A DNA stretch of 64,000 nucleotides from an uncultured Bacillota bacterium. GTDB taxonomy: Bacteria; Bacillota; Dethiobacteria; DTU022; UBA8154. The notes beneath the pieces were generated by a model. The model did not search any database and was not told the origin of the DNA. It saw only the letters and a program-made list of their open reading frames with translations. Location of the stretch: NCBI GenBank assembly GCA_937973635.1, contig CALJJZ010000035.1, positions 10,812 through 74,811 of the forward strand. The letters are read 5' to 3'. The translations under genes were made by a program, and so were the position numbers. Of the stretch, positions 1 through 64,000 are shown piece by piece (the stretch's first letter is position 1; each line of letters begins with the position of its first letter).

Positions 1-544
1 GAGTGCCGTCAAGAATTTCCCGGTGCAAATACTGCATAAAAGAGCCGCGCTTTCCGAAGTAATTAACCCGCATGGCCAGATCGGCCAGTTCGTCTACACG
101 GCCGGCGGGAAGCCCCGTTACTTCGATTGCTATGGCCAGATCGCCTTTAAAGTAGCAAAGTTCCCTGTAAGCAATTGTCGGCACATAAAGGCCCCGCGGT
201 GCCTCCCGCTCTTCTTGTTTTACTTTTAAAAAGGTGTTCTGCACCACACAATAGGCAGGAGGCCGCAGCCTGATTTCCCTCGCCTTGATTAAATCAAAGA
301 CGGCATGGGCCCGGTTTAGGGCTTCCTCTTGGCCGTACATCCTGAAACAGGCGTCGATTAACGCCAGTTTTACCGCATAAGGAGTAGGCACAAAGAGCGT
401 TTTTCCCCCTTTGCTCGTAGCATGGGTCATGCGTAGGGAGAAGAAGGTGGTCGGTGCATAACTAATAATCAGCCATTTTTCTTTCTGCTCGTCTTTTTCC
501 TCTTCCAGGGGTGCTGCTTGTCTTAAGCCGATCTTTTTGGGCAT
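1..544 (-). CDS. cas5: Cas5-family RAMP protein, 5' part only (ATG at 544..542; the ORF runs off the window start)
   Basis: Manual translation of the minus strand from ATG 544 gives MPKKIGLRQAAPLEEEKDEQKEKWLIISYAPTTFFSLRMTHATSKGGKTLFVPTPYAVKLALIDACF...YFGKRGSFMQYLHREILDGT, an open frame of more than 180 aa. It starts 1 nt after the cas7 stop, and position and size fit the Cas5 slot of a type I module. The family call is tentative. Confidence 0.4.
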   Translation of the reverse strand, partial: MPKKIGLRQAAPLEEEKDEQKEKWLIISYAPTTFFSLRMTHATSKGGKTLFVPTPYAVKLALIDACFRMYGQEEALNRAHAVFDLIKAREIRLRPPAYCVVQNTFLKVKQEEREAPRGLYVPTIAYRELCYFKGDLAIAIEVTGLPAGRVDELADLAMRVNYFGKRGSFMQYLHREILDGT

Positions 545-545
545 C

Positions 546-1532
546 TTATTCACTCCAAGGCTGAACTGAGTTCGCGATCATGCCCATAATCTCGCTGAAG
601 TTCCCCATGCCAGAAAACTGCCATGTCTTTACCTTATCCCCTCCGGAAACCTTGTTCAGGTTGCGAGCAATGACCTCGATCTCCTCCAGGTAATTTTTAT
701 TAAGGGGGCTGAGCGTGGGGGCGGGCAAAGAAGAGAACGAAGCAGCCACCACCCCGCTGAAATCCAGGATATGGGGGTGCTGCGTATTCCTGTGAGCGCC
801 GCCAGGCTTGACAAAGGTATAGAGCACGCTGTTGAGCATGGCTTTAATGCGCTTGTGGCGCATCTCCTCGTCCAGATCGTAATTAAGGGTAATATCGTTG
901 CGTCCGATGCGGTAAAGGTCAATGTTGAGGACTACGGCATATTGACCGCTCGAGGCCGGCCGGTGGAAAATGTTCTGGCCGAGGTTCTGCTCCGAACCGG
1001 AGCCTGTGCCCCTGCCTTCAGGGACATATTTGGCGTGCATGTAGGTTTCTGTCCTGGTAACCTCCGGGCGGCCCACCACCCAACCGAATTCTATGCAGGA
1101 TTTCCTAGCCAGGGATTTGGAACCGGCCCAGCCCGTTAACAGGATACCTTCGCAATCGTCCAGCGTGCACGCCTGGATTACTCTGCTCAAGTTGTAAGAG
1201 TCAACCTTGCCCTGTTCTTTGGCCTTCTGGTATTCCGCGCTTTGTTCCACTTTTTCCGCCAGGGCGAAATCGCCGGCTATCCTGTTGGCGTCAAAGTGGC
1301 TGCATCCGCCGCACAGGGGAAGGGACGATACTTTGGCTTCCCTGAAAAGGTGCTCCGCCTGGATATGTTTAAACATATCGCCGGAGACCGCATTTACAGT
1401 GTAAAGGTTGCCGTCTTCACCCACGATTTCTACCATACGCGTCATCATGGTGTTCCCTTCGGAGCCTTCATTGTTCAGGGCATGTAAGTTCATCGTTACA
1501 AGGCCGGATATGGAGAGGGAATGGAGACGCAT
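546..1532 (-). CDS. cas7: Cas7 backbone subunit (Csa2/DevR-like RAMP)
   Basis: 328 aa. The N-terminal MNLHALNNEGSEGN motif is typical of I-A/I-B-type Cas7 (COG1857-like) and there is a Gly-rich RAMP loop. The gene lies between the cas8-like and cas5-like genes. Confidence 0.6.
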   Translation of the reverse strand: MRLHSLSISGLVTMNLHALNNEGSEGNTMMTRMVEIVGEDGNLYTVNAVSGDMFKHIQAEHLFREAKVSSLPLCGGCSHFDANRIAGDFALAEKVEQSAEYQKAKEQGKVDSYNLSRVIQACTLDDCEGILLTGWAGSKSLARKSCIEFGWVVGRPEVTRTETYMHAKYVPEGRGTGSGSEQNLGQNIFHRPASSGQYAVVLNIDLYRIGRNDITLNYDLDEEMRHKRIKAMLNSVLYTFVKPGGAHRNTQHPHILDFSGVVAASFSSLPAPTLSPLNKNYLEEIEVIARNLNKVSGGDKVKTWQFSGMGNFSEIMGMIANSVQPWSE

Positions 1533-1534
1533 CT

Positions 1535-3277
1535 TTAGATAACCTCCTTTTCTTGTTCCGGTTCTTCCGGTTCTTCTGTTTGTTCCTCTACCTGCACCTC
1601 TGTTTGCGGCTGTGCACTGCCCTCCTGTTTTGGCAGGCGGGCAAAGCCATAAGCGAGGAGGAGCATGCCCACCAGTTCGGCACCGTGCTGGTGAATAAGC
1701 GCAATCAGCTCGTCCAGATCACTCGCGCTTACCTTATGGCGCCTCCACCCGTCTCCTGGAGCTTTAACATCCAAGTTCTCGCTTTCCCAGTTATACTGTT
1801 GGACAAACTCTGCCAGGGCCGCAATGAATTCTTTATCCCCGCCCTTTATTTTCTGTTTCCATTTCTGCGCCAGGCCGAAGCGGACCTCCCTTTCAAATTT
1901 TTTCTGCTTCTGCGCCTGCAGCGCGTAGATCGTCGCCTCCCGCACCGCCCTCGCTATGCTCTGGAACCCTTTTTTTTCAATTATCCCCTGCATGTTATAC
2001 CCCCTTAGCATGATAGTATCCAAAATTCCCGCAGAGATCTTGATCACCCATTCATCCCTGCCCATGCGGTCCATAACATGGACGGCAAAATGATAGCAGA
2101 ACAATAAAAAGTCCTTGAGCTCGCCATTGGCCAGCCAGCGGCGAAACTGCTGCAGCACAGGCACATCATGGGAGCGATCCTCCCTTAAGGATTGCAGGCA
2201 GCCCGTCTCACCGTCTTTCTCTTTCCGCCCCACAAAGGAGCGGATAATCTTAAGGTAGGCGTTAGCATCCTCCCTGTCGTTAATGACAAACCAGGAAGGC
2301 AGGGCGGTGAAAGAATAATTCATTAAGGCCGCGGAAGTCCCCATGTTCTGGAAATAAGCCTGGTGCAAACCTCGCACCACATCTGCCGGCCGCCTGCTAC
2401 GCAGGGGGATGGGGTTGCCCAGCACGTCGGAATGCTGGATCAACAGCTCCGTCAAGCGCAGAGGTGTTTCAATATCCAGCATCAGCTTCCTCTTCCTCGA
2501 GATAACGATCCCGCGCAGCTCCCCACGCAGCTTTGACAAGGCGGAGAGGTAAATGTCTGCCGGCTCGATGACCAAGACCTTAAAGTCCCCGTCAAAACGA
2601 TAGGGGAGCATGGCCCGATAAGCACCGCGGTATTTTAACCACTCGGCAAAGGGATCCACAACTTCGCCCGAAATGCTGCCCGGAGCTGTGGAGTCAGGCT
2701 TCGGCCGGTGCACCCCTTTCCCGGAAATGGGGTTAAACACCTGGCTGTTGTTGACTTTAGGAGCTTCAGGGCTATATGCGCCGGGATCAAGGTTGGCTTT
2801 GATCCAGCGCGCCGCCCGTTTAAGATCTTCGCACAACCATAGATACAGCTGTTTGTCAGAAGACCAGCCTCTGCGCATCATCGCCAGGAAAAGGGCCATC
2901 TGGTACTCCGGGACCGGCGCCGGCGGCTCTTCCAGACCCTGAGCACGCAGCGCCTGGAGCATCTTCTCCCTCTTTTTGTCTGTGGCCAGGCGAAAATCCC
3001 GCTGGGCCTCGGCCTTTTTTCTCTCCTGCTCGTAGTCCAGCACCCAGCCGGCAGGCGGGTTGCCGTCTTTCGGGAGGTAGATAAAAGGGTAACCCGGCTC
3101 GATTTTTGGCCAATCTTCCACTGCCGCAGGGATCTCTTTGCCTTCCAGGACAAAGCGGTCGCCCGCCCCGCAGATACGTACACCGGCTCCGGTCAGCTCT
3201 TCCACCAGGCTCGCCATGCCTACTGCTTCCAGGACATCGGCATAGGTATTGGTCCGCTTGGGCACTACATAGTTCAT
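1535..3277 (-). CDS. cas8: Cas8-like large subunit candidate (start MNYVVPKRT at 3277; the ORF track's upstream extension to 3367 is probably not real)
   Basis: About 580 aa with no other recognisable domain, sitting between cas3 and cas7 as large subunits do. Its ATG overlaps the cas3 TGA (ATGA). The family call is positional. Confidence 0.4.
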   Translation of the reverse strand: MNYVVPKRTNTYADVLEAVGMASLVEELTGAGVRICGAGDRFVLEGKEIPAAVEDWPKIEPGYPFIYLPKDGNPPAGWVLDYEQERKKAEAQRDFRLATDKKREKMLQALRAQGLEEPPAPVPEYQMALFLAMMRRGWSSDKQLYLWLCEDLKRAARWIKANLDPGAYSPEAPKVNNSQVFNPISGKGVHRPKPDSTAPGSISGEVVDPFAEWLKYRGAYRAMLPYRFDGDFKVLVIEPADIYLSALSKLRGELRGIVISRKRKLMLDIETPLRLTELLIQHSDVLGNPIPLRSRRPADVVRGLHQAYFQNMGTSAALMNYSFTALPSWFVINDREDANAYLKIIRSFVGRKEKDGETGCLQSLREDRSHDVPVLQQFRRWLANGELKDFLLFCYHFAVHVMDRMGRDEWVIKISAGILDTIMLRGYNMQGIIEKKGFQSIARAVREATIYALQAQKQKKFEREVRFGLAQKWKQKIKGGDKEFIAALAEFVQQYNWESENLDVKAPGDGWRRHKVSASDLDELIALIHQHGAELVGMLLLAYGFARLPKQEGSAQPQTEVQVEEQTEEPEEPEQEKEVI

Positions 3278-5685
3278 TCTTTCACTCCTTCCGCTGTGCC
3301 CGCAGCTGTGCCTGCCTGATCTGCCAGGCGCAAGCGGCGGACAAGGTACCAGTATAGCGCCAGCCATTTACCGTCCTGCTCGTTGCAAGCCGCAATCAGC
3401 TCCCGGGCAAACTGCCCGCCCCGCATCGCTTCATCCGGCCGGTCCCACAAGCTATTAAGAAGGGGCAGGCCTTCCCGGGATAGGCATTTGTTTAAAGCGT
3501 CCGCAGCTGTGCCGTCAATGCTAAACGCCCCCAGTTTGAGCGCATGGCCGGCGTGGTGCCGGGCGATGGCGGTAATAATGCAGGCAGCCAGCTCCGGTGC
3601 TCCCTCAAAAGTTTGATACAGGTAAAGGCAAACGGCATAAGCCCCCTCCACCGCATGGGGCGGCCGCCGGGGGACGTCCCTGTCAGTTAAAGGGTCAAAA
3701 TCCAGGTGAGAAAGGGGGACAGGAGGTGCCCGGCCCGGCGTCTTCGATTCCTGGTAAGCCCTGGCTATGGACTGCCAGTCCACACTCAGTTTACCCGCAT
3801 CATGTAAAATACACGCCAAGAGGCCGGCCTGTTCCAGCTGCTCTTTTGTCAGCCCGAGGTTCCGGGCCAGTAGCTGCAACGTGCGGGAGTATCCTTGATG
3901 CTGAAGGCGATACTGTTGCAAAACGCGCTCTACGTGCTCCCCCATTGTCTCCATACGATAACGGTAGCGCCCAAGGGTTCCCCTGTCGCGATAGCGCAGC
4001 GCCGACCCGCCTCCCGGCCTTCCCAGGACAAGGCCCAGTTCGGCCGAATAAAAGGCGTATGCAGGGTTTATGGCCAGCAACCAGGCGCCCGGAATTGCCA
4101 CAACGTTTAGCTCGCGCCAGGTGAATTTGAGGGCATAATCTTCCTCCAAACCTGGATCCACAGCAAAGGGCGCTTTAACGACCCATTCAGATGATGGCTG
4201 TGCGGAGGCTTTTTGCAGAAACGACCGCATGCTGGAAACGGGTACGGACAACGTTGCAGGCCAGCTGCCCGTATGTTGGAGCTGGACGGCTTCAGGCTTG
4301 TCCGTAACGACCACATTAACGTTGTTAATGTCGCGAATCAGTTCATCACGGACGCTCTCCAGCCAGCCGTCCATGGCCTGGTTTACTTTGGTACGGCGCT
4401 GATACAAATTTTCATATACTTTCAGAAATTTAACTTCGCGGGCACCGAGGACTTTGTTGACCGCTGCCTGCTCTTCTCGCCAACTCCATACTTTGCCCGA
4501 CAACCCCTGCAGCAATGCCGCCGTCTCCTCCATCTCCTCTTTACTGTAAGGCGGATACCCCGACGCAGGAAAGACCGTGACTGTCCCCTCCCCTCCGTAA
4601 CGGGCACAGCGCCCGGCCCGCTGGACCAGGCTGTTTATGGGCGCAAGCTCAGAGTAAAGGCGCTCTACGGAAAAATCCATGCCTGCTTCCACCACCTGGG
4701 TGCTCACCAGAATAAAATTATCCGGTTCCTGCCAGCTGCCTTTACCCAGCCGCCGCTGCAGCTCCTGCTCCGTCTTTCCCCGGTCTTCGGGATAAAAACG
4801 GGAATGCAGCAGGCGTATCTCCGTAGTTCCAGAGGAGAGGCGGCAAAGCTCTGTATAGATCTCCTGAGCGCGGGAAACGGTATTGGCGATGACCAGCGTG
4901 CGGGATTGGTGAGCTTGCAAAATGTCCGCAAGGAATGATGGGCCTCCATCGGCAAACACCCATTTTCTGGCGGTCGGCTCCCCCTTTTTGCTTTCAATTT
5001 GAGCAATTTCCTCTACATCCAGGTCTATTGTTGTTGTACGGGGCAGTTTTTTCTGCAACCACTCTATGGCGCTATCGGATAAAGTAGCGGTCATGATTAT
5101 AAAATTACAGTAGCCAGACAACCTATCCAGCATCTCTATGGCCGTGCCCATGGAGCGCTGCGGATCAAGGAGATGAAACTCGTCAAAAACTACTAGGCTC
5201 CCCAACAGGGCCCCCGCGTTGATATTGGCCAGACGAAGGGGTAGCGACACCGGGGCCAAAAGATATGCGGAAAGAAGCTGATCAATGGTGGTAAAGATAA
5301 TATCCCCCTGAAAGAACGGGTCTTCCTGCTGTTCGCCGGTTTGCACCGTGACAGCAATACTGTGAATATTTTTATTCCCGCTGCTGACTGCCCGGCAGGC
5401 GTCCCGTGTTATTCCATATAGCTGCCCAGCCAGGGAGCGGAGCGGCAGGGAGTAGAGCACCCGGTCAAAAAGGGGCTCTCCCTCCACCCGGCCCAGTATA
5501 TACGGCAGCAGGGCCGCCCATGTTTTGCCTGCGCCCGTCGGCGCACGCAGGATCAGGTTTGTACCCGCTAGGACAGCAGCAGCCACCCTCTGCTGGTAGG
5601 GGTAAATAGAAATGTCATCCTTTTGCATTAATAAGCGGAAAAGGCGGTTTAATTTATCGTATAAGTTAGCTCTGTTCTCTACCAT
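3274..5685 (-). CDS. cas3: Cas3 helicase-nuclease with the HD domain at the C-terminus
   Basis: 803 aa. Walker A APTGAGKT and a DEFH motif II (VVFDEFHLLD) are in the N-terminal helicase. The C-terminus carries HD motifs (LLACILHDAGKL, AIARHHAGH). C-terminal HD placement is reported for I-U/I-G and some I-A variants. Confidence 0.8.
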   Translation of the reverse strand: MVENRANLYDKLNRLFRLLMQKDDISIYPYQQRVAAAVLAGTNLILRAPTGAGKTWAALLPYILGRVEGEPLFDRVLYSLPLRSLAGQLYGITRDACRAVSSGNKNIHSIAVTVQTGEQQEDPFFQGDIIFTTIDQLLSAYLLAPVSLPLRLANINAGALLGSLVVFDEFHLLDPQRSMGTAIEMLDRLSGYCNFIIMTATLSDSAIEWLQKKLPRTTTIDLDVEEIAQIESKKGEPTARKWVFADGGPSFLADILQAHQSRTLVIANTVSRAQEIYTELCRLSSGTTEIRLLHSRFYPEDRGKTEQELQRRLGKGSWQEPDNFILVSTQVVEAGMDFSVERLYSELAPINSLVQRAGRCARYGGEGTVTVFPASGYPPYSKEEMEETAALLQGLSGKVWSWREEQAAVNKVLGAREVKFLKVYENLYQRRTKVNQAMDGWLESVRDELIRDINNVNVVVTDKPEAVQLQHTGSWPATLSVPVSSMRSFLQKASAQPSSEWVVKAPFAVDPGLEEDYALKFTWRELNVVAIPGAWLLAINPAYAFYSAELGLVLGRPGGGSALRYRDRGTLGRYRYRMETMGEHVERVLQQYRLQHQGYSRTLQLLARNLGLTKEQLEQAGLLACILHDAGKLSVDWQSIARAYQESKTPGRAPPVPLSHLDFDPLTDRDVPRRPPHAVEGAYAVCLYLYQTFEGAPELAACIITAIARHHAGHALKLGAFSIDGTAADALNKCLSREGLPLLNSLWDRPDEAMRGGQFARELIAACNEQDGKWLALYWYLVRRLRLADQAGTAAGTAEGVKE

Positions 5686-5737
5686 AAAACCCTTTAATCT
5701 CCCGACAACCTCCTTTCACCGCTCCGCCGGCGAAAAT

Positions 5738-5767
5738 AATTTACAGAGTATTTATTATTTTAGCAAA
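5738..5767 (-). promoter_or_regulatory. Candidate sigma-A promoter for cas3 (minus strand TTGCTA-N18-TAAATT)
   Basis: Read on the minus strand, TTGCTA lies at 5767..5762 and TAAATT at 5743..5738, in the 135-bp gap upstream of the cas3 ATG (5685). The RBS AAAGGG sits 5 nt before the ATG. Confidence 0.25.
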
Positions 5768-5820
5768 ACCGGTGTGCCAAAGGCTGTCATACTGCCCTCA
5801 GGTGCGGCAATTTTTGTTTT

Positions 5821-6819
5821 TTAATGATTATAGTTGGCGTACGCCTGCTGCAGCTCGCTTCTTACCGCTGCGGCCAGTTCGGGCGGCGAGATGACCCGGG
5901 CCGCAGCCCCGAAGCTCAAAACCCAGCTTTTTACTTTCTCCAGGCCGCTTACGGTCAGCTCCATGATTAAAGAGCCGTCCTCCTGGAAAGAGAGCTTCTG
6001 GGAAGGGTGCCACTGCTTTTCTTTAATACGACGGGCCCGCTTGGGGCTGAACCATATCTTCACAAGGGAGGGGACGTTGCCCCGGAAAAACTGAAAGCTG
6101 TCCTGGAGGTAGACAGCTAGGTCGAAATCATCCTGCCGAAAAAGCCTTTTGCCGGCGGGGAACACTTCTTTAATACGGTCCAGAGCAAAGATCCGCATCT
6201 CCTGCCTTAGATGGCAGTACGCAATCAGATACCAGGCGCCGCGGAAATAGCGAAGGTGCAAGGGGTCAACGGTCCTTTTGGTTTCCTCGTCCCGGTCGAT
6301 GCTGTAGTGGACCATCTCCACGGCCTGCCTTTTGTTAATTGCCGCTCCAATAGCCGCAAAATTTTGCGCCACCTTTTCTTCCTCGCCCCTTAAGGGCTCC
6401 ACTTCAAACTCAACGTTTTCTGATATGTCGGCAAAGTCTACGGTGACGATCTCTGGTAGGCTGGCGCAGATCTTCTGAAAGGCCCTGTTGATTTCGCGTT
6501 CATACGGCCTGCCGGCGCATTTCTTTAAAAGGTTGTGGCCCAGGTACAGGGCAACGAGCTCCCCCTCGGTCAGCCGCACAAAGCGCAGGGAGAAGCCTTC
6601 TTCGGCATAGTAGTAACCTCGTTTCTTAGGGCAAAAGGCCAGGGGTGCACCCAGCCTGTCCCGCATAAACTCTACATCCCGCAGGATCGTCCTCCGGCTT
6701 ACTTCCAGCAGCTCCGCCAGCTGCCTGGAATTGGGATATTTCCCTTCTTTAATCATATTGTCAATGAAGTGCATCCTAGAGATAAAAAAGCGCCTCGTTG
6801 TCGTCTCTCCATCCGGCAT
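5821..6819 (-). CDS. WYL-domain transcriptional regulator (N-terminal HTH, WYL, C-terminal extension), CRISPR-associated by position
   Basis: 332 aa. The HTH segment is NSRQLAELLEVSRRTILRDVEFM and the WYL signature is WYLIAYCHLRQEMRIFALDRIKEV. It is encoded between the cas6-like gene and cas3 on the same strand. Confidence 0.75.
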   Translation of the reverse strand: MPDGETTTRRFFISRMHFIDNMIKEGKYPNSRQLAELLEVSRRTILRDVEFMRDRLGAPLAFCPKKRGYYYAEEGFSLRFVRLTEGELVALYLGHNLLKKCAGRPYEREINRAFQKICASLPEIVTVDFADISENVEFEVEPLRGEEEKVAQNFAAIGAAINKRQAVEMVHYSIDRDEETKRTVDPLHLRYFRGAWYLIAYCHLRQEMRIFALDRIKEVFPAGKRLFRQDDFDLAVYLQDSFQFFRGNVPSLVKIWFSPKRARRIKEKQWHPSQKLSFQEDGSLIMELTVSGLEKVKSWVLSFGAAARVISPPELAAAVRSELQQAYANYNH

Positions 6820-6872
6820 GGCCTCCTGCCCCCTTGCTGTCGAATTATGGCGAAATACAGCGAAAAATATTG

Positions 6873-6884
6873 CGGAATATTCCG
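6873..6884. promoter_or_regulatory. Perfect 12-bp palindrome CGGAATATTCCG in the promoter region of the WYL gene (candidate operator)
   Basis: Seen directly. It is 54-65 bp upstream of the WYL regulator ATG (6819, minus strand), within an AT-rich 145-bp intergenic region. Confidence 0.35.
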
Positions 6885-6964
6885 ATTTTTTATTTTCTGG
6901 TTGTTTCCTCTTATTTTGTTAAATTTCGCCATCCAGCCAGTAATTCCTTCTTTAAAAAAGGGCG

Positions 6965-7951
6965 TTATCCCTGAAAATTTTTTGTTTGGTTAAGCTCGGT
7001 TAAGCAAAAAAAAAGGCGGTATTTGCCCAGGCCAAAGACGGTGTTTTTGCCCACGTGGAGATGTTCGCCCAGAACTAAAAAGGGCAAAAATTCGTCCAGC
7101 GCGCCTTCATAGACCACGGCCCCCAACAGACCGCCCATGCTCAGGCGCTGTTTCTGGCGGCGGGAGTAGCGCTCCCACTCGTGCCAGCGTGTCGTATCCT
7201 CTGTCAGAGTTACTTCCCGGGAGCGTGCAGCCAAGCCGGGATAATCCACGGCAAGCTGTACCCCCTGGTGAAAATAGGCGAGGGCGGAGATGCGGCGCAG
7301 AGCTTGGCGGAAAAAGACGTGAAAATGCGGCCGATAGACAATTTTGCCGCCGTCTTTTAGCTGCAGGGGCGTATCGAAAACGACGCGCAGGCGGGCTGCC
7401 TTCGCCGGAGAGCGCTGCAGCAGCTGGGCGCCGCTGTACGACAGATCCAAGTTTTTAATCACCCCCGTTGCCGCTGTATAGAGCTCCGCCTCCTCTTCCA
7501 AACCACAGGCAGTTACCTCTTCCAGGGTAAAGGGCCGTCGCCCCTGGCCCAGGCCAGCTGCACCCATTTCACGAAAAACAAGGATAAAGTAAGGCAGGAA
7601 GTTGATGGCGCGGCCAATTAAGAGAAGATGGAAGGGGATGGTTTCTCCCGCGAGGTAATCCTTTCTTGTCTCCAGGGGGGGCTGGAGGACAAAGGGGCGG
7701 GGGATACTTTCATATTTGCGCAGGGCCGTAGCCTCAGGGGGCGGGGCAGTTTCAAAGATATAGGCATAGGGGCATTCTTCCCGCAAACCGCAGCCATGGC
7801 AGTCCTGCTGGTGCACAGCGCAACTGATACGCCGAAAAACAGAGCCAAAACCTCCCCGGAAGGTGGCTCCCTTGTAGGGGGGCAGAACCAGGCCCTCCGG
7901 CCCTGCCTTGATATTGAAACGAAAACGCGCTAGACGAAAATTTGCAAACAT
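6965..7951 (-). CDS. cas6: Cas6-like RAMP endoribonuclease candidate with an inserted four-Cys cluster
   Basis: 328 aa. The N-terminus LARFRFNIKAG...LPPYKGATFRGGFGSVFRR resembles Cas6 beta1-alpha1. The Cys cluster reads C-x7-C-x2-C-x5-C (CAVHQQDCHGCGLREEC). The C-terminal Gly-rich loop GKNTVFGLGKY fits the Cas6 G-loop. It sits immediately upstream of the WYL-cas3 block. Confidence 0.45.
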   Translation of the reverse strand: MFANFRLARFRFNIKAGPEGLVLPPYKGATFRGGFGSVFRRISCAVHQQDCHGCGLREECPYAYIFETAPPPEATALRKYESIPRPFVLQPPLETRKDYLAGETIPFHLLLIGRAINFLPYFILVFREMGAAGLGQGRRPFTLEEVTACGLEEEAELYTAATGVIKNLDLSYSGAQLLQRSPAKAARLRVVFDTPLQLKDGGKIVYRPHFHVFFRQALRRISALAYFHQGVQLAVDYPGLAARSREVTLTEDTTRWHEWERYSRRQKQRLSMGGLLGAVVYEGALDEFLPFLVLGEHLHVGKNTVFGLGKYRLFFCLTELNQTKNFQG

Positions 7952-8104
7952 AGCTCTTCACCATTTACCTGTATATTTTTTGTCGGTCGGTTTGCATACC
8001 CTCCTGGCTCCAGAACAGTTATATATTTCCATTTAGCCCGGTTCTTTTCCTCCCCGGCCCCTAAAATTTTAGCTGCCGCACGGCATAAGCCGCATATCTC
8101 CTTT

Positions 8105-8869
8105 TTATCCGGGGCAGGGGATTTCCACATCCAAAATCTGGGAAAAGCCCTGAAAAAGGGCTACGGCAAGCTCGTCGACAGAGACAAAGTAGCCCAGGTC
8201 ATAGAGGCCCGCCCCCTTTTGCGCCAGCCTCTCTAGGTACGCCTTTTTCTCCCGGGGGCCGGGGAATTTGAGGACTTCAGCATAGAGCTCCGGGGAGAGG
8301 GTGAGGAGGATGGAGCCGTGCTGCAAGAGGACCCCCCGGCGGCGCAACTGGGCGCTGCCCGCCACTTTTTTGCCCCGGACCTGGAGCTCGTAAGGGGAGG
8401 GGGCATCAAAACAGGCCCCGGAGGTAAGCCTCCGCCCTTCTTTTTTCGCCGGAGCCAGGGAGGGGTTTATACCCAGCAGGAGGAAAGCCGCCACCAGCCC
8501 CCCGCTCAAGTACCTGTATGCGCCCAGCACGTCCCGGGGCAGGCAGGGATAGTTTTCGGGGAGGACAATGCTGTAGGTCAGCTCGCTGTGGTGCAGGACG
8601 GCCCTGCCTCCGGTGGGACGCCTGACCACATCAATGCCGAGGCGGCGGCAGGCCTGGCGATCCACCACCGTTTCCTCCTTCTGCAAGAAGCCCAGGGAGA
8701 GGGCCGGCGGAGACCAGCGGTAGAGACGCAGCGTAGGAGGCGCCTCGCCGGCAGCCACAGCTTTCATTATCTCCAGGTCTTTCTCCATGTTCACCCTGCC
8801 GGGCAAGGGCGGATCATAGAGACCCTGCCAGCACTCTTTTGCCATATCCGGCCTCCTTTCCTGCGACAC
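8105..8869 (-). CDS. Lipoate/octanoate-protein ligase family protein (BPL/LPL catalytic domain)
   Basis: 254 aa. Family-level resemblance to LplA/LipB-like catalytic domains (RLYRWSPPALSLG..., GRRLTSGACF...). Confidence 0.55.
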   Translation of the reverse strand: MSQERRPDMAKECWQGLYDPPLPGRVNMEKDLEIMKAVAAGEAPPTLRLYRWSPPALSLGFLQKEETVVDRQACRRLGIDVVRRPTGGRAVLHHSELTYSIVLPENYPCLPRDVLGAYRYLSGGLVAAFLLLGINPSLAPAKKEGRRLTSGACFDAPSPYELQVRGKKVAGSAQLRRRGVLLQHGSILLTLSPELYAEVLKFPGPREKKAYLERLAQKGAGLYDLGYFVSVDELAVALFQGFSQILDVEIPCPG

Positions 8870-8893
8870 CGGCGTAAAAACCGGAGATAGAGC

Positions 8894-9472
8894 TTATTTA
8901 TATCCTTTCCCTCCCTGCGCTATCTTCTCCAGCTCCCTGGCTGCCATTTCTTTGCCTGCTAAAGTAAAAAACCATTTTTCCTTCATCCCGTTTAAATAAT
9001 GCCAGTATTCCCCGGCATCCACGTTGAAACGGGCCACATCGATGGCAAAACCCCTGGGCGAGAAGCGGAAAAGCTTGTCCGCGTCCTTTACTATCTTTTC
9101 TTCCAGGGTAAGGGGTTGCCAGCCCGAATCGTGGCTGCCGACGATGCGCAAAATCTCCTCCCGCACTGCCGCCTCCAGGGAAAGCTCCTGCAGGATCTTT
9201 GCGGCAATTTTTACCCCTTCAACTTCATGCACCCGGTTGATCCCGGGGTCGCTGCCGGGGCCAAAGGCTTTGAGGTGCAGCTCTTCCGGGACTGCGCTCC
9301 AGCCCACGTCATGGAGGATCACGGCAGGGAAAATGATCCCCCGGTCTCCCCCCAGTTTTTCCTGCAACTCCCGGGCAAAGGCCAAGGCTATCTCCGTATG
9401 TTCCCGGTTGAAACGTACCGTCAGGTAGGGAGCAGCCAGTTTAAAAAGCAGCGCGACGGTCCTTTCGTCCAT
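8894..9472 (-). CDS. HD-domain phosphohydrolase (start MDERTV at 9472 with an AGGAGA RBS; the longer ORF to 9565 is unlikely)
   Basis: HD signature AVILHDVGW, plus a later GSHDSGW motif. Confidence 0.6.
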   Translation of the reverse strand: MDERTVALLFKLAAPYLTVRFNREHTEIALAFARELQEKLGGDRGIIFPAVILHDVGWSAVPEELHLKAFGPGSDPGINRVHEVEGVKIAAKILQELSLEAAVREEILRIVGSHDSGWQPLTLEEKIVKDADKLFRFSPRGFAIDVARFNVDAGEYWHYLNGMKEKWFFTLAGKEMAARELEKIAQGGKGYK

Positions 9473-9521
9473 CTTTATCTCCTCTTTAGCCTTTATTTTT
9501 GTCTGCCTTTTGCCGCAGGTC

Positions 9522-10751
9522 TCAACGGGCCGCAGGGCCATCTCCCTGCCGGCTGGCCGCGGCAAATTCCCTTTCCCCGGCTACGGGCTGCCGGAGAAAA
9601 AGGGATAATACCACAACGGCGCTGCAGACAAGGCCCAGCAGCATAAAAACGCCCTGGAAGCTCCCCTGCCGGGCAAAGAGATAACCTGCAAGGAGAGGAA
9701 AGACACCGGCGCAGCCCAGGCCCGTGAAAAGCAGGCCGTAAAAAAGGCCGAAGTTTTTCTCCCCGAAGTAGGTGGCCACCGCCGCGGGGAAAAGGGTGTA
9801 GAGGCCTCCGTAGGCCAGGCCCAGGGCGGAGACGGCCACCCCCAGCTGTAAGGGCGAAGCAGCACGGAGCAGGAAAAGGAGGGCGAGAAGGGTCACGCAG
9901 AAATCCAAGGTCATGGCCCTGTTCCGCCCCAAGCGGTCGGAGGCCAGGCCGGCCACGATCCTGCCCGCCGCGTTGAAAAAAGCAAAGAGGGAGACCAGGA
10001 TATAGCCCCGCTCCAGGGCGGCCTCGACGCGGGAGATGGTGTCCAGGTGGGTGACAAAAGTTACGCCGATACCCGTGCCCACCCAGAACATGAACCAGAG
10101 CAGGTAAAACTGAGGATAACGGAAAATACTGTGCCAGGCAGTATCCCGGCCCCCTCCGCCTGAGGGGGAGAGGGAAAGGGGAGCGGAAGCAGCGGGGGGA
10201 TTTTTAACCATCCTGGCCAGGGGTGTAATCCCGGCCAGCAGCAAGGCGCCCAGGAGAAGAAAAGTGTTGCGCATGCCGTAACCCACAAGGAGGTGGATCA
10301 GGGGCGCCATAACGAAGGCGGAGATACCAGTCCCCAGGACCACGATGCCGGTAATCATGCCTTTTTTCTCCAGGGGAAACCATTTCATCGCCGCCGGGGT
10401 AACGGAAGCAAAACAAAAGGCCGCGCCAATGCCATAAAATATCCCCCACATCACCGTAACCCCTGCCGGCGTAAGGAGAAAAGCGCTGAGCAGCGTAGCT
10501 GCGGCCAGCAAACACCCGCCCGTCATCACCACAGGGCGCGGCCCCGCCTGGTCCTGCCAGCGCCCGGCCGGCACCATACAAAAAGCATAGCTGAACAGGA
10601 ATACGGTATAAGGGAGGGCAGCCTCAACGGGGCTCCACCCCAGCTCCCGGCTCAGGCCGGAGGCGATGATGCTCCAGGCGTAGATCAGGCCTATGAGGAA
10701 ATTAATGCCGGCCCCGGCCAGGCCCACTTTCCACCCTTCAGACAGCGGCAA
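9522..10751 (-). CDS. MFS transporter (oxalate/formate antiporter-like)
   Basis: 409 aa with about 12 predicted hydrophobic helices. It has the MFS N-terminal pattern and a central loop. Confidence 0.7.
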   Translation of the reverse strand: MPLSEGWKVGLAGAGINFLIGLIYAWSIIASGLSRELGWSPVEAALPYTVFLFSYAFCMVPAGRWQDQAGPRPVVMTGGCLLAAATLLSAFLLTPAGVTVMWGIFYGIGAAFCFASVTPAAMKWFPLEKKGMITGIVVLGTGISAFVMAPLIHLLVGYGMRNTFLLLGALLLAGITPLARMVKNPPAASAPLSLSPSGGGGRDTAWHSIFRYPQFYLLWFMFWVGTGIGVTFVTHLDTISRVEAALERGYILVSLFAFFNAAGRIVAGLASDRLGRNRAMTLDFCVTLLALLFLLRAASPLQLGVAVSALGLAYGGLYTLFPAAVATYFGEKNFGLFYGLLFTGLGCAGVFPLLAGYLFARQGSFQGVFMLLGLVCSAVVVLSLFLRQPVAGEREFAAASRQGDGPAAR

Positions 10752-10940
10752 AGGAAAAACTCCCTTTCTTTATTTTCTGTATTTCAGCAAGGGCTGAGAT
10801 TTCTTTTAAATTTTTAAATTCTATAAATCTAGGCTTATCTCCTCTGTCCCTTCTCCTCCTTTTCCTTTTCCCGACGGTGTTTTCTTTTCTTTGTCTTTAT
10901 GATAAGATTTGGAAGGACTTTCTCCACCAAGGGGGTAAAG

Positions 10941-11906
10941 ATGCAAGAAGGCCCTGTTTCCCGCGAAATTATCGTGGCACGGGATCTGGTTAAACACTAC
11001 AACGGCAGAGCAGTGGTGGACGGCATAAGTTTCCAAGTTTACCGGGGCGAATGTTTTGGCCTCCTGGGCCCCAACGGCGCAGGGAAGACCACGACGGTAA
11101 AGATGGTGTACGGCCTCTCCCCCATCAGCGCCGGGGAGTTAACCGTGCTGGGTCTGCATGCAGGCAGCCAGTCCAGGGAGATCCGTAAACACCTGGGCGT
11201 GGTCAGCCAGGACAACAACCTGGATCCCGACCTTACGGTTTGGGAGAATATGGAGATGTTTGCCCGTTATTACGGCCTGCGGCCGGCCCATATCGCAGCG
11301 CGCCTGCGGCAGCTCCTGGATCTCATGGATCTGAGCAGTGCCGCCCATGCCCGGGTAGAGACCCTCTCCGGCGGGATGAAAAGGCGCCTGGCCATTGCCC
11401 GCAGCCTGATCAACAACCCGCAGCTCCTTATCCTGGACGAACCCACCACTGGCCTCGACCCCCAGGCCCGCCACCTTCTCTGGCAGCAGCTGCGGGAGAT
11501 CAAGGAACAAAAGATTACCATCCTGCTCACCACCCATTACCTGGAAGAAGCTACCAAGCTCTGCGACCGCCTGGTGATTATGGACCGGGGGCGCATCCTG
11601 GAGGAGGGCGAGCCTTCGGCCCTGGTGGCAAAACATGTGGGCCCCCAGGTGCTGGAGCTGGGTTTAAAAGAAGACCCGCCCGCCTGGCAGGAGGCGCTTA
11701 CAGGCCGGTTTGCTCACCTTTTGAAAGGCTCCTGGCTCCTCGGCGATACTCTCTACTTGTATACGGACGGCGGCAACCGGCTGCTGCAGGAGCTGCAGGA
11801 ACTGGCGCCACCCTGCCACTACCACCTTTTGCGCGCCGCTACCCTGGAGGACGTTTTTCTCAAGCTCACAGGAAAGGAGCTTGCCCCCGCCGATGTCGAG
11901 GCATAA
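10941..11906 (+). CDS. ABC transporter ATP-binding protein (ABC-2/DrrA-like); start MQEG at 10941 after a GGGGGT RBS
   Basis: Walker A GPNGAGKTT, signature LSGGMKRRLAIARSL, Walker B LLILDEPTTGLD. Confidence 0.8.
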   Translation: MQEGPVSREIIVARDLVKHYNGRAVVDGISFQVYRGECFGLLGPNGAGKTTTVKMVYGLSPISAGELTVLGLHAGSQSREIRKHLGVVSQDNNLDPDLTVWENMEMFARYYGLRPAHIAARLRQLLDLMDLSSAAHARVETLSGGMKRRLAIARSLINNPQLLILDEPTTGLDPQARHLLWQQLREIKEQKITILLTTHYLEEATKLCDRLVIMDRGRILEEGEPSALVAKHVGPQVLELGLKEDPPAWQEALTGRFAHLLKGSWLLGDTLYLYTDGGNRLLQELQELAPPCHYHLLRAATLEDVFLKLTGKELAPADVEA

Positions 11907-12696
11907 AATTAAAAGCAGCCCTTTGCTCTTCCGGCCAGAGATTAGCTCCCGTTTTCTCGTGGTGCTGCAGCGCAACCTTCTTGTCTATACCAAGTACTGG
12001 CGCTCGAGTATGATGTTCAATTTCGTTGAACCCATGCTTTACCTGGCAGCCCTGGGCGTGGGGCTCGGCGCCTATATCCCCCGCATAGAAGGCATGAGCT
12101 ACCTGGAGTTTATCGCCCCGGGGCTTTTGGCCTCCTCCACCATGTGGGCCACCTCTTTTGAATGCACGTACGGCAGCTTTATCCGGCTGCAGGTGCAGAA
12201 ATCCTACCACGCCATTATCACCACCCCCGTCAGCCTGGACGAGGTGGTGCTGGGGGATATCGCCTTTGGCGCCTTCAAGAGCATCCTCTACGGCAGCGTC
12301 ATCCTGCTCGTGTTTCTCCTCCTCGGGCTCGTCAGCTCTCCCCTGGCCCTTTTTGTGCCCCTGGTTATGCTCCTCTCCGGCCTTGTCTTTGCCCAACTTT
12401 CCATGATCTGGACCAGCCTGGCCCCTAATTTTGAGATCTTCGCCTATTACTTCACCCTGCTGCTGACACCCATGTTCCTCTTTTCCGGCATTTTCTTCCC
12501 CGTGGAAACCCTGCCCCTTATGGCCCGCTATCTAGCCTGGCTGATGCCCCTTTTCCATACGGTACAGCTTTGCCGGGGCTTAGTCAGCGGTCAGTTGCCG
12601 GCCGGTTTTATCTTCAATCTGCTGGCTCTCCTGCTCTTTGTCCTGGTGCTGTTCCTGCCGCCCCTTTTGCTCATGCGGCGACGTCTTATCCAGTAG
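11881..12696 (+). CDS. ABC-2 family transporter permease
   Basis: 271 aa with six hydrophobic segments. It overlaps and follows the ATPase gene. Confidence 0.65.
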   Translation: MPPPMSRHKIKSSPLLFRPEISSRFLVVLQRNLLVYTKYWRSSMMFNFVEPMLYLAALGVGLGAYIPRIEGMSYLEFIAPGLLASSTMWATSFECTYGSFIRLQVQKSYHAIITTPVSLDEVVLGDIAFGAFKSILYGSVILLVFLLLGLVSSPLALFVPLVMLLSGLVFAQLSMIWTSLAPNFEIFAYYFTLLLTPMFLFSGIFFPVETLPLMARYLAWLMPLFHTVQLCRGLVSGQLPAGFIFNLLALLLFVLVLFLPPLLLMRRRLIQ

Positions 12697-13362
12697 GGAA
12701 AGGGGCTCCAGGCAGGCCGGGCTGTCGTACAGGGGGTTGTTGACCAGGGGAGAAACGGGGTAGAATGTCAGCTCCCCTGCCGCAGGGTAGAGCTGCAGCA
12801 GTTCCTGCAGCTCCGCTGCGCCCGTATTGCCGGCCAGCCAGGGGTCAACGGCTTCTTCCGGCAGGATGAGGGGCATGCGGTGGTGCAGTTCCGCCAGGCT
12901 CCCCCGGGCAGCGGTAGTAATGAGGGCAAAGGTCTCCTTCAAAACGCCCTCCCGCTCCCACCTTTCCCAGAGGGCAGCCAGGGAAAGGAGCCGGTTATCC
13001 CTGTCCCGGATATAATAAGGCTGCTTTTTGCCACCCACCTGCCGCCATTCATAATAACCGCTGGCCGGAATAAGGGCACGGCGCTGCCGCAGCGCCCGGC
13101 GGAAGTAAGGTTTGACCATTACCGTTTCCGCCCGGGCGTTAATCGGCCCGGCAGTAGTTTTTTTCTCCGGCACCCACGCAGGGATAAAGCCCCATTGCAG
13201 CCGCACCAGCTCCCGGCTGCCGCCCGGGCCCCGTTCCCGCACCGCCAGGGCATAACGGGAGGGAGCCAGGTTATAGCAGGGTTCCAGTTCCGGCAGGTTG
13301 TTTAGCCTGTACAGCAGATCCAGCACCCGGGGGTTGAGCACCTGGGCAAAACGGCCACACAT
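12580..13362 (-). CDS. SOS-response-associated peptidase (SRAP/YedK family, abasic-site processing)
   Basis: The N-terminal MCGRF has the catalytic Cys2. The SRAP core spans about 200 aa. A low-complexity C-terminal tail overlaps the 3' end of the convergent permease gene. Confidence 0.7.
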   Translation of the reverse strand: MCGRFAQVLNPRVLDLLYRLNNLPELEPCYNLAPSRYALAVRERGPGGSRELVRLQWGFIPAWVPEKKTTAGPINARAETVMVKPYFRRALRQRRALIPASGYYEWRQVGGKKQPYYIRDRDNRLLSLAALWERWEREGVLKETFALITTAARGSLAELHHRMPLILPEEAVDPWLAGNTGAAELQELLQLYPAAGELTFYPVSPLVNNPLYDSPACLEPLSLLDKTSPHEQKGRQEQHQDKEQESQQIEDKTGRQLTAD

Positions 13363-13380
13363 TGTTCACTCCCCCCGCCC

Positions 13381-14178
13381 TTAACGTCCCTTTACTTTTA
13401 CTTCCACGGCGCCCAGCAAAGCTCGCCCGTAAATATGGACTACAGGCCCGCCGGCGCTGCCTTCCTGGCGCGTCCCTGCGCTGGCAAAGATGCCGCCGTT
13501 GCTTCTGCCCATAAACTCCACGCCGCCTAGTATGGCCGTCCCTTCAGCGTAAACGGTGAGGTCCGGCGGGACAGTAATCTCCACCCCGCCCATAATGGCA
13601 TGGCAGTTAAGGTAATACTCCCCCTCAGCGATGACGGCCCGGCGCAGATCCAGCTCCACACCGCCCATGATGGCCCAGTAACTGCCGCTCTCCAGCGTCC
13701 AGGCGTCGTTGCTCCGCTCTACACTGCCCATAAATGCCAGGCTGCTGCGCCCCCGGGCCTGGGGCCCCCGCAAAAAACTCACTCCGAGTAAAATCAGTAC
13801 CACCGGCCAGAAAAGGCGCCAGAAAAAGCGCAGTTCAAAGTAATATAAATCCAGGTTGCGGCCCAGAAAAAGCAGGCCCAGGAGAATAAAAATCAAGGCG
13901 GAAAGATAGCCACCCCTCTCCCTGTTGTTGGTCAAAATATTAAACCCCAGCAGTAACAGGACCACCGGCCAGTACGTCCTGAGGATCTGAAAGACGTTGA
14001 CCTCCACCAGCTCGAAATTGCCCAGCAGGAAGATAACACCCAGGGCGATAATCACCAGACCCAGCCACCAGTTCCCGCGGTTTTGCTCCACAGCGCCCAC
14101 CCCTTTTTTAAATTTTGTTCCTCTCCCGATTCCGGCCCCGGGTAAAAACTTCCCCGGGGAAGCCCTCTTTTCCTGCAA
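13381..14178 (-). CDS. LiaF-like membrane protein (DUF2154 C-terminal beta-repeat domain)
   Basis: N-terminal transmembrane helices are followed by repeated IMGGVE / ILGGVE / LLGAVE motifs, as in the LiaF C-terminal domain. Confidence 0.55.
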
Positions 14179-14301
14179 GCCCGCCCTCCGGAAGACTACA
14201 AAAAAACATGGAACATATCTTGGGCCCGCTTTAATTTAAAGACATTGACAAGGGAGTGCAGAATCCCGATAATGAATTATGCAGAAAGGAGAAATGTGAA
14301 A

Positions 14302-14718
14302 ATGAAAGCTTGGCGGGAGTACCTCTGGTTTGAAACAAAAAACAGGGTGGAGTTTATCAATATTACCCCCCGCGTAGAGGAGATCGTTCGGCGCAGCGGC
14401 ATCCAGGAGGGGTTGTGCCTGGTCAATGCCATGCATATTACGGCCAGCGTCTTTATTAACGACGACGAAAAGGGGCTGCATGCCGATTTTCAGCGCTGGC
14501 TGGAAAAGCTGGCCCCCCATGAGCCCGTTTCCCAGTACGCCCACAATACCTTTGAAGACAACGCTGACGGGCACCTCAAACGCCAGATCATGGGCCGGGA
14601 AGTGGTAGTGGCCGTGACAGAGGGGAAGCTGGATTTCGGCCCCTGGGAGCAGATTTTTTACGGGGAATTTGACGGACGGCGGCGCAAGCGCGTCCTAGTC
14701 AAGGTAATCGGAGCATAG
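14302..14718 (+). CDS. yjbQ: YjbQ/UPF0047 family protein (secondary thiamine-phosphate synthase-like)
   Basis: Start MKAWREY at 14302 after an AAGGAG RBS. It has the conserved YjbQ blocks [38 protein letters not shown]. Confidence 0.7.
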
Positions 14719-14744
14719 GAAAGCTAAAAGCGGATTTAAGGGCA

Positions 14745-14777
14745 GCAGGCGGACATTTTGTCCGCCTGCCTGATTTT
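14745..14777. terminator. Bidirectional intrinsic terminator (GCAGGCGGAC-ATTTT-GTCCGCCTGC followed by CTGATTTTT)
   Basis: A perfect 10-bp stem at 14745-14769 with a T-run on the plus strand and AAAAT on the other side. It lies between the convergent yjbQ and oxidoreductase gamma genes. Confidence 0.6.
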
Positions 14778-14798
14778 TGCTTTAAAATATCACAGCAC

Positions 14799-15389
14799 TC
14801 AACCCTGCCAGGCATAACCGCAGCGTAAAGCCCTGAGCATCTGCGGCAGGGCCTTCTGTTTGCTGCCGCTGAAGATCTCCTCCATGGCCTCTTCCACCTT
14901 TCCCAGGCTCACCACGGCGCTGGCCCTGACCAGGGTCCCCAGCATCACCATATTGGCCATCTTGTGCTCCCCCACTTCCTGGTAGGCGATCTCACTGGCA
15001 GGTATACAGATGCTTTCAAGATCGTCCCTGGTAATCAGGGCGGGATCCACAAAGGAGGTGTTGATCAGCAGCAGGCCGCCTTTTTTGATCCTGCCCTGGT
15101 ACTTAAAGAGGGAGGGCTTGCTCATGGAAAAGACGCAGCACGGTTCTTCAGCAAAGGGAGAACCGATGCGCTCCGAGGAGATGACCACAGTGCAGTTTGC
15201 CGCCCCGCCGCGCATCTCCACGCCGTAGGCCGGCATCCAGGTAACCTGCTTCGCCTCCAACATAGCAGCATGGGCCAGCACTTCCCCGGCCAGCAGGATA
15301 CCCTGCCCGCCAAAGCCGGAAAAGATAAGGTCATAGTACTGCATTGGCCGTATCCTCCTCCTCCGGCGCCGCTGCGGAGGCAGGGGCAC
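14799..15389 (-). CDS. 2-oxoacid:ferredoxin oxidoreductase gamma subunit
   Basis: GFGGQGILLAG motif of the POR/KOR gamma family. Confidence 0.8.
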   Translation of the reverse strand: MPLPPQRRRRRRIRPMQYYDLIFSGFGGQGILLAGEVLAHAAMLEAKQVTWMPAYGVEMRGGAANCTVVISSERIGSPFAEEPCCVFSMSKPSLFKYQGRIKKGGLLLINTSFVDPALITRDDLESICIPASEIAYQEVGEHKMANMVMLGTLVRASAVVSLGKVEEAMEEIFSGSKQKALPQMLRALRCGYAWQG

Positions 15390-16143
15390 CAGTGTCTTTA
15401 TAGGTCCCTAAGGGGAAGGCCCGGAGCATATTTTTTTCAATATGTTCAACGGACTGGTAGGGCGTGAGGCGCCAGTTGGTGGGACAAGCGCTGATAAACT
15501 CCAGGAAAGAGAAGCCCCGTTTCTCCAGCTGCGTTTCAAAAGCCCGCTGCAGCGCCCGGCGCGCTTTTTTTACATGGGCCGGCGTATGCAGGGAAACGCG
15601 GGCGGCAAAAGCCACGCCCTCCAGGGGCGCCAGCAGCTCCGCCAGGTGCAAGGGGTAGCCGTCGTTGCGGCTGTCCCGCCCCGCCGGCGAAGTAGTGGTG
15701 CACTGCCCCAGCAGGGTGGTGGGCGCCATCTGGCCTCCCGTCATGCCATATACGGCGTTGTTGACAAAAATTACGGTGAAGTTCTCCCCCCGGTTGGCGG
15801 CATGGATTACTTCGGCCGTACCGATGGCACCAAGGTCGCCGTCGCCCTGGTAAGTAAAAACAAAATGATCCGGCTGGACCCGCTTGATGCCCGTGGCCAC
15901 AGCTGTGGCCCGGCCATGGGGGGCTTCGCAGACGTCAATGTCGATATAATCATAGAGAAATACGCCGCAGCCCACTCCCGGCACACCCACGGCCCTCTCC
16001 CGCAGGCCGTAATGGTCCAGCATCTCGCAAAGCAGGCGGTGCACAATGCCGTGATGGCAACCGGGACAGAAATGAAACCCCGTATCGAGCAACGTAGCCG
16101 GCCTAGCAAATATTTTCTGCAAAATGATCACCTGCTCTGACAA
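15331..16143 (-). CDS. 2-oxoacid:ferredoxin oxidoreductase beta subunit (TPP-binding)
   Basis: TPP-binding region GDGDLGAIG...N; conserved Cys cluster CPGCHHG. Confidence 0.8.
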   Translation of the reverse strand: MSEQVIILQKIFARPATLLDTGFHFCPGCHHGIVHRLLCEMLDHYGLRERAVGVPGVGCGVFLYDYIDIDVCEAPHGRATAVATGIKRVQPDHFVFTYQGDGDLGAIGTAEVIHAANRGENFTVIFVNNAVYGMTGGQMAPTTLLGQCTTTSPAGRDSRNDGYPLHLAELLAPLEGVAFAARVSLHTPAHVKKARRALQRAFETQLEKRGFSFLEFISACPTNWRLTPYQSVEHIEKNMLRAFPLGTYKDTGAPASAAAPEEEDTANAVL

Positions 16144-17182
16144 ATTTTTCTATTTCCTCAAAAATCTCTTTCGGCGCGGGGATGGCGCCGCCGGGACGGG
16201 CAAGGAGGCGGCAAAGGGTGCCGGGATGGACGGCAAGGCGCACATCTTCCCACATCTGCCCCGTGTTCATCTCCACGGTAAGGACTTTACCCACGCGGCG
16301 CGAAGCCTCCCTGATCTCCCGGGAGGGGAAAGGGAAAAGGGTAATGGGCCGGATATGGCCCACCCTGTAGCCCCTGGAGCGGGCCAAGGCCACGGCCGAG
16401 TTGACCATGCGCGAGCAGGAACCAAAGGAAACGAGCAGCAGGTCCATCTGCTCTTCCAGATCCTCTTCTACCATTACCTCCGCTTCCTGCAGGCGCTGGT
16501 ATTTCGCGTACATTTTCCAGTTGTGCTTCTCCATCTCCCCGTCCGCCAGGTAGAGGGACTTGATCAGCTGGGCTTTCCGCCCCCGCGCCCCTGTAAGGGC
16601 CCAGGGCTTGGGCGGGATCTCCACCAGGGGCGGCTCGAGGTTCACGGGCTCCATCATCTGTCCCAGGATGGCATCGGCCAGGATCATGGCAGGATTGCGG
16701 TACTGGTCCGCCAGGTGCAGGGCCCTGATCGCCAGGTCATGCATCTCCTGCACAGAGTTGGGGGCCAGCACAATGAGGCGGTAATCGCCGTGCCCGCCGC
16801 CCCGGGTGGCCTGCCAGTAGTCCCCCTGGCAGGCGGCGATACCTCCCAGGCCGGGCCCCAGGCGCGTAATGTTAACCACCAGGCCCGGCAGCTCGGAACC
16901 GGCCATATAGGAAAGCCCTTCCTGCATGAGGGAGATGCCGGGACCGGAGGAGGAGGTCATGGCCCGGGCCCCTGCGGCCGCCGCGCCCAGCATCATGTTA
17001 ATAGAAGCTATTTCGCTCTCCGCCTGGAGGAAAACGCCCCCTACTTCAGGCAAGCGGCTGGAAAGGTGTTCGGAGATCTCGTTCTGCGGCGTAATGGGAT
17101 AACCGAAATAATAGCGGCACCCCGCCGTAATCGCTCCCTCGGCCAGGGCGATACTGCCCCGCATCATTCTGCGTTTTGCCAT
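16103..17182 (-). CDS. 2-oxoacid:ferredoxin oxidoreductase alpha subunit
   Basis: 359 aa POR/KOR alpha-like (GYPITPQNE...). Confidence 0.8.
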   Translation of the reverse strand: MAKRRMMRGSIALAEGAITAGCRYYFGYPITPQNEISEHLSSRLPEVGGVFLQAESEIASINMMLGAAAAGARAMTSSSGPGISLMQEGLSYMAGSELPGLVVNITRLGPGLGGIAACQGDYWQATRGGGHGDYRLIVLAPNSVQEMHDLAIRALHLADQYRNPAMILADAILGQMMEPVNLEPPLVEIPPKPWALTGARGRKAQLIKSLYLADGEMEKHNWKMYAKYQRLQEAEVMVEEDLEEQMDLLLVSFGSCSRMVNSAVALARSRGYRVGHIRPITLFPFPSREIREASRRVGKVLTVEMNTGQMWEDVRLAVHPGTLCRLLARPGGAIPAPKEIFEEIEKFVRAGDHFAENIC

Positions 17183-17418
17183 TTTAAAGCCACCTTTCCC
17201 CGTTCCCGGAAAACTTCAATGAGCACCTCCGGGCAGATTTCTGCGCAGAGGGCGCAGCCTGTGCACGCCTCGCCGTTGCTAAAAACAGCGGGGTTATAAC
17301 CGAGGTTGTTGATCCTCTCCGGGTCAATGCGGATCAGCTCCCGTTTACAGGCAAGGACACAATAAGCGCAGCCCTTGCACCTTTCTTCCCGGATCGTAAT
17401 TTTATTCATGGGCAACAT
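17164..17418 (-). CDS. 2-oxoacid:ferredoxin oxidoreductase delta subunit (2x[4Fe-4S] ferredoxin); real start MLPMNK at 17418
   Basis: Two CxxCxxCxxxCP motifs (CKGCAYCVLAC, CTGCALCAEICP). The 174-aa ORF in the track has a non-coding-looking N-terminal extension. Confidence 0.75.
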   Translation of the reverse strand: MLPMNKITIREERCKGCAYCVLACKRELIRIDPERINNLGYNPAVFSNGEACTGCALCAEICPEVLIEVFRERGKVALKWQNAE

Positions 17419-17449
17419 CTCCTGCAAAAATTTTAACCACTTTCCCCTC

Positions 17450-17797
17450 TTACTTTTCTCCTTCCTCCGGAACGATGCAGATGAGGGCAAAGGTTTCTTT
17501 GCCTTTATTCTTAAACTGGTGCTCTGCGTCCCCGGGGACAAAGGCATAAGCACCCGCTTCCAGCTCATATTCCCTGTCCTCCAGGTAAAGGGCCCCTTTG
17601 CCGCGGAGCACAAAGTTGATATGGGGCCAGACATGGCGGTGGCGGGGCGTATAACCTTCTTCCCCCAGCTCAAAAAGGCGCAGCACATAGCCCTGCCAGC
17701 CCTCCCGGGGAGAGAGCAGGACCTTCTTGGCTACGTTTTTTAACCCTTCCCCTTGCAGTTCCACGGCCGGGACATCTTTTTCGTTTCCTACGATCAC
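17450..17797 (-). CDS. Cupin-domain protein
   Basis: 115 aa; the cupin two-His motifs are GYTPRHRHVWPHINFVL and PGDAEHQF. Confidence 0.5.
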   Translation of the reverse strand: MIVGNEKDVPAVELQGEGLKNVAKKVLLSPREGWQGYVLRLFELGEEGYTPRHRHVWPHINFVLRGKGALYLEDREYELEAGAYAFVPGDAEHQFKNKGKETFALICIVPEEGEK

Positions 17798-17916
17798 CCT
17801 TTATAAACCTCCCTTTTGCCGCTTTGCCCTTACATGCAGGTTTATTTATTTCTTCCTGCCGGCCTTTTTTCCTGCCACTGTCTGGAAAATATTTATGCTT
17901 TAAGGCCATAACTGTT

Positions 17917-17945
17917 GCAGCCGGCCGGGTAAGCCGGCCGGCTGC
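17917..17945. repeat. Perfect 12-bp GC-rich hairpin (GCAGCCGGCCGG-gtaag-CCGGCCGGCTGC)
   Basis: Seen directly in the 205-bp gap between the cupin gene and the fadB-like gene. No flanking U-tract on either strand. Confidence 0.5.
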
Positions 17946-18002
17946 GGAGCCATAACCAAAGCAGATAAACCATGGCAACGGGGAAAGATCCGCCGTTGAA
18001 GA

Positions 18003-20024
18003 CTATTTTTTAAATTCGGCCGGCCTTTTCTCCAGGAAGGCGCTGATTCCTTCCTTTGCCGCCTCCGTGCAGGCAATTTTGCCAAAAGCTCTATAACCCA
18101 CGGCCAGGGCCGCAGCAAAGGAATCGGCGGCGGCGCCTTCTTCAATGGCCTGGGTAATAATGGCCACGGCTTCATCGCTCAGACGCAGCTTGCCCGCCAT
18201 AGGGTTCTCCAGAGGGGGCAGGGGATCAAGTTTCACCGGCGCATCGGGGATGCGCGGCACCGGTTTGCCGGCCATATTGTTTACCTCCGCCACTGCCAGC
18301 TTGATCAGGTCGGCATAGTTGTCGGCCAGGGCGGTAAAGATACCCAGCTGCTGCGCTTCCTCGGCCCCCAAGCGCCTGGCCTGGCGGATCATCTCGTGGA
18401 AAATAGCGGCGCCCTGGGGCCAGCGACGGTAGGGCACGATCATGCCGCCGATACCCGGCAGGATCCCTAGAGTAACTTCGGGAAGCTGGAGCACGGCATG
18501 CTTGGCCCCCACCAGTTTGTGGCAGCGCAGGGCCAGCTCAAAACCGCCGCCCAGGGCCATACCGTTTACGGCCGCCACTACCGGCTTGCTGCTCTGGTCC
18601 AGGTAAAGGAAGAGCTCCGAATGTTCTTCGGCATGCCTGATCGCCGCCTCCGCATTGCCGAGTACAGCAGGGAAGCCGCCGATATCGGCGCCGGCGCTAA
18701 AGGCGCGCTCGCCGTATCCGGTAATAACAAAACCCTTAACCGCGGGGTCGTTCTCAAATTCTTTAAGAGCGTCCAGGATTTCGGACATGACTTCTTTGCT
18801 GAGGGCGTTCAGGGCCTGGGGACGGCGGATGGTAATAATCTTCACTCCGTCTATCTCATCCACAAGGACATGGCGCCTGAACTGCTGGTAACGCTCGTAG
18901 CTCCCCTCCATGCCGGGATAACCGGGGCGGTCTTTCTGGAAGGTTTCAATAATCTGCGTCGTCTTCTCTTTGCCCAGGTCACGCATAATATCAAAGGGCC
19001 CCTTGCGAAAACCGAGGGCCAGCTGGCAGCCCAGGTTCAGGTCTTCCAGGGTGCCGATCCCCCTGTTGATGATATCGAAGGACTGGGAGAAAAGCACACC
19101 CAGGAGCCGGTTACGGACGAACTCCTTCAAGGCGGGGTCAATATCCACCTGCTGCCCCGGCTTGGGCGTAACCCACGTATCCACAGAACGGAGGATCAAG
19201 GCGGGAAGGTAGTGCTCTCCTTCTTCCATCTGCAGCGTGTTCGTCTCCACGATGATAGGGTTGCCCCTGGTCAGGTTGAGCACGAAAAAGGGGCCGGCAT
19301 AGACAAATTCCTGCGCCACCTTGTCGATCTGCACGGAAGTGGCCCTGTCCAGCAGGTAGGCGGCGTCATTGCACCAGTTATCAAAAATACGGTCCAGCAC
19401 AAAGCAGATGGCGTCCTGGGTAATGATGGGGACCTTCCCTATGGTGCAGAACATCCAGTTCAGGTAATCCACCACTTGCCGATCCGACTTCTCCCAGGTA
19501 ACGATCTCCAGGGCCGGGTTCTGGTGGGCCGGGCCAAAGAAGTGGGTAATGGTGGTACGCCCGGGCAGCTTGGCCTCGCTGAAGATGCGCGCTGCGGGGA
19601 TAGAGCTGGTGTTGGAGGTAATAATCGTGTCCTCCCGCACGATGCTCTCAATCTGGGCAATAATTTTGCGCTTAAGGGGCAGGTTTTCCGTAGCCGCCTC
19701 GATCACCAGGTCTGCGTCTTTGAGCTCGTTGTAGTCGGTGGTAAAAACGATATTTTGCCTTACCGCCTCGGCCTGCTCCGGGCTCATCTTCTTTTTATCC
19801 AGGGCTTTCTGCAGGTAAGTATCGTAACGCTTGCTGGCATTCTCCAGCTGCTTCTCCACCACGTCGATGAGAATCAGCTTGCCGTCGGGAATGGCGCTCT
19901 TCAGGAAATAACCGATATCGGGGCCGATCGTCCCCGCCCCTACCATGGCAAAGACCTTGGGCAGGGTTTTCTTTACCTCCAGCAGCAGGGGGTTGCGAAA
20001 GCCGGGGTATAGCTCCATTTTCAT
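18003..20024 (-). CDS. Fused 3-hydroxyacyl-CoA dehydrogenase (N-terminal) and enoyl-CoA hydratase (C-terminal)
   Basis: Start MKMELYP at 20024 after a GGAGGA RBS. N-terminal GxGxxG (MVGAGTIGPDIGYF) NAD-binding motif. The C-terminal crotonase fold (VAAVNGMALGGGFELAL) matches the enoyl-CoA hydratase signature. Confidence 0.75.
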   Translation of the reverse strand: MKMELYPGFRNPLLLEVKKTLPKVFAMVGAGTIGPDIGYFLKSAIPDGKLILIDVVEKQLENASKRYDTYLQKALDKKKMSPEQAEAVRQNIVFTTDYNELKDADLVIEAATENLPLKRKIIAQIESIVREDTIITSNTSSIPAARIFSEAKLPGRTTITHFFGPAHQNPALEIVTWEKSDRQVVDYLNWMFCTIGKVPIITQDAICFVLDRIFDNWCNDAAYLLDRATSVQIDKVAQEFVYAGPFFVLNLTRGNPIIVETNTLQMEEGEHYLPALILRSVDTWVTPKPGQQVDIDPALKEFVRNRLLGVLFSQSFDIINRGIGTLEDLNLGCQLALGFRKGPFDIMRDLGKEKTTQIIETFQKDRPGYPGMEGSYERYQQFRRHVLVDEIDGVKIITIRRPQALNALSKEVMSEILDALKEFENDPAVKGFVITGYGERAFSAGADIGGFPAVLGNAEAAIRHAEEHSELFLYLDQSSKPVVAAVNGMALGGGFELALRCHKLVGAKHAVLQLPEVTLGILPGIGGMIVPYRRWPQGAAIFHEMIRQARRLGAEEAQQLGIFTALADNYADLIKLAVAEVNNMAGKPVPRIPDAPVKLDPLPPLENPMAGKLRLSDEAVAIITQAIEEGAAADSFAAALAVGYRAFGKIACTEAAKEGISAFLEKRPAEFKK

Positions 20025-20165
20025 CTCTGTTCCTCCTTCTTCCTTCCTCATCTGTCTGCTCTGAAATACCGCAAGCAGCAATTTTTAATTTTACAGCCGG
20101 TTTACAGCCGGGGGTCAGGGAGCACTTTCACCCCCGGAGATGACAGCATGGGCAGGCCAGGCTGT

Positions 20166-21362
20166 CTAACAGGTCACCTTGACGATCATGCCAGCACCGG
20201 TATCGCCGGCAGCACAGCCGGTAAAGAGCCCATAACCGCCGCCCAGCAGCAGCAGCTCCTCGATCAGCTCGATGATGCAGCGCCCTGCAGTGGGCCCCTG
20301 CGGGTGGCCGAAGATCATGGAGCTGCCGTAGTTGTTGAAGGTCATGGGATCCAGGCCCATCTTTTTGGACATGTAAGCGTCGTTGGCAGCAAAGGGGTTG
20401 TGGGTTTTGATTGCCTTTATATCTTTAAGGGTTAACCCCGCATTTTTCAGGGTCATCTCCGCCGCCGGCACCGGCGCAGCAGCCATAAAACCTTTATCCA
20501 CCCTGCTGAAACCATAGGAGACAATCTGGATCTCCACGTTTTTGTCTGCACTCAGCTCCCGTGCCTTTTCCCTGGTGGTGACGATAAAAGCGCAGTTGCC
20601 GTCGGCGGGGTGGGTCTGGGAAGCAAAGGTGTGGACGCCGCCGGGGATGACCGGCTTGAGGGCGGCTATACCCTCCCTGGTAGAGGGGGTGATACCTTCG
20701 TCCGCTTCCAGGATACCCGTCTCCTTCTTGCTGATCTTGTATTCCACGGGAAACATATAGCGCTTTTGGAATTCCCGGTCGTTTTTCAGCGAATCCTGGT
20801 ACTGCTCATAGCGCCGGTAAGCGATCTCGTCACAGAGCTCTTTGGTGATCCCTTCCACGGAAGCGGCGGCGTTTTCCGCTGTCTTGATCATGGGCAGCCC
20901 CACCCAGGGGTCTGAGTTAAAATTGTCCATAAGCCAGTTTTCCGAGATTACCTCGCCACCCGGCCCCATGGGGTTGGGCCAGACCGTATGCGGGCCGTTG
21001 GAGCAGCGGTCCGTCATCAGGCAGAAGACCAGGCCCAGGCTGTCCGTCTCCACGCTCAGCGCCGCATAATTGAGGCAGGTGGTGGAGGTGGAGCAGGCCT
21101 GGGAGATATGCACCGCCGGCACCTTCTCTGCCCCCAGCATGGCCCCGGCCCAGGTAGAGGCATAAAAGGTATGGTGCTGCCCGATGGTCTTGCCAAAGAC
21201 CACGTATTCGATCATTTTAGGATCAAAGCCCTTGTGGGCAAGCCAGCGCCGGGCCGTCTTAGCTCCCAGCTCAATGGCGTTTTCGTTCTGCAAGCTGCCC
21301 TGCCAGCGGGAAAAGGGGGAACTGTAGTAACCGCGGAAAGGAATATACGCTTTTGTATACAT
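20166..21362 (-). CDS. Thiolase-family protein (acyl-CoA acyltransferase-like); probable start MYTKAYI at 21362
   Basis: About 400 aa with a thiolase-like fold (active-site-like QACSTS, C-terminal GCAAGDTGAGMIV). The upstream 66 codons of the ORF look non-coding. Confidence 0.6.
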   Translation of the reverse strand: MYTKAYIPFRGYYSSPFSRWQGSLQNENAIELGAKTARRWLAHKGFDPKMIEYVVFGKTIGQHHTFYASTWAGAMLGAEKVPAVHISQACSTSTTCLNYAALSVETDSLGLVFCLMTDRCSNGPHTVWPNPMGPGGEVISENWLMDNFNSDPWVGLPMIKTAENAAASVEGITKELCDEIAYRRYEQYQDSLKNDREFQKRYMFPVEYKISKKETGILEADEGITPSTREGIAALKPVIPGGVHTFASQTHPADGNCAFIVTTREKARELSADKNVEIQIVSYGFSRVDKGFMAAAPVPAAEMTLKNAGLTLKDIKAIKTHNPFAANDAYMSKKMGLDPMTFNNYGSSMIFGHPQGPTAGRCIIELIEELLLLGGGYGLFTGCAAGDTGAGMIVKVTC

Positions 21363-21608
21363 GAATCGATCAAACCTCCTTACAAAATAACTCGTGCAAA
21401 TGTTAAAATGCCGCTTTGCCCCAGCGCCCTGCACTACCGGGTGAACACCTCCTTTTGCGCAAGCCTGCAGGCGCTTTTGGGCCGGCGGCCCAAAACCTGT
21501 GTTTTTTGGCGACTCCGGGGGCAGAGATACACGCTTTAAAGGGAATTCGCCATCACACAAAACTTTTCCTGCTATTGATTCAAGATTTAGCCTTTTTCTT
21601 TTTGTTTA

Positions 21609-21617
21609 TGGTATAAT
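21609..21617 (+). promoter_or_regulatory. Extended -10 promoter element TGgTATAAT upstream of ltaE
   Basis: TG-N-TATAAT at 21609-21617, about 37 bp upstream of the ATG (21654), with an AGGAGG RBS at 21639-21644. Confidence 0.4.
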
Positions 21618-21653
21618 GCCCTAGGAATTTAAAGCACAGGAGGACCGACCTAA

Positions 21654-22724
21654 ATGGAGAAGATTGTGGACCTGCGCAGCGATACCGTAACCCTGCCCAC
21701 ACCGGCCATGCGGGAGGCCATGGCCTGCGCCGCCCTGGGCGACGATGTCTTCGGCGAAGACCCTACCGTCAGGCGCCTGGAGGAGGAAGGGGCAGCCCTC
21801 GTGGGCAAAGAAGCGGCCCTTTTCCTGCCGTCGGGCACCATGGGTAACCTGGTAGCCGTGCTCAGCCACACGGCAAGGGGGGACGCCGTCTTGCTGGACA
21901 GCGAGGCGCACATCTTCTATTACGAAGCCGGAGGGGCATGCCTAGCCGCAGGGGTGCAGCTCTGGCCCATTGAGGGGCTGCACCGGGGCGGCGCTGTGTT
22001 AAAGCTTAAAAGGGCGGTACGTCCGCCCGATATCCATTTTGCCCCGGCCCGCCTGCTCTGCCTGGAAAACACGCACAACCGCCTGGGGGGGATTGTAATG
22101 CTGCCCCAGGAACAGGAAAACCTTTACGCCTGCGCCCGGGAGCTGGGCCTTGCCGTCCACCTGGACGGAGCGCGCGTCTTCAATGCCGCCGCCGCCCTTG
22201 CCTGTCCGGTCACCGCCATTACCCGCCACTGCGATTCGGTGATGTTTTGCCTCTCCAAGGGGCTTGGCGCTCCCGTCGGTTCTATCCTGGCCGGCAGCGC
22301 CCCTTTTATCGCACGGGCCCGGCGCAACCGCAAACTGTTGGGAGGAGGTATGCGCCAGGCCGGCGTCCTGGCTGCAGCGGGGCTGCTGGCCCTGGAACAG
22401 CGCCATGCCCTGAGCACGGATCACCGCCGGGCCGCGGAGCTGGCCGCAGGGCTGTCCCGGCATAAAGGGCTGAAAGTGGACCCTTTCCCCCCGCCCACAA
22501 ATATGGTCTTTATCTCCACCGTCGATACGGGGCTCCCGGCGGCGGATTTCTGCTCCCTGCTGGCCGCAAAAGGCGTCAGGGCTATTCCCATGGACGAAAA
22601 GAGGGTGCGTTTCGTTACCCACCGGGACATTGACGACGCTGACATTAAACGCGTGCTGGAAAGTGTAAGCGCCATTATGGCAAACCTGCCCTCAGGGAGG
22701 CCGCCCCTGGGGCTTGAACTTTAA
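21654..22724 (+). CDS. ltaE: Low-specificity L-threonine aldolase
   Basis: N-terminal DLRSDTVTLPT, plus a PLP-fold match; 356 aa. Confidence 0.8.
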   Translation: MEKIVDLRSDTVTLPTPAMREAMACAALGDDVFGEDPTVRRLEEEGAALVGKEAALFLPSGTMGNLVAVLSHTARGDAVLLDSEAHIFYYEAGGACLAAGVQLWPIEGLHRGGAVLKLKRAVRPPDIHFAPARLLCLENTHNRLGGIVMLPQEQENLYACARELGLAVHLDGARVFNAAAALACPVTAITRHCDSVMFCLSKGLGAPVGSILAGSAPFIARARRNRKLLGGGMRQAGVLAAAGLLALEQRHALSTDHRRAAELAAGLSRHKGLKVDPFPPPTNMVFISTVDTGLPAADFCSLLAAKGVRAIPMDEKRVRFVTHRDIDDADIKRVLESVSAIMANLPSGRPPLGLEL

Positions 22725-22745
22725 AACCAAAGGCGGGCTTAGAGC

Positions 22746-23558
22746 TTAAATCATCCTTTCCCGCATGAGGATAAAGATAAAGCCTACGATCTCTTCCCGC
22801 AACCTCTCCGGAGCATCGATAAACTCCACCGCATGGCGAAAATGTACTGTGCGCTCCGGCTGGTACGGCCCCACCCATACTACTTTGCCCTTAACAAAGA
22901 GCGTCTTTTTCTTTTTCTTACTCTCTAAAAAAAGGGCCAGGAGCAAGACCGTGCCGATGGGCAGCCAGTGGGGCGCCACCAGCTGCGCCCCGCCCCCGCT
23001 GAGGTCCGCAATCATGGCTTTTCCTGGTTTTCCTAGCTGTTTTGCTAGTTTTTCCAGAGAACTGACCTCTACTTTTTTTTCTTTACGCAAGGGCTCCCCC
23101 GCTGCATTCTCTGCCTCTTCCTCCAGCTGGCCCCTTGCCGGCGCCTCTTCCCCTGTTGCTTTTTCCTGCTCCCCTTCTGCCTGCAGCTGTTCTTTTTCTT
23201 CCCAGGGTTTCTTCAAGATCCAGTAATGGGCGTCAAAGGAACAGGGAAAGCGGTAATATTCCCGGCGCTGCACCCTTTTGACCTCGTCAGGCCAACTGAT
23301 TATATAAAGAGAGACATTGCCGCTTTTTTTTAGGCCCAGGCAGCGGCTACTGAAGTACAAAAGGGTGTCCCTGCTGGAAAGGCGAAAATCCCATACGCTG
23401 TCTTCGGGCATAAAGAGCTGCTTCTGCCGGCGCAGGGGTACGCCGATAGCCAGATAGGACTCATTTACCTCCTGGATGATGCTCTTGTAATAGATATTGT
23501 CCCGCGGGTCATAGACCTCCAAGAGCATATTTTCACGAAACATCTCTTTAACGCCCAT
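22746..23558 (-). CDS. YcgR-like PilZ-domain c-di-GMP receptor (flagellar-brake type)
   Basis: N-terminal YcgR_N-like region, then PilZ motifs RREYYR ... DLSGGG. Start MGVKEMF at 23558. Confidence 0.55.
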   Translation of the reverse strand: MGVKEMFRENMLLEVYDPRDNIYYKSIIQEVNESYLAIGVPLRRQKQLFMPEDSVWDFRLSSRDTLLYFSSRCLGLKKSGNVSLYIISWPDEVKRVQRREYYRFPCSFDAHYWILKKPWEEKEQLQAEGEQEKATGEEAPARGQLEEEAENAAGEPLRKEKKVEVSSLEKLAKQLGKPGKAMIADLSGGGAQLVAPHWLPIGTVLLLALFLESKKKKKTLFVKGKVVWVGPYQPERTVHFRHAVEFIDAPERLREEIVGFIFILMRERMI

Positions 23559-23827
23559 TTTTTCCCTTCCCGTGCAAAGGATCGGGCTTCCGCCCAAGCA
23601 AAAAAATTCTTGCTTTAATATACCATAATTTGCTGCCTAATAACATAGACTTTTGCCCCACAGGTTAATATTCTTCTGAGCGGTGCCGCGGGGACAGTTT
23701 CAGCGTCACCGCAGGGGAAACGGTGCAACTGCCTCCACAGCTAGCGGTAACCCTTCCCCTTTCCCTTGCATAAGATAGCAAAGCCCTAGTTACGGGAATA
23801 ATTATTAAAAAGGGAGGAGGGGTTTCT

Positions 23828-25669
23828 TTGTGCGGTTTTTGCTGTCTGCTGCCGGAGGAAGGCCCTGTAGATGCGACTTTGCTTACGAGGATGAGGGACC
23901 TGATGCTGCACCGGGGCCCCGATGAGGGGGTAAATTACCTGGCCCCCGGCTTTGGCCTGGGGTTCCGCCGCCTCAGCATTATTGATCTGAGCACCGGGAG
24001 CCAGCCGCTCCATAACGAGGACGGCAGCATCTGCCTGGCCTGCAACGGCGAAATCTACAATTTCACTGCCCTGCGCCAGGAGTTAAAAAGGCGGGGACAC
24101 CGCTTCAGTACGGGCAACGACGCCGAGGTCATTGTGCACCTCTACGAAGAAAAGGGCGTTGCCTGCCTAGCCATGCTGCGCGGTATGTTTGCCTTTGTCC
24201 TCTGGGACGAGAAGCAGCAGCTGCTCTTCGGCGCCCGGGATCGCTTTGGCATCAAGCCGTTCTATTACCTGGAGACAAAAGGTCTTTTCGCCTGCGCTTC
24301 CGAGAGCAAAGCCCTGGCCGTCCTACCCCAGTTCTGCCGCCAGGTAGACAAGGGGGCCTTTATGGACTACTTGAGCTTCCAGTACGTGCCGGAGCCCCGC
24401 ACCCTTTTCCAGGGCGTTTACCGCCTGCCCCCGGCCCACTACCTCCTGAAAAGGGCGGGCAAACCTCTGGAGCTTAACCGCTACTGGCGGGTGGAGTTTG
24501 CTCCTGCGCAAAAACCCCTGGATTATTTTGTGGAAGGGGTACGAGAAAAGATGCGGGAAGCGGTCAAGCTGCACCTGCAAAGCGACGTGCCCCGGGGCGC
24601 TTTCCTTTCCAGCGGCATCGATTCAGCAATTATTGTCGCCCTGGCGCGGGAAAGGGAAAAAATCTCCACTTTCAGCGTCGGTTACAAAGAAGCGGCCTAC
24701 AGCGAGCTCCCCCAGGCCAGGCGGACAGCAGCGTACCTGGAGACAGACCACCATGAATATGTGCTCAGCCCCGAGGAGTTCCTGGAGCAGCTGCCCCGCC
24801 TGGTCTGGCACCTCGACGAACCGGTGGCGGACCCGGCAGCCATCTCCCTTTTTTTTGTGGCGCGGCTGGCCCGGCAGAAGATCACCGTGGCCCTTTCGGG
24901 AGAAGGGGCCGACGAAGTTTTTGCGGGCTACGGCATCTACCGGGAGCCTTTTGCCTTGGCCCCTTTTAAACAACTGCCCCCGTCCCTTTTCCGTTCCCTG
25001 GAGCTGCTGGCCGGCTTCCTGCCCACCGGGATGCCGGGCAAAAATCTCCTTGCCCGGGCCAGACAGCCTCTGGAAAAGCGTTTTATCGGCAATGCCTTTA
25101 TTTTTCGGCCAGAGGGAAAAAGCAGGATTACGCCCGTGCAAGGGCACCCCTCCCCTTACCGTATAACCGAGCCACTGTACCTTCAGGTTGCCCCTTTAGA
25201 CGAGGTAACGCGCATGCAGTACATAGATCTCCATACCTGGATGCCCGGCGATATTCTGGTAAAGGCAGACCGGATGACCATGGCCAATTCCCTGGAACTG
25301 CGCGTCCCTTTCCTCGACCACCATCTCTTTGAGTTCGCCGCCACCCTCCCTCCGCATTATAAAATCAAGGGGAAAAGCACCAAAAAGATCCTGCGGGAGG
25401 CCTTTAAAGACCTCCTGCCCGAAGCGGCCATCAGCCGGCCGAAACGGGGCTTTCCCGTGCCCACCCGGGAATGGCTGAAGCGGCGGGATTTTCAAAACTT
25501 TTTCCGGCAACTGCTGCAGGAAGAAGGCAAGGACTGGTTCAAAGAAAAGGCGGTGCAGCAGCTTTACAGCGCCCACACCGCCGGGAAAAACGACCACAGC
25601 CGCCGGCTGTGGACAATACTTATTTTTCTGCTCTGGCATAGGATTTTTATTTCCGGGAAAGGAGACTAA
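23828..25669 (+). CDS. asnB: Asparagine synthase (glutamine-hydrolysing)
   Basis: GTG start giving MCGFC (Cys2 nucleophile) after an AGGGAGGAGG RBS. It has a GATase-2 domain and an Asn synthase domain with SGGIDS. Confidence 0.85.
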   Translation: MCGFCCLLPEEGPVDATLLTRMRDLMLHRGPDEGVNYLAPGFGLGFRRLSIIDLSTGSQPLHNEDGSICLACNGEIYNFTALRQELKRRGHRFSTGNDAEVIVHLYEEKGVACLAMLRGMFAFVLWDEKQQLLFGARDRFGIKPFYYLETKGLFACASESKALAVLPQFCRQVDKGAFMDYLSFQYVPEPRTLFQGVYRLPPAHYLLKRAGKPLELNRYWRVEFAPAQKPLDYFVEGVREKMREAVKLHLQSDVPRGAFLSSGIDSAIIVALAREREKISTFSVGYKEAAYSELPQARRTAAYLETDHHEYVLSPEEFLEQLPRLVWHLDEPVADPAAISLFFVARLARQKITVALSGEGADEVFAGYGIYREPFALAPFKQLPPSLFRSLELLAGFLPTGMPGKNLLARARQPLEKRFIGNAFIFRPEGKSRITPVQGHPSPYRITEPLYLQVAPLDEVTRMQYIDLHTWMPGDILVKADRMTMANSLELRVPFLDHHLFEFAATLPPHYKIKGKSTKKILREAFKDLLPEAAISRPKRGFPVPTREWLKRRDFQNFFRQLLQEEGKDWFKEKAVQQLYSAHTAGKNDHSRRLWTILIFLLWHRIFISGKGD

Positions 25670-27375
25670 AATGTTTCAGTCCGCACATAGACACCCCGGC
25701 CCCGCAGGCTGCGTATCTCCGTCATCGTCGGTGAACCGGCACGGAGATCCAGGGGATTGTCCCCGATGACCAGCCAGGCAAGGTCGGGCAAGACGGTAAG
25801 GGGCGTGATACTGTTGATCTTGTTGCTCCAGGCATTGAGCGTGGTCAGGTTCGACAGGCCGGCCAGAGGCGAGAGATCGCCGATCTGGTTCCCCCAGCAG
25901 AAGAGGGTCACAAGCTCTCTCATCCCGGCCAGGACGTGCAGGCTGCTGATCTGGTTATTGGCAAGGTTGAGGGTGCGCATGTTTCTCATGGCGGCAAGGG
26001 CGCTGAGATCGCTTATCTCATTGCCGGCCAGGGAGAGCCAGCGCAGCTCCGTAAGGCCGGTCAGAGGCGAAATATCGCTTAAGCGGTTGTTATTGAGGGA
26101 AAGCCAGTTCAGGCTTTGCAATTCCGCCAGGGGGGTGATGTCGCTTACCTGGTTATAGCTCAGTTCCAGGCGCTGCAGCGCCGTCAGGCGCGCCAGGGGC
26201 GAGATGTCCCGGATATGATTGTTGGCCAGGGAAAGGGTACGCAGGTTGGTACAATACTCGATGCCGCTTAAGTCTTCGATCACCAGGCCGCTGGCCGTCA
26301 GTTCCGTCAGTCTGGCCAGTTCGGAACGGTAAAGCGGCCCTGTGGGCTTGTTCAGTTTGCTGCGTATTACCGCCAGCAGCTCCGCATCCCGGAATTCCAC
26401 GGGCAGATCGCGGAAAACTTCTACAATGGCCGTGGCCCGGTAAGTATGGAATGTTGCCGTAATCGTGGCCGTGCCGGGGGCAAGGGCCGAAATACGCCCT
26501 TCACGGACAGTGGCCACACTGGCGTTGCTTGTGGTCCACGCAGCCCGGCCTGCGGGGATGGCCTGCTGCTCCTGCCCCGTATAACGGGCCAGCAGGGTCA
26601 GCTCACCGCTCTCCCCCATCTCCAGGCTGAGCGTAGCCGGGAAGAGGGCAATACTGCTGAGGGACTCGTCAACATTGACGGTCACGCCGCCGGAAGCGCC
26701 CCCGTAAGTGGCCGTAATGACCGCGCTCCCCGGGCCTACGCCCGTAACCACTCCCCTCTCCACCGTAGCCACAGCGCTGTTGGAAGAACGCCAGGCCACC
26801 CCGGGCCCTTCCACCCTTTCCTGACCGCCCTCGGCCAAGTGTGCGATCACGGCCACCTCTCCCGTTTGCCCACTGCGCAGGGATAAATGGGCCGGCGTAA
26901 GGGTCAGGGCCGTGACGCGCACGGGTCCCCTGATACTGACGGTACGGGCAACGGGATCCCAGGCCGTTTCCGCCCCAAAAGCCTGGCTCACAAAGCGCAG
27001 AGGCACAAAGGTGCGCCCGCTTACAAGACGCGCCGGGACATCCAGCTGCTCCGGCCTGCCGTTAAGCAGGGTCGTTCTTTTGTCTATCTCCAGGACTACA
27101 ACCGTTTCCCCCCGGCTAGCCGTAACCGTCCTGGTCTGTCCGTCCCAGGCCACTGCAGCCCCCAGGGCGCGGAAAATAGCCGCCATGGGCACAATGACCC
27201 GCCCACCTTCGATAAAGGGCTCGGCCCCGTCAAAGGAGAGCCTCTCCCCGTCCACGTAAACCCTGATCGTATCGCCCAGGGTAATATTAATCCCGCCGGT
27301 AGCCGCAGCAGCAGGGTTAAGGATAAAGCAGAAAAAGAATAACAACAGCACCGTTGTCTTTAAGCCCCGTTTCAT
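25666..27375 (-). CDS. Secreted surface protein: signal peptide, Cu-amine-oxidase-N-like domain, two Big_2 Ig-like domains, C-terminal leucine-rich repeats
   Basis: Start MKRGLKTTVLLLFFF at 27375 after a GAGGAGG RBS. There are about eight 22-aa LRRs (LxxLxLxxNxIxDISPL) near the C-terminus (DNA about 25750-26300). Confidence 0.6.
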   Translation of the reverse strand: MKRGLKTTVLLLFFFCFILNPAAAATGGINITLGDTIRVYVDGERLSFDGAEPFIEGGRVIVPMAAIFRALGAAVAWDGQTRTVTASRGETVVVLEIDKRTTLLNGRPEQLDVPARLVSGRTFVPLRFVSQAFGAETAWDPVARTVSIRGPVRVTALTLTPAHLSLRSGQTGEVAVIAHLAEGGQERVEGPGVAWRSSNSAVATVERGVVTGVGPGSAVITATYGGASGGVTVNVDESLSSIALFPATLSLEMGESGELTLLARYTGQEQQAIPAGRAAWTTSNASVATVREGRISALAPGTATITATFHTYRATAIVEVFRDLPVEFRDAELLAVIRSKLNKPTGPLYRSELARLTELTASGLVIEDLSGIEYCTNLRTLSLANNHIRDISPLARLTALQRLELSYNQVSDITPLAELQSLNWLSLNNNRLSDISPLTGLTELRWLSLAGNEISDLSALAAMRNMRTLNLANNQISSLHVLAGMRELVTLFCWGNQIGDLSPLAGLSNLTTLNAWSNKINSITPLTVLPDLAWLVIGDNPLDLRAGSPTMTEIRSLRGRGVYVRTETF

Positions 27376-27717
27376 CTCTGTAACCTCCTCGTTCCAGCCT
27401 TGACGCCTTTTTAAAATCTTTCTACAGCGAGGGCCAAAATCCTGCACCGGCCCCCCTTTTCCCCTTCGCTGATTTTAAGGGCACCGCCCCATCTTCGCCA
27501 AAAACATGTTATAATAAACTTCGCCCGGACGAACCGGGCCGGGTCATGCCTTTGTGTTTGGATATTGCCGTGTAAAGAAGGGATCGTGCTGGTCGCCTTT
27601 TATCCCCTTGGTAAAAACGAACAGGTAATGCTAACAGCAACCGTGCTGCCCTCCTTGCTGGGAAGCGCCACGCCCGGCACAGGCAGTGCAGGGGTTTCCC
27701 CCCGGCCGGAGGGAAAA

Positions 27718-28965
27718 ATGGAGCAGGTGATAAGCCTGCCGGAGCAAAACAGGCCCTTTAAAGCAGCATTTTTCCTGCAACAGGGGCGGGCTACAGCCAT
27801 AAGGCCGCTCCCGCCGGCAAGGAGCGGAGAAAAAAGCCGGGAAAATCTCCTGCCGGGACCAGGGTGGCGTTACCTCCCTTGCCCCGACGATCAGCTGCTG
27901 GTTCCGGCCTTTGTGGATTGCCACCTCCATCTTGCCCTGGACGGGATAGAGGGTTTCCGCAGTTTTACCGCCCCCCCGACGTCCTCTGCCCTTTTCGCCC
28001 GCCTGCGTGCCCTGGCTGCAGCCGGGGTGCTGGCGCTGCGTGACGGAGGCGACCTTTACGGCAGCGCCCTCACCGCCCGGCGGCTGCTGGCGGAAGCAGA
28101 CGCAGGGCCGGTGCAGCAGGCAGCTCTGCTGCCCCGCATCATCGCCACAGGTCCCGCCCTTTTCCGGCGCGGCCATTATGGCGCTAAGCTGGGAGGCAAA
28201 GGTCTTGACGGGCTGGCGGAGCTGGAAAAGGAGATCAGGGAGCGCAAGGAGGCGGGGGCAATGCAGTTAAAGGTGATCCTCTCCGGCCTGGTAAGCCTGC
28301 AGGAACCGGGAAAAGTCGGCTCCCTGCAGTTCAGCCTCTCCGAGCTGCAGGAGATTGTCCGGCTGGCCTCCTTTTATGGACTGCCCGTGATGGCCCACGC
28401 CAGCTCCGATGCCGCCGTGCGCCTGGCCGCCCTGGCAGGCGTGGGCAGTGTAGAACATGGTTATTTCGTCCGGGAAGAAACGCTGCAGCTGCTGGCGGAG
28501 AAGGGGGTGGCCTGGGTGCCCACCCTGGCCCCCCTGGCGGTCCTGGCCGGGATAACCGGCCCGGCGGAAGCAGAGGAGGGGCCAAAACCGGATAAACAAG
28601 GAACTCCTGCCCGGGAAGCTGCTCCTGCTCCTTTCCTGGCTACTCTCCTGGAGGAGCACCTCAGGATGATCGGCAGAGCCTCGGAACTGGGGGTGAAGAT
28701 AGCCGTAGGGACAGATAGCGGCGCACCGGGCGTGGGCTTTGGCCGCGGTTACTGGACAGAGCTGGCGCTGCTGGCCCGTGCCGGCTTTAGTCCCTCCGGG
28801 CTTTTAGAGCTCGCCGCTGTAAACGGAGCCGCAGTCCTGGGTCTGGAAGAAGAACGGGGGCTTATTGCCCCGGGTAAGCCTCCCTGCTGGCTCTGCCTGG
28901 ACAGGAGCTTCCTCGACGGCAAAATCGCCCCGCAGACGCTAAAGGGTATTATTGGCGTAACGTAG
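27718..28965 (+). CDS. Amidohydrolase-family metal-dependent hydrolase
   Basis: Probable start MEQVIS at 27718 (GGAGGG RBS). HxH metal motif in VDCHLHL; amidohydrolase fold. Confidence 0.6.
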   Translation: MEQVISLPEQNRPFKAAFFLQQGRATAIRPLPPARSGEKSRENLLPGPGWRYLPCPDDQLLVPAFVDCHLHLALDGIEGFRSFTAPPTSSALFARLRALAAAGVLALRDGGDLYGSALTARRLLAEADAGPVQQAALLPRIIATGPALFRRGHYGAKLGGKGLDGLAELEKEIRERKEAGAMQLKVILSGLVSLQEPGKVGSLQFSLSELQEIVRLASFYGLPVMAHASSDAAVRLAALAGVGSVEHGYFVREETLQLLAEKGVAWVPTLAPLAVLAGITGPAEAEEGPKPDKQGTPAREAAPAPFLATLLEEHLRMIGRASELGVKIAVGTDSGAPGVGFGRGYWTELALLARAGFSPSGLLELAAVNGAAVLGLEEERGLIAPGKPPCWLCLDRSFLDGKIAPQTLKGIIGVT

Positions 28966-30364
28966 GGAAGGGCGGCGCCGCGTCCGCATACTTTTCCTCC
29001 AGGGGAATACCCAGGAAGAGACGCCCCACCTGCCAGATATCGCCGGCGCCCATGGTAATCACCAGGTCGCCGGGGCGGGCAAAGTGCTCCAGGGCCGTCA
29101 GAAGCTGTTCTCTGCCGGCAAGGAAATGGGCGCCTCCGTGGCCCTGCCCCTGCAATAGGCGGACGAGCCTCTCTGAGGAGATGCCCGGCAGGGGGTCCTC
29201 CCCCGCAGCATAGATCTCGTCCAGAAGAAGGACCTCTGCATGGTGAAAAGCCCCGAGGAACTCCGACCAGAGAAAATGGGTACGGGTATAGCGATGGGGC
29301 TGAAAAACGCAGATAATGCGCCGGCCGCTCTGCCGCGCCGCTTCCAGCGTAGCCCTGATTTCCGTGGGATGGTGGGCGTAATCGTCTACCACCATGATGC
29401 CATTCCTTTCCCCCACCAGCTCAAAGCGGCGCTTTACCCCTCTAAAAGAACGGAGGGCTTCTTGCATCGCCCGGGGTTCAACCCCGCACACCGAAGCAGC
29501 TGCTATGGCCCCCAGGGCATTGAGCACATTATGCCGCCCCGGCACCTGCAGGCTAAATTCCCCCAGCTCCCGGCCGGCCCCGTAAACGCGAAAACGGGAA
29601 CCAAGGCCCTCCAGGGCCAAGTCGGCGGCACGGAAAGCGGCAGCGTCGTCAAAACCATATGTAACCACCACGGGGCACAGCAGAGGGCGCAAGCGCCGGA
29701 GCTCAGGGTCGTCGGCACAGATTACCGCCGTCCCCCCTTCTTTAACGCTGTTGATAAAATCCAGGTAAGCCGTCACCAGGCGGCAAAAATTGCCTTCGTA
29801 GTGTTCCAAGTGGTCGGCTTCGATATTGGTAACCAGGGCCAATTCAGGACGATAGCGCCTGAAGGAATGGTCGCTCTCACAGGCTTCGGCCACCACGTGC
29901 CGCCCTTGCCCCAGGCGTGCGTTGCCCCCGAAAAAAGAAACCTCACCGCCAATAATTGCCGTGGGATCCAGACCTCCCCCGGCCAGGAGCAGGGCAGTCA
30001 TGGCTGTCGTGGTGGTCTTGCCGTGGGCGCCGGCCACAGCCACCCCCTTTTTCTCATTAAAGACGGCGGCCAGCAGCTCGGAACGGTGCCAGAGGGGCAA
30101 ACCCCGCTCCTTTGCCGCCAGCAGCTCCGGATTATCGGCGGGAATGGCTGTGGAATAGACTACGAGCTGCGCCTCCCCCAGCTGCTCCGCCCGATGTCCC
30201 TGATAGATCCTGGCGCCGCTTTTTTGCAGCAAACGTGTAAGGCTGCAATCCCTGAGGTCCGAGCCGCTTACTTCATAGCCGCCCTGCAGGAGGATAAAAG
30301 CCAGGGCACTCATGCCATAGCCGCCAATCCCAATAAAATGGACTTTCTTCATAGCTGACAGCAT
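28949..30364 (-). CDS. murC: UDP-N-acetylmuramate--L-alanine ligase
   Basis: MLSAMKKVHFIGIGGYGMSALA N-terminus and Mur ligase domains. Start at 30364 with a GGAGT RBS. Confidence 0.85.
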   Translation of the reverse strand: MLSAMKKVHFIGIGGYGMSALAFILLQGGYEVSGSDLRDCSLTRLLQKSGARIYQGHRAEQLGEAQLVVYSTAIPADNPELLAAKERGLPLWHRSELLAAVFNEKKGVAVAGAHGKTTTTAMTALLLAGGGLDPTAIIGGEVSFFGGNARLGQGRHVVAEACESDHSFRRYRPELALVTNIEADHLEHYEGNFCRLVTAYLDFINSVKEGGTAVICADDPELRRLRPLLCPVVVTYGFDDAAAFRAADLALEGLGSRFRVYGAGRELGEFSLQVPGRHNVLNALGAIAAASVCGVEPRAMQEALRSFRGVKRRFELVGERNGIMVVDDYAHHPTEIRATLEAARQSGRRIICVFQPHRYTRTHFLWSEFLGAFHHAEVLLLDEIYAAGEDPLPGISSERLVRLLQGQGHGGAHFLAGREQLLTALEHFARPGDLVITMGAGDIWQVGRLFLGIPLEEKYADAAPPFPTLRQ

Positions 30365-30602
30365 CGTCAAAACTCCTTCTCTCCGTGCGTTACTTTGGAC
30401 CGGCTGCCCCGCTGTCAAATTTTCCCGCAGGCCAGACATTATACCATAATACCATATTCAACCCTCAAGGGGGAGGTGCGCAGCGGCAAAGAGCCTACCC
30501 ACAGGAAAAACCTGCCACCAAAAGTTTATGTCAACAAAATTTATGGTTCTAAGTTACCCCTATACAACATATATTTTAAAGTTAGACAAGTTTCCCACAG
30601 AG

Positions 30603-30676
30603 TAATCCACAGTATCCACAGAGTTATCCACAAGATAAAGGTAAGTAAGATCCTGCTTCCGGCAATAATATCCACA
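30603..30676 (+). promoter_or_regulatory. Cluster of four tandem, same-orientation DnaA-box-like 9-mers (TAATCCACA 30603, GTATCCACA 30612, TTATCCACA 30624, ATATCCACA 30668), plus weaker boxes at 30495 and 30591
   Basis: Seen directly. The consensus is TTATCCACA. The boxes sit in the 352-bp AT-rich intergenic region between tsaD (end 30717) and murC (start 30364). Confidence 0.5.
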
Positions 30677-30716
30677 AGGCCCGTTTCAGGTTACATAAAA
30701 CAGTAACCAGGTACCT

Positions 30717-31748
30717 TTATAACTGAAGACCCTCAAACCCCAGGGTAGAAACGGCATTAAGATCAGGGGTGGCAAGGCGTCCCCGGCGCAGGGCATAGTA
30801 TCCCGCCGCTCCGATCATGGCGCCATTGTCCGTGCACAGCCGGGGCGGAGGCGAGATTAGTTCAACCCCTGCTTCCGCCAGGCGGCGGCGCATACGGCTG
30901 CGCAGCTCGCCGTTAGCGGCCACACCGCCGGAAAGCAGCAGCTGCCGTACAGGATATTTTTGCAGCGCCAGAAATGCTTTCTCCACCAGCACCTCCACCA
31001 CCGCCTCCTGGAAAGCGGCAGCCAGATCCTCCAGCTGCAGGGAGGCACCTTTTTCCTTTTCCCTGCGGATAAAGTTCAACACTGCCGTTTTGAGCCCGCT
31101 GAAACTAAAATCCAGTTTGCCCTCCTCGCCCATGAGGGCCCGGGGAAAGGTGATCAGGGACGGATCTCCCTGCTGGGCTAGTTTTTCTAGAATCGGCCCC
31201 CCGGGAAAACCGAGGGAAAGGGCCCGGGCCACTTTGTCAAAGACCTCGCCGGCCGCATCGTCCCGCGTGCGGCCAAGGACCGTAATCTCCCCGTGATCCT
31301 GCATGTAAAGCAAAGAAGTATGCCCCCCTGAAACGATGAGGCAGAGCACGGGGAAAACAATAACGGCCCCTGTCAGAAAATTGGCATAGATATGCCCTTC
31401 CAGGTGGTTTACGGCAACCAGAGGCAGATCCAGGGCATAGGCGAGGGCTTTGGCCGTGGCAATACCTACCAGCAAAGAACCTACCAAGCCCGGCCCCTGT
31501 GTTACGGCTATGCCCTCCAGGTCGCCAAAGGTTACGCCTGCCTTGGCCAGGGCTTCGTCAATGACCGGGTTGATCATCTCCAAGTGACGGCGCGAAGCAA
31601 TTTCGGGGACAATGCCGCCAAAGCGCCGGTGCAGGTCGTCCTGGGAAGAGATGATATTGCTCAGCAGCTGGCGCCCGTTGAGCACCACCGCTGCCGCCGT
31701 ATCGTCACAGCTGCTTTCCAGCCCGAGAATCAAAGTGCGTTGGGGCAT
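30717..31748 (-). CDS. tsaD: tRNA N6-adenosine threonylcarbamoyltransferase
   Basis: Kae1/Gcp family, 343 aa, with the His pair in NHLEGHIY. Confidence 0.85.
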   Translation of the reverse strand: MPQRTLILGLESSCDDTAAAVVLNGRQLLSNIISSQDDLHRRFGGIVPEIASRRHLEMINPVIDEALAKAGVTFGDLEGIAVTQGPGLVGSLLVGIATAKALAYALDLPLVAVNHLEGHIYANFLTGAVIVFPVLCLIVSGGHTSLLYMQDHGEITVLGRTRDDAAGEVFDKVARALSLGFPGGPILEKLAQQGDPSLITFPRALMGEEGKLDFSFSGLKTAVLNFIRREKEKGASLQLEDLAAAFQEAVVEVLVEKAFLALQKYPVRQLLLSGGVAANGELRSRMRRRLAEAGVELISPPPRLCTDNGAMIGAAGYYALRRGRLATPDLNAVSTLGFEGLQL

Positions 31749-31799
31749 GGCAGGGAAGACCTCCTTTGCTTTATGGGTTGCACCGAGCCACAGAGGGAG

Positions 31800-32276
31800 C
31801 TAGCGCCAGGAAAAGCTCGTGGCGCTGCAATGCCGCGCCATCACCACTGCATCTTCATCAAGATAATATTTTTTCCTGATGCCTTTTATTTTAAAACCAA
31901 ATTTCTCGTAAAGCCTGCGGGCCGCTTCATTGGAGTCCCGCACTTCCAGGAAGATCTGCCGCGCCCCCCGTCCATAAGCCTGCTTTATCAAAGAAGCAAG
32001 GAGGGCGCTCCCTGTCCCATTACGGCGGAAGAGGGGATGGACCGCCAGTGTGGTTACATGGGCCTCGTCAAAAATGACCCAGCATCCGGCATAGCCTATT
32101 ACCCGGCCTTCCTCTCTGCTGCAGGCCACAAGGTAACAGGCATAATTGTTTTCCACTAATTCTTTTTCAAAAGAGCTGCGGGACCAGGGCAGGGGAAAAG
32201 ACGCCCTTTCTATTTCCATCACCTGATCCAGGTCGTCGCCGCTCATGGCCGTGATGCTAATCCCGGGGAAAAGCAC
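31800..32276 (-). CDS. rimI: Ribosomal-protein-alanine N-acetyltransferase (GNAT)
   Basis: GNAT fold with RRNGTGSALL; it sits in the conserved tsaE-tsaB-rimI-tsaD arrangement. The start may be the internal MSGDDLD. Confidence 0.75.
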   Translation of the reverse strand: MLFPGISITAMSGDDLDQVMEIERASFPLPWSRSSFEKELVENNYACYLVACSREEGRVIGYAGCWVIFDEAHVTTLAVHPLFRRNGTGSALLASLIKQAYGRGARQIFLEVRDSNEAARRLYEKFGFKIKGIRKKYYLDEDAVVMARHCSATSFSWR

Positions 32277-33002
32277 TTAAAAATCGGCTCCTTTCTGCCG
32301 CGCCAGGAGGCGTCGCTCTGCCTCCGGGAGGCGGAGATAGACGGGTTCCAGGGCATAAAGGGGAACCGGCCCCTTTTCCCGCCAGTTGATAAACCCCTGC
32401 TGCAGCACCAGGGAAGCGCGGTTGAGGGAGAGAAAAGGAGACACCTCCTGGTACAGCTCGCCCAGGACGGGCCAGAGAACCCTGCGGCAAAGGGGGAGAT
32501 TGTCCCCGAGGAAAAGAACTTTTTCCCCCCAGGCCAGAAGCGTTTCCCCCAGCTCCTTCAGCGAGACAGCCCGGGGCGGGAGCAGCTCTTCCAGGACAGG
32601 GCCGCCGCCGCGATAGACAGCCGTATAAACCTGTTCCCGGCGCGCGTCCAGCAGGGGGCAGATCAGCGTGGGAGCAAAAACACAGGCCCCTGCCAGGGCC
32701 TGCAGGGTATTGACACCAACAAGGGGGAGCTCCAGGGCCTGGGCCAGGCCCCGTGCCGTGGCCAGGCCGATGCGTATGCCTGTAAAGGAACCAGGACCGA
32801 CGGCCACAAAGATCCCCTCCAGCTGATCTCGCCTGGTATTGCTGTCCTCCATTAAAGAGATAATCAGGGGCATAAGGCGCTGGGAGTGGGTCTTTTTTAT
32901 GTTCAGCAGGTACTCGCCCAGGAGCCGCTCTTCATCGCCCAGGGCCACGCTGCAAACTGCCGTCGTTGTGTCCAGGGCTAAGCAGAGCATCGGCTGTACC
33001 AC
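32277..33002 (-). CDS. tsaB: tRNA threonylcarbamoyladenosine biosynthesis protein TsaB
   Basis: YeaZ-like inactive Kae1 homologue, 241 aa. Confidence 0.8.
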   Translation of the reverse strand: MVQPMLCLALDTTTAVCSVALGDEERLLGEYLLNIKKTHSQRLMPLIISLMEDSNTRRDQLEGIFVAVGPGSFTGIRIGLATARGLAQALELPLVGVNTLQALAGACVFAPTLICPLLDARREQVYTAVYRGGGPVLEELLPPRAVSLKELGETLLAWGEKVLFLGDNLPLCRRVLWPVLGELYQEVSPFLSLNRASLVLQQGFINWREKGPVPLYALEPVYLRLPEAERRLLARQKGADF

Positions 33003-33472
33003 TCCTTTAACAGGCTCCCGTTTGCCCCGCCCTTACAATCCACATGCAAAAGTCGCGTCTCCTCGCTTCCCCCTTCATCCCGGGTAATGGTAATCTCCAG
33101 CCTGTCCGGGGGCAGTATCCCGGCAAATTTCTCGGCCCACTCCACCAGCACAACCCCCTCGTCTTCAAAATACTCCTCCAGGTCCAGGGAATCCAGCTCG
33201 CTGTTTTGTTCCAGGCGATAAAAGTCAAAATGGTAAAGGGTGAGCCGGCCCTGGTAAACGTTCATCAGCACAAAAGAAGGGCTGGTAACCGTCTCTCCGA
33301 TACCAAGCCCCCGGGCTACGCCCTGGGCAAAAACCGTCTTGCCTGCTCCCAGGTCGCCGTTAAGGGCAATCACCGTCCCGGCAGGAACCAGCTCCCCGAG
33401 GCGCCGTCCCATTTCCCGCGTCCTGGCGCTGCTCTCGCTTTTCAAGGTGTACAAATGCTCACGCCCCGTCAT
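32978..33472 (-). CDS. tsaE: tRNA threonylcarbamoyladenosine biosynthesis ATPase TsaE
   Basis: Walker A GDLGAGKT; start MTGREH at 33472. Confidence 0.8.
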   Translation of the reverse strand: MTGREHLYTLKSESSARTREMGRRLGELVPAGTVIALNGDLGAGKTVFAQGVARGLGIGETVTSPSFVLMNVYQGRLTLYHFDFYRLEQNSELDSLDLEEYFEDEGVVLVEWAEKFAGILPPDRLEITITRDEGGSEETRLLHVDCKGGANGSLLKEWYSRCSA

Positions 33473-33650
33473 AAAGATACCGCTGCCGGAAGCGGCAGAA
33501 GCCGTCTGCTTTCCGCCCGCTTCCCAAATTAGATTATAACTTTTGATGCATATACACGGCAATACAAATATTTTGCAAATAAGTTATAATAATTATGAGC
33601 ACGCTAGAAGCATGACGGTTAAGCTAAAAAGATGCCAAGGAGGCGAAATA

Positions 33651-34559
33651 ATGAGGGCAAAACAGCTCAAGGGGTTTCCTGTAATTGACCTCGGGCAGGG
33701 AGTTATGCTCGGGCGCGTCCAGGATCTGGCTGTGGACCCGGCCGCAAAAAAGGTAACGGCCCTGGTAATAGGGGAAAAAGGCCTCTTAAAGGGAAGAGGC
33801 AGGCTCATCTCTTTTGCGCAGGTGCACAGCATCGGTAAAGATGCAATTACAGTCGGCGGCGGAACGGAGGAAAACGGGACAGAAGAAGCGGCAACAAAAC
33901 AGTTGCGGCCTTATTCTTTCTTGGGGAAAAGCGTGATCAGCAGCAGCGGCAATTATATTGCCAGGGTTTACGATTATGCCTTCTCCACCGCCACCGGCGC
34001 TCTGGAGGCCCTGCTTTTGCACGATTTTAAAGAAGGGGAGAAAAAAAACCGGGAGTTCTCCTTGCAGATGGAAGGAGTATACAGCCTGGGGCAGGATTAC
34101 GTCATCGCTGGCGCAGATTACGACGCCTACCTGCACGAGGCCTCCGCAGAGGAAAAAGAAGGGGCAGAAGCAGAAGAAGAGAAGGAAAGAACGACAGAGA
34201 GAGAAACGACAGCCGGGGGAGAAGAAGACGGGGAAGAAAGGCCCGTCAAGCTGCAAAGCCGTATCGCCGAGCTCTGGGAGCGGGTGGAAAAGGAGGTAAG
34301 CCGTGAAGGCAGGGAGCTGGCCCTGGAAACACGGGAGCAGGTAAAAAAATACGTCCTGGGCAAAAAAGCCGGCTATACGGTCAAAAATAGCCGGGGCAAC
34401 TTTTTGGTACGCGGCGGTGAAGTAATTACGGCGGAAATACTTAAAGAAGCCGAGGCCGAAGAAAGGCTGGCTCCCCTCTTTTTCTCCGTCCTTTCCCAAG
34501 ACGTGGAAGAGAGCCTCAACCTCATCGGCGAGCGCATCGGCCGCATCTTTAAAGGATAA
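33651..34559 (+). CDS. PRC-barrel domain protein with an acidic central linker
   Basis: Start MRAKQLKGFPVIDL at 33651 after an AAGGAGG RBS. PRC-barrel-like N-terminal and C-terminal segments flank an E/K-rich linker. Confidence 0.5.
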   Translation: MRAKQLKGFPVIDLGQGVMLGRVQDLAVDPAAKKVTALVIGEKGLLKGRGRLISFAQVHSIGKDAITVGGGTEENGTEEAATKQLRPYSFLGKSVISSSGNYIARVYDYAFSTATGALEALLLHDFKEGEKKNREFSLQMEGVYSLGQDYVIAGADYDAYLHEASAEEKEGAEAEEEKERTTERETTAGGEEDGEERPVKLQSRIAELWERVEKEVSREGRELALETREQVKKYVLGKKAGYTVKNSRGNFLVRGGEVITAEILKEAEAEERLAPLFFSVLSQDVEESLNLIGERIGRIFKG

Positions 34560-34595
34560 CCCAGCAGAACGCGGCACGGCACAGGGGCGGCAGGC

Positions 34596-34633
34596 AAAAA
34601 GCGCCTGGAGGGCTCTAGCAGCCCTCCAGGCGC
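34596..34633 (-). terminator. Intrinsic terminator downstream of hisC (13-bp perfect stem GCGCCTGGAGGGC/GCCCTCCAGGCGC, U-run on the minus strand)
   Basis: The stem is at 34601-34633 and AAAAA at 34596-34600 reads as UUUUU on the minus strand. Confidence 0.6.
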
Positions 34634-34713
34634 TCCTTCCCCTGATCCGGCAGAGCCGCGTGCCTGGTCAGACCGGGGCAATAATAACCTGACCAAAAAC
34701 AGTTTGCTCTTTG

Positions 34714-35823
34714 CTATTCTTGCGGCCAGTTTTTCAAAGTATCTTCCAGCACACGGATAAAGCGCCGGTTTTCTTCTTCCGTACCAAAAGAGACACGTAT
34801 AAATTGAGGATAACCAAAGATGTCTCCCGTGCGCACGATTACGCCCTGCTGCAGCAGTTTCTGGAAAAGAGCCTTGGAGTCCACGCCTACTTCCACAAAA
34901 ATAAAATTGGCATGGGAGGGGACGAAGAAAAGGCCCAGGCGCTTAAATTCCTTGGCCAGGTACTCGCGGCCCCGCGTGTTCGCTTCCAGAACAGCCTGTT
35001 TATGCGCTTCATCCTCCAGCGCCGCCCGGGCGGCGACCTGGGCCACGGCGTTTACATTAAACGGTTCCCGCACCGTGTTGATCTCCCTGATGATCTCCTC
35101 ACCGGCCAGACCGTAGCCCACACGCAGCCCCGCCAGGCCGTAGATCTTGGAGAAGGTGCGCAGGATCAGCACATTATAGCCGTCCTTTAAAAATTCAATA
35201 CTGCGGGCATAGGCAGGGTCGGTCACATATTCGTAATAGGCCTCGTCCATCACCACCAGGATACGGGAGGGCACCTCTTTTAAAAACGCCGCCAGCTCGG
35301 CATGGGTGAGCATGGTACCCGTGGGGTTGTTAGGGTTGCAGATATAAATAATTTTAGTCCGCTCCGTAATCGCCGCCAGCATCCCCGGCAGGTCGTGCCC
35401 GAAATTTACAGCAGGGACGCGCACAGGCTGCGCCCCCATGAGGCGGGCGGCAAAATCGTACTCAGAAAAGCTGGGGTGGGCCATGATAATCTCGTCGCCG
35501 GGGTCCAGGTAAGTTGTCGCCGCCAGGATGATCAGCTCGTCGGCCCCATTGCCGCAGATGATGTTTTGCTCAGAGAGGCCAAGGTGCGCAGCCAGGGCCT
35601 GCTTGAGGTAATAGGCATTGCCGTCGGGGTAGAGGTTGATCTTGGGCAGAAAGTTCTGGATCGCCTCCAGCACCCGGGGCGAGGGCCCCAGGGGGTTTTC
35701 GTTGGAAGCCATCTTGATTACATCGGTAATGCCCAGCTCCCTTTCCACTTCCTCGATGGGTTTGCCCGGCGTATAAGGGATAATAGGCTCGAGGCAGGCC
35801 CGTTTTTTAAAATCCTTTGCCAT
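34714..35823 (-). CDS. hisC: Histidinol-phosphate aminotransferase
   Basis: Class II aminotransferase, 369 aa, with the PLP-lysine region in YNVLILRTFSKIYGLAGLRVGY. Confidence 0.85.
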   Translation of the reverse strand: MAKDFKKRACLEPIIPYTPGKPIEEVERELGITDVIKMASNENPLGPSPRVLEAIQNFLPKINLYPDGNAYYLKQALAAHLGLSEQNIICGNGADELIILAATTYLDPGDEIIMAHPSFSEYDFAARLMGAQPVRVPAVNFGHDLPGMLAAITERTKIIYICNPNNPTGTMLTHAELAAFLKEVPSRILVVMDEAYYEYVTDPAYARSIEFLKDGYNVLILRTFSKIYGLAGLRVGYGLAGEEIIREINTVREPFNVNAVAQVAARAALEDEAHKQAVLEANTRGREYLAKEFKRLGLFFVPSHANFIFVEVGVDSKALFQKLLQQGVIVRTGDIFGYPQFIRVSFGTEEENRRFIRVLEDTLKNWPQE

Positions 35824-35914
35824 TTTTTCACTTCCTTAAATTTAATAGAAAAACCCCAAAAAATTAAGAAGATGATACAAGTTTCTATATCCAGCCGGAG
35901 AAATCCTTCTAAGC

Positions 35915-36451
35915 TCAAGTGTTTAAATGTTTTGCCGCCAGCAATAATCCGGCAATAGTCTTGCCGTCGTCGATCTCCTGGGCCATGATCTTCGCCATGG
36001 CCTCATCCAAAGAGAGGCGGTGCACATCCAGAAATTCTCCTTCTTCTCCCGGCGACTCCCGGGGCTCCAGCTCTGTAGCCAGGTAGAGGTAGATCGCTTC
36101 GTCGCTGAAGCCGGGAGAAGAATAATAAAAGGCCATCTGCCGCATCTGCCGCGGATAGTAACCAATCTCCTCCACCAGCTCACGGCGCGCACACTCCAGG
36201 GGATCTTCCCCCGCTTCCAGCTTCCCCGCCGGGATCTCCAGCAAAACCCTTTCCAGCGGCTTACGGTACTGCCTTACCAGGTAAACCATATTCTGCTCAT
36301 CTACAGGGACAATGGCCACAGCGCCCACATGTTCCACAATCTCCCGCTCGCTTTCCCGCCCGTCGGGCAACTGCACTCTGTCCAGGCGTACTTTAATCAC
36401 CTTGCCCTCAAAAATCCTGCGGCTTTCCAGCGTTTTTTCTGTAAAATCCAC
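35915..36451 (-). CDS. Nudix hydrolase (ADP-ribose pyrophosphatase-like)
   Basis: Nudix box GKLEAGEDPLECARRELVEEIGY. Confidence 0.75.
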   Translation of the reverse strand: MDFTEKTLESRRIFEGKVIKVRLDRVQLPDGRESEREIVEHVGAVAIVPVDEQNMVYLVRQYRKPLERVLLEIPAGKLEAGEDPLECARRELVEEIGYYPRQMRQMAFYYSSPGFSDEAIYLYLATELEPRESPGEEGEFLDVHRLSLDEAMAKIMAQEIDDGKTIAGLLLAAKHLNT

Positions 36452-36665
36452 TGTGCCTAACCCCCTGTACCCCTCACTTGATCTAATAATTACCTGTTAT
36501 TATAGCACGAAAGGGCGGCGCCAGGCCATCACCCTCCGGAGCAAAAAATAAACATGGAAGCAGGAGCGGCGCCCGGATTTGGCGAAATATTATGCAGTAT
36601 ATCCGCGAGCACCAAATTAAAAGCTTTACATCAAGCGCGGGGTAAAACCAAAGCGGGGGGCAGCC

Positions 36666-37772
36666 ATGAAAAAAACCTTTGTCATCAATACGGATCAACT
36701 GGTGCCGGGGATGGTCCTTGCAGAGGACCTGCTCCAGGAGAAGACGGGGGCTGTCTTGCTCAAAGAAGGCACAGTAATCAATGAGAGCCACCTGGAGCAC
36801 ATCGCCCTGCTGCAAAAACAGTGCGTCATCTACAACCCTTCCTGGGCACCACCCGCTGCCGAAACAGAAGGGGCGGCTCCGCAAGCGGAAGCAATAACCC
36901 CTCTGCCCCCTTACATCAACCCCGCCGCCCAGAAAATCTACCTGGAAGCCTTTGAAACGGTGAAAAAAGTATTCAGCAGCAAGGAGATGACAGAAAAGGA
37001 CCTGCAGGAGGTCAAAAACATCTCGGAAAACCTTGCCCGGGAGATTACCAGGGATCCCCAGGTCTTGCTCCAGATCGCCGTATTAAAGGCGGTGCATGCC
37101 TATACCTTCTCCCACTCCCTCCACGTCGCCATCTACGCCACCGTCCTGGCCCGCCACCTGGGCCACAGCCAGGCGGCGCTAAAAGACATCTGCCTGGCGG
37201 GGCTCCTGCATGACCTGGGCAAACTGGACGTACCGGAGGAGATCGTGAACAAGCCGGGACCCTTAACAACGGAAGAATTTGAGGTAATGAAAAAACATGT
37301 CATTTACAGTTATGAAAGGCTCGCCAGGATGAAAAACCTGAGCAGTGACATCCTTATGGCCATAAGCCAGCACCATGAGAAAATAAACGGCACCGGCTAC
37401 TACCAGGGCCTAAGGGGAGAGCAGATCCACCCCTGGGGCAAAATCCTGGCCACAGCCGACGTGTACGATGCCGTGACCACGGATCGCGTCTACAGAAGCG
37501 CCCTGCTCCCCCACGAAGGGGCGGAAGTGATTATGGGTTCCACCCTCGACCACCTGGATTACCTCCATGTACAGACATTCTCCCGGAAAATACCCTTTTA
37601 CCCCGTAGGGACCAGCGTCACCCTGAATACAGGAGAAACAGGCAGAGTAATCGGTTATTACCCCCTGGCCCCGCTCAGGCCCATCGTGGAGGTGGAGACG
37701 GCAACGGGCAAGAAGACCGTTGATTTAACCAGTAACCTGACGGTCCATATCACCCGCCTGTGGGTTTCCTAG
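36666..37772 (+). CDS. HD-GYP domain c-di-GMP phosphodiesterase-like protein
   Basis: HD motif LLHDLGK and ISQHHEKINGTGYYQGL (a GYP-type motif), plus an uncharacterised N-terminal region. Confidence 0.7.
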   Translation: MKKTFVINTDQLVPGMVLAEDLLQEKTGAVLLKEGTVINESHLEHIALLQKQCVIYNPSWAPPAAETEGAAPQAEAITPLPPYINPAAQKIYLEAFETVKKVFSSKEMTEKDLQEVKNISENLAREITRDPQVLLQIAVLKAVHAYTFSHSLHVAIYATVLARHLGHSQAALKDICLAGLLHDLGKLDVPEEIVNKPGPLTTEEFEVMKKHVIYSYERLARMKNLSSDILMAISQHHEKINGTGYYQGLRGEQIHPWGKILATADVYDAVTTDRVYRSALLPHEGAEVIMGSTLDHLDYLHVQTFSRKIPFYPVGTSVTLNTGETGRVIGYYPLAPLRPIVEVETATGKKTVDLTSNLTVHITRLWVS

Positions 37773-37902
37773 CGCCGTCAGAGCCGGGATTAAAGCGGCC
37801 ATAAATTTTTCAAGCTGCCGGGGATAGAGCCACTGCATATTACCCACGCCGGGGCACATAAATATAAGCAGGAAGCTAGCTAGCCTTTTAGAGGGTGGGG
37901 AA

Positions 37903-38682
37903 ATGGCCAGGGTGATCATCATCCCTAAAAAAAGCTGCCTCCTGGGTTTTTTGCTTCTGCTCCTGGTCTTGGCGGCAATTGCCCTGCGCGGCGCAGGTCC
38001 CTTTGCTTCGGTTTTGACCATGGTGCGGCCGGAACGCCTGGTGCCCATCTACTACGTGGATACCCCGGAGAAAAAAATTGCCTTCTCCTTTGACGCCAGC
38101 TGGGGTGCCCAGTACACGCCCCTCCTTTTGCAGATCTTAGAAGAAAATGGGATCAAAACCACTTTTTTCCTTACCGGTTTCTGGGTGGAAAAATACCCGG
38201 AGATGGTCAAAGAGATCTTTGCCGCCGGCCATGAGATCGGCAACCATACCTACAGCCACCCCCACCTCAATAGCCTGGAACCGGCCCAGATCAAAGTGGA
38301 ACTGCTACGGGTAGGCCATATCATCTACGAGCTGACCGGCCAGCAGCCTCTCCTCTTCCGCCCGCCTTTCGGCGAGTACAGCGACAAGGTGATCCGCGTC
38401 GCTACAGCATGCGGCTACAAGACCATCCAATGGAGCGTTGACTCCCTGGACTGGCAGGAACTGGGAGTAGAACCCATGGTCAAACGGGTTACAGAAAAGC
38501 TGCACCCCGGAGCCATCGTCCTCTTTCATAATAATGCCCGCTACACTACAGAAGCGCTGCCGCAGATTATCGCTTATGCCCGGAAGCACGGCTATGCGAT
38601 AGTGCCTGTCTCAGAACTCATTTACCAAGACAACTACTTTATTGATAGCCACAGCGGAGCCCAGATTAAAAAAGAGGGTTAA
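37903..38682 (+). CDS. Polysaccharide deacetylase (NodB-homology) with an N-terminal membrane anchor
   Basis: NodB motifs FDASWG and HTYSHP; N-terminal hydrophobic segment. Confidence 0.7.
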   Translation: MARVIIIPKKSCLLGFLLLLLVLAAIALRGAGPFASVLTMVRPERLVPIYYVDTPEKKIAFSFDASWGAQYTPLLLQILEENGIKTTFFLTGFWVEKYPEMVKEIFAAGHEIGNHTYSHPHLNSLEPAQIKVELLRVGHIIYELTGQQPLLFRPPFGEYSDKVIRVATACGYKTIQWSVDSLDWQELGVEPMVKRVTEKLHPGAIVLFHNNARYTTEALPQIIAYARKHGYAIVPVSELIYQDNYFIDSHSGAQIKKEG

Positions 38683-38715
38683 GCAGGGAAAAGTCCTCTT
38701 TAGCGCAAAGCAGGT

Positions 38716-39225
38716 CTAGGATGTTGCCCGCAGCCGGAACCTTTTCCTGTAATCCAGGAAAGAGGCTACCACCAGGAATAGCCCTATGGCCGCAGCCAGG
38801 AAGCTGGCAAAGTTGGCCCTGGCGATGCACTGGTTGATGTAACTGGAAAGATCCGCCGAAACATCGGCAGGAATAAAGTCCGTTATAAACTTCAGCAGGA
38901 TCTGAAATAAGATCACGCTGAACACGGAAATGACCCCCGGCGCCACAAAAACCCCAAGGTGGTGTTCCAGGAAATAAAGGAAGATAAGGCACAGGGCCAT
39001 GCCAAAGATGGCAAAAAAGAGAGCTATCTGGATATTAAGGGGCTGTAAATGGGCTATAAAAATTACCTCTGCGTTCTGCCTTGCCGTCGCTTCAGTGATA
39101 ATTATCTCCAGCGAATCGGTGGCTACCGTCCCAGTCAGCGCGTAAGCCGTAATACTGACAAGGACGCAAACCGCAAACACGAAGCCTATAATGATCCTGA
39201 GCCAGATCTTTACCGTCTGGAGCAT
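38716..39225 (-). CDS. Hypothetical integral membrane protein
   Basis: 169 aa with four hydrophobic helices; no family recognised. Confidence 0.35.
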   Translation of the reverse strand: MLQTVKIWLRIIIGFVFAVCVLVSITAYALTGTVATDSLEIIITEATARQNAEVIFIAHLQPLNIQIALFFAIFGMALCLIFLYFLEHHLGVFVAPGVISVFSVILFQILLKFITDFIPADVSADLSSYINQCIARANFASFLAAAIGLFLVVASFLDYRKRFRLRATS

Positions 39226-39391
39226 AAATTAACCGGTCCTCCCTCCAATTTTTGCCCTTTTTTGCGGCTAATTACCTTTGGCCAAAACAAAAAAAGGTCC
39301 TTCCCATATTATCACTATTCAAACTATTCTACATAAACACGCCAGATCCTTTTTTTAGGCCGGAAAAATCCTTTGCCCTAAGCAAAGCACC

Positions 39392-40390
39392 TCAGGGGCA
39401 GGAAGCAGAGTCGGGCGTAAAAACACAAACCCGGTTGCGGCCGTCTTGCTTGGCCTGGTAGAGAGCCCTGTCCGCACAAGCCAACAGTTTTTTTGCGGAG
39501 ATAGAACCATGGGGGACGACAGTAGTTACACCAAGGCTGATGGTAACCACAGGGCAGGCGCAGGAACAGCCGTGGGCGATCTGCAGCCCTTCGATGAGCT
39601 CCCGCATCTCTTCGGCAAGGAGAGCGGCCCCCTCTAAAGGGGTTTCCGGTAGGACAACAACAAATTCCTCGCCGCCGTAACGGGCAAGGAGGTCGCCAGG
39701 CCTTTTTAAACCCTTCTGCAGGGCCCGGGCTATCTGCTTCAGGCAGTCATCGCCGGCTAGATGCCCGTAATTGTCATTATACGCCTTAAAACTATCGATG
39801 TCGATCATGATGAGGGAAATGGGGGTCTTGTTCCGGCGCGCCCTTTTCCACTCTATCTCCATAAATTCTTCGAAACGCCTGCGGTTGGCGATACCTGTTA
39901 AGCCGTCGAGAGAGCTCTGCGCCTGTAGCTTCGCATTTGCCTCCTCCAGGAGGCGGGTCACGCCCAGGAGCTCTTCTTCGCGGGCCTTGCGCCGGTCCAT
40001 CTCCCTCTTCAAGGTCAAGGCGGAACGGATCCTGGCCAAGAGCACGACCTTGCTCAAGGGTTTGGTGATATAGTCTATTGCCCCGGCGTTAAAAGCTGCT
40101 TCCAGGAACTCTTCTTCCGACTTGGCCGTAATGATGATCAGGGGGATCCCTTTGAGGTGTGCCGTGGACTTGATCTGCCTGCAGGCTTCAATACCGTCCA
40201 TCCCCGGCATGACTACGTCCATGAGGATTAAGTCAACCTCCGACTTTGCGGTAGGGTCATGGAGCTGTAAGCACGCAAAGGCCTCCTCGGCGTTCGCAGC
40301 GCAGAGCACTTCTTGGTAGCCGGCCTTCTCCAATGTATCTTTGATATAAGTGCAAACAAAGGGAGAATCATCTACAACAAGGACTTTCAT
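39392..40390 (-). CDS. Response regulator with GGDEF diguanylate cyclase output (PleD/WspR-like)
   Basis: The REC domain has the phosphoacceptor in LILMDVVMPGMDG. The GGDEF domain has an RxxD I-site (KRPGD) and the catalytic motif GGEEF. Confidence 0.85.
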   Translation of the reverse strand: MKVLVVDDSPFVCTYIKDTLEKAGYQEVLCAANAEEAFACLQLHDPTAKSEVDLILMDVVMPGMDGIEACRQIKSTAHLKGIPLIIITAKSEEEFLEAAFNAGAIDYITKPLSKVVLLARIRSALTLKREMDRRKAREEELLGVTRLLEEANAKLQAQSSLDGLTGIANRRRFEEFMEIEWKRARRNKTPISLIMIDIDSFKAYNDNYGHLAGDDCLKQIARALQKGLKRPGDLLARYGGEEFVVVLPETPLEGAALLAEEMRELIEGLQIAHGCSCACPVVTISLGVTTVVPHGSISAKKLLACADRALYQAKQDGRNRVCVFTPDSASCP

Positions 40391-40497
40391 TAGCTAGAGA
40401 CCACCTTCTTCAGTCTTTAAAAAATTCTCCTTTTTTTTTAATTTTCCTGCCATATCCCCTTCATCTTTATGGATTTTCTTCCCCGATGCTCCCAATG

Positions 40498-41754
40498 CTA
40501 CAGTGCAAGGATTTTGCCGCGTAGTTGAGCCAGGAGACGGAGGTAGGCAAGGGCGTTGTTGGTCAAAAGGAAGTTCTTTCTTACCTTCTCCCTGCCGCGC
40601 TCGCCCATCTCCCGGGCCAGCGGGGGATTGCGCAGGAGCGTCAGGGTCTTGGCGGCACACTCCTCCACCGTATCCGCCAGGTAGCCGTCTACCCCGTCTG
40701 TGATCTGGAGCTTAATTCCGCCTACCCTGCCCCCCACCACGGGACGGCCTTTCCACAGGGCCTCGGCCACGGTAAGGCCGAAACCTTCTTTAAGGGATTT
40801 TTGCAAGACCACGTCTGAAACAGTCTGAAAAGCGTTTACCTCCAGGCCGGTGATCCCGTTAAAGTTGGTCACCACTTTGACGTCATAGTCCTCGCCGGCT
40901 TTGCGCAGCGTCCTGTAGAGGTAATCCCAGCCTTCCGGGTCATCGTGGGCCATGGAGCCTACCAGGGCCAGCTGCACCTCCGGCAGCTCCTTTTTGACCA
41001 TACGGTACACATCGAGAACACCCAGAGGGTCTTTCCAGGGATCAAAGCGGGAAACCTGAGAGATAAGGGGCCGGCTGAGATCAATGCCAAAACCGGCGAC
41101 GATCTCCCGTGCCTGCTCCGGCGCCAGAGGGGCGTTTTTGAGGCTGAGGGGGTCGATGGAAGGAGTAATAAAAGCCAGAAAAGGCAGGCCGTGATCTTCC
41201 TTTACGTAAGCGGGCAGGGAAAAGATACAGGCATCATAAAGGGAGATCTAGCCATGGAGGAAGCTCCAGTAAGCGGGGTGGGGGGCCGAGGTATCGATAT
41301 GGCAGCGCCAGATCCACTTTTCACCGGCCTTCCTGCCCCGGTAGTAAAGCAGAGCCGCAGGCTGGGGATCATGGATGACATAGTAGTCGTAGCGCCAATC
41401 CTGCATGGCCCGGGCATTAAGCTCATTGTAACGGAGGTAGACCTCTAGATCTCGCTGCTGCAGGCAGCCTTTCTGCCCCTGCAGGCCATTATGGAAGTTC
41501 TTGGTAATATAAAAAAACTGATTGGAGCAGCCGCTGATGATCCACCAGTGGACTTCCAGACCCAGATCGTTGAGCAGGGGGACCAGGGAATGGAGTTTTT
41601 CCGCCACCCCCCCTCCATAGCAGGTAGCGCTGACCATGGCAACCCTTGCGCCCCGCAGGTCTTCAAGCAGCGCCGTGAAAGCGTCGAGGGTCTGGAGGTC
41701 TAAAAAACGGCAATAATCTCTAAAGCTTTTTTTCCCTGTTTGTACCTGTTTCAA
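40498..41754 (-). pseudogene. treT: TreT-like trehalose glycosyltransferring synthase (GT4) interrupted by a single in-frame TAG at 41250..41248
   Basis: The ORFs 41248..41754 and 40498..41010 are in the same frame. Manual translation across the gap is continuous (...AYWSFLHG*ISLYDACIFSLPAYVKEDHGLPFLAFITPSIDPLSLKNAPLAPEQAREIVAGFGIDLSRPLISQVSRFDPWKDPLGVLDVYRMVKK...). That gives a 418-codon TreT-length protein with one amber codon. Confidence 0.6.
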
Positions 41755-41861
41755 GAAACTCCCTCCTTTGCCCCGCAGCTAGATAACGGGCCTGTTTTAT
41801 TGTTTGCGTTTTGGCCATTTATATTTACAGGCCGGCTTTCTGCCATATTTTGTAGGACAGT

Positions 41862-43709
41862 TTGCCCCTTATAGCCGGGACTTTTTCAGGTTATACTAAG
41901 CCTATGCACATGGGAGCAAAAATAATCGACAGAGAAAAAGAAGTAGTGGAATTCAGGGTCTTTGCCTACAAGCAAAAAAAAGTGGAGCTGCTCCTCAAAG
42001 GGGAGGACCAGAGGCAATGGAGCGTACCCATGGAAAAGGAAGGGCCTCACCTTTACCGTGCCGTCATCGCCGGACAGGGGCTTTCGCCCCTTTATAAATT
42101 CCGCCTCGGAGAAGAAGGGGACTTCCCCGACCCGTATGCCGTTTACCTGCCCGAGGGGGTCCACGGTTTCTGCCAGGTTATAGACGACGGCGCCTACTGC
42201 TGGCAGGCGGAGAACTGGAAAGGCCTCGCCCTGGAAAAGTTGATTTTCTATGAGGTGCACACGGGCACTTTTTCAAAGGAGGGGACTTTCCAAGGCATAG
42301 CGGCCAGGCTGGATTACTTGCTAGAATTGGGCGTCAACGCCCTGGAGCTTATGCCCGTAAACCAGACCCCGGGGAGATGGAACTGGGGTTACGACGGGGT
42401 GGCCCTTTTCAGCGTCAACCACAATTACGGTACGCCGGACGACCTGAAATCCCTGGTGGACACATGCCACCAGCGGGGCCTGGCGATCTTTCTGGACGTC
42501 GTCTACAACCATTTTGGTCCGGAGGGCAATTACCTTTACGCTTTCGGGCCCTACTTTACAGAAAAGTATAAGACGCCCTGGGGGCCTGCCTTAAATTTTG
42601 ACGACCGGCACTGTATGTACATGCGGCGCATGATCCTAGACAATGTCCGCTACTGGCTGGAAAGCTACCGTTTTGACGGTCTGCGCCTGGATGCGGTGCA
42701 TACCATCCGGGACGAGAGCCCCACGCATATCCTCGCGGAAATAAGCCGGACAGCCAGGGAGATAGCCCAAAGGAGCGGCCGCCGGATCGCCGTGGTCGCG
42801 GAAACGGATAGAAACGACGTCCAGCTGATCAATCCCCCGCAAAAGGGAGGTTACGGCATCGACGCCCAGTGGATGGACGACCTGCACCACTGCATCCATA
42901 CGGCGCTGACAGGGGAAAAAGACGGCTATTACCTCGATTATGGCCGGCTAGCTGACCTGGAAAAAGTTTATAAAAATTACCTCTTTACCGGCGAATATTC
43001 CCCTTTCTGGGGCAAAGCAAGGGGTACAGATGCCTCCGCCAACCCCGGTCACCAGTTCATCGTAGCCATCCAAAACCATGACCAGGTAGGCAACCGGGCC
43101 GGGGGCGAAAGGCTGACCCACCTGGTAGATTTCCCCCTGCGTAAAGCCGCCGCTGGGCTGCTTTTCTTCTCCCCTTATCTTCCTCTCCTTTTTATGGGAG
43201 AAGAGTACGGCGAAAGGCGACCGTTCCTCTTTTTTACCGATTACGGCGACGAGAAGCTGAAAGCCGCCGTCTCCCGCGGCCGCAGGGAAGAATTCCAGGC
43301 TTTTGCCTGGGATAATTTCCCCGACCCCGGGGACGAAGAGACCTTCTACCGCTCCAGGCTGACACCGCAGGAACAATGGGATGAGGGAAATAAATGCCAT
43401 TTTGCTTTTTATCAGGATCTAATCCGCCTAAGGAAAACACATCCAGCCCTACTGCTGCCGGATAAAGAAAAAACTGCCGTCAAGGTGCAGGGGGAAAAGG
43501 CCATAGTGGAGATCACGCGCTGGAACGGCAAAACAAAGCTTGTTGCCCTGTTTAACCTGGGAAAGGAGACACTGGAAATGGGCGCCTATCGGGGCAAGCA
43601 GATCTTTAACTCCGAATGGCGCAGGTACGGCGGCATAGTTGAAGGCGAGACAAGAGAGCTCTACCAGGGGAATATGCTTGTCCTGGAAAACACGGACGAC
43701 CAAAGCTGA
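41862..43709 (+). CDS. treZ: Malto-oligosyltrehalose trehalohydrolase-like GH13 enzyme
   Basis: N-terminal E-set region (EFRVFAY) and GH13 catalytic regions (GFDGLRLDAVH, the EY segment of GEEYGE, NHDQ). The start may be the internal MHMGAKI. Confidence 0.7.
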   Translation: MPLIAGTFSGYTKPMHMGAKIIDREKEVVEFRVFAYKQKKVELLLKGEDQRQWSVPMEKEGPHLYRAVIAGQGLSPLYKFRLGEEGDFPDPYAVYLPEGVHGFCQVIDDGAYCWQAENWKGLALEKLIFYEVHTGTFSKEGTFQGIAARLDYLLELGVNALELMPVNQTPGRWNWGYDGVALFSVNHNYGTPDDLKSLVDTCHQRGLAIFLDVVYNHFGPEGNYLYAFGPYFTEKYKTPWGPALNFDDRHCMYMRRMILDNVRYWLESYRFDGLRLDAVHTIRDESPTHILAEISRTAREIAQRSGRRIAVVAETDRNDVQLINPPQKGGYGIDAQWMDDLHHCIHTALTGEKDGYYLDYGRLADLEKVYKNYLFTGEYSPFWGKARGTDASANPGHQFIVAIQNHDQVGNRAGGERLTHLVDFPLRKAAAGLLFFSPYLPLLFMGEEYGERRPFLFFTDYGDEKLKAAVSRGRREEFQAFAWDNFPDPGDEETFYRSRLTPQEQWDEGNKCHFAFYQDLIRLRKTHPALLLPDKEKTAVKVQGEKAIVEITRWNGKTKLVALFNLGKETLEMGAYRGKQIFNSEWRRYGGIVEGETRELYQGNMLVLENTDDQS

Positions 43710-43733
43710 GGCCAGAGAAACAGCCCTGATCTC

Positions 43734-47142
<3,409 letters not shown>

Positions 47143-47153
<11 letters not shown>

Positions 47154-48354
47154 CGTTGAGCTCTCCGCCTTTCTGCTGGCCCTCTTCCGCCACAAACATA
47201 TTGATCAGGGTCACATCGTCGCTGAAGCTGTCCGCACCGGCAAAGTCCCGCAGCATCTGCACTAAAGACGGGACTAGCTGCGATGCCTTTGTCCTGTCCA
47301 TCCCCTTTAACAAAGCGCGCAGGCGCCCTTCGCCGAACTGTTCCCCGTCTTTATTTTTCTGCTCTGTTAAGCCGTCCGTATATAAAAAGAGCCCCTCCTC
47401 TGCTGACAGCTGCACCGCCTGCTCCCTAAAGTCTTTCCCTTCTCCCAGAGACATGATTGGGCTGCCATAACAAACCAGCTCCCGCAGCCCCCCTGCCCCG
47501 CCGTACAGAAAAACGGGCTGGGCAAACCCGGCAGCGGAGTACGTCAGGGTCCTTTCCTTGCTATGGTAAAAGGCCAGGAAGATGGTAATAAATATCTCGG
47601 GCGGAAAGTCCTCCTCCCGGAAAGCTTCTTCCAGTGCCAACAGGCAGCGGCGGGGGCTAAAGGGGCCTACTCCCTCTCCGAAGGAGAGCTTGCGGAAATA
47701 GCCGGCAAGGGTCTCCCGGATAAAGACCGTGAGCATGGCGGCATCGAGCTGGTGGCCGGAGACATCGGCCAGGTAAAGGCAGACTACGTCTCCTCCCAGG
47801 CTGAAAATATTAAAATAATCCCCGCCCAGCAGCTCTGCCGGCTGGTAAAAAGTATTAAATCTTAGGTTGGCGGGGGAGGGGTACTCCCGGGGTAGGAGGG
47901 CCCGTTGAATGCGCTGGGCCGTTTTAATATTGGCAAGAAGGTTTTCATTCAGCTCCTTTAGCTGCTGGTAGTAACGGCGCAGGCGCAAGAGGGACCTTAC
48001 CCGCGCCTTCAGCTCCATAGGATCCACCGGCTTGCTTAAAAAATCGTCGGCGCCCATCTCTAGACACTTTAATTTGGCCGCCCGGTCGTGCAGGGCTGTA
48101 ACCATAATCACGGGGATGAACATAGTCTCCTCCCTGCTTTTAAGCCGGCGGCAGACTTCAAAACCGTCAAGGCCGGGCATGACAATATCAAGAAGGACCA
48201 GATCCGGTTTTACCTCCTCCACTCTCACAAGGGCTTCCTCACCTGAGGCAGCCTGCGAAATCTGCGTATAGCCAGCCTCTTCTAAGTAGCGCTGCAGCAA
48301 CCTGCGGTTAAGTTGTTTATCGTCCACAATGAGTATTTTGGGCGGAGCTCCCAC
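47143..48354 (-). CDS. Response regulator with PP2C/SpoIIE phosphatase output (RsbY/RsbU-like)
   Basis: REC domain with phosphoacceptor in LVLLDIVMPGLDG, then a PP2C region (GGDYFNIF...LADVSGHQLDAAML). Confidence 0.8.
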
Positions 48355-48407
48355 CGTTTTCCCCCCGCATAAAAATAAAAGAGTACTGCCGGAATCCGAT
48401 ACCGCGG

Positions 48408-48719
48408 TCAGATAATTTTAATCACCTTATCCAGCTGGATGATCCTGAACATCCTGCTGACATTCTCGTTAGTCACGTTGCTCACACGCAGCTCGCCGTG
48501 CCGTTCCTTGAGCAGTTTATGGAACAGCAAAAGTTTGCCCAGCCCGGAGCTGTCGATGGCGTTTACATGGGTAAAATCTATGGTAATGGTGTTATATCCT
48601 TCATCATAAAGCTCCAGCAGCTTCTCTTTTAGCCCCTGAGAGTTGGAGATATCTATGCTCCCCTCCGGAATTACTACAACCGCCTTGTCGTCCGTCTTTA
48701 CTGTTTTCATTTCAAGCAA
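48408..48719 (-). CDS. STAS-domain anti-sigma-antagonist-like protein (phosphorylatable Ser present: IDSSGLG)
   Basis: 103 aa with a SpoIIAA-like fold and a DSSG motif. Confidence 0.75.
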   Translation of the reverse strand: MLEMKTVKTDDKAVVVIPEGSIDISNSQGLKEKLLELYDEGYNTITIDFTHVNAIDSSGLGKLLLFHKLLKERHGELRVSNVTNENVSRMFRIIQLDKVIKII

Positions 48720-48732
48720 AGCCCCCTTTAGA

Positions 48733-50604
48733 TTAAAATAAGGTCAGATCTCCCTCTGCCGAGCCCTCGTCCAGCTCATGGGCCTGCAGGTACTCCTTTG
48801 CCTGCAGGCGCTCCAGGTAGCTTGTAAAAAGTTTATACAGTTCCAGCAGTTCTGCGTTTTTCTCCTGCCATTCCTGCAGCCCCCAGCGCTGCAGCTCCAC
48901 CTCCTGCTGCTCCCTAGTCACCTGGACAATCTCCCCAAAGAGCACTTTGAGTCTCCCCACGGCCTGATGCAGGTGCACTGTATGCTGCAAAGCGTCGTTG
49001 ACTTCCTGCAGTTTCTGGAACAACGCCGTAATCTCGGCAGAGAGGGCGAGGACAGCCTGGCCGGCGATCTTGTTTGCCGCGCCAAAACGCTCCAGGTTGA
49101 CGTTTACCTCTGTGAGGGCATGGTCGATATGTCCCTGGTTGCGGAAGACAAGCTGAGCAAAGCGGTCCAGGTCCCTCTGCAGGCGGCCTTTAAGTTTAAA
49201 AAACGAGTTCCTATTCACCGTGACCGTCTCGTCCACCGCCTCAATTACCCCATCGATCTTGCTGCCGATGGCTGCATCGTGCCGGTTAATCCGCGCCAAC
49301 TCAATGCGGGACAGCAGCTTGATCTTTTTCAACAGGGAAACCCGCTCCTGGACAGCTTCAAGGCTTTGCTGCACCTGCAAGATATTCTCGTCGTAAAGGC
49401 TGCGGTCCTCCACCAGGCTGTTTACCCTTTTCCTGATCTCCAGCAGGACCTCCTTGAACTCCTCCATAAAGGCATAAACCGAGCTAAAGGTATAATCTAC
49501 GGCGGTCAGGGTCCTGCTGCCATGCCTGATAGAAGGCTCACCGGCCAGATAGGCAGCCAGGAGCTGTGCTTCCTCTCTGACCCCGTCAAGGGCCTGCAGG
49601 AGGTTCTTGGCCGTCAGGCCGATCTGGTTCAAGGAAGCCACCAGCTGCTCAGACATCCCCTCCACAAGTTTCTGTGTCATCCCCGCCACGCCGTTGACAA
49701 AAACGATATGGTCAAGGCGTCTTTCCTTTGTCTCTGGGGCAACGGGTAAAAAAAGGTACGTCTTGTATTTTAATTCCAAAGCCTGCAGGCACCTGATGCT
49801 GTTCTCCATGTTCTGCCTGATAATATCCTGGCGCTGGATCAACCCCATCAGCTCCTGGAAAGGCGAGAGCACCAACTGCACATTGGCGATGATATTTTTT
49901 AAGATTTTGCTCATCTCCCCGATGGAGGCAATAAGGTTGGCAAAGATCTCTTCTAACCTGTTAATATAACCCTTTACCGCTGTCTCCTGGTTGCCGATAA
50001 TGCCCTGTACATCTTCCTGGAATTCGCTGTACCAGCGGTTCAAAGCTATAAGGAAAGCGTCGATGCGCTGGAATTCCTTTTCCAGGAAAATAGATGTCTG
50101 CAGGATATGGTCCGAGACGACAGCAAAGGCCCTCCCTTCCTCGCCGAGCCGGGAAGAGAAGATAATGGCGTTTAAAGAGATGTCGTTAACGTCGGAAAGG
50201 GTCCTTTTAATCACACCTACCAGGTCAATAAAGGTGCGGAAAGAGTTCTCCCGGTTCTCTCCGCCCAAAAACAAGCCCAGCAAACGGTTCACGTCTTCCT
50301 GCCCTACTAAAAGGGTGCTGATCTCCCTAAAATTATCCCGCACCTTTTGCAGCGCTTGAGCAAAAAGGAGAAACTCGCCAGCTTTAGCGGCCTGGGCCGT
50401 CTGCTCTGATTGGATAAAGTAGTTAATCAGGATATTGGTCTCCTGCTGTGTAAGCTCCAAGTTCCGCTCGATCACCGGCAGGCTTTCGTGTACAATGCCG
50501 TAATAATGCTCTGTCTCCCCGATCAGTTCCTGCAACTTCATGACAGTGTCTTCAATTACTTTCAGCAGGTGCTGTTCTACCCTGCCCACGGCTTGCTCCG
50601 CCAT
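48733..50604 (-). CDS. Soluble, divergent MCP-signalling-domain protein (MCP highly conserved hairpin-tip-like motif near the N-terminus, about 450-aa C-terminal region of unknown function)
   Basis: Residues 139-166 (LSLNAIIFSSRLGEEGRAFAVVSDHI) match the MCP tip [26 protein letters not shown] at about 15 of 26 positions, the same order as the bona fide MCP in this window. There are no TM segments and the remainder is coiled-coil-rich. Confidence 0.55.
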   Translation of the reverse strand: MAEQAVGRVEQHLLKVIEDTVMKLQELIGETEHYYGIVHESLPVIERNLELTQQETNILINYFIQSEQTAQAAKAGEFLLFAQALQKVRDNFREISTLLVGQEDVNRLLGLFLGGENRENSFRTFIDLVGVIKRTLSDVNDISLNAIIFSSRLGEEGRAFAVVSDHILQTSIFLEKEFQRIDAFLIALNRWYSEFQEDVQGIIGNQETAVKGYINRLEEIFANLIASIGEMSKILKNIIANVQLVLSPFQELMGLIQRQDIIRQNMENSIRCLQALELKYKTYLFLPVAPETKERRLDHIVFVNGVAGMTQKLVEGMSEQLVASLNQIGLTAKNLLQALDGVREEAQLLAAYLAGEPSIRHGSRTLTAVDYTFSSVYAFMEEFKEVLLEIRKRVNSLVEDRSLYDENILQVQQSLEAVQERVSLLKKIKLLSRIELARINRHDAAIGSKIDGVIEAVDETVTVNRNSFFKLKGRLQRDLDRFAQLVFRNQGHIDHALTEVNVNLERFGAANKIAGQAVLALSAEITALFQKLQEVNDALQHTVHLHQAVGRLKVLFGEIVQVTREQQEVELQRWGLQEWQEKNAELLELYKLFTSYLERLQAKEYLQAHELDEGSAEGDLTLF

Positions 50605-50640
50605 AACACCCCTCCTTCTTTTCCCAGCGACAAGGAAAAG

Positions 50641-51729
50641 CTAGCCGCGCACATAACTTACGATGGCCCCGCCGATATCATCCAGGGGCAAGATCTTATC
50701 CACAGCCCCCGCCGCGATGGCCTGCTTAGGCATGCCAAAAACAACAGAGCTCTGCTCGTCCTGGGCGATGGTCAGGGCGCCTGCGTCATGCATGGCTTTT
50801 AATCCCCGGGCGCCGTCGTCCCCCATACCCGTAAGGATAATGCCCAGGCTATTGCCGGAAGCATTTTGGGCTACAGAGAAAAAGGTCTTATCCACAGAGG
50901 GGCGGTGCCGGTTTACAGGCGGGCCGTTATCCAGGCGCACGATAAAACCGCTTGCTCCCTTGGACAGGAGCATATGTTTGCCTCCTGGCGCGACCAGAAC
51001 GCTGCCGTTGACGAGAGGGTCGCCGTCTTGAGCCTCCTTGACCCGCAGGCGGCAGAAATTGTTCAGGCTGGCCGCGTAGGAGGCGGTAAAACCGGCAGGC
51101 ATATGCAGCACCACAAGGATGCCCGGCAGGTTGGCCGGCAGCTTAGAGAGTATATTTTTCACCGCCACGGTGCCGCCGGTGGAAGCGCCGATGGCGATGA
51201 CCTTATCTGTGCTCTGCACCAGCCCCCTTCCCGGCTCGCGGGCCGCCAGGTCAGGGATAAGCTCTGCCGGTGCCATCAAGCGGTCGATGCGTTCCTGCCT
51301 GACCTGGCGGCGCAGGACCTCCATGTTTGCCGCAGCAGCATTTCTAATCTTGCCGATTATCTCTGGCGCCAGCTCTTCCAGGGCGCTCCCCAGACCCAGA
51401 GTAGGTTTAGAAATGTAATCCACGGCACCGAGTTCCAAGGCACGGAGTGTAGCTTCGCTCCCCTCCCGGGCCAGGGAGCTGATAACCACCACGGGCAGGG
51501 GATAGGAGGCCATCAACTTTTCCAGAAAAGTAAGGCCGTCCATCCGGGGCATCTCCAGGTCGAGGGTAATCACGTCAGGGCGCTCCTCTTTGATCTTTTT
51601 GATGGCGTACAGGGGATCGTTTGCCGTGCCCAGCACCTCCATACCCCGTTCCCTGGAGATAATGCGGGCTAGCAGTTCCCGTACCAGCGCTGAGTCGTCC
51701 ACAATGAGTACTTTAATCGGCTTAGGCAT
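50641..51729 (-). CDS. cheB: Chemotaxis response regulator protein-glutamate methylesterase
   Basis: REC domain (LIVDDS...DVITLDLEMPRMDG) and the methylesterase catalytic Ser region GASTGG. Confidence 0.9.
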   Translation of the reverse strand: MPKPIKVLIVDDSALVRELLARIISRERGMEVLGTANDPLYAIKKIKEERPDVITLDLEMPRMDGLTFLEKLMASYPLPVVVISSLAREGSEATLRALELGAVDYISKPTLGLGSALEELAPEIIGKIRNAAAANMEVLRRQVRQERIDRLMAPAELIPDLAAREPGRGLVQSTDKVIAIGASTGGTVAVKNILSKLPANLPGILVVLHMPAGFTASYAASLNNFCRLRVKEAQDGDPLVNGSVLVAPGGKHMLLSKGASGFIVRLDNGPPVNRHRPSVDKTFFSVAQNASGNSLGIILTGMGDDGARGLKAMHDAGALTIAQDEQSSVVFGMPKQAIAAGAVDKILPLDDIGGAIVSYVRG

Positions 51730-52334
51730 TACCTGTGGCCCCTCCCATTGTTAAAAATCGTCAGCTCGCTTTCTTTCTGCTGCTGCTGGCGCATCCAGTA
51801 AAAGAAACGCTTTTCCCGGGAAATGGCATCTTCCAGCGTCTGGTTATACTGGATGCGTTTCAGGTAAACTGTAAACTCTTCGGGGAAAAAAAAGATCTTG
51901 CGCCCGTATTTGCCGCCTAAGTTCTCCGCAAGCACCGGGATCTCTTCCATCTGCAGGTAGGTAAGGGCAAAATCAATATTGGACTGAGAGACATTGAGCA
52001 GGGTCGTATCCATGACCTTCCCTCCGCCAAAGACTTTGGCTTCTAGGGTGTCGCGGCGGGCGCCGAGCTTCATCATGCTGTTAATCATCTTTTCCATGGC
52101 ATTGATGCCATAACGGGCGTCCTGGCTGAAAAGGATCTCTTCGGCACGCAGGCTCCCCGGCAGCATAAAATGGTTCATGCCCACAATGCCCGTAGTCCTG
52201 TCCCGCAGACAGACAGAGACACAGGAACCGAGGAGCGTGGTCAGAATGATATTTTTCTCCCGCGTAGCGTAATAGTCCCCCGCGAACAGCTCGTACGTGT
52301 ATTTGTTAAAAGTCCGGTTGAAATACTTTTTCAA
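51729..52334 (-). CDS. cheD: Chemoreceptor glutamine deamidase
   Basis: CheD family, 201 aa (LGSCVSVCL...GMNHFMLPG). Confidence 0.85.
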   Translation of the reverse strand: MKKYFNRTFNKYTYELFAGDYYATREKNIILTTLLGSCVSVCLRDRTTGIVGMNHFMLPGSLRAEEILFSQDARYGINAMEKMINSMMKLGARRDTLEAKVFGGGKVMDTTLLNVSQSNIDFALTYLQMEEIPVLAENLGGKYGRKIFFFPEEFTVYLKRIQYNQTLEDAISREKRFFYWMRQQQQKESELTIFNNGRGHR

Positions 52335-52358
52335 CGCTTCCTTTGCACCACCTTGCCC

Positions 52359-53225
52359 TCAGCCGAGCTTTTGATAGATGGTATGTTTAAGCAGCCGCCA
52401 CCTCCCGGCATTGCCGGAAACAGTATTAATGGATTCGGAATGGCCCAGGAAGAGGAGCCCGCCCTCCATAAGGTGCCGGTGGTAACGCTTTAACACCCTT
52501 TGCTGCGTCTCTTTGTCAAAATAGATAAAGACATTGCGGCAAAAAATAAAATTAAGGGCCTCCCCCACGGGATATTCGCCGGCACTGGTAAGGTTAATGC
52601 GACGGAAAGTGATCAGCTCCCGCAGCATGTCTTTGACCTTGAAAAAACCCGCATTTGGTCCCGTGCCCAACTTAAAATAGGTTTTCAAGTTCTCATAGGG
52701 AATACCTTCCACTTCGTCCTTGCTGTAGATGCCCTCGCGGGCCTTTTGCAGCGTTTCTGTATTAATATCGGAAGCCAGGATCTGGATCTTCCAGTTTTTG
52801 TGCCCTTTGAAATAGCGGTGCAGCACCATGGCGATGGTATAAGGCTCTTCGCCCGTAGAGCAGCCGGCGGACCAGCAGCGCAGGCGGCGGGGCACAAGGC
52901 CCGCCGCCGCCAGCTCTTCCAGCCGGGGCAAGTACTCTTCCACCAGGTAGGCATAGTGGTGGTTCTCCCGGAAAAACTTGGTCACGTTGGTGGTAATAAG
53001 ATTAAACATGGTATCAAGCTCGCCAGGATTTTCCCGGACATATCCAAGGTACGCGCTCACGTCTTTGAGCTGTAGCTCCCGCAGCCTGCGGGAAAGGCGG
53101 GAAATCGTCAACGCCCTTTTGCTTTCCGTTAGGTTCACCCCGATGGAGTTGTAGATCATCTCGCGGATGGCGAGGAATTCTTTATCCGTTAAGGTGTACT
53201 GTTTGCCCGGCAGCGTCGCCATCAT
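52359..53225 (-). CDS. cheR: Chemotaxis protein methyltransferase
   Basis: CheR N-terminal helical domain and SAM-MTase motif WSAGCSTGEEPY. Confidence 0.9.
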   Translation of the reverse strand: MMATLPGKQYTLTDKEFLAIREMIYNSIGVNLTESKRALTISRLSRRLRELQLKDVSAYLGYVRENPGELDTMFNLITTNVTKFFRENHHYAYLVEEYLPRLEELAAAGLVPRRLRCWSAGCSTGEEPYTIAMVLHRYFKGHKNWKIQILASDINTETLQKAREGIYSKDEVEGIPYENLKTYFKLGTGPNAGFFKVKDMLRELITFRRINLTSAGEYPVGEALNFIFCRNVFIYFDKETQQRVLKRYHRHLMEGGLLFLGHSESINTVSGNAGRWRLLKHTIYQKLG

Positions 53226-55339
53226 GACCCTGCCACCTTCGCCGTCTCGCTGCCGCTGTAATCAGCCTTGCGCACCAGGCGGAAGAGGGAGGAGACGTCC
53301 AGAATGATGGCCACTTTCCCGTCGCCCATGATCGTGACTCCGGCCACGCCGTCGACCTGCTCCATGTTTTCCTTAATGCTTTTAATTACTACCTGTTCCT
53401 GGCCGATAATCTCGTCTACAAGCAGCGCCATCTTTTTCTGGCCATCCTTGATGATCACTAGGATCCCCTCCGTGGGACGAGTATGCTCTGCTTCCAGGTG
53501 CAGCAGCTGGTAAAGGGCGGAGTAGGGGATATACTCGTTGCGCAACTGCATAATCAACCCTTTGCCCTCTGCCTGCCGGATGTCTCCCTGGCGGGCTTTA
53601 ATAAATTCCATAATAGAGGTGAGAGGGATGATAAAACGTTCCGTGCCCACCCGTACCATCATGCCGTCGATAATAGCCAAGGTCAGGGGCAGCTTGATGC
53701 TGAATTTTGTCCCCTTGCCCCGTTCAGAAAAGAGCTCCACGCTGCCGCGCAGGTTCTTAATATTGTTGGCCACCACATCCAGCCCTACCCCGCGACCGGA
53801 GATGTCAGAAACCTCTTTGGCCGTGGAAAAACCGGGCATAAAGAGCAGGCGCTGCAGCTCCGCCTGGCTGGGCAGACGGTCCTTTTCCACCAGCCCCCTT
53901 TCCCTGGCCTTCGCCAGGACGGCTTCTTCGTTGATCCCCCTACCGTCGTCGCTGATCTCAATGACAATATTCCCTTCCTGGTGAAAAGCATTGAGATGGA
54001 TCGTGCCCTGAGGTTTCTTGCCGGCAGCTAGGCGCTCCTCCGCCGTCTCCAGGCCGTGATCCACGGCATTGCGGATGAGATGCTTCAGGGGGTCCGTGAT
54101 CTGCTCAATGACCTTTTTATCTAGCTCCGTCTCCTTGCCGCTCATCACCAGCTCGATTTCTTTGCCTTTTTCCCGTGCCAGATCCCTGACCATGCGCTGG
54201 AAGCGCATAAAGGTGCCGCCAATGGGGATCATGCTGGTGGTCATGACCTCCTCTTGGAGGAAACGGATAATTTTGTCCACTTCCTGGAAAGCATTCAACA
54301 CCTCCGCCACCGCTGCCCGTTCTCCCAGCATTTTGGAAACAAGCTCTTTCACGCGGGACTGGGCAATGAGCAGCTCGGCGATATAATTCAGGATCTCTTC
54401 CAACTTACCTGTATCTACGCGAATGGTGTTGGCCTGCTCCTGCTCGCGGAAGCGCTGCTGCGTCTGCATGACCTTGCTCACCTGCCCGCTGGCAAGCTTG
54501 CCCTCAAGCACCAAAAGCTCCCCCACTCGCTTCTGCTTGGCCAGGACCTCTTCTACCTCTTCAGGTGAAATTAGGCCCCGCTCCACGAGCATCTCCCCGG
54601 TCCTTTTCTCTCCGTGAAACCACTGGTCCAGCTCATTGGTGATCTCGTCGATCTTGATCTCGTTGTCGTCGGCAACAAAAATAAAGATATTTTCCAGCTC
54701 TTCTTTACTGCTGCCTGTCTCCAGAAAGATAGTCCAGGAAAGATAGAGCTGCTGCGGATCAAGTTCCTGCAGAGGGGGCAACTTGGCCATATTCACGTAG
54801 TTCTCCAAAAAGACGCCCGTCTCTTCCAGCTCCAGCAAAAGCATCAGGGGATCTGTGCCCGTGGCAAAAAGGTCCGGTTTAAACTTCAGCTCTAGCTTAT
54901 AGTAGCGCTTTCCTGGAGAAGCCTTAGGGGGAGCTTCCTTTTCTGCCGGTGTTTCTCCCCCGGCAGCATATAAATCGGCTTTCCGGATCAGCTCTGCTAC
55001 CTCTTTCTGGTAAGCCGTACCCTCGGGGTCGCCGCTTTCCAAGAGCTGGCGCAAGACATCCAGCCCGGCAAACATAAGAGAGAATACCTCCCTGGGCATA
55101 CCTTCTCCGGACTGGCGGATCTGATCTAAGATGTTTTCCAGGTGGTGAGCCGCCTGGCTAATCTGGGTAAAGCCCATGAGGCCGGCCCCTCCTTTAATTG
55201 TATGCATGGCCCGGAAAACAAGGTCGATCAGCCCCATATCCCCGGGGTTGTCTTCTAGCTCCAGGAGCCCTTCCTCCAGGGACTGGAGGTTTTCCTCCGT
55301 CTCTTCGATAAAAATTTTAAGCATATCTTCACCGGCCAA
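53222..55339 (-). CDS. cheA: Chemotaxis histidine kinase CheA (P1 Hpt, dimerisation, HATPase_c, CheW-like P5)
   Basis: P1 His in AMHTIKGGAG, G-boxes in the HATPase_c domain, and a C-terminal CheW-like domain. Confidence 0.9.
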   Translation of the reverse strand: MAGEDMLKIFIEETEENLQSLEEGLLELEDNPGDMGLIDLVFRAMHTIKGGAGLMGFTQISQAAHHLENILDQIRQSGEGMPREVFSLMFAGLDVLRQLLESGDPEGTAYQKEVAELIRKADLYAAGGETPAEKEAPPKASPGKRYYKLELKFKPDLFATGTDPLMLLLELEETGVFLENYVNMAKLPPLQELDPQQLYLSWTIFLETGSSKEELENIFIFVADDNEIKIDEITNELDQWFHGEKRTGEMLVERGLISPEEVEEVLAKQKRVGELLVLEGKLASGQVSKVMQTQQRFREQEQANTIRVDTGKLEEILNYIAELLIAQSRVKELVSKMLGERAAVAEVLNAFQEVDKIIRFLQEEVMTTSMIPIGGTFMRFQRMVRDLAREKGKEIELVMSGKETELDKKVIEQITDPLKHLIRNAVDHGLETAEERLAAGKKPQGTIHLNAFHQEGNIVIEISDDGRGINEEAVLAKARERGLVEKDRLPSQAELQRLLFMPGFSTAKEVSDISGRGVGLDVVANNIKNLRGSVELFSERGKGTKFSIKLPLTLAIIDGMMVRVGTERFIIPLTSIMEFIKARQGDIRQAEGKGLIMQLRNEYIPYSALYQLLHLEAEHTRPTEGILVIIKDGQKKMALLVDEIIGQEQVVIKSIKENMEQVDGVAGVTIMGDGKVAIILDVSSLFRLVRKADYSGSETAKVAGS

Positions 55340-55353
55340 AACAGCCTCACCAC

Positions 55354-55734
55354 CTATTTAACGAATTTTTTCACTACAGCAATGAGCTGCTCCGGTTTAA
55401 ATGGCTTAACCAGCCAACCGGCAGCTCCGGCATTTTTCCCTTCCATCTTTTTTTGTTCCTGTGATTCTGTAGTAAGTACAAGGATGGGAATAAATTTTAA
55501 AGCGGTATTTTTTTTAACCTCTTTAATAAAAGTAATCCCGTCCATACGCGGCATATTAATATCCGTAATGATCATGGCCGGCTTTTTGCCCTTATTGCCC
55601 AGCTCCTGGAGACGCTCCAGCCCGTCCTGACCGTCCACCGCCGCAACTACCTCATAGCCCCCCTTGGACAGGGTATACTCCAGAGAAGCCCTGACCGTCT
55701 TTGAGTCATCCAGAACAAAAATAAACTTGTTCAT
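55354..55734 (-). CDS. cheY: CheY-like single-domain response regulator
   Basis: 126 aa. It has D (in LDDS), phosphoacceptor in MIITDINMPRMDG, T (LTTES) and K (VKPF). Confidence 0.85.
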   Translation of the reverse strand: MNKFIFVLDDSKTVRASLEYTLSKGGYEVVAAVDGQDGLERLQELGNKGKKPAMIITDINMPRMDGITFIKEVKKNTALKFIPILVLTTESQEQKKMEGKNAGAAGWLVKPFKPEQLIAVVKKFVK

Positions 55735-56024
55735 TGTCCCTTGAATACTCCCTTCTCCACAATATCAACGGCCCCTGAAAGTTCCAGTAACTGTTCCAGC
55801 ATCTTTCCCCTGTTCATCAGGCTAAAAGAGAGGCCTTCCCGCTGGCAGGCTTTAAACGTAGCCAGGAGTAGCTGTATACCGGCTGCATCGACATCCTGCA
55901 GGACAGCAGCATCCAGCACAAACTCCTTTTTCCCCTCTTTCATCCTTTTTCCCAGGTGCGCCAGGATCTCCTCCCGCACCTCCCGGACATTGTGGATATT
56001 CAAAAATTCAGGGAGTTTCAACAT
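55731..56024 (-). CDS. STAS-domain protein with Ala in place of the phosphorylatable Ser (DVDAAG instead of DSSG)
   Basis: 97 aa with a SpoIIAA-like fold. Its start overlaps cheY (ATGA). Confidence 0.65.
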   Translation of the reverse strand: MLKLPEFLNIHNVREVREEILAHLGKRMKEGKKEFVLDAAVLQDVDAAGIQLLLATFKACQREGLSFSLMNRGKMLEQLLELSGAVDIVEKGVFKGQ

Positions 56025-57222
56025 CGGTCATCATCCCCTTGTCATTTTCCCAAAACGGTTCTGCCGCGTCCATCCGCACTATTCCCCCCAGGGCATTTTC
56101 CCGCAGCTCATTATGGCGGGCCATACCCCGGGCATGGTCGCAGTACATAATACCCGCCTCCCCGTTTTCGCAGCAGCGGTTGCCAGCCAAAAGCGGGGCC
56201 GCATAATCCCGGACAATAATGCCAGACCAGTTATTTTTTAAGCATTCGTTCCTTTTTGCCATGCCAGTAGCATGATCGAAAAAGGTAATGCCTCCTTCTT
56301 CATTTCCCTGGCAGATATTGTGGAGCAGCACGGGGGCAGCCTGCTCCAGGACGGCAATGCCAGACCACTTATTGCGGAGGCAGCGGCAATAAAAAGCGCC
56401 GCCGCCGCTTAAGCCCATAAAAGCTATGCCCGTTTCGCCGTTGGAGCTGCACTCGTTTTCCTGCAGGAAGGGGGCGGCTTGCTCCAGCACCGTAATGCCG
56501 TCGGAGCTGTTGTTAAGGCACCTGTTCCCCCGGGCCAAGCCCCCGCTCTGATGGAAATAGACAATGCCAGATTCGCCGTTTTCATAACAGTGGTTGGCTT
56601 CAAGGAGCGGGTGGGCCTTCTCCAGCACGGCGATACCCGCCCGGCCATTACTGGTGCAGGTGTTCTCCAGCACCACCGCGCAGGAACCGCCCAGGAGGAC
56701 GATGCCCGCATGGCCGTTGTCTCGGCAGGTATTCTGCTCAAGGGAGGCCCTGGACTGCCCCGTTACAGCGATGCCGGACCTGTCATTGCCATAACTGAGA
56801 GAGGCGGCAATGCTGCCCTGCGCTCCACTACCTAGCCAAAGGCCGTCTCCGCCTGAAGCCGCGCCTTCCGCATAAACACCACCGCTGAAAGCACAGCCCT
56901 CGATCACCACCGTGCCCTCCTTGACCTGTAAAACATTTGCCCCTGCCTTACCCCCATATTGAAAGGCAATACCGCTAAACTGCCAGCTTCCCCTGCCCTC
57001 CAGCAGCACAACGGCGGGGCCGCCCTCGCCAATAATCTTCGTCTGCTCTCGCCCTTTCCCTTTAAGGGCCAGAGGCTTGGTGAGGACAAGGGGTTCCGCC
57101 AGGCGGTATTCACCTGCGGCAAGGAGCAGAATATCCCCCTCCCCGGCAACAGCAAGGGCCCCGCGCAGGTTTTCCGCTCCCGGGGCAACTTGTAAAATAC
57201 GGCCTTCTTTCCCTTTGTCCAT
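56008..57222 (-). CDS. Cytoplasmic right-handed parallel beta-helix (PbH1) repeat protein
   Basis: 404 aa with no signal peptide. About eleven exact-period 23-aa repeats of consensus N-x-C-x-x-N-G-x-x-G-I... run from residue 141 to 393. Confidence 0.6.
   Translation of the reverse strand: MDKGKEGRILQVAPGAENLRGALAVAGEGDILLLAAGEYRLAEPLVLTKPLALKGKGREQTKIIGEGGPAVVLLEGRGSWQFSGIAFQYGGKAGANVLQVKEGTVVIEGCAFSGGVYAEGAASGGDGLWLGSGAQGSIAASLSYGNDRSGIAVTGQSRASLEQNTCRDNGHAGIVLLGGSCAVVLENTCTSNGRAGIAVLEKAHPLLEANHCYENGESGIVYFHQSGGLARGNRCLNNSSDGITVLEQAAPFLQENECSSNGETGIAFMGLSGGGAFYCRCLRNKWSGIAVLEQAAPVLLHNICQGNEEGGITFFDHATGMAKRNECLKNNWSGIIVRDYAAPLLAGNRCCENGEAGIMYCDHARGMARHNELRENALGGIVRMDAAEPFWENDKGMMTDVETP
56044..56802 (-). 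repeat. Coding tandem repeat, 69-bp period (the PbH1 repeats of the beta-helix protein)
   Basis: Derived from the 23-aa protein periodicity seen in the translation. Confidence 0.55.
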
Positions 57223-57246
57223 TTTTCCCCTCCCTGGCCCTGCCCT

Positions 57247-57606
57247 CTAGAGCTTCTCCTGCCAGCCGGGGCGCTGGAAAAACCTTTTTAGCTCCTCAAC
57301 CTGGCGGGTCAGTGCATCTAAAAGCTCCTTTGCTTCCTCCAAACGCCCTTCTTTTCCAGCAGCCTCCAGTTCAAGGGCAAGTTTGTACGCTGTCTGCGCG
57401 CCGATATTGCCTAGCTCACCTTTAAGGCCATGGGCAGGGGCAACAATCCCCTGGGCATCCTGCCGGCTGAGCGCTTCCTGGACAACATTAAGGTCATGGC
57501 AGCAGTCTTCAAAAAAGAGGGCTACAATCTCCGCCAGAAGATCTTTGCTGCCACCCATCTGCTTGAGCATGTTTTCCAAATCGGGGTGCATCTTCTCGTG
57601 GTGCAT
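57247..57606 (-). CDS. Stand-alone Hpt (histidine phosphotransfer) domain protein
   Basis: 119 aa. Hpt signature around HGLKGELGNIGA, as in the ArcB/Ypd1/HptB family. Confidence 0.7.
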   Translation of the reverse strand: MHHEKMHPDLENMLKQMGGSKDLLAEIVALFFEDCCHDLNVVQEALSRQDAQGIVAPAHGLKGELGNIGAQTAYKLALELEAAGKEGRLEEAKELLDALTRQVEELKRFFQRPGWQEKL

Positions 57607-57689
57607 CTTCAGTTCTCCTTTACCCTTAAACCTTTTAGCTATTTGTTTTTTTCCACAAATTTCTCCTTTTTTCCTTTTTGCCCCGCAAA

Positions 57690-58157
57690 TTATTTGTTCC
57701 CTGCCTCACCTGAGCTCCCTTGCTGCAGTTTTGTAGCCTGCATACAGCCTTCCATCTCCATATTGACGGGCCTGTCCACCTGCCTGCTCTGTGCTAGAAG
57801 GCCAGGGCCGCCTAGCCCCATGAAGTTGAACTCTTGGCACTTGAGCTTGAGAGGATTTTCTTCAATGCAGATCACGTGCTGCAGGCTGAGGCGGTCAAAG
57901 AGCTGCCTGACAAAGGGGTGGCCCACATTGACCAGTTTCAGTTCGCCTCCTTGCTCTTTCAGCCGCTTCTGAGTAACAAGCAAGCAGCTCAACCCGGCGC
58001 TGTCGATGCGCTGCAGAACGTCGCAGTCCAAAGCTAGAACGCTGCAGCCTTCTTCTAAGAGCCGGCCCAATACTTGCTTCAGCTCCCCTGCGTTGGTCAT
58101 ATCCACAAAAGAGGGGAGCCTAACCAGGGCGCAGCTCTTCTCCTTCTCCACTCTCAT
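57690..58157 (-). CDS. STAS-domain protein with a C-terminal extension (Ser retained: IDSAGLS)
   Basis: 155 aa: a STAS core of about 110 aa plus a tail of about 45 aa. Confidence 0.65.
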   Translation of the reverse strand: MRVEKEKSCALVRLPSFVDMTNAGELKQVLGRLLEEGCSVLALDCDVLQRIDSAGLSCLLVTQKRLKEQGGELKLVNVGHPFVRQLFDRLSLQHVICIEENPLKLKCQEFNFMGLGGPGLLAQSRQVDRPVNMEMEGCMQATKLQQGSSGEAGNK

Positions 58158-58291
58158 GATAAAACCTCCTCCCAGTTCTTCCTAACCTAACTGTGAACAT
58201 GTCCCAGTCGCCTTTCCTTATAGCCAAGGACAGCGCAGCAGGGCCCAAGCAATCATAATGCTCCGGCCTTTTTTTGTCCCTCTTCAAGCGC

Positions 58292-60004
58292 CTAGAATTT
58301 TTCAAAATCGTCTTCGTCGAAAGCCCCAGGGCCGGGCAGCATGGGAAAAACTTGCTTGTTTTTGCCTTTGGTCTCCATCCTGGCGGAGAAGGCTTTCCCG
58401 CCTTGGGCAGGGGGCACCGCCCTTTGGCCCAGGCCGCGCTGCTCCCCCGTATCCCGGAGGGTAAAGAGCCCCACCATCTCGGAGAGCTCCGTCGCTTCTC
58501 TATCCATGTTTTCGCTGGAGCTGGCGATCTCCTCTACTAAGGAAGCGTTCTGCTGGGTAACCTGGTTGAGCTCTTCGATAGCCGTACGGATATCTGCAGC
58601 AGCGGCAGACTGCTCGCGCAAAGAGGCGGATATCTCTCCCACTACGTCGCTGGTTTTTCGCGTGTTCTGGACAATGATCTCCAGTACCTTTTCCGTCTCC
58701 CCCATCAGCTCGTTGCCCTTATCTACACGGGCAATGCTGTCCTTAATTAACTTTTCGATCTCTTTGGCCGACGCCGCAGAACGCCCGGCCAAGTTCCGCA
58801 CCTCCGCCGCCACCACGGCAAAGCCCCGGCCCTGCTCTCCAGCCCGGGCCGCCTCTACAGCAGCGTTTAAGGCTAAAAGGTTGGTCTGGAAAGCAATGTC
58901 ATTCACCGCAGCAATAATCTCTGAAATCTCCCGGCTGCCCCGCGTGATCTCTTGCATTGCCCCTTGCATCTGCCTGACCACCTCTACCCCCTGAGAGACG
59001 CTTTGCAGCGTCTTTTTGGAGATGGTGTCCGCTTCTGTGGCGTTGGCGGCCGCCGTCTCTAGGGAAGAAGTGATCTCTTCCACGGTGGAGGAGATCTCCT
59101 CTAAGGAAGAAGCCTGCTCTTCCGTCCTCTGGGAGAGGTCCTGGTTCCCCGAGGATATCTCCGAAGAGGCCAGAGAGATGAGGTTGGCCCCGTTGCGTAC
59201 GCTTAAAATAATATCGTTCAGTTTCCCCACAAACGCGTTGAAGCTAGAGGCCAAGTCTCCCACTTCGTCCCGGGACCGGACCACTATCCTCCTGGTCAGG
59301 TCGCCTCCTTGCTTCGCCATCTCCTGCAAGGAAGTGACAACTGCCTTAATGGGGACAGTTATACCCCGGTTCAAGAGCATGGCCATGACTACGCCCAGCA
59401 CCAAAGCTAGCAAAGAGGCAAGGACGATGACCCTGCGGGAGAGCTCGTTCTGGGCTTCGGCCATGGCCACTTGTTTCTCTTTCTCCTGGCCCAGGACATC
59501 TTGTAGCTCTTTGAGTAAAACCCTGACTTCTGTAATATAAAGTTGGGTGCGGTCCCGGTAGACCTGCAGGGCCTGCTCCCGGGCCAGAGGCGAGCCCATC
59601 CCCTGGGCTGCAAAAATTTCGACGATCTCTGCCGCCGAGGCATGCAAAAGGGCATGGGGCTCTTCCAGCCTGAGGAAGGCATCTTGAAACTCCCTGGAAG
59701 CCGCTTTAAAGCCCTCCCCCCTGAGGGTGGCATAATACCACCGCCCGAAATCGCACTGGGTGTGGTCGAGCTGGCCCGTAAATTGCCTTTGTAAAACAAA
59801 GGTATTAGCCAGGTTGTTTAGCCAGTCCAGATGGTCCACTTCTTTTTGTACTGTGAAAATAATTTCCTCCATCTTCTGCATGGCCACAGCATTGGCCCTT
59901 TCTACCCTGGCGTTGGTCAGGTAGGCAATGCCACCCATAGCCAGCATTAGCGCCAGGACCACACCAAAGCCACCAAGCAATTTGAGTTTTAACGAAAAGC
60001 GCAT
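58292..60004 (-). CDS. Methyl-accepting chemotaxis protein (two TM segments, periplasmic helical sensor, HAMP, MA domain)
   Basis: TM1 at residues 8-30 and TM2 near residue 195. The tip motif is LALNAAVEAARAGEQGRGFAVVAAEVRNLAGRS. It has an acidic C-terminal tail ending DEDDFEKF. Confidence 0.9.
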   Translation of the reverse strand: MRFSLKLKLLGGFGVVLALMLAMGGIAYLTNARVERANAVAMQKMEEIIFTVQKEVDHLDWLNNLANTFVLQRQFTGQLDHTQCDFGRWYYATLRGEGFKAASREFQDAFLRLEEPHALLHASAAEIVEIFAAQGMGSPLAREQALQVYRDRTQLYITEVRVLLKELQDVLGQEKEKQVAMAEAQNELSRRVIVLASLLALVLGVVMAMLLNRGITVPIKAVVTSLQEMAKQGGDLTRRIVVRSRDEVGDLASSFNAFVGKLNDIILSVRNGANLISLASSEISSGNQDLSQRTEEQASSLEEISSTVEEITSSLETAAANATEADTISKKTLQSVSQGVEVVRQMQGAMQEITRGSREISEIIAAVNDIAFQTNLLALNAAVEAARAGEQGRGFAVVAAEVRNLAGRSAASAKEIEKLIKDSIARVDKGNELMGETEKVLEIIVQNTRKTSDVVGEISASLREQSAAAADIRTAIEELNQVTQQNASLVEEIASSSENMDREATELSEMVGLFTLRDTGEQRGLGQRAVPPAQGGKAFSARMETKGKNKQVFPMLPGPGAFDEDDFEKF

Positions 60005-60084
60005 TTTCTTTTCTTCCTTTCTCTTTCATGCTAATTTATCTTTGCTTAACTTTTCAGGCTGGAAGCTTTTTAGATTTCTAATCC

Positions 60085-61098
60085 TCAAGCTTCCACAAGC
60101 TGCTCAAGGCGGAGCCCTTTTCCCCAGAAGAGATAAAGACAGGCCTTGGTAACATCCGGGTCATAACAGCACCCTTTCTGCCGGTCGATCTCCCCCAGGG
60201 CCTCCTCCATACCCAAGGCAGGGCGGTAGGGGCGGTGCGAATTTATGGCCTCCACTACGTCCGCCACGCATAAGATCTTCGCCTCCAGGAGGATCTCGTG
60301 ATCTTTCAGGCCCGAAGGGTAGCCGCTGCCATCGATTTTTTCATGGTGCTGAGCAATGATGCGGGCAATGGGCCAGGGGAAATAAGTTTCGCCCAGGATC
60401 TCACTGCCGACCTGAGGGTGCATCTTCATCATGCTGAACTCTATCTCGCTGAGTTTGCCCGGCTTGGTCAGGATCTCCGCCGGAATAGCGATCTTGCCAA
60501 TATCGTGAATTAAAGAGGCCAGGCGCAGCCCTTCGATACGCTCTTTCTCCAGGCCCATCTCCCTAGCGATGCTCACGGCCAGAGCTGCTACTCGGCGCTG
60601 GTGCCCAGCCGTATAAGGGTCCCGCTTCTCGATCATCTTGCCCATACCCCGGATGATCCCTTCCCTGCTCTCCAGCAGCTGCAGCTCCGCTTTTTCCCTT
60701 TCCCTTTCCAGCTTCCTTAAATAGAGCAGCCGCCGTACACGGTGGCGGAGCTCTTCTTTGTTAATGGGCTTGGTCACAAAATCAGAAGCCCCGGCCTGAT
60801 ACGCCTGCTCCATGATCCCCCCTTCGTCTTTGGCCGTAACCATAAGCACGGGCACAAGTTTTCCCCCGGTTAGCTCTTTAATCTTCCGGCAGGCTTCCAG
60901 CCCATCCATAACAGGCATGACAATATCCAACAAAACCATGTCAGGCTGTTCCGTTAAAAACAAGTGCAGCACCTGCCTGCCGTTCTCCGCTTCCTTAACT
61001 TGCAGGCCCTCGCTGTTTAAAATATGGGCAATCATCCGTCTGGAAGCCTTATGGTCATCGGCCACGACGACCAGAGGTGCCGTCCGGGCAGAGAACAT
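60085..61098 (-). CDS. Response regulator with HD-GYP phosphodiesterase output (RpfG-like)
   Basis: REC domain (VVVADD...MVLLDIVMPVMDG) and HD-GYP domain (LIHDIGK, AQHHEKIDGSGYP). Confidence 0.8.
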   Translation of the reverse strand: MFSARTAPLVVVADDHKASRRMIAHILNSEGLQVKEAENGRQVLHLFLTEQPDMVLLDIVMPVMDGLEACRKIKELTGGKLVPVLMVTAKDEGGIMEQAYQAGASDFVTKPINKEELRHRVRRLLYLRKLEREREKAELQLLESREGIIRGMGKMIEKRDPYTAGHQRRVAALAVSIAREMGLEKERIEGLRLASLIHDIGKIAIPAEILTKPGKLSEIEFSMMKMHPQVGSEILGETYFPWPIARIIAQHHEKIDGSGYPSGLKDHEILLEAKILCVADVVEAINSHRPYRPALGMEEALGEIDRQKGCCYDPDVTKACLYLFWGKGLRLEQLVEA

Positions 61099-61115
61099 CG
61101 CTATCCCTACTTTCT

Positions 61116-61523
61116 TCAGACTTTACCTTCTTCACCTTGACCTTGGAAGGCCTTTAAGCTCTCCACCAGCGTAAGGACGTCGTCCCCAAAGTTTTCCCGG
61201 GAGACATAACCGTCAAAACAGGCTGTTCCTGCATTAGAATCAAAAAGCAGGGCTTTGAAGACAGTTAGGCCGATAATTTTTGTCCCCGCTGCCACTTTTT
61301 TCAGCCTTCTGCAGAGCTCAGGCGTATCCCCACCCGCAAAAACAGGGTTGAGGAAGATAATCTGGGGTTGTAATTGCCTGGTTATCCTCAGAGCCTGTTC
61401 TGCGTCGTCACTCAGCATCACTTCGTCCACCAGCTGCAGGGTAGATAAAAAGTGCCGAGCAACCTGGTTGAACGGGCCTTTCAGGTCGATGATCAGTATA
61501 TTCAAAGGAGCCATTTTTTTCAT
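61116..61523 (-). CDS. Pseudo-receiver domain protein (REC fold lacking the phosphoacceptor Asp and the conserved Lys)
   Basis: Beta1 is ILIIDLKG (single acidic residue). At the beta3 end, IIFLNPVF has Asn where Asp is expected. There is no K in the beta5 region. Confidence 0.5.
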   Translation of the reverse strand: MKKMAPLNILIIDLKGPFNQVARHFLSTLQLVDEVMLSDDAEQALRITRQLQPQIIFLNPVFAGGDTPELCRRLKKVAAGTKIIGLTVFKALLFDSNAGTACFDGYVSRENFGDDVLTLVESLKAFQGQGEEGKV

Positions 61524-61661
61524 CCTTTTTAAGAGGTGTAGCCAACACATAAGAGGCGCAGCCAGCACGCCCGGTTGCACCTCCTATTATACTTCGGCCC
61601 GGCCAGGGATCCATATCAGCAAGTTCCCTATTAAGGAGCGCAACATTTCCCATATCTCCAT

Positions 61662-61688
61662 AAAAAAAGCCCCATTTTAAAACAGGGC
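61662..61688 (-). terminator. Weak intrinsic terminator candidate downstream of the NarL-type regulator gene (short GC stem plus U7)
   Basis: On the minus strand: GCCC-tgttttaaaatg-GGGC followed by TTTTTTT (plus-strand A-run at 61662-61668). Confidence 0.3.
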
Positions 61689-61726
61689 ATAGAGCACAGA
61701 CCTTGAAGCAAAATTTAGAGGTTTCA

Positions 61727-62371
61727 TCAGGGTTCCAGCAGGCCGATCAACCTGGCAAACTGGCGGATATCTCCTTCCTGGCGCAGTTCCAGCTTTTCCA
61801 TGATGTTGCTCTTATGCCTGTCCACCGTTTTGGGGCTGATACAAAGCCTTCTGCCGATCTCCGAGCGGCTGCAGTTCCTGGCCCACAGGTTAAAGACTTC
61901 CTTTTCCCGGGAAGTCAGCTTGCTGTAACTGGCCATGGCGCCGCTACTTGGGCCTGCTTGCAAATAACCGGCCAGCACGGGCTGGAGCACCGCAGAGCTC
62001 AAATAGGGCCTGTCCTTTTTAACCGCCTCCAGGGCCAGCATAAGTTCATCATAGACCGCGTCTTTATGCACATATCCCATGGCGCCGGACTTTAAAGCCT
62101 GGTCCACATAGATACTATCCGCATAGCCAGAGAGGATCACCACCCTGGCAGAGGGGATATATTCCTTTATCTGTCTGGTCGCCTCCAGGCCGCTCACCCC
62201 CGGCAGGGAGATATCCATAATCACCACGTCAGGGGCCACTTTTGCGCTGAGGGCCACGGCCTCAAGGCCGTCGCCCGCCTCCCCCACCACCTCGATGGAC
62301 CCTTCTTTCTCCAGCAGTGCTCTTAGCCCCTGGCGGAAAAGGGCATGGTCATCAACCAGGAGAACACGCAT
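61727..62371 (-). CDS. NarL/FixJ-family response regulator (REC plus LuxR-type HTH)
   Basis: REC domain (LLVDDH...VVIMDISLPGVSG) and LuxR HTH (LTSREKEVFNLWARNCSRSEIGRRLCISPKTVDRHKSNIMEKL). Confidence 0.85.
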   Translation of the reverse strand: MRVLLVDDHALFRQGLRALLEKEGSIEVVGEAGDGLEAVALSAKVAPDVVIMDISLPGVSGLEATRQIKEYIPSARVVILSGYADSIYVDQALKSGAMGYVHKDAVYDELMLALEAVKKDRPYLSSAVLQPVLAGYLQAGPSSGAMASYSKLTSREKEVFNLWARNCSRSEIGRRLCISPKTVDRHKSNIMEKLELRQEGDIRQFARLIGLLEP

Positions 62372-62398
62372 ATTTTCACCTCTCGCTCAGTCAAGTTC

Positions 62399-63502
62399 TC
62401 AACACCGCTTAAAAGGTACAGACAATTTAATCGTCGTCCCTTTGCCCGGCATGGCACTGATCTCCATCTTGCCGCCTAAAAGGGAGACCCTTTCCCTCAT
62501 CCCCTGCAGGCCCAGGCGATCCGGAGCCGCAGCAGCCGCAGCCGGGTCAAAGCCGGCACCGTCATCGGCAACGACGATGGAAAGGTCGCCCGGGCTCCAG
62601 GCCAGCTCCACCGCAGCAGTCCTGGCTCCCGCATGTTTGGCGATATTGGTCAGAGCCTCCTGGATACAGCGGTAAAGGGCCGTCTCAATTTCAGGGGGTA
62701 GCTTAACCTCCTCGCCTTTAACCCGCAGATCCGCATCGATACCGGTGAGGCGGCCCAGTTCCTGCAGCATATTGCGCACAACCGCATGGAGCCCAAGGTC
62801 ATCCAGGGCAGGAGGCCGCATTGTCGCTGCTTTATGGCGGATGATGGCCAGGGAATTGTTCACCATCTCGATGCTGGAGGCAAGCCTCTGTTCCAGCTCC
62901 GGCCTTCCGGCAGAGAGCTCTTTTTTTAAGAGCTGTAGCTCTAGCTTGACGGTGGTGAGAGCCATACCTACTTCGTCGTGCAGCTCCCTGGCCAGGCGGA
63001 TACGTTCCTCTTCATAGGCATGGAGTATTTTTTGCGAAAGGGCCTGCATCTCCGCAAGGTTTTCTTGAAGCCGCAGCTCCGCCGCTCTGCGCTTGGCTTC
63101 CAACTCCCGCAGGTACAGCAGGCGGCGGACACGGTGACGCAGCTCCTCCCTGTTAATAGGCTTGGTCAGAAAATCCGCAGCACCAGCTTTAAACGCTCGT
63201 TCCGCCGCGTTGCCGTCGTCCTGCCCCGTAAAAACAAGGATGGGAACCTCACTACCCGCCGGCAGGGATTTAATCCGGGCACATGTCTCTATCCCGTCAA
63301 GGGCGGGCATCATAATATCCAGCAGGACCACATGGGGATAGTGCGTCACAAACATCTCCAGAGCCGTATGCCCGTCTGCCGCCTCCAGAAAGTCTATCCC
63401 GTCAGCTTTAAAGACACTGCGGATCAACCTCCTGGTGGCCCGGTGGTCGTCGGCAATCAAAATCAGCGGCCTGGCTGTTTGGCTCTTCTTCTTAGTGGCC
63501 AT
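62399..63502 (-). CDS. Cytoplasmic hybrid protein: N-terminal receiver plus HisKA_3/HATPase_c histidine kinase (NarX/DegS-type core)
   Basis: REC domain (LILIADD...VVLLDIMMPALDG), H-box LHDEVGMALTTVKLELQ, and C-terminal ATPase G-boxes (VADDGAGFD, GLQGMRERV). Confidence 0.8.
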   Translation of the reverse strand: MATKKKSQTARPLILIADDHRATRRLIRSVFKADGIDFLEAADGHTALEMFVTHYPHVVLLDIMMPALDGIETCARIKSLPAGSEVPILVFTGQDDGNAAERAFKAGAADFLTKPINREELRHRVRRLLYLRELEAKRRAAELRLQENLAEMQALSQKILHAYEEERIRLARELHDEVGMALTTVKLELQLLKKELSAGRPELEQRLASSIEMVNNSLAIIRHKAATMRPPALDDLGLHAVVRNMLQELGRLTGIDADLRVKGEEVKLPPEIETALYRCIQEALTNIAKHAGARTAAVELAWSPGDLSIVVADDGAGFDPAAAAAAPDRLGLQGMRERVSLLGGKMEISAMPGKGTTIKLSVPFKRC

Positions 63503-64000
63503 GACAAGGATCCTTCCCCTTACTGCCGTTTATCTTCTCCAGGATTTTAACGGCTTCGTAAAAATTTTTGCCGTAACAATCTCCCCCCACGTACGGTAGC
63601 AGCGCAGCATCCACATTGAAGATCCTGCCGCCCACAATGACAACACCTTTAAACTGCCGCACCGCCCTGACCTTTTCGATGGTCTCTCGGACAAATCTGA
63701 CATTAAAGGAAAGGGAGCAAGAGAGGCCTAAGGCCGTATAATCGCCCCTGCCCAAAGCCTCGGCAATAAAATGGGGAGGAATGTTTGAACCTAGATAGGT
63801 TACATCCCAGCCCTCCAGTTCCCAGATGTCAGAGAGCATCCTGGCCCCCAGCTCGTGCAGTTCGCTCCCCGGGCAGGCGACAAGCACTTTACCCCTCTCT
63901 TTCTCCCGGGATTCGATGCTTTGCAGCAACGTCGGGTAATGGCTAGAAATAATATTCTGAGTAATCGCCGTAGCCAGGTGCTCCTGGGCCACGCTGATCT
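63492..64000 (-). CDS. Cobalamin (B12)-binding domain protein; the 5' end may lie beyond the window
   Basis: Rossmann-like B12-binding core GKVLVACPGSELHELG (an xHxxG-type motif) preceded by a helical B12-binding_2-like segment. The frame is still open at 64000. Confidence 0.55.
   Translation of the reverse strand, partial: ISVAQEHLATAITQNIISSHYPTLLQSIESREKERGKVLVACPGSELHELGARMLSDIWELEGWDVTYLGSNIPPHFIAEALGRGDYTALGLSCSLSFNVRFVRETIEKVRAVRQFKGVVIVGGRIFNVDAALLPYVGGDCYGKNFYEAVKILEKINGSKGKDPCHGH

What the first reader, a model, noticed from the sequence alone, without database searches (positions are those of the whole stretch)
1..7951. Type I CRISPR-Cas effector block with mixed subtype signatures and no array in 8 kb
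Gene order on the minus strand is cas6-like, WYL regulator, cas3 (helicase with C-terminal HD), cas8-like, cas7 (Csa2/DevR-like with the LHALNNEG motif), then cas5-like.

A C-terminal HD on Cas3 is reported for I-U/I-G and rare I-A variants. The Cas7 looks I-A/I-B-like, and a free-standing Cas6 is not expected if Cas5-Cas6 are fused as in I-G.

The cas3 stop and cas8 start form an ATGA overlap, and the cas7 stop and cas5 start are 1 nt apart, which points to translational coupling. The array and cas1/2/4 are presumably to the left of the window.
Basis: partly seen in the sequence, partly recalled or inferred. Interest (0 to 1): 0.5.

Follow-up and report, generated by a model that had tools for sequence, protein, structure and literature searches.

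The report
Compact bacterial type I-A-like CRISPR module
This is a real CRISPR-Cas DNA-targeting gene block of a widespread but uncharacterised bacterial relative of the archaeal type I-A system, in which the two Cas3 halves are fused and the small Cascade subunit appears to be made from a hidden start site inside the large-subunit gene.

Summary
All six minus-strand genes are real: cas6, a WYL regulator, cas3 (helicase plus C-terminal HD nuclease), cas8, cas7 and the 5' part of cas5. The gene junctions are as described, and the 64 kb window holds no CRISPR array.

The protein signals are not mixed; they all point to type I-A:
- Profiles call Cas8a, Cas5a and Csa2/DevR Cas7, and an overlapping contig carries Csa1.
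- Both Cas3 halves best match the split type I-A Cas3' and Cas3'' among solved structures.

The organisation is what departs from canonical I-A. Cas3 is fused, there is no cas11/csa5 gene, and the order cas3-cas8-cas7-cas5 is the I-G order as I recall it. This layout recurs in 53 species-level loci across many phyla.

The missing small subunit is probably nested in cas8. A Shine-Dalgarno motif plus ATG at codon 429 is conserved at synonymous sites in 44 of 50 genes. The predicted 152-aa product folds like Csa5/Cas11a.

Left of the window lie the rest of cas5, a type III-B cmr module, then cas1-cas2-cas4-csa1. The array was not reached.

Verdict: a new variant of a known kind, of moderate interest.

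The parts
6965..7951 (-). cas6, a free-standing crRNA-processing endoribonuclease (328 aa) of the AF1859-like kind
   Evidence: PADLOC Cas6 E 2.7e-104 over residues 4-313 and Pfam PF10040 7e-19. Orthologues in related loci also carry Pfam AF_1859_N. A homologue lies near cas3 in 31 of 53 related loci.
5821..6819 (-). HTH-WYL-WCX transcription regulator (332 aa) lying between cas6 and cas3
   Evidence: Pfam WYL 9.3e-23, WCX 6.8e-21 and HTH_11 1.9e-5. PADLOC CRISPR-associated WYL 4.3e-43. A homologue is present in 11 of 53 related loci, either before cas6 or between cas6 and cas3.
3274..5685 (-). cas3, a single 803-aa protein with the helicase first and the HD nuclease last
   Evidence: NCBIfam cas3_core 3.4e-52 and cas3_HD TIGR01596 45.9 bits against a cut-off of 43.45. 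The same colinear architecture of about 800 aa is seen in about 50 related loci and in the best 150 cluster representatives.
4486..5610 (-). Cas3 SF2 helicase core (residues about 26-400)
   Evidence: Walker A APTGAGKT at 48-55, DEFH at 168-171 and QRAGR at 355-359 are at least 95% conserved in 51 orthologues. The best solved relatives are stand-alone Cas3 helicase chains: 8wtk, then 7tr8 and 7r2k. Entry 7r2k is titled a type I-A Cascade.
3301..3957 (-). Cas3 C-terminal HD nuclease domain (residues about 577-795)
   Evidence: H584, H628-D629, K632, H660, H677, H710-H711 and D789 are at least 95% conserved. A profile of the domain hits stand-alone Cas3-HD proteins first: 8wth, 7tra/7tr8_Q, 7r2k_Q and 3s4l.
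1535..3277 (-). cas8, the large Cascade subunit (580 aa), made of a Cas8a-like core plus a Cas11a-like C-terminal helical domain
1999..2006 (-). Internal Shine-Dalgarno-like motif AAGGGGGT, 5 nt upstream of the ATG of codon 429 of cas8
   Evidence: Read directly. Arg425 uses AGG in 29 of 32 genes and Gly426 uses GGG in 31 of 32, against 1-12 and 5-17 of about 40-50 at other conserved Arg and Gly sites.
1535..1993 (-). Predicted nested cas11, an in-frame internal ORF of cas8 (Met429 to stop, 152 aa) encoding the small Cascade subunit
546..1532 (-). cas7, the Cascade backbone subunit (328 aa) of the Csa2/DevR family
   Evidence: Pfam DevR 2e-68. NCBIfam DevR family TIGR01875 scores 84.4 against a cut-off of 67.3. 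The I-A Csa2 model TIGR02583 scores 92 bits, below its cut-off of 212.6. The only PDB sequence hits are Csa2 chains 3ps0 and 9cp1.
1..544 (-). cas5, first 181 codons; the gene runs off the left end of the window
   Evidence: PADLOC Cas5a 1.7e-56. The full 264-aa protein on the overlapping contig L059 matches Cas5a end to end, at 220 bits over profile positions 1-220 of 221.

Best explanation
Window 1-7951 is the interference half of a composite CRISPR-Cas locus. It belongs to a compact, mostly bacterial lineage derived from or sister to type I-A.

Proposed mechanism:
1. Cas6 cuts the pre-crRNA. In relatives the repeats are 37 nt long and end in GGGGACUGAAAS, which would leave an 8-nt 5' handle.
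2. Cas5, a Cas7 (Csa2) filament and the Cas8a-like large subunit assemble on the crRNA as Cascade.
3. Several copies of a Cas11a-like small subunit are translated from an internal ribosome-binding site and ATG at codon 429 of cas8. They form the minor filament.
4. Cas3 is a fusion of the I-A Cas3' helicase with the Cas3'' HD nuclease. On R-loop formation it nicks and unwinds the non-target DNA strand. Its gene is translationally coupled to cas8 by an ATGA overlap.
5. The WYL protein probably controls transcription of the operon.
6. On the same contig, a type III-B Cmr module and cas1-cas2-cas4-csa1 follow cas5. The two effectors therefore probably share Cas6, the adaptation genes and an array lying further left.

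Shown here: gene identities, domain architectures, conserved catalytic residues, conservation of the layout in 53 loci, synonymous-site conservation of the internal SD, and the Cas11-like fold.

Inferred: internal translation itself, the composition of the complex, DNA targeting, the regulatory role of WYL, and sharing of the array.
For: - Gene and domain assignments.
- Cas3: both halves are closest, among solved proteins, to stand-alone Cas3 helicase and Cas3-HD chains, several from entries titled type I-A. Helicase and HD catalytic residues are at least 95% conserved in 51 orthologues.
- Layout: cas3(helicase-HD)-cas8-cas7-cas5 with no separate cas11 gene is found in all 53 species-level loci, spread over many phyla.
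- Relatives carry long, uniform arrays of 21-62 repeats next to csa1 or cas4.
- Nested cas11: the SD+ATG is unique to codon 429 (44 of 50 genes, against at most 5 at positions more than a few residues away). Codon use there is strongly biased (AGG 29/32, GGG 31/32). Divergent members keep an AGGAGG/GGAGG plus ATG although the amino acids differ. The fragment folds as a Cas11.
- Precedent: internal translation of cas11 has been demonstrated for I-B, I-C and I-D (PMC11899642, listed).
- Extension left of the window: contig L059 has 1 mismatch in 2148 nt against the window and carries cmr1-6, csx15, cas1, cas2, cas4 and csa1.
Against: - No expression or protein data exist, so the internal start is inferred from sequence conservation only.
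- Six of the 50 genes, the most divergent ones (Brevibacillus, Tumebacillus and others), lack the SD+start at that position.
- Arg-Gly-Tyr is also conserved as protein sequence, so part of the nucleotide conservation reflects amino-acid constraint. The codon bias does not.
- The I-A-specific NCBIfam Csa2 model scores below its cut-off (92 against 212.6).
- The best full-length NCBIfam match of Cas3 is the I-G model, also below cut-off (198 against 400).
- None of the Cas3 hits returned from the PDB is labelled type I-G, so 'closest to I-A' for Cas3 could not be compared against an I-G Cas3.
- The array of this particular genome was not seen.
Confidence: 0.8

Rival explanations
1. It is a type I-G (formerly I-U) system or a variant of one. 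Cas3 carries its HD at the C-terminus, there is no cas11 gene, and the order cas3-cas8-cas7-cas5 is the I-G order as I recall it.
For: - The best full-length NCBIfam match of Cas3 is the I-G model TIGR02621 (2.8e-58).
- PADLOC Cas3g aligns residues 14-645.
- Cas8g was reported to resemble Cas8a2 and to carry a Cas11-like C-terminus (PMC9638904).
Against: - TIGR02621 scores 198 bits against a cut-off of 400. Ten sampled family members score 164-222.
- No Csx17, Csb1 or Csb2 profile hits Cas8, Cas7 or Cas5 at E <= 0.1.
- Cas5 and Cas6 are separate proteins, and Cas4 and Cas1 are separate genes.
- A conserved internal start was reported absent from I-G cas8 but is present here.
Confidence: 0.07
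2. It is a type I-B variant. I-B systems also have a free-standing Cas6 and a cas11 nested in cas8, and they are common in Bacillota.
For: - The nested cas11 is an I-B/C/D trait.
- The Nitrospirota/Brocadiaceae members have 30-nt repeats ending in ATTGAAAC.
Against: - There is no Cas8b or Cas5b profile hit.
- Only a weak, partial Cas7b hit appears (3.2e-6), against DevR/Csa2 at 2e-68.
- Cas5 matches Cas5a end to end.
- Csa1 is present.
- The Cas3 HD is C-terminal, whereas I-B Cas3 profiles place the helicase after an N-terminal region of about 200-290 residues.
- Type I-A proteins are the top structural hits for both parts of Cas8.
Confidence: 0.04
3. Same system, but no nested gene. The Cas11-like domain would work only as the fused C-terminus of Cas8, as proposed for I-F1 and I-G. 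The AGGGGG motif would then have another cause, for example a translational pause or an RNA element.
For: - There is no direct evidence of internal initiation.
- Six divergent family members lack the motif.
- I-G and I-F1 manage with a fused small-subunit-like domain.
Against: - The motif is paired with an ATG or GTG at the right spacing in 44 of 50 genes.
- It sits at a break between helices at the start of the Cas11-like domain.
- Divergent members keep SD+ATG while the amino acids change.
- A Cascade with spacers of about 35-39 nt (my subtraction of the 37-nt repeat from the 71-76 nt repeat spacing) would need several small subunits; that requirement is from general knowledge of type I complexes.
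Confidence: 0.15
4. It is a decaying or orphan effector block with no array of its own that no longer provides immunity.
For: - No array lies in the 64 kb window or on the 12.5 kb overlapping contig.
- A truncated CARF-nuclease remnant lies in the neighbouring type III part.
Against: - All six ORFs are intact, with coupled junctions.
- All helicase and HD catalytic residues are kept.
- Adaptation genes are present.
- Close relatives have arrays directly after csa1, which is exactly where the contig ends.
Confidence: 0.04

Closest known systems
Type I-A CRISPR-Cas (archaeal Cascade; solved examples include 7tr8, 9cp1/9cro and 7r2k)
   Same: - Csa2/DevR Cas7 and Cas5a.
- AF1859-like Cas6.
- Csa5/Cas11a-like small-subunit fold.
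- Csa1 next to cas4.
- The Cas3 helicase and HD are each most similar to stand-alone Cas3 helicase and Cas3-HD chains, several from I-A entries.
- Probably also Cas3 held as a stable part of Cascade, as reported for I-A and I-G.
   Different: - Cas3' and Cas3'' are one polypeptide.
- There is no csa5 gene; the Cas11a-like module is the C-terminus of Cas8, with a predicted internal start.
- It forms one compact operon in the order cas3-cas8-cas7-cas5.
- It is mostly bacterial, with 1 archaeal locus among 53.
- The I-A-specific NCBIfam Csa2 model is below its cut-off.
Type I-G (I-U) CRISPR-Cas (solved example 8b2x)
   Same: - Cas3 with helicase first and HD last.
- Gene order cas3, large subunit, cas7, cas5 (the I-G order is from my own knowledge of the subtype).
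- No separate cas11 gene.
- Large subunit with a Cas8a-like N-terminal part and a Cas11-like helical C-terminus.
   Different: - No sequence match to Csx17, Csb1 or Csb2.
- Cas5 and Cas6 are not fused, and Cas4 is not fused to Cas1.
- The Cas3g model scores half of its cut-off.
- A conserved internal start is present here but was reported absent in I-G.
Nested cas11 genes of types I-B, I-C and I-D (McBride et al. 2020 preprint, doi 10.1101/2020.04.18.045682; Cas11b in an archaeal I-B system, PMC11899642)
   Same: [quoted passage not shown]
   Different: The host gene here is Cas8a-like, and the product resembles Csa5/Cas11a. Type I-A was listed among the systems that have a separate cas11 gene. 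Translation has not been tested here.
CRISPR-associated WYL-domain regulators
   Same: HTH + WYL + WCX architecture, and a match to the CRISPR-associated WYL profiles.
   Different: Its target promoter and ligand are unknown. It is present in only 11 of 53 related loci, so it is an accessory rather than part of the core.

Membership tests
Type I CRISPR-Cas | Cas3 with an SF2 helicase and an HD nuclease | tested here: met
   cas3_core 3.4e-52 and cas3_HD above its cut-off. Catalytic motifs are conserved in 51 orthologues.
Type I CRISPR-Cas | Cascade genes: cas8-type large subunit, cas7 and cas5, plus cas6 | tested here: met
   Cas8 fold.
Type I-A | Cas8a-type large subunit | tested here: met
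   [not shown]
Type I-A | Csa2-type Cas7 and Cas5a | tested here: met
   DevR/Csa2 Pfam 2e-68. Cas5a matches end to end at 220 bits. Caveat: the I-A equivalog-level model TIGR02583 scores 92, below its cut-off of 212.6.
Type I-A | Separate small-subunit gene csa5 (cas11a) | tested here: not met
   cas8 is followed directly by cas7 in the window and in all related loci. A Csa5-like fold is present, but inside cas8.
Type I-A | cas3 split into cas3' (helicase) and cas3'' (HD) | tested here: not met
   A single 803-aa ORF. It is fused in about 50 related loci. The only exceptions are genes cut by contig ends and one interrupted gene.
Type I-A | Csa1 (Cas4-like) in the adaptation module | tested here: met
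   L059 11763-12539 matches Cas4a/Csa1 of subtype I-A/APERN at 6.8e-44. A homologue is present in 11 of 53 related loci.
Type I-G | Csx17 (Cas8g) large subunit and Csb1 Cas7 | tested here: not met
   [not shown]
Type I-G | Csb2, a Cas5-Cas6 fusion | tested here: not met
   Cas5 (264 aa, Cas5a only) and Cas6 (328 aa) are separate genes 6 kb apart.
Type I-G | Cas3g: helicase with a C-terminal HD that reaches the family model's cut-off | tested here: inconclusive
   The architecture matches, but TIGR02621 scores 198 bits against a cut-off of 400. Ten family members score 164-222.
Type I-G | Cas4-Cas1 fusion | tested here: not met
   cas1, cas2 and cas4 are separate genes on L059 and in relatives.
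Type I-B | Cas8b large subunit with Cas7b and Cas5b | tested here: not met
   No Cas8b or Cas5b hit, and only a weak partial Cas7b hit at 3.2e-6.
Systems with a nested cas11 (I-B, I-C, I-D) | Conserved internal RBS and start in the large-subunit gene, giving a Cas11-fold product | tested here: met
   Sequence and fold criteria are met. Actual translation cannot be tested with these tools.

The most novel reading that the evidence does not exclude
This family would be a distinct, so far undescribed lineage of type I systems that bridges I-A and I-G. Its proteins are I-A-type, its Cas3 and operon layout are I-G-like, and its cas11 is nested as in I-B, I-C and I-D. It would deserve its own variant or subtype label. 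It would extend internal translation of the small subunit to the I-A branch. It would also suggest how I-G arose, namely by further fusion of cas5-cas6 and cas4-cas1 together with loss of the internal start.
Probability: 0.3. Interest if true: 0.6.

Novelty: new variant of a known kind. Interest (0 to 1): 0.45.

Why it matters
- Annotation gap. The Cas8 of this family carries no name beyond 'hypothetical protein' wherever a source names it, and it has no Pfam or NCBIfam hit. Cas5 likewise has no Pfam or NCBIfam hit. Only the CRISPR-specific profiles in PADLOC recognise them. A widespread type I system, found in 53 species-level genomes from Bacillota to Planctomycetota and Acidobacteriota, is therefore easy to overlook.
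- A testable prediction. The conserved internal SD+ATG implies a hidden cas11 gene in an I-A-like system, a subtype that was listed as having a separate cas11. Anyone reconstituting this Cascade from annotated genes would need to keep that site intact.
- Evolution. The family has I-A-type proteins but shares its Cas3 architecture, and as I recall its gene order, with I-G. It bears on how the type I subtypes are related.
- Practical use. It is a compact unit of four or five genes with Cas3 built in, and it occurs in cultured bacteria such as Brevibacillus and Tumebacillus (which I take to be mesophiles). It could be a tractable relative of the archaeal I-A systems already used for diagnostics (PMC11246428, from its abstract).

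Tried and rejected
- Array search. No array was found in the window by direct-repeat search, by a k-mer array finder, or by the family repeat core AGGGGACTGAAA with 1 mismatch.
- Extending the contig. I extended leftwards through Cas7 and Cas1. The only readable contig (12.5 kb) ends inside csa1. The 171.5 kb NCBI contig that carries the same proteins could not be read.
- Protospacers and PAM. Arrays from Brevibacillus fluminis (L051) and Desulforudis (L019) were run by megablast against 50,697 phage records, with no match. No PAM could be derived.
- Sequence search of the PDB with Cas8 and Cas5 gave nothing. Fold comparison was needed.
- Repeat hairpins. Folding four family repeats gave only a weak 4-bp stem, no better than shuffles, so no claim is made.
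- Promoter and terminator scan of 5500-8300 gave nothing above the shuffle expectation.
- Rfam and tRNA scans of the window were empty.
- The afdb50 fold library was unavailable.
- Literature. The 2015 and 2020 classification papers and the 2022 I-A structure paper are not held. The 2025 classification update does not mention such an I-A variant in its main text.
- Rejected readings: I-G, I-B and a decaying orphan block (see the rival explanations).
Full report

Yes. Six co-directional minus-strand ORFs fill window 1-7951.

- cas6, 6965-7951: PADLOC Cas6 E 2.7e-104.
- HTH-WYL-WCX protein, 5821-6819: WYL 9e-23, WCX 7e-21.
- cas3, 3274-5685, 803 aa: cas3_core helicase 3.4e-52 at residues 44-393, and cas3_HD at 583-793, above its cut-off.
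- cas8, 1535-3277, 580 aa: PADLOC Cas8a 2.2e-44, with nothing in Pfam or NCBIfam.
- cas7, 546-1532: DevR/Csa2 2e-68. It contains the LHALNNEG motif.
- cas5, 1-544, first 181 codons: PADLOC Cas5a 1.7e-56.

cas3 and cas8 overlap as ATGA. cas8 ends in TAA, followed by 2 nt and the ATG of cas7. cas7 ends in TAA, followed by 1 nt and the ATG of cas5. Thirty homologues confirm that cas8 starts at 3277. The whole 64 kb window holds no CRISPR array.

**2. What lies to the left of the window**

A 12.5 kb metagenomic contig (L001/L059) matches window 1-2148 with a single mismatch, so it can be used to extend the locus. After cas5 (264 aa, matching Cas5a end to end at 220 bits) it carries, in order:

- a complete type III-B module: cmr1, a 571-aa cas10, cmr3, cmr4, cmr5 and cmr6;
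- a 101-aa remnant of a CARF-PD-(D/E)xK nuclease;
- csx15;
- cas1, cas2 and cas4;
- a Csa1 gene (Cas4a/Csa1, subtype I-A/APERN, 6.8e-44) that is cut by the contig end.

They are separated from cas5 by about 7.4 kb of type III genes, and the array was not reached. To the right of cas6 the next ORF (8105-8869) did not look like a cas gene when I read its translation, so I treat 7951 as the boundary of the locus; that ORF was not searched against any family library.

**3. The layout is a conserved family, not a one-off**

The Cas8 protein has at least 169 homologues (120 listed). Wherever a source names one, the name is 'hypothetical protein'.

A scan of one genome per species found 53 loci. They come from Bacillota, Actinomycetota, Nitrospirota, Brocadiaceae and other Planctomycetota, Acidobacteriota, Omnitrophota, Chthonomonas, Deltaproteobacteria, Bacteroidota and one Methanosaeta MAG. 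The Bacillota include a Dethiobacter MAG at 80% identity, which is the nearest relative, as well as Desulforudis sp. Tu-874, Brevibacillus and Tumebacillus.

I searched the ORFs of these loci with the window's proteins.

- Every locus has cas3-cas8-cas7-cas5 in that order wherever the contig allows.
- Cas3 is always a single protein of about 800 aa carrying both the helicase and the C-terminal HD. The exceptions are genes cut by contig ends and one interrupted gene.
- No gene ever lies between cas8 and cas7.
- Homologues of the other genes were found in these numbers of loci: cas6 in 31, WYL in 11, cas1 in 37, cas4 in 23, csa1 in 11, and type III genes in about 8.

Relatives carry arrays of up to 62 identical repeats just after csa1 or cas4. 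The usual repeat is 37 nt and ends in GGGGACTGAAAS.

**4. Which subtype?**

The protein-level evidence is coherent and points to type I-A.

- Profiles call Cas8a, Cas5a, Csa2/DevR and Csa1. The Cas6 orthologues carry the AF_1859_N domain. By my own knowledge, AF1859 is the Cas6 of the Archaeoglobus I-A locus.
- The only PDB sequence hits of Cas7 are Csa2 chains.
- The best solved relatives of the Cas3 helicase part are stand-alone Cas3 helicase chains: 8wtk, 7tr8 and 7r2k.
- A profile of the C-terminal HD domain hits stand-alone Cas3-HD proteins first (8wth, 7tra/7tr8, 7r2k and 3s4l). Fused Cas3 proteins of other subtypes rank lower.
- No Csx17, Csb1, Csb2 or Cas8b profile hits at E <= 0.1.

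Two features usually given as characteristic of I-A are not met: there is no csa5 gene, and cas3 is not split. The best full-length NCBIfam model for Cas3 is the I-G one, but it reaches only half of its cut-off (198 against 400). Ten sampled members of the large Cas3 family score 164-222. That family has 506 cluster representatives at E < 1e-30, and the top 150 are all colinear.

In canonical I-A operons, as I recall them, cas3' directly precedes cas3''. An in-frame fusion of the two would give exactly the helicase-then-HD order seen here. This is an inference, not a test.

**5. The missing small subunit**

At its N-terminal edge the gene reads CTAAGGGGGTATAAC ATG, with Met429 as the ATG. Across 50 family genes:

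- The Arg two codons before the Tyr is AGG in 29 of 32 genes. AGG makes up 18% of all Arg codons in these genes and is used 1-12 times (of about 40-50 genes) at other conserved Arg sites.
- The following Gly is GGG in 31 of 32 genes, against 5-17 times at other conserved Gly sites.
- A Shine-Dalgarno-like motif followed by ATG or GTG occurs at this alignment position in 44 of 50 genes. At positions more than a few residues away the count never exceeds 5, and the mean over all sampled positions is 1.8.
- Divergent members, including the archaeal one, have AGGAGG or GGAGG plus ATG a few codons away although the amino acids differ.
- The six genes that lack the motif are the most divergent ones, among them Brevibacillus and Tumebacillus.

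Internal translation of cas11 has been shown experimentally for I-B, I-C and I-D. The same study listed I-A as having a separate cas11 gene and found no conserved internal start in I-G. I therefore predict, with about 75% confidence, a nested cas11 at window 1535-1993. An earlier comparative paper had already noted that some I-A large subunits (Cas8a1) have a longer C-terminus and lack a small-subunit gene. The fused domain is thus not without precedent, but I found no report of the internal start.

**6. How it most likely works**

1. Cas6 processes the pre-crRNA.
2. Cas5, a Cas7 filament, Cas8 and several Cas11 copies form Cascade.
3. Cas3 nicks and unwinds the displaced DNA strand. Its helicase motifs (Walker A, DEFH, QRAGR) and HD residues (H584, H628-D629, H660, H677, H710-H711, D789) are at least 95% conserved. 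Its gene overlaps cas8.
4. By analogy with I-A and I-G, where Cas3 is a stable Cascade component, the same is likely here.
5. The WYL protein is a probable transcription regulator of the operon. This rests on its domains only.
6. The III-B module next door probably shares Cas6, the crRNAs and the adaptation genes.

All functional steps are inferred. What is shown is gene identity, domain architecture, conserved residues, conserved layout, and the synonymous-site signal.

**7. Comparison with what is known, and novelty**

By its protein families the system belongs with type I-A, and CRISPR-specific profile libraries already recognise it as such. It nevertheless fails two of the features usually given for I-A, and it resembles I-G in Cas3 architecture and, as I recall it, gene order.

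I could not find this variant described. The 2025 classification update does not mention it in its main text. The older classification papers are not in the library, so an earlier mention cannot be excluded.

I rate it a new variant of a known kind. The window itself is an ordinary member of that variant family. Interest is moderate. The nested cas11 prediction and the intermediate position between I-A and I-G are useful and testable, but nothing here overturns how type I systems are understood.

Noticed in passing
L059 2468-9021 (immediately left of the window, after cas5): A complete type III-B cmr module (cmr1, cas10, cmr3, cmr4, cmr5, cmr6) sits between the type I effector genes and cas1-cas2-cas4-csa1. 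Its Cas10 is only 571 aa, with mCpol and palm-domain hits and no HD-domain hit listed. About 8 of 53 related loci also have type III genes within 10 kb.
   Followed up: partly
L059 9005-9310 and 9316-9696: A 101-aa ORF matches only the last ~95 positions of a CARF-PD-(D/E)xK nuclease profile (5e-33), so it looks like a truncated remnant of a cOA-activated effector. It is followed by a Csx15 gene (4e-40).
   Followed up: partly
window 7772-7822 (minus strand; Cas6 residues 44-60): Cas6 carries a four-cysteine cluster (CAVHQQDCHGCGLREEC) in its N-terminal half, possibly a zinc-binding insertion. Orthologues hit Pfam AF_1859_N in this region.
   Followed up: no
window 6847-6865 / 6914-6932, and 5730-5740 / 5754-5764: Inverted repeats lie in the two intergenic regions that flank the WYL gene. 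ATGGCGAAAT...ATTTCGCCAT lies upstream of the WYL gene. GCGAAAATAAT...ATTATTTTAGC lies upstream of cas3. Both share a GCGAAA(A)T core. They are candidate operator sites for the WYL regulator, but short repeats like these can arise by chance.
   Followed up: no
L022-L034 (Nitrospirota, Brocadiaceae, Omnitrophota, Endomicrobia members): This clade has 30-nt repeats ending in GGAATTGAAAC instead of the 37-nt GGGGACTGAAAS repeats. No homologue of the window's Cas6 was detected within 10 kb. These loci may use a different Cas6 or one encoded elsewhere.
   Followed up: partly
L049 (Methanosaeta sp. MAG): One archaeal genome carries the same fused-cas3, nested-cas11 layout, with AGGAGG plus ATG at the equivalent place. 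Cas8 is 36% identical. This suggests transfer between domains.
   Followed up: no
window 1535-1624 (minus strand; Cas8 residues 552-580): Cas8, and hence the predicted Cas11, ends in a disordered, strongly acidic tail (…EVQVEEQTEEPEEPEQEKEVI, pLDDT below 50). Its length varies among homologues.
   Followed up: no
L035 (Bryobacterales MAG): cas3 and cas7 are each split into two ORFs in this locus. This is probably a set of frameshifts or assembly errors, or a decaying copy.
   Followed up: no
L018 4998-7280: A second Cas3-like helicase ORF (761 aa, with no HD match) lies directly upstream of the regular fused cas3 in an Actinomycetes MAG.
   Followed up: no

Follow-up and report, generated by a model that had tools for sequence, protein, structure and literature searches.

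A predicted DnaA-box cluster downstream of tsaD in an uncultured Bacillota bacterium, and its probable kinship with the Bacillus subtilis gcp-ydiF cluster

A cluster of DnaA boxes after gcp (= tsaD) in Bacillus subtilis was described in 2007 (Ishikawa et al. 2007). It is located about 55 degrees from oriC, between convergent 3' ends, a setting that Ishikawa et al. called 'uncharacteristic for transcriptional regulation'. This DnaA-box cluster (DBC), DBC[gcp-ydiF], has 10 sites and a Kd of 0.15 uM for ATP-DnaA (Smith & Grossman 2015, PMC4447404). At low DnaA concentration, 16-fold more gcp-ydiF DNA was recovered with ATP-DnaA than with ADP-DnaA (PMC4447404). Deletion of all six non-origin DBCs led to early initiation, with ori/ter x1.37 (Okumura et al. 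2012, PMC3245932). When DBC[gcp-ydiF] was deleted alone, no measurable effect was seen (ori/ter 0.99), and its re-insertion near oriC in the six-cluster deletion gave no rescue, 1.35 vs 1.37 (PMC3245932). A 2026 review regards the six clusters as probable DnaA sinks, in an organism without IHF, Hda or datA/DARS loci. B. subtilis DnaA regulates genes beside other DBCs, namely sda, ywlC, yydA and dnaA (Ishikawa et al. 2007). In this species, the promoter of tsaC (ywlC) carries a DnaA cluster, and another one lies upstream of mnmE (thdF/trmE).

Here, we analyzed a DnaA-box cluster in a stretch of 64,000 nucleotides (the window) from an uncultured Bacillota bacterium. The initial annotation of this DNA had reported four 9-mers within 74 bp between tsaD and murC, and its coordinates, this span and both gene names proved correct. 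Its proposal of a DnaA-box cluster outside the dnaA-dnaN context was backed by box statistics, by conservation and by the B. subtilis gcp cluster. Overall, we explain the element, with good but not full confidence, as a non-origin DBC after tsaE-tsaB-rimI-tsaD that matches DBC[gcp-ydiF] and is probably orthologous to it. The element class has been known after gcp/tsaD in Bacillus since 2007, functionally unexplained, and the window holds a distant example. Modestly new here are the conservation of a tsaD-linked module well beyond the Bacillaceae and its inversion between flanking inverted repeats.

The window element and DBC[gcp-ydiF] share dense boxes directly after tsaD, the last gene of tsaE-tsaB-rimI-tsaD, a position outside oriC, and conservation among relatives. 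The Paenibacillus version, beside a ydiF-like gene, has the abutting-pair-plus-third-box core that is common to the Clostridia-type loci. The two elements differ in several respects. In the window, the downstream gene is a co-directional murC and not a convergent ABC-F gene, five boxes are present, compared with 8-10 in reports on B. subtilis, an inverted repeat borders the module on both sides, and DnaA binding is predicted from sequence. The host belongs to an uncultured Firmicute lineage of roughly 56% GC, far from the Bacillaceae. Every defining feature of the tsaD/gcp-downstream DBC family that can be tested in silico was found in the window element: at least four boxes with at most one mismatch in ~100 bp, an intergenic position directly after tsaD, conserved boxes, and a location outside oriC.

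Escherichia coli datA is likewise a non-origin DnaA-box cluster, thought to lower initiation potential. Its function depends on particular boxes and on an IHF-binding site between DnaA boxes, and it stimulates the hydrolysis of DnaA-ATP. The window element has no sequence or positional homology to datA, and the likeness is a functional analogy only. With the DnaA-regulated promoters (dnaA, sda, ywlC/tsaC, yydA) it shares a box cluster in a spacer upstream of a gene, and ywlC is also a t6A-pathway gene. However, a distance of about 150 bp or more separates the window boxes from the likely murC -10, and their linkage is to the 3' end of the upstream gene, not to a particular promoter.

Box array in the tsaD-murC spacer

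The spacer between tsaD and murC is 352 bp long, and both flanking genes are on the - strand. The tsaD gene (= gcp; 30717-31748; TIGR03723, E 1.8e-130; also TIGR00329 'gcp_kae1') is the last one of a tsaE-tsaB-rimI-tsaD operon on the - strand. The murC gene (28949-30364; TIGR01082, E 6e-151; 471-aa gene call) starts at 30364 and has the RBS GAAGGAG, which is conserved among the lineage relatives. Two genes past murC lies the gene for a 593-aa protein that combines internalin-like leucine-rich repeats with a domain of the copper-amine-oxidase N-terminal type (25666-27447, - strand).

Five boxes, all on the + strand, make up the array. The perfect box B1 (TTATCCACA, 30624-30632, 0 mismatches) is the probable high-affinity anchor. 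B2 (GTATCCACA, 30612-30620, 1 mismatch) lies 12 bp start-to-start from B1, B3 (TAATCCACA, 30603-30611, 1 mismatch) abuts B2 with a 9-bp step, and the weak box B4 (TTTCCCACA, 30591-30599, 2 mismatches) lies 12 bp from B3. The distal box B0 (ATATCCACA, 30668-30676, 1 mismatch) is 44 bp from B1. The module layout is B0, 35 nt, B1-CTC-B2-B3-CTC-B4. The array runs head-to-tail, with start-to-start steps of 12, 9 and 12 bp that average 11 bp, roughly one turn of the helix. Four of the boxes have at most one mismatch and fall within 74 bp (30603-30676). A sixth candidate on the same strand, the box-like 9-mer CTACCCACA (30495-30503, 2 mismatches), lies in an unalignable, non-conserved stretch of the spacer and probably does not belong to the element. 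The initial annotation had mentioned two weaker boxes. The one at 30591 is conserved and belongs to the array, whereas the one at 30495 is not conserved in the lineage alignment.

The AT-rich tract (30520-30600, no strand) is located between the array and the murC promoter region, and it holds the short islands ATTATATGC and (T/C)TTAGAAC. Its GC content is 28%, compared with 44% for the whole spacer and 56% for the 64-kb window. The tract had been described before as lying in a 60% GC genome, a slightly high value.

Throughout the window, 22 boxes with at most one mismatch were observed vs 7.4 expected, and in the whole 64 kb only the tsaD-murC spacer packs at least four of them into 80 bp. 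When the window was dinucleotide-shuffled, four boxes in 80 bp never came up (0/1000) and three came up once (1/1000), although such whole-window shuffles understate the background of coding DNA. Shuffles of the AT-rich spacer alone, a local test free of that weakness, did not reach four boxes either (0/20000). By both measures the motif density is far above chance, and not at the random expectation that the initial annotation had named as refuting its case. TCCACA itself occurs 41 times in the window, vs 20 expected, with 31 copies on the + strand. The excess of TCCACA and of box-like 9-mers across the window is probably a codon and strand-composition (skew) effect of the - strand genes, and not a sign of DnaA sites.

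Conservation and inversion within the lineage

The exact TsaD protein was found in metagenome assemblies only, and its closest named relatives are MAGs. A TsaD search of genome contigs gave relatives with at most 56% identity among the matches listed. Closer ones were obtained by a homologous-protein search and from the contigs encoding these proteins. Seven relatives, with TsaD 68-85% identical, keep the order tsaE-tsaB-rimI-tsaD, spacer, murC. The spacer was aligned for six members (the window, L083-L086 and L089; TsaD 65-85% identical), leaving out the inverted L087 and L088. Most of it is unalignable across the six members, and B0-B4 with their 12/9/12 spacing stand out. The initial annotation had made its case depend on conservation of the intergenic region in relatives, and such conservation was found: the box columns were 92% identical to the window, vs 47% for the remaining 307 spacer columns (Mann-Whitney p = 5e-15).

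In the relatives, B1 reads TGTGGATAA, TGTGAATAA or TGTGGAAAA (tsaD sense). B2 is conserved in L083-L086 and L089, B4 is identical in L083-L086 (TGTGGGAAA), and B0 is kept as TGTGGATAT, TGTGGATAG or TGTGGTTAA in L083-L086 and L089. The gap between B0 and B1 is 33-35 nt among relatives, and longer in L089. Across the boxes, TCCACA never changes, and the first three positions are more variable.

This variation pattern is that of DnaA boxes, and it bears on the question whether the 9-mers could be sites of another DNA-binding protein, or a chance or compositional artefact. The window-wide over-representation and strand bias of TCCACA and box-like 9-mers, together with the understated background in the dinucleotide shuffles, would speak for such an origin. 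We nevertheless hold it to be highly improbable. The cluster is intergenic, it was never reached in the local shuffles, and the homologous Bacillus site is bound by DnaA in vivo and in vitro. We predict, with high confidence, a genuine DnaA-binding cluster under selection.

Other spacer islands are conserved as well, namely a hairpin after the tsaD stop, ATTATATGC, TTTAGAAC, TT(G/T)ACATAA, an extended -10 (TGGTATAAT), and the murC RBS. The AT-rich tract is not conserved as a block. Within it, the island ATTATATGC, kept in L083-L086, lies between the boxes and the murC promoter region, nearer to the boxes. The (T/C)TTAGAAC island (30546-30553 in the window) is located 15-16 nt upstream of the TT(G/T)ACATAA arm and is also kept in L083-L086. 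Neither of these two islands matched a promoter or a regulator site. The hairpin, GGTTAC-N8-GTAACC (30689-30708, - strand RNA sense), begins 8 nt past the tsaD stop and has no U-tract. It is kept in close relatives and overlaps one arm of the inverted repeat. We considered the inverted-repeat arms, TT(G/T)ACATAA and TTTAGAAC as promoter elements for sigma-A or a sporulation sigma factor, and dropped this idea since no consistent -10/-35 partner was found across relatives.

The module is bracketed by the inverted repeat TTATGTAA ... TTACATAA, whose arms stand 139-156 nt apart in seven relatives. The tsaD-proximal arm (30691-30698, + strand) reads TTACATAA on the + strand and TTATGTAA in tsaD sense, and it is the arm that forms part of the hairpin. 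The murC-proximal arm (30526-30534, + strand) reads TTATGTCAA on the + strand and TTGACATAA in murC sense, and is imperfect, with one extra C. In most relatives the arms are 8-14 nt long. L083 has one 17-nt imperfect pair, and the repeat is imperfect in the window too. A TTACATAA-type motif is present in 8/8 lineage members.

In L087 and L088, the module is inverted between the arms, with unchanged flanks and breakpoints at the arms. L087 keeps all five boxes, while the distances from B0 to the arm (12-15 nt) and from B4 to the arm (56-57 nt) swap sides. The four array boxes are kept, inverted, in L088, and B0 is degenerate (3 mismatches, read by eye). The inversions show that the boxes, whichever way they face, are the selected feature. 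They speak against a small ORF, an RNA, or an operator that depends strictly on its orientation. L087 and L088 do not form a clean clade in a tree of the single protein TsaD, so the inversion may have arisen more than once in the lineage.

A coding function was rejected on related grounds. The + strand ORF in the spacer (30395-30706, 103 aa) was not called by gene finders, the B0-B1 spacer varies among relatives (35/35/34/33/33 nt), and the module is inverted in two taxa. An Rfam scan of 30200-30900 (E up to 1) matched no RNA family, and a riboswitch or sRNA reading of the spacer was dropped for this reason. Simple promoter and terminator scans of the spacer gave nothing convincing.

The flanking repeat could in principle serve a programmed, phase-variable switch, in which TTATGTAA and TTACATAA would act as recombination sites that flip the DnaA-box cassette. 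Such a switch would fit a conserved inverted repeat of 8-14 nt around the module, the occurrence of both orientations among related species with breakpoints at the arms, and a single-protein tree that does not cleanly group the two inverted taxa. Still, we consider it very unlikely. For the L087 species, the spacer was byte-identical in eight independent assemblies, 8/8 in one orientation, and there was thus no sign of phase variation among them. The two other assemblies of the window's DNA (L081, L082) agree with the window. Moreover, no recombinase gene is adjacent in the window and the lineage loci examined, and the arms are short for a recombinase site.

The core motif in distant Firmicutes

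Directly after tsaD, on the tsaD sense strand, the core TGTGGATAA-TGTGnATAA-GTy-TGTTrATAA was found in four distant Firmicutes. These were Desulforamulus putei (L090), a Pelotomaculum-labelled MAG (L091), Desulfofundulus kuznetsovii (L092) and a Syntrophomonadaceae MAG (L008). A further box is located 5-7 bp upstream of the core in L090-L092, and in L008 the core begins 8 nt past the tsaD stop. The genes downstream differ among these loci (AMP-ligase, radical SAM, lgt). The stretch B2-B3-CTC-B4 in the window matches the distant core position for position, with the abutting pair B2-B3 corresponding to TGTGGATAA-TGTGnATAA and B4 to the weak third box TGTTrATAA.

In Paenibacillus solani, a convergent ABC-F (ydiF-like) gene has the core at its 3' end, and a leuA-like gene is inserted after tsaD. 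This layout is the gcp-ydiF arrangement of B. subtilis. By way of Paenibacillus and the literature, we argue that the window element and the Bacillus tsaD-downstream DBC are likely the same element.

In an unbiased scan of metagenomes, the core was allowed four free positions and matched at least 120 times, and 80 of these matches were examined. In 27/80 loci tsaD was immediately upstream, always on the same strand and at 20-412 bp, which made it the commonest context. The other loci belonged to a small number of further recurring contexts. The free positions of the scan were themselves conserved (consensus cTGTGGATAATGTGgATAAGTCTGTkrATAAc). Judging by these matches, the triple box is a general module of predicted high affinity, and its commonest home in the 80-locus sample is the tsaD 3' end. 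No such cluster follows tsaD in the loci sampled from Lachnospiraceae, Desulfosporosinus, Megasphaera and Christensenellaceae or in any of the non-Firmicutes sampled, and so it is not universally required.

In metagenomic Firmicutes, the triple-box motif TGTGGATAATGTGnATAAGTCTGTnnATAA also recurs at other conserved sites, one between a class-II aminoacyl-tRNA synthetase gene (glycyl-type by eye) and polC, and another beside hpf, which encodes a ribosome hibernation factor (L104, L112, L134, L138, L141, L160, L168; L106, L137, L140, L142, L169, L172). Heptamers were noticed in L091 (4066-4072) and L092 (about 4019-4025), with similar ones near some non-tsaD motif matches. They are short and may be due to chance. 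A promoter-like match in the triple box of L008 (TGGATA-17-GATAAT) was dropped, as it fails for the TGTTAATAAC variants and for the window.

The same spacing after tsaD in distant anaerobic Firmicutes, the tolerance to inversion and the recurrence of the core at a few other loci together argue that a DnaA nucleoprotein complex at the tsaD 3' end is under real selection. The range of hypotheses is thereby narrowed to a function that would be orientation-independent and tsaD-linked, and neither an origin nor a classic promoter operator.

Origin, murC control and DnaA titration

The basal unwinding system of oriC requires at least three DnaA-trios within 16 bp 3' of a box in TTATCCACA orientation and, after them, an AT-rich DUE. 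The window array resembles it in its tandem head-to-tail boxes, of which the upstream one fits the consensus best, and in the AT-rich DNA nearby. Tandem boxes of one orientation that adjoin a 28% GC tract could suggest a secondary origin or a DUE, that is, an origin-like or cryptic unwinding element. However, the 16 bp that follow the TTATCCACA-oriented boxes on their 3' side contain no run of at least three DnaA-trios. Next to B1, this flank (AGATAAAGGTAAGTAAGATCCTGC) is free of NTN runs over 16 bp, and its sole run (ATC CTG CTT) begins only after 17 nt and is a poor match to the trio consensus. The AT-rich tract is found 5' of the boxes, whereas DnaA-trios and a DUE would belong 3' of them. 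An unwinding step is excluded by these rules.

The GC skew is negative along the whole 64-kb window, with no sign change, and the - strand carries most of the long ORFs. This places the window inside a single replichore, with oriC beyond its right end. Neither dnaA nor dnaN is adjacent to the array. In addition, distant relatives such as L008 have no comparable tract, and the tract lacks conservation as a block in the lineage. Taken together, an origin-like element is extremely improbable. For the AT-rich tract, ordinary spacer or promoter DNA is the probable explanation.

DnaA-dependent control of the downstream gene, here murC, deserves more weight. DnaA could act on the murC promoter or block read-through from the tsaD operon. 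The array is upstream of murC on the same strand, no intrinsic terminator was found between tsaD and the co-directional downstream gene (window, L083, L008, L091), so that read-through is plausible, and every Clostridia-type locus examined has a co-directional gene downstream. As described above, B. subtilis DnaA regulates genes beside other DBCs. Either mode would tie the synthesis of cell-wall precursors to the replication initiator.

Several observations speak against it. The best sigma-A candidate for murC, a probable extended -10 (TGGTATAAT in murC sense, 30438-30446, - strand), was read by eye and was not reported by the simple promoter scan. It is located about 75 nt upstream of the murC ATG, and the GAATATGGTATAATG island at this position is conserved in relatives. 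The nearest box, B4, is about 150 bp upstream of it, too far for simple occlusion. The module is kept in either orientation in the lineage (L087, L088), and the Bacillus cluster lies between convergent 3' ends. At least five different genes follow the cluster (murC, lgt, a 5-formyl-THF cyclo-ligase-like gene, AMP-ligase, radical SAM), and murC does so in the window's lineage only. Since the element travels with the tsaD 3' end while the downstream genes of distant relatives differ, the DnaA-controlled murC promoter proposed by the initial annotation is the less likely alternative. We regard control of the downstream gene as rather unlikely as a whole, with a roadblock or regulatory effect on read-through into a co-directional gene as a fair rival to the non-origin DBC.

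For the non-origin DBC, the following assembly can be envisaged. ATP-DnaA would nucleate on the perfect box B1 and, through AAA+ contacts, spread from there in a cooperative head-to-tail manner over B2 and B3 to the weak B4. The 12/9/12-bp steps, with their mean of 11 bp, would place about one protomer per helical turn, and B0, four helical turns off, would add a fifth protomer. The outcome would be a stable DnaA nucleoprotein complex with no unwinding thereafter. By analogy with B. subtilis, the most likely physiological role would be that of one of several distributed chromosomal DnaA sinks that restrain initiation. We put forward titration or initiation control as the main function only tentatively. 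For DBC[gcp-ydiF] itself, titration is weakly supported, because the single deletion left ori/ter unchanged and re-insertion near oriC did not rescue. The datA-like titration site suggested by the initial annotation stands only as a functional analogy. The probably orthologous B. subtilis cluster, taken alone, neither shifted ori/ter upon deletion nor rescued the six-cluster deletion.

A more far-reaching explanation appears unlikely to us. The tsaD-3' module would be ancient, pre-dating the split between Bacilli and Clostridia-type Firmicutes, with the fixed grammar cTGTGGATAA-TGTGnATAA-GTC-TGTkrATAA. Its job would not be passive titration. Instead, it would serve as the missing datA counterpart in Firmicutes, a site that alters the nucleotide state or availability of DnaA, or as a DnaA-dependent link between initiation and t6A tRNA modification. 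In the window's lineage it would also be a flippable cassette bounded by the inverted repeat.

The cluster is a modest lead for research on replication control, and not a new kind of system. For annotation, it represents a predictable non-origin DnaA site, which should not be mistaken for oriC by origin finders.

Two further groups of boxes were noted in the window. Two perfect TTATCCACA boxes (50696-50704 and 50888-50896, + strand) are located 192 bp apart, inside a - strand ORF (50641-51729). They were dismissed as a comparable cluster, being in coding sequence and not dense. At 62064-62219 (+ strand), four box-like 9-mers, one with 1 mismatch and three with 2 mismatches, form a loose group that is much weaker than the tsaD cluster.

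Follow-up and report, generated by a model that had tools for sequence, protein, structure and literature searches.

A lone in-frame amber codon in the trehalose synthase gene TreT of an uncultured Bacillota bacterium, seen in one of four near-identical assemblies

The gene for a GT4-family trehalose glycosyltransferring synthase (TreT; 40498..41754, minus strand) in a 64,000-nucleotide stretch of an uncultured Bacillota genome, hereafter the window, is interrupted by one in-frame amber codon. This TAG, codon 169 of the frame (41248..41250, minus strand), differs by a single base from the tyrosine codon TAT that occupies the same place in three further assemblies of what is essentially one genome: the coding strand has G in place of T, and plus-strand position 41248 is C in the window and A in the other assemblies. 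The substitution is unique to one assembly, tyrosine is the residue expected at the position, and the gene carries no other lesion. We consider that the amber is probably (at about 0.6) a real, very recent and private nonsense mutation that knocks out TreT; its principal rival is an error in the deposited consensus.

The frame comprises 418 codons, counting the internal amber, and closes with a TAG of its own. Within a single reading frame lie 168 sense codons, the amber, 79 further sense codons and a 170-codon ORF that opens with GTG (41010..40498, minus strand; terminator TAG at 40500..40498). Translation is predicted to start at TTG (41754..41752, minus strand), with which the starts of the homologues align in an alignment with 32 of them, and a Shine–Dalgarno-like element, AAGGAGGG (41761..41768, minus strand), read directly from the sequence, lies 6 nt 5′ of this start. 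The sequence-only reading had described a TreT-like gene broken by one amber without a frameshift and terminated by TAG, and its coordinates and its counts of 168, 79 and 170 codons proved exact.

Profile searches, in which the stop codon was translated as X, confirmed the identity of the gene along its whole length. NCBIfam NF041139 (TreT_Thcocales; E = 2e-137, residues 2–410) outscored every other family by a wide margin, with 458.3 bits that miss the equivalog cut-off of 775; this model is Thermococcales-specific, and by sequence similarity we assign the protein as a bacterial TreT orthologue lying outside that narrow equivalog. Its expected reaction is the formation of trehalose from NDP-glucose and glucose. 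Pfam TreT_GT1 (PF21269) matched residues 40–185 with 164.8 bits against a cut-off of 27 (E = 1e-48), covering all 144 model positions and spanning the amber codon, and Glycos_transf_1 (PF00534) matched residues 218–389 with 73 bits against a cut-off of 26.4 (E = 3e-20). Among structures, TreT of Pyrococcus horikoshii (PDB 2x6q) aligned over query residues 2–412 and chain residues 7–415 (E = 7e-127) with 48% identity over 408 positions, and Thermoproteus TreT (PDB 6zj4) was recovered at E = 2.6e-110. The motif EGFGLT (E323, G324, F325, G326, L327 and T328), which is invariant across the alignment of 32 homologues, is present, and its glutamate corresponds to the residue changed to alanine in the chains of PDB entry 2xa2. 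The 79 codons between the amber and the GTG ORF, which had been said to encode TreT-like sequence, indeed align without gaps to every homologue. This end-to-end match places colinearity across the stop far beyond chance.

The residue expected at codon 169 was read from the same comparison, a check that the sequence-only reading had itself proposed. All 32 close proteins (full-length, 59–77% identity) carry Tyr or Phe in this column, mostly Tyr, and the residue of P. horikoshii TreT aligned to codon 169 is Phe. In a scan of GTDB species-representative genomes, where the best match was 73% identical and the organism fell among uncultured Bacillota close to MAGs of Dethiobacter and Syntrophomonadaceae, the residues aligned in 80 genomes were Tyr (40), Phe (22), Ser (9), Trp (5), Gln (3) and Leu (1), encoded by TAC (26), TAT (14), TTC (15), TTT (7), TCG (7), TGG (5) and a few others. 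Judging from these alignments, the family consensus at codon 169 is Tyr. A stop codon occupied the column in none of the 32 proteins and in none of the 80 species-level genomic homologues.

An intact gene in closer relatives, also suggested earlier as a check, was found in near-identical assemblies retrieved through the exact products of neighbouring genes. Three independently assembled contigs cover the site: an 8,355-nt contig from Logan ERR9287890 (loci L001 and L003), a 20,997-nt contig from ENA ERZ6863697 (L002 and L085) and a 5,919-nt contig from Logan ERR9287625 (L004). They are 99.95–99.99% identical to the window, and all read TAT (Tyr) at codon 169. In both contigs that span the whole gene, an intact 418-residue TreT is called. 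An exact-sequence look-up returned the intact protein from Logan and ENA; it returned the 168-residue fragment only from an NCBI/ENA contig of 171,512 nt, presumably the source of the window. Within TreT the ENA copy departs from the window at a single base, 41248, whereas the ERR9287890 copy departs at 41248 and at 41242. The latter is a synonymous polymorphic site in Ser171 (minus strand), 6 nt 3′ of the amber, with TCC in the window and in the ENA and ERR9287625 contigs and TCT in the ERR9287890 contig. A single multi-base event or local misassembly uniting the two sites was considered and rejected, since the ENA and ERR9287625 contigs match the window at 41242 and not at 41248. The ERR9287625 contig itself ends at window position 41225, 23 nt past the amber and 17 nt past 41242; this end might reflect a variant bubble in the assembly graph of that sample, or simply low coverage. 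A scan of JGI metagenomes with a 59-nt site carrying N at both variable bases returned 0 matches.

How the window as a whole compares with its sisters bears on whether the base is real. Across about 44 kb covered by seven loci from five sister contigs, 12 substitution sites and no indels were found. Besides the amber, these are positions 3586, 3598, 25952, 39855, 41242, 44969, 48259, 50161, 53339, 53795 and 55172. Several alleles are common to different assemblies, a pattern typical of real microdiversity: at 44969, for example, the window and the ERR9287890 contig share one allele against the ENA and ERR9287625 contigs. At 53339 the window carries a second private allele, which is synonymous, against a single allele common to two other assemblies. 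Shared and private alleles in the absence of indels indicate that the window represents a distinct haplotype whose consensus looks clean, and on these grounds a real private single-nucleotide polymorphism is favoured.

The alternative that fares best against this evidence is that the TAG arose by an error of base calling, polishing or consensus, and that the organism carries TAT (Tyr) at codon 169 and an unbroken TreT. We regard this as a serious possibility, though an appreciably less probable one than a real mutation. TAT stands in each of the three sister assemblies, and TreT is otherwise flawless. Stops arise by random error more readily than selection tolerates them, and purifying selection keeps real nonsense polymorphisms rare. 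A stop in one assembly out of four, in a conserved gene that otherwise matches its intact copies, is also what a consensus error would produce. The 171.5-kb contig bearing the amber is, in addition, much longer than the sister short-read contigs of 6–21 kb and may have been produced by a different technology or assembler, prone to errors of its own kind. The local sequence context also bears a loose resemblance to one known to provoke Illumina errors: T would have been read as G, with GGC three bases upstream (TGGCTA[T>G]). In the usual pattern of such sequence-specific, GGC-associated errors, however, the preceding bases are repeated (PMC3141275), and the call in question is preceded by T and A rather than by G. 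An error confined to a single read direction would, moreover, rarely be expected to reach the consensus. Finally, the absence of indels and the 12 substitutions in about 44 kb, most of which behave as real polymorphisms, point to an accurate consensus, and the strain variation observed (about 2–5 per 10 kb) lies above the typical frequency of consensus errors. The base is therefore more plausibly genuine, and of the three options offered by the sequence-only reading (recent nonsense mutation, sequencing or assembly error, and suppression or readthrough) the first two still stand and the third, as a designed feature, does not.

If the mutation is real, it would be very young, as TreT shows no decay beyond the amber. 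Among 206 columns at least 90% conserved in the other sequences, the window protein departs from the consensus at 12, within the range of 0–16 seen for intact homologues, and it keeps all invariant residues. An old or decaying pseudogene was accordingly rejected: the gene has one stop and no frameshift, lies one base from the intact ENA allele and shows only these 12 departures. Relaxed constraint on TreT in the lineage is likewise unsupported, the departures falling within the range of intact homologues.

The mechanism we propose is a single-base substitution of TAT (Tyr169) to TAG, confined to the strain or population from which this assembly derives. Translation would end within the N-terminal Rossmann-like domain, with residue 168 as the last, giving a truncated product (41248..41754, minus strand) in which the N-terminal GT-B domain is incomplete; the Glycos_transf_1 region (residues 218–389) lies 3′ of the stop. 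Such a product would lack the C-terminal domain, which is expected to bind the nucleotide sugar and to carry the catalytic glutamate, and with this whole domain lost it should be inactive. The 249 codons 3′ of the amber (40498..41247, minus strand) remain TreT-like by homologue alignment and retain EGFGLT, with E323, and the other invariant residues. The first start downstream is the GTG at 41010, which would yield only the last 170 residues. Apart from trace near-cognate readthrough, no active enzyme would be expected, and the rest of the trehalose locus would remain intact.

A real amber that is usefully read through, whether by near-cognate tRNAs (Tyr, Gln, Lys or Trp) or by a suppressor tRNA with its gene in another part of the genome, could in principle still give full-length TreT, and the 249 intact downstream codons are compatible with this, yet they are expected for any very recent mutation. 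We consider such readthrough highly improbable. No relative examined, and not even a sister strain, has the stop; with TAT in three near-identical assemblies and a stop in none of the 80 homologues, readthrough as a designed feature is rejected. TAG is also a frequent genuine terminator, closing about 20 of the 59 ORFs in the window (TAA, 21; TGA, 18), among them TreT itself, so that an efficient amber suppressor would be costly. No tRNA gene (ARAGORN) and no Rfam element was detected in the 64-kb window. A narrower version, in which a real TAG allele is suppressed only conditionally by an amber-suppressor or pyrrolysine tRNA encoded elsewhere in the genome, is slightly less probable again; were it true, TreT would be made only under certain conditions, amounting to strain-specific translational control of trehalose synthesis.

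Pyrrolysine systems occur in some anaerobic Bacillota, but that this TAG encodes pyrrolysine is exceedingly improbable, as had been anticipated: nothing beyond the codon itself speaks for it, sister strains have Tyr at codon 169 and no homologue has TAG there, neither pylT, pylS and pylBCD nor methylamine methyltransferase genes were found among the scanned window ORFs (Pfam and NCBIfam, with the Pfam annotation of the sister contigs), TAG closes about one third of the ORFs, and TreT is not a known pyrrolysine protein. An ORF with a B12-binding domain does lie at the edge of the window (63492..63992, minus strand), but it adjoins response-regulator and histidine-kinase genes. Because TAG is a frequent terminator and no tRNA, Rfam hit, pyl gene or methylamine methyltransferase gene was found in the window, programmed recoding and pyrrolysine are effectively excluded. 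Other genes split by a single stop were also sought in the window; the remaining same-frame neighbours appear to be ordinary adjacent genes or antisense shadow frames.

Turning to the genomic context, TreT is flanked by a divergent gene encoding the malto-oligosyltrehalose trehalohydrolase TreZ (41862..43709, plus strand; TIGR02402, 664.6 bits against a cut-off of 538.8). TreZ adjoins TreT in all nine of the closest Bacillota/Dethiobacter relatives, the two genes diverging in some members of the clade and converging in others. In the window, TreZ has no TreY beside it. On the other side, 107 nt 3′ of TreT and on the same strand, lies a gene for a response-regulator/GGDEF diguanylate cyclase (39392..40390, minus strand). 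No terminator-like site was detected between the two, so TreT and the GGDEF gene may be co-transcribed, and a polar effect of the amber on the latter is conceivable from this arrangement. A 169-residue ORF farther along (38716..39225, minus strand) has no NCBIfam match, and no Pfam match in the sister contigs; it looks hydrophobic and membrane-like.

Several other features of the window were recorded. A long signalling and chemotaxis cluster (43734..57222, minus strand) encodes a 1153-residue PAS hybrid histidine kinase, a response regulator with a SpoIIE phosphatase, STAS proteins and a 623-residue MCP-like protein, together with CheB, CheD, CheR, CheA and a beta-helix/NosD-like protein. It is followed by a 180-residue ORF without a Pfam match (57430..57972, plus strand). 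At the edge of the window, beside a run of response-regulator and histidine-kinase genes, lies an ORF with a B12-binding domain (63492..63992, minus strand), whose upstream part and further neighbours lie outside the window; it is a candidate sensor or corrinoid protein. At the opposite end is a type I CRISPR–Cas gene set (546..7951, minus strand), consisting of Cas7/DevR (546..1532), a 610-residue ORF in the Cas8 position without a Pfam match (1535..3367), Cas3 (3274..5685), a WYL/WCX regulator (5821..6819) and Cas6 (6965..7951), all on the minus strand. A tandem-repeat scan of the window found no CRISPR array.

Taken as a nonsense mutation, the amber would mean that, within an uncultured Bacillota lineage, one population may just have lost TreT-dependent trehalose synthesis, which its closest relatives keep; the neighbouring TreZ and diguanylate cyclase genes would stay intact. 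In practical terms, position 41248 is a base to verify in the deposited metagenome-assembled genome, and annotation pipelines will report TreT as a split gene or a pseudogene. The amber gives no evidence for altered genetic decoding.

With the pyrrolysine ambers of the methylamine methyltransferase genes mtmB, mtbB and mttB the present case shares nothing more than a TAG that interrupts an otherwise uninterrupted frame. In those genes the position of the codon is conserved across orthologues and the hosts carry pylTSBCD, whereas the TreT TAG is absent from relatives and sister strains, no pyl genes were found in the window and TAG is a common terminator there. The case parallels strain-level nonsense polymorphisms and very young pseudogenes in bacterial populations and metagenome-assembled genomes, which likewise show a lone point lesion with the intact allele in near-identical genomes; no feature distinguishes the present case from these, and it carries no secondary frameshifts or deletions. 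The enzyme itself is already known, and a nonsense allele or an assembly error in its gene is in either case ordinary. Like the archaeal TreT proteins of P. horikoshii (2x6q and 2xa2) and Thermoproteus (6zj4), the window protein is colinear over its full length, has the two-domain GT-B/GT4 architecture and keeps EGFGLT; unlike them, it is a bacterial (Bacillota) orthologue, and its frame has a premature TAG at the position of a Phe in P. horikoshii and of a Tyr in the bacterial relatives.

What the first reader, a model, noticed from the sequence alone, without database searches (positions are those of the whole stretch)
56008..57222. Cytoplasmic PbH1 beta-helix repeat protein inside the che operon (eleven exact 23-aa N-x-C-x-x-N-G-x-x-G-I repeats)
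PbH1 beta-helix proteins are usually secreted (polysaccharide lyases, NosD-like, adhesins). This one has no signal peptide. It sits between Hpt and STAS/CheY with 24-bp and 17-bp junctions, so it is almost certainly co-expressed with the signalling genes.

Each repeat carries a conserved Cys. That gives a ladder of Cys along the helix, a possible metal- or redox-binding surface. Its role in a Che-like pathway is unknown: it could be an input sensor or an output target.
Basis: seen in the sequence. Interest (0 to 1): 0.55.

Follow-up and report, generated by a model that had tools for sequence, protein, structure and literature searches.

The report
Cytoplasmic beta-helix protein in che operon
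A real 404-residue, signal-peptide-less beta-helix repeat protein sits inside a chemotaxis-like signalling operon. It belongs to a large uncharacterised clade whose members are repeatedly fused to, or encoded beside, protein kinases, so it is most likely a binding or sensor subunit of the pathway and not a secreted sugar enzyme or a metal-binding cysteine surface.

Summary
Window 56008..57222 (-) is a 404-aa ORF with eleven units of exactly 23 residues. Cys occupies the N-x-C position in 9 of them. The ORF lies 24 bp after an Hpt gene and overlaps a STAS gene by 17 bp. It has a strong Shine-Dalgarno sequence, no possible upstream start and no hydrophobic N-terminus.

The Cys ladder is not a surface. 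Across 1859 repeat units from 158 relatives that position is 75% Cys, otherwise mostly Ile/Leu/Val, and it is flanked by polar positions. It is therefore a buried core stack, and it is also present in secreted relatives. No acidic, basic, His or Tyr residue is conserved, which argues against catalysis.

All seven informative genomic contexts of this clade have a kinase or phosphorelay fused or adjacent:
- CheA, here and in a second lineage;
- a hybrid HK with RR-GGDEF-EAL;
- Ser/Thr kinases, with or without PP2C.

The che association itself is sporadic: none of 80 CheA loci from metagenomes carries the gene.

Best reading (0.4): a non-catalytic cytoplasmic recognition or adaptor subunit of the Che-like pathway.

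The parts
56008..57222 (-). Beta-helix repeat protein gene, 404 aa plus stop codon
57227..57234 (-). Shine-Dalgarno-like GGGAGGGG, 4 nt upstream of the ATG
   Evidence: Upstream sequence printed. The gap to the Hpt stop codon is 24 bp.
56803..57222 (-). Residues 1-140: N-terminal cap (strand 9-12, helix 16-25) and irregular first coils, including the GGDGL motif
   Evidence: AF2 secondary structure. The cap consensus GxYxLxxPLxIxKxLxLxGxG is shared with 29 relatives.
56044..56802 (-). Residues 141-393: eleven regular 23-residue coils in an A/B 46-residue super-repeat. Cys stack at residues 166, 189, 212, 235, 258, 281, 304, 327 and 350.
   Evidence: Register tables. Three short strands per coil. 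Position statistics.
56011..56043 (-). Residues 394-404: C-terminal tail. Residues 398-404 have pLDDT below 50. The tail overlaps the start of the STAS gene.
   Evidence: pLDDT < 50 for residues 398-404. 17-bp overlap.
57247..57606 (-). Stand-alone Hpt protein (119 aa; AHGLKGE phospho-His motif), immediately upstream
   Evidence: PF01627 E = 1.5e-13. 41% identical to the C-terminal Hpt domain of the hybrid kinase in the related locus L004.
55731..56024 (-). CheS-like STAS protein (97 aa). Its motif is DAAG, so it has no phosphorylatable Ser. It overlaps the beta-helix gene by 17 bp.
   Evidence: PF13466/PF01740. Sequence. STAS-CheY-CheA is conserved in loci L004, L005, L006, L009, L010, L011, L014, L015 and L043.
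50641..55734 (-). cheY (55354..55734), cheA (53222..55339), cheR (52359..53225), cheD (51729..52334), cheB (50641..51729)
   Evidence: Pfam. Gene junctions range from a 4-bp overlap to a 24-bp gap.
47143..50604 (-). Soluble MCP-like receptor (48733..50604, ends DLTLF), STAS with DSSG (48408..48719), and REC-PP2C phosphatase (47143..48354)
   Evidence: Pfam. 46% identical to the downstream-type receptor of L004.
43734..47195 (-). PAS hybrid histidine kinase with two receiver domains and no Hpt domain. It is the likely phospho-donor to the stand-alone Hpt.
   Evidence: Pfam. Its L004 counterpart carries a C-terminal Hpt domain.
57690..60004 (-). Membrane MCP with a CZB domain (58292..60004) and a STAS protein with DSAG (57690..58157), upstream of Hpt
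   Evidence: Pfam. The MCP is 64% identical to the L004 MCP-CZB.

Best explanation
**What it is.** The gene encodes a cytoplasmic, non-catalytic, rod-shaped right-handed beta-helix of about 15 coils. Its core is packed by stacks of Cys, Ile, Val/Tyr and Leu/Ala and by two Asn ladders. Its faces are variable.

**How it most likely works.** It belongs to a large uncharacterised clade that serves as the recognition (sensor or partner-binding) module of protein kinases. That module is fused to Ser/Thr kinases in many organisms and is encoded as a separate subunit beside kinases in others. In this operon it is made together with the CheS-like STAS protein, CheY and CheA. I propose that it docks on the CheA-level signalling complex (CheA, the STAS protein or the soluble receptor). 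There it would either bring in a cytoplasmic signal or recruit a partner, and so modulate CheA output.

**Shown:** the fold, the lack of an export signal, the buried Cys stack, the absence of conserved catalytic-type residues, the operon position, and the recurrent linkage to kinases.

**Inferred:** the physical partner, the direction of signalling (input versus output), and any ligand.

For: **Cytoplasmic location.** No hydrophobic N-terminus and no alternative start. 79 of the 150 best representatives of the clade also lack any hydrophobic segment.

**Non-catalytic.** Across 30 relatives the invariant and near-invariant residues are only G, N, C, I, L, P, A and T. All eleven coils are exactly 23 residues, with no inserted loops. 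Scores fall far below the NosD and AlgG family cut-offs.

**Kinase linkage.**
- 19 of 48 relatives chosen for lacking a predicted membrane segment carry a Pkinase domain.
- 16 of 23 kinase fusions have no membrane segment between the kinase and the helix.
- L092 has two tandem Pkinase | beta-helix gene pairs.
- L093 has beta-helix | Pkinase with a 9-bp gap.
- L094 has beta-helix | VWA | PP2C | Pkinase.
- L003 has a kinase-helix fusion with VWA and a weak PP2C match nearby.
- L091/L089 have HK-REC-Hpt | RR-GGDEF-EAL | beta-helix.

**Che linkage in a second lineage.** In L007/L008 a 399-aa protein sits directly upstream of soluble MCP-like receptor | CheA | CheD. It is the query's best blastp match among the relatives compared (43% identity, 309 bits) and has the same coil number, with no indel across the coils. 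Its 43% identity is similar to that of the co-inherited receptors (46%), while CheA is 67-70% identical. This is compatible with vertical co-inheritance with the che cluster.

**Native to the operon.** The gene's composition matches its neighbours (GC3 0.64 against 0.51-0.71). No more terminator-like sites were found across the cluster than in shuffled sequence.
Against: - The che association is sporadic. None of 80 CheA-containing metagenome loci carries a relative, and that set includes the related STAS-CheY-CheA loci. The closest CheA relatives, L004/L005 (70%) and L006 (67%), also lack it. The pathway therefore works without it.
- No surface patch is conserved among the three closest relatives. 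Outward-facing repeat positions 2, 4, 7, 16, 20 and 23 are identical in only 1-2 of 11 coils.
- The context survey covers only about ten loci, chosen by similarity, and has no background control.
- No interaction was tested or modelled.
- Identity of about 40% is typical across the whole clade, so orthology of the L007 protein rests on a small margin (309 against 295 bits).
Confidence: 0.4

Rival explanations
1. Output or partner-switch target. The beta-helix would be the protein that one of the STAS proteins binds and releases. It would take the place of the anti-sigma/switch kinase that is missing from this cluster, so that the Che-like and Hpt/REC-PP2C branches converge on it.
For: - The cluster has three STAS proteins and a REC-PP2C phosphatase, but no RsbW/SpoIIAB-like kinase was detected in the 64-kb window.
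- The beta-helix gene overlaps the next STAS gene by 17 bp, which is typical of co-translated partners.
- PP2C phosphatases also accompany relatives in L094 and L003.
Against: - The overlapping STAS has DAAG instead of the phosphorylatable Ser. It is the conserved CheS-like member of STAS-CheY-CheA modules that occur without any beta-helix.
- L007 has the beta-helix but no adjacent STAS.
- A switch kinase could lie outside the window.
Confidence: 0.15
2. Passenger gene. It would be a clade member with a function unrelated to chemosensory signalling that was inserted into the operon together with the split-off Hpt gene and is simply co-transcribed.
For: - It is absent from most related che clusters.
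- The region differs from L004: the upstream-type receptor and cheW are missing, the MCP-CZB gene sits elsewhere, and Hpt is a separate gene instead of part of the hybrid kinase.
Against: - A second lineage has it beside cheA.
- The next closest relative sits in a phosphorelay/c-di-GMP operon next to flagellar genes.
- Its composition is native to the operon.
- The tight junctions and the overlap have been maintained.
Confidence: 0.2
3. Carbohydrate-active enzyme. It would be an epimerase, lyase or hydrolase like AlgG/AlgE4 or the PL6 lyases. It would act on a cytoplasmic glycan or be exported by a non-classical route, for example to modify an exopolysaccharide under Che-like control.
For: - The nearest solved structures and sequence matches are all sugar-active enzymes, tailspikes or NosD.
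- Che-like pathways that control exopolysaccharide production exist (general knowledge).
Against: - No conserved acidic, His, Lys, Arg or Tyr residue is found across relatives.
- There is no DPHD-type motif in the sequence.
- The coils have no loops that could form a substrate groove.
- NF038177 (AlgG) scores 29.7 against a cut-off of 700, and TIGR04247 (NosD) scores 40 against 300.
- There are no polysaccharide synthesis genes next to it.
Confidence: 0.1
4. Redox or metal sensor through the Cys ladder. The nine stacked thiols would bind a metal or form disulfides and report redox state to CheA.
For: - Nine Cys lie at an exact 23-residue spacing.
- A CZB (zinc-binding) chemoreceptor lies in the same cluster.
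Against: - The position has a buried-position signature and sits in the middle of a strand in the model.
- In relatives it is replaced mainly by Ile, Leu and Val.
- It is conserved in secreted and lipoprotein relatives.
- There is only one ladder Cys per coil, so no chelating pair is available.
Confidence: 0.05

Closest known systems
Mannuronan C5-epimerases AlgE4 A-module and AlgG (PDB 2PYG, 4NK6)
   Different: They are secreted or periplasmic enzymes with catalytic residues and substrate grooves. Here there is no signal peptide, no conserved catalytic-type residue and no loops, and the AlgG family model scores 29.7 against a cut-off of 700.
NosD (periplasmic copper-delivery component of NosDFY, PDB 7O0Y)
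   Different: TIGR04247 scores 40 against a cut-off of 300. No nos genes were seen among the cluster genes and the ten other ORFs scanned. The protein is cytoplasmic and has no known metal ligands.
Ser/Thr kinases with a C-terminal PF13229 beta-helix (uncharacterised; for example P0003 and P0008, and the kinetoplastid protein P0158)
   Same: They share the same Cys-core 23/46-residue repeat and the same N-terminal cap, at 37-43% identity across the whole domain.
   Different: Here the module is a separate polypeptide, and the neighbouring kinase is the histidine kinase CheA, not a Hanks-type kinase.
Sinorhizobium meliloti icpA-cheS-cheY1-cheA operon (CheS is a STAS protein that binds CheA)
   Same: Related clusters have soluble MCP-like receptor | STAS | CheY | CheA. 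The window has STAS | CheY | CheA. CheS binding to CheA is described in PMC12654446. The gene order of the S. meliloti operon is from my own knowledge.
   Different: In the window the slot before the STAS gene is occupied by Hpt plus the beta-helix instead of the soluble receptor. No beta-helix protein is described for the S. meliloti system.
Pseudomonas aeruginosa HptB-HsbR-HsbA relay (Hpt, then REC-PP2C, then STAS); from my own knowledge
   Same: A stand-alone Hpt, a REC-PP2C phosphatase and Ser-containing STAS proteins are encoded in the same cluster.
   Different: HsbR also carries the switch-kinase domain, which is absent here. No beta-helix component is known in that system.
FBXO11 CASH-domain substrate receptor (eukaryotic SCF ubiquitin ligase); from my own knowledge, not tested here
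   Same: An intracellular PbH1/CASH beta-helix used for protein recognition and not for catalysis.
   Different: It is eukaryotic and fused to an F-box, and as I recall it has Ile where this clade has Cys. No sequence or structure comparison was run.

Membership tests
PF13229 Beta_helix / PbH1 right-handed parallel beta-helix repeat | Profile match above the curated cut-off | tested here: met
   154.9 bits against a cut-off of 25.9. TIGR03804 scores 76.5 against 19.45.
PF13229 Beta_helix / PbH1 right-handed parallel beta-helix repeat | Repeats of 22-23 residues with conserved Asn and Gly-Ile, forming three strands per coil | tested here: met
   Eleven 23-residue units. G-I in 11 of 11 units. 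Three strands per unit in the model.
PF13229 Beta_helix / PbH1 right-handed parallel beta-helix repeat | Right-handed parallel beta-helix fold | tested here: met
NosD (TIGR04247) | Family-level profile score, and nosZ/nosF/nosY gene context | tested here: not met
   40.1 bits against a cut-off of 300. No nos genes were seen among the scanned neighbours.
Mannuronan C5-epimerase AlgG/AlgE | Equivalog profile score and catalytic DPHD-type motif | tested here: not met
   NF038177 scores 29.7 bits against a cut-off of 700. There is no DPHD in the sequence. No conserved acid or His is found across relatives.
Secreted PbH1 proteins (lyases, adhesins, tailspikes) | Export signal: Sec or Tat signal peptide, lipobox or autotransporter domain | tested here: not met
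   Hydrophilic N-terminus, folded N-terminal end of the domain, and no upstream start. SignalP itself could not be run.
Known che accessory proteins (CheW, CheV, CheC, CheX, CheZ, CheD, CheS/STAS) | Pfam domain of the respective family | tested here: not met
   Only Beta_helix, NosD and a sub-threshold Pect-lyase_RHGA_epim match were found.
Kinase-associated Cys-core beta-helix clade (unnamed; defined here) | N-x-C-x-x-N-x-x-x-G-I units in a 46-residue A/B super-repeat, with a GxYxLxxPLxIxKxLxLxGxG cap | tested here: met
   Consensus of 30 and of 48 relatives. Cys in 75% of 1859 units.
Kinase-associated Cys-core beta-helix clade (unnamed; defined here) | Fused to, or encoded beside, a protein kinase or phosphorelay component | tested here: met
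   The window has Hpt upstream and STAS-CheY-CheA downstream. Seven of seven informative contexts show the linkage. No background control was run.
Anti-phage defence components (PADLOC) | Match to a defence-system protein model | tested here: not met
   No match for the query, the L007 protein or P0035.

The most novel reading that the evidence does not exclude
The Cys-core PbH1 beta-helix would be a widespread, unrecognised cytoplasmic sensor or recognition module that pairs with protein kinases of every class: Hanks-type Ser/Thr kinases, hybrid histidine kinases and CheA. In this operon it would act as a receptor-like input to CheA, occupying the gene slot that related clusters give to an IcpA-like soluble chemoreceptor. 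That would make it a non-MCP input to a chemosensory kinase.
Probability: 0.2. Interest if true: 0.7.

Novelty: new variant of a known kind. Interest (0 to 1): 0.45.

Why it matters
Chemosensory pathways are thought to take their input through MCP-type receptors and a short list of accessory proteins. A beta-helix repeat protein is not on that list, and the paper searches run here did not turn up one in a che operon.

The broader point may matter more than this one gene. The clade is large: 6978 representatives match at E of at most 0.001, and 556 at E of at most 1e-30. No solved structure is closer than E = 2e-14 to a profile of the clade. More than half of the best representatives look cytoplasmic. 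The clade is repeatedly fused to, or paired with, Ser/Thr kinases, PP2C phosphatases and His-Asp relays.

If it is a general kinase-coupled recognition module, it would give a handle on what many orphan bacterial kinases sense. The che-operon copy, with its well-understood neighbours and in vitro assays for CheA, would be a tractable place to test that.

The result also corrects a tempting misreading: regularly spaced Cys in a beta-helix repeat marks the core, not a metal site.

Tried and rejected
- **Single-sequence AlphaFold.** It gave pLDDT 38 and was discarded.
- **Word-index protein searches.** With the protein and with a 30-sequence profile they returned only 7 and 9 hits, because the repeat swamps the candidate list. 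The exhaustive phmmer search was used instead.
- **Genome-collection scan.** It found only a distant planctomycete fragment (L001), so the source genome is not among the species representatives.
- **Metagenome scan with the two che-linked beta-helix proteins.** It found nothing.
- **afdb50 fold library.** It was unavailable.
- **Rfam on the whole window.** No match.
- **Promoter and terminator scan.** Counts were at shuffle level, so it was uninformative.
- **Paralogues in the window.** None.
- **PADLOC.** No match.
- **Literature searches.** Searches for beta-helix plus chemosensory, PF13229 plus chemotaxis, cysteine ladder, and TerY-P plus beta-helix found nothing relevant.
- **Trio-specific conserved surface patch.** The only semi-conserved outward position (position 8, alternating acidic and aromatic) appears, from a few relatives inspected by eye, to be shared across the clade.
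- **Misassembly or repeat collapse.** Rejected.
- **Beta-helix replacing CheW.** I considered this because no cheW was found in the window. I rejected it as unsupported: the folds are unrelated and cheW may lie elsewhere in the genome.
- **Cluster-member lookup.** It gave no organism names.
Full report

Window 56008..57222 on the minus strand is a 404-codon ORF and the longest possible reading. Eight codons upstream of its ATG lies an in-frame stop, which is the stop codon of the preceding Hpt gene. GGGAGGGG sits 4 nt before the ATG.

The Hpt gene (57247..57606) ends 24 bp upstream. From Hpt down to the hybrid kinase gene, every junction lies between a 53-bp overlap and a 53-bp gap.

Pfam gives PF13229 Beta_helix at E = 1.7e-45 and NosD at E = 8e-20. 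NCBIfam gives the TIGR03804 repeat at E = 9e-22.

Residues 141-393 are eleven units of exactly 23 residues, with no insertion or deletion. Cys occupies the N-x-C position in nine consecutive units (residues 166 to 350). Gly-Ile is present in all eleven. The units alternate between two types, giving a 46-residue super-repeat. So 'eleven exact repeats' is right for the period, not for identity, and 'each repeat carries a Cys' is true for 9 of 11.

The repeats are not visible at the DNA level. A separately assembled Logan contig (L002, 1665 bp) is identical to window 55818..57482. Repeat collapse or misassembly is therefore excluded.

**2. Fold and location**

A single-sequence AlphaFold run failed (pLDDT 38). 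With a 12-sequence alignment the model reached pLDDT 94.8 and pTM 0.92, with three short strands per 23-residue coil from about residue 61 to 392 and a helix at residues 16-25.

The N-terminus is hydrophilic. It has no lipobox and no twin-arginine motif, and it is part of the folded N-terminal end of the domain in the model. SignalP was not available, so the call 'cytoplasmic' rests on these points.

**3. The Cys ladder**

I extracted 1859 repeat units from 158 relatives and tabulated each of the 23 positions.

- The Cys position is 75% Cys, then Ile, Leu, Val, Ser and Ala. It is 93% hydrophobic-class.
- Its two neighbours are 70% and 73% polar.
- The same signature marks the other core positions: Ile at position 11, Val/Tyr at position 13, and Leu/Ala at position 21.

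In the model the Cys is the middle residue of a three-residue strand. In the profile alignment to AlgG it pairs with Tyr, Val, Ser, Ile, Val and Ala. Relatives with lipoprotein signal peptides carry the same ladder.

The ladder is therefore a buried stack that defines the clade, not a surface for metal or redox chemistry. I could not compute solvent accessibility because model coordinates were not exposed.

**4. No sign of catalysis**

In an alignment of 30 relatives, the invariant and near-invariant residues are only Gly, Asn, Cys, Ile, Leu, Pro, Ala and one Thr. The coils carry no inserted loops. The equivalog models for AlgG (29.7 bits against a cut-off of 700) and NosD (40 against 300) fail by a wide margin.

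**5. The family**

An exhaustive phmmer search of 1.84 billion representatives found 6978 proteins at E of at most 0.001 and 556 at E of at most 1e-30. None is more than about 43% identical.

- Of the 150 best, 79 have no hydrophobic segment, 41 have an N-terminal one, and 30 have only internal ones. Cytoplasmic members are thus the majority in this clade.
- Of 48 relatives chosen for lacking a predicted membrane segment, 19 carry a Ser/Thr kinase domain. Others carry HEAT repeats, Hsp70, TIR or DnaJ.
- Of 23 kinase fusions recognised by the catalytic-loop motif, 16 have no membrane segment between the kinase and the helix.

**6. Genomic contexts of relatives**

| Locus | Arrangement |
|---|---|
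| L092 (planctomycete-like MAG) | Two tandem pairs: kinase-domain gene, then a 366/388-aa beta-helix gene |
| L093 | Beta-helix, then a kinase gene after a 9-bp gap |
| L094 (cyanobacterium) | Beta-helix, VWA, PP2C, kinase |
| L003 | Kinase-helix fusion, with VWA and a weak PP2C match downstream |
| L089/L091 (P0035 and P0280, the query's second-best blastp match) | Hybrid HK-REC-Hpt, RR-GGDEF-EAL, beta-helix, then flaG-fliD-fliS and further flagellar genes |
| L007/L008 | 399-aa beta-helix, then soluble MCP-like receptor, CheA, CheD |

The L007 protein is the query's best blastp match among the relatives compared (43% identity, 309 bits). It has the same number of coils and no indel across them. 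It is the first gene of its operon.

Counting the window itself, seven of seven informative contexts link this clade to a protein kinase or phosphorelay. The remaining loci were too short or showed only tandem paralogues. This sample is small, was picked by similarity, and has no background control.

**7. How tight is the che link?**

I collected the neighbourhoods of the closest CheA relatives and 80 further CheA loci from metagenomes, then searched all of them with the beta-helix protein. Only L007 and L008 carry it.

The conserved core of this che type is soluble MCP-like receptor | STAS | CheY | CheA. It is seen in L004, L005, L006, L009, L014 and L043. To my knowledge this is the arrangement of icpA-cheS-cheY1-cheA in Sinorhizobium meliloti, where the STAS protein CheS binds CheA (PMC12654446).

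The soluble receptors fall into two paralogous types, both ending in [DE]LTLF. The window has only the downstream type (46% identical to that of L004). It lacks the upstream type, and Hpt plus the beta-helix occupy that slot.

The window, L004 and L007 are about equidistant: CheA 67-70% identical and CheD 70-73%. The beta-helix pair (43%) has diverged about as much as the receptor pairs (46%). This fits an ancestral accessory gene that was lost in some lineages, but two independent gains cannot be excluded.

**8. The rest of the cluster**

- The stand-alone Hpt is 41% identical to the C-terminal Hpt domain of the hybrid kinase of L004. The window's own hybrid kinase (43734..47195) lacks that domain. 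Hpt therefore probably belongs to a relay running from the hybrid kinase through Hpt to REC-PP2C (47143..48354), which resembles HptB-HsbR of Pseudomonas (my own knowledge).
- Two STAS proteins keep the phosphorylatable Ser (DSAG, DSSG). The one overlapping the beta-helix gene has DAAG.
- No RsbW/SpoIIAB-like switch kinase was found in the window (the query sequences were recalled from memory).

**9. Interpretation**

The best-supported reading is a non-catalytic cytoplasmic recognition or adaptor subunit that works with the CheA-level complex, by analogy with its kinase-fused relatives. I give it 0.4.

Rivals:
- passenger gene (0.2);
- target of STAS partner switching (0.15);
- cryptic carbohydrate-active enzyme (0.1);
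- Cys-based metal or redox sensor (0.05).

The partner, the ligand and the direction of signalling remain inferred.

**10. Novelty**

The fold and the Pfam family are known. The following were not found in the literature searches run here:
- the clade's Cys-core signature;
- its predominantly cytoplasmic, kinase-linked distribution;
- its presence in a che-like operon.

I rate it a new variant of a known kind, of moderate interest.

Noticed in passing
window 48733..50604 (-); L004 7444-9288 and 17235-19115; L006 5814-7574; L007 8126-9982: The soluble MCP-like receptors of this che type fall into two paralogous groups (about 30% identity between groups, 40-46% within). All end in [DE]LTLF, which looks like a CheR/CheB-tethering pentapeptide. 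The Pfam MCPsignal match is weak (26-35 bits).
   Followed up: partly
window 57247..57606 (-) and 43734..47195 (-); L004 19232-22045: The stand-alone Hpt is 41% identical to the C-terminal Hpt domain of the hybrid kinase in L004. The window's hybrid kinase has two receiver domains but no Hpt. This looks like a gene fission that placed Hpt next to the beta-helix gene.
   Followed up: partly
window 43000..64000: No separate cheW gene was detected anywhere in the 64-kb window by tblastn with the L004 and L006 CheW proteins, although the related clusters L004 and L006 encode one. No RsbW/SpoIIAB-like switch kinase was detected either, despite three STAS genes and a REC-PP2C.
   Followed up: partly
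window 55731..56024 (-), 57690..58157 (-), 48408..48719 (-): The three STAS proteins differ at the phospho-site. The CheS-like one next to cheY has DAAG (not phosphorylatable). The other two have DSAG and DSSG.
   Followed up: no
L092 4198-9167 (GCA_025060195.1): Two tandem copies of a two-gene unit: a stand-alone Ser/Thr kinase domain (about 300 aa) followed by a stand-alone beta-helix (366/388 aa). This is the split form of the common kinase-helix fusion.
   Followed up: partly
L094 8001-13873 (GCA_015207455.1); L003 143-8496: Beta-helix relatives lie next to a VWA / PP2C / kinase set of genes. From memory, this resembles the 'TerY-P triad' described by Anantharaman, Iyer and Aravind.
   Followed up: no
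L091 3-15166; L089: The 509-aa relative P0035/P0280 lies after a hybrid HK-REC-Hpt gene and an RR-GGDEF-EAL gene, and just before a flagellar gene block (flaG, fliD, fliS, rod genes, fliE-fliI). Its roughly 110-residue N-terminal extension has no Pfam match.
   Followed up: partly
P0158 (Porcisia hertigi): A kinetoplastid (eukaryotic) Ser/Thr kinase carries the same type of beta-helix region (E = 3e-30 to the clade profile), so the kinase-helix combination crosses domains of life.
   Followed up: no
window 3274..5685 (-): An 803-aa Cas3-like helicase with a C-terminal HD domain (PF22590, PF18019). The neighbouring ORFs were not examined for other cas genes or a CRISPR array.
   Followed up: no
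window 25666..27447 (-): A 593-aa protein combining a Cu_amine_oxidN1 domain, Big_2 domains and leucine-rich repeats. It is probably a cell-surface protein.
   Followed up: no
window 39392..40390 (-), 60085..61098 (-): An RR-GGDEF diguanylate cyclase and an RR-HD-GYP phosphodiesterase flank the che-like cluster. This suggests cross-talk with c-di-GMP, as in the L091 context of the related beta-helix.
   Followed up: no
window 47143..48354 (-) / 43734..47195 (-): The listed start of the hybrid kinase ORF (TTG at 47195) overlaps the end of the REC-PP2C gene by 53 bp. The true start is probably further downstream.
   Followed up: no
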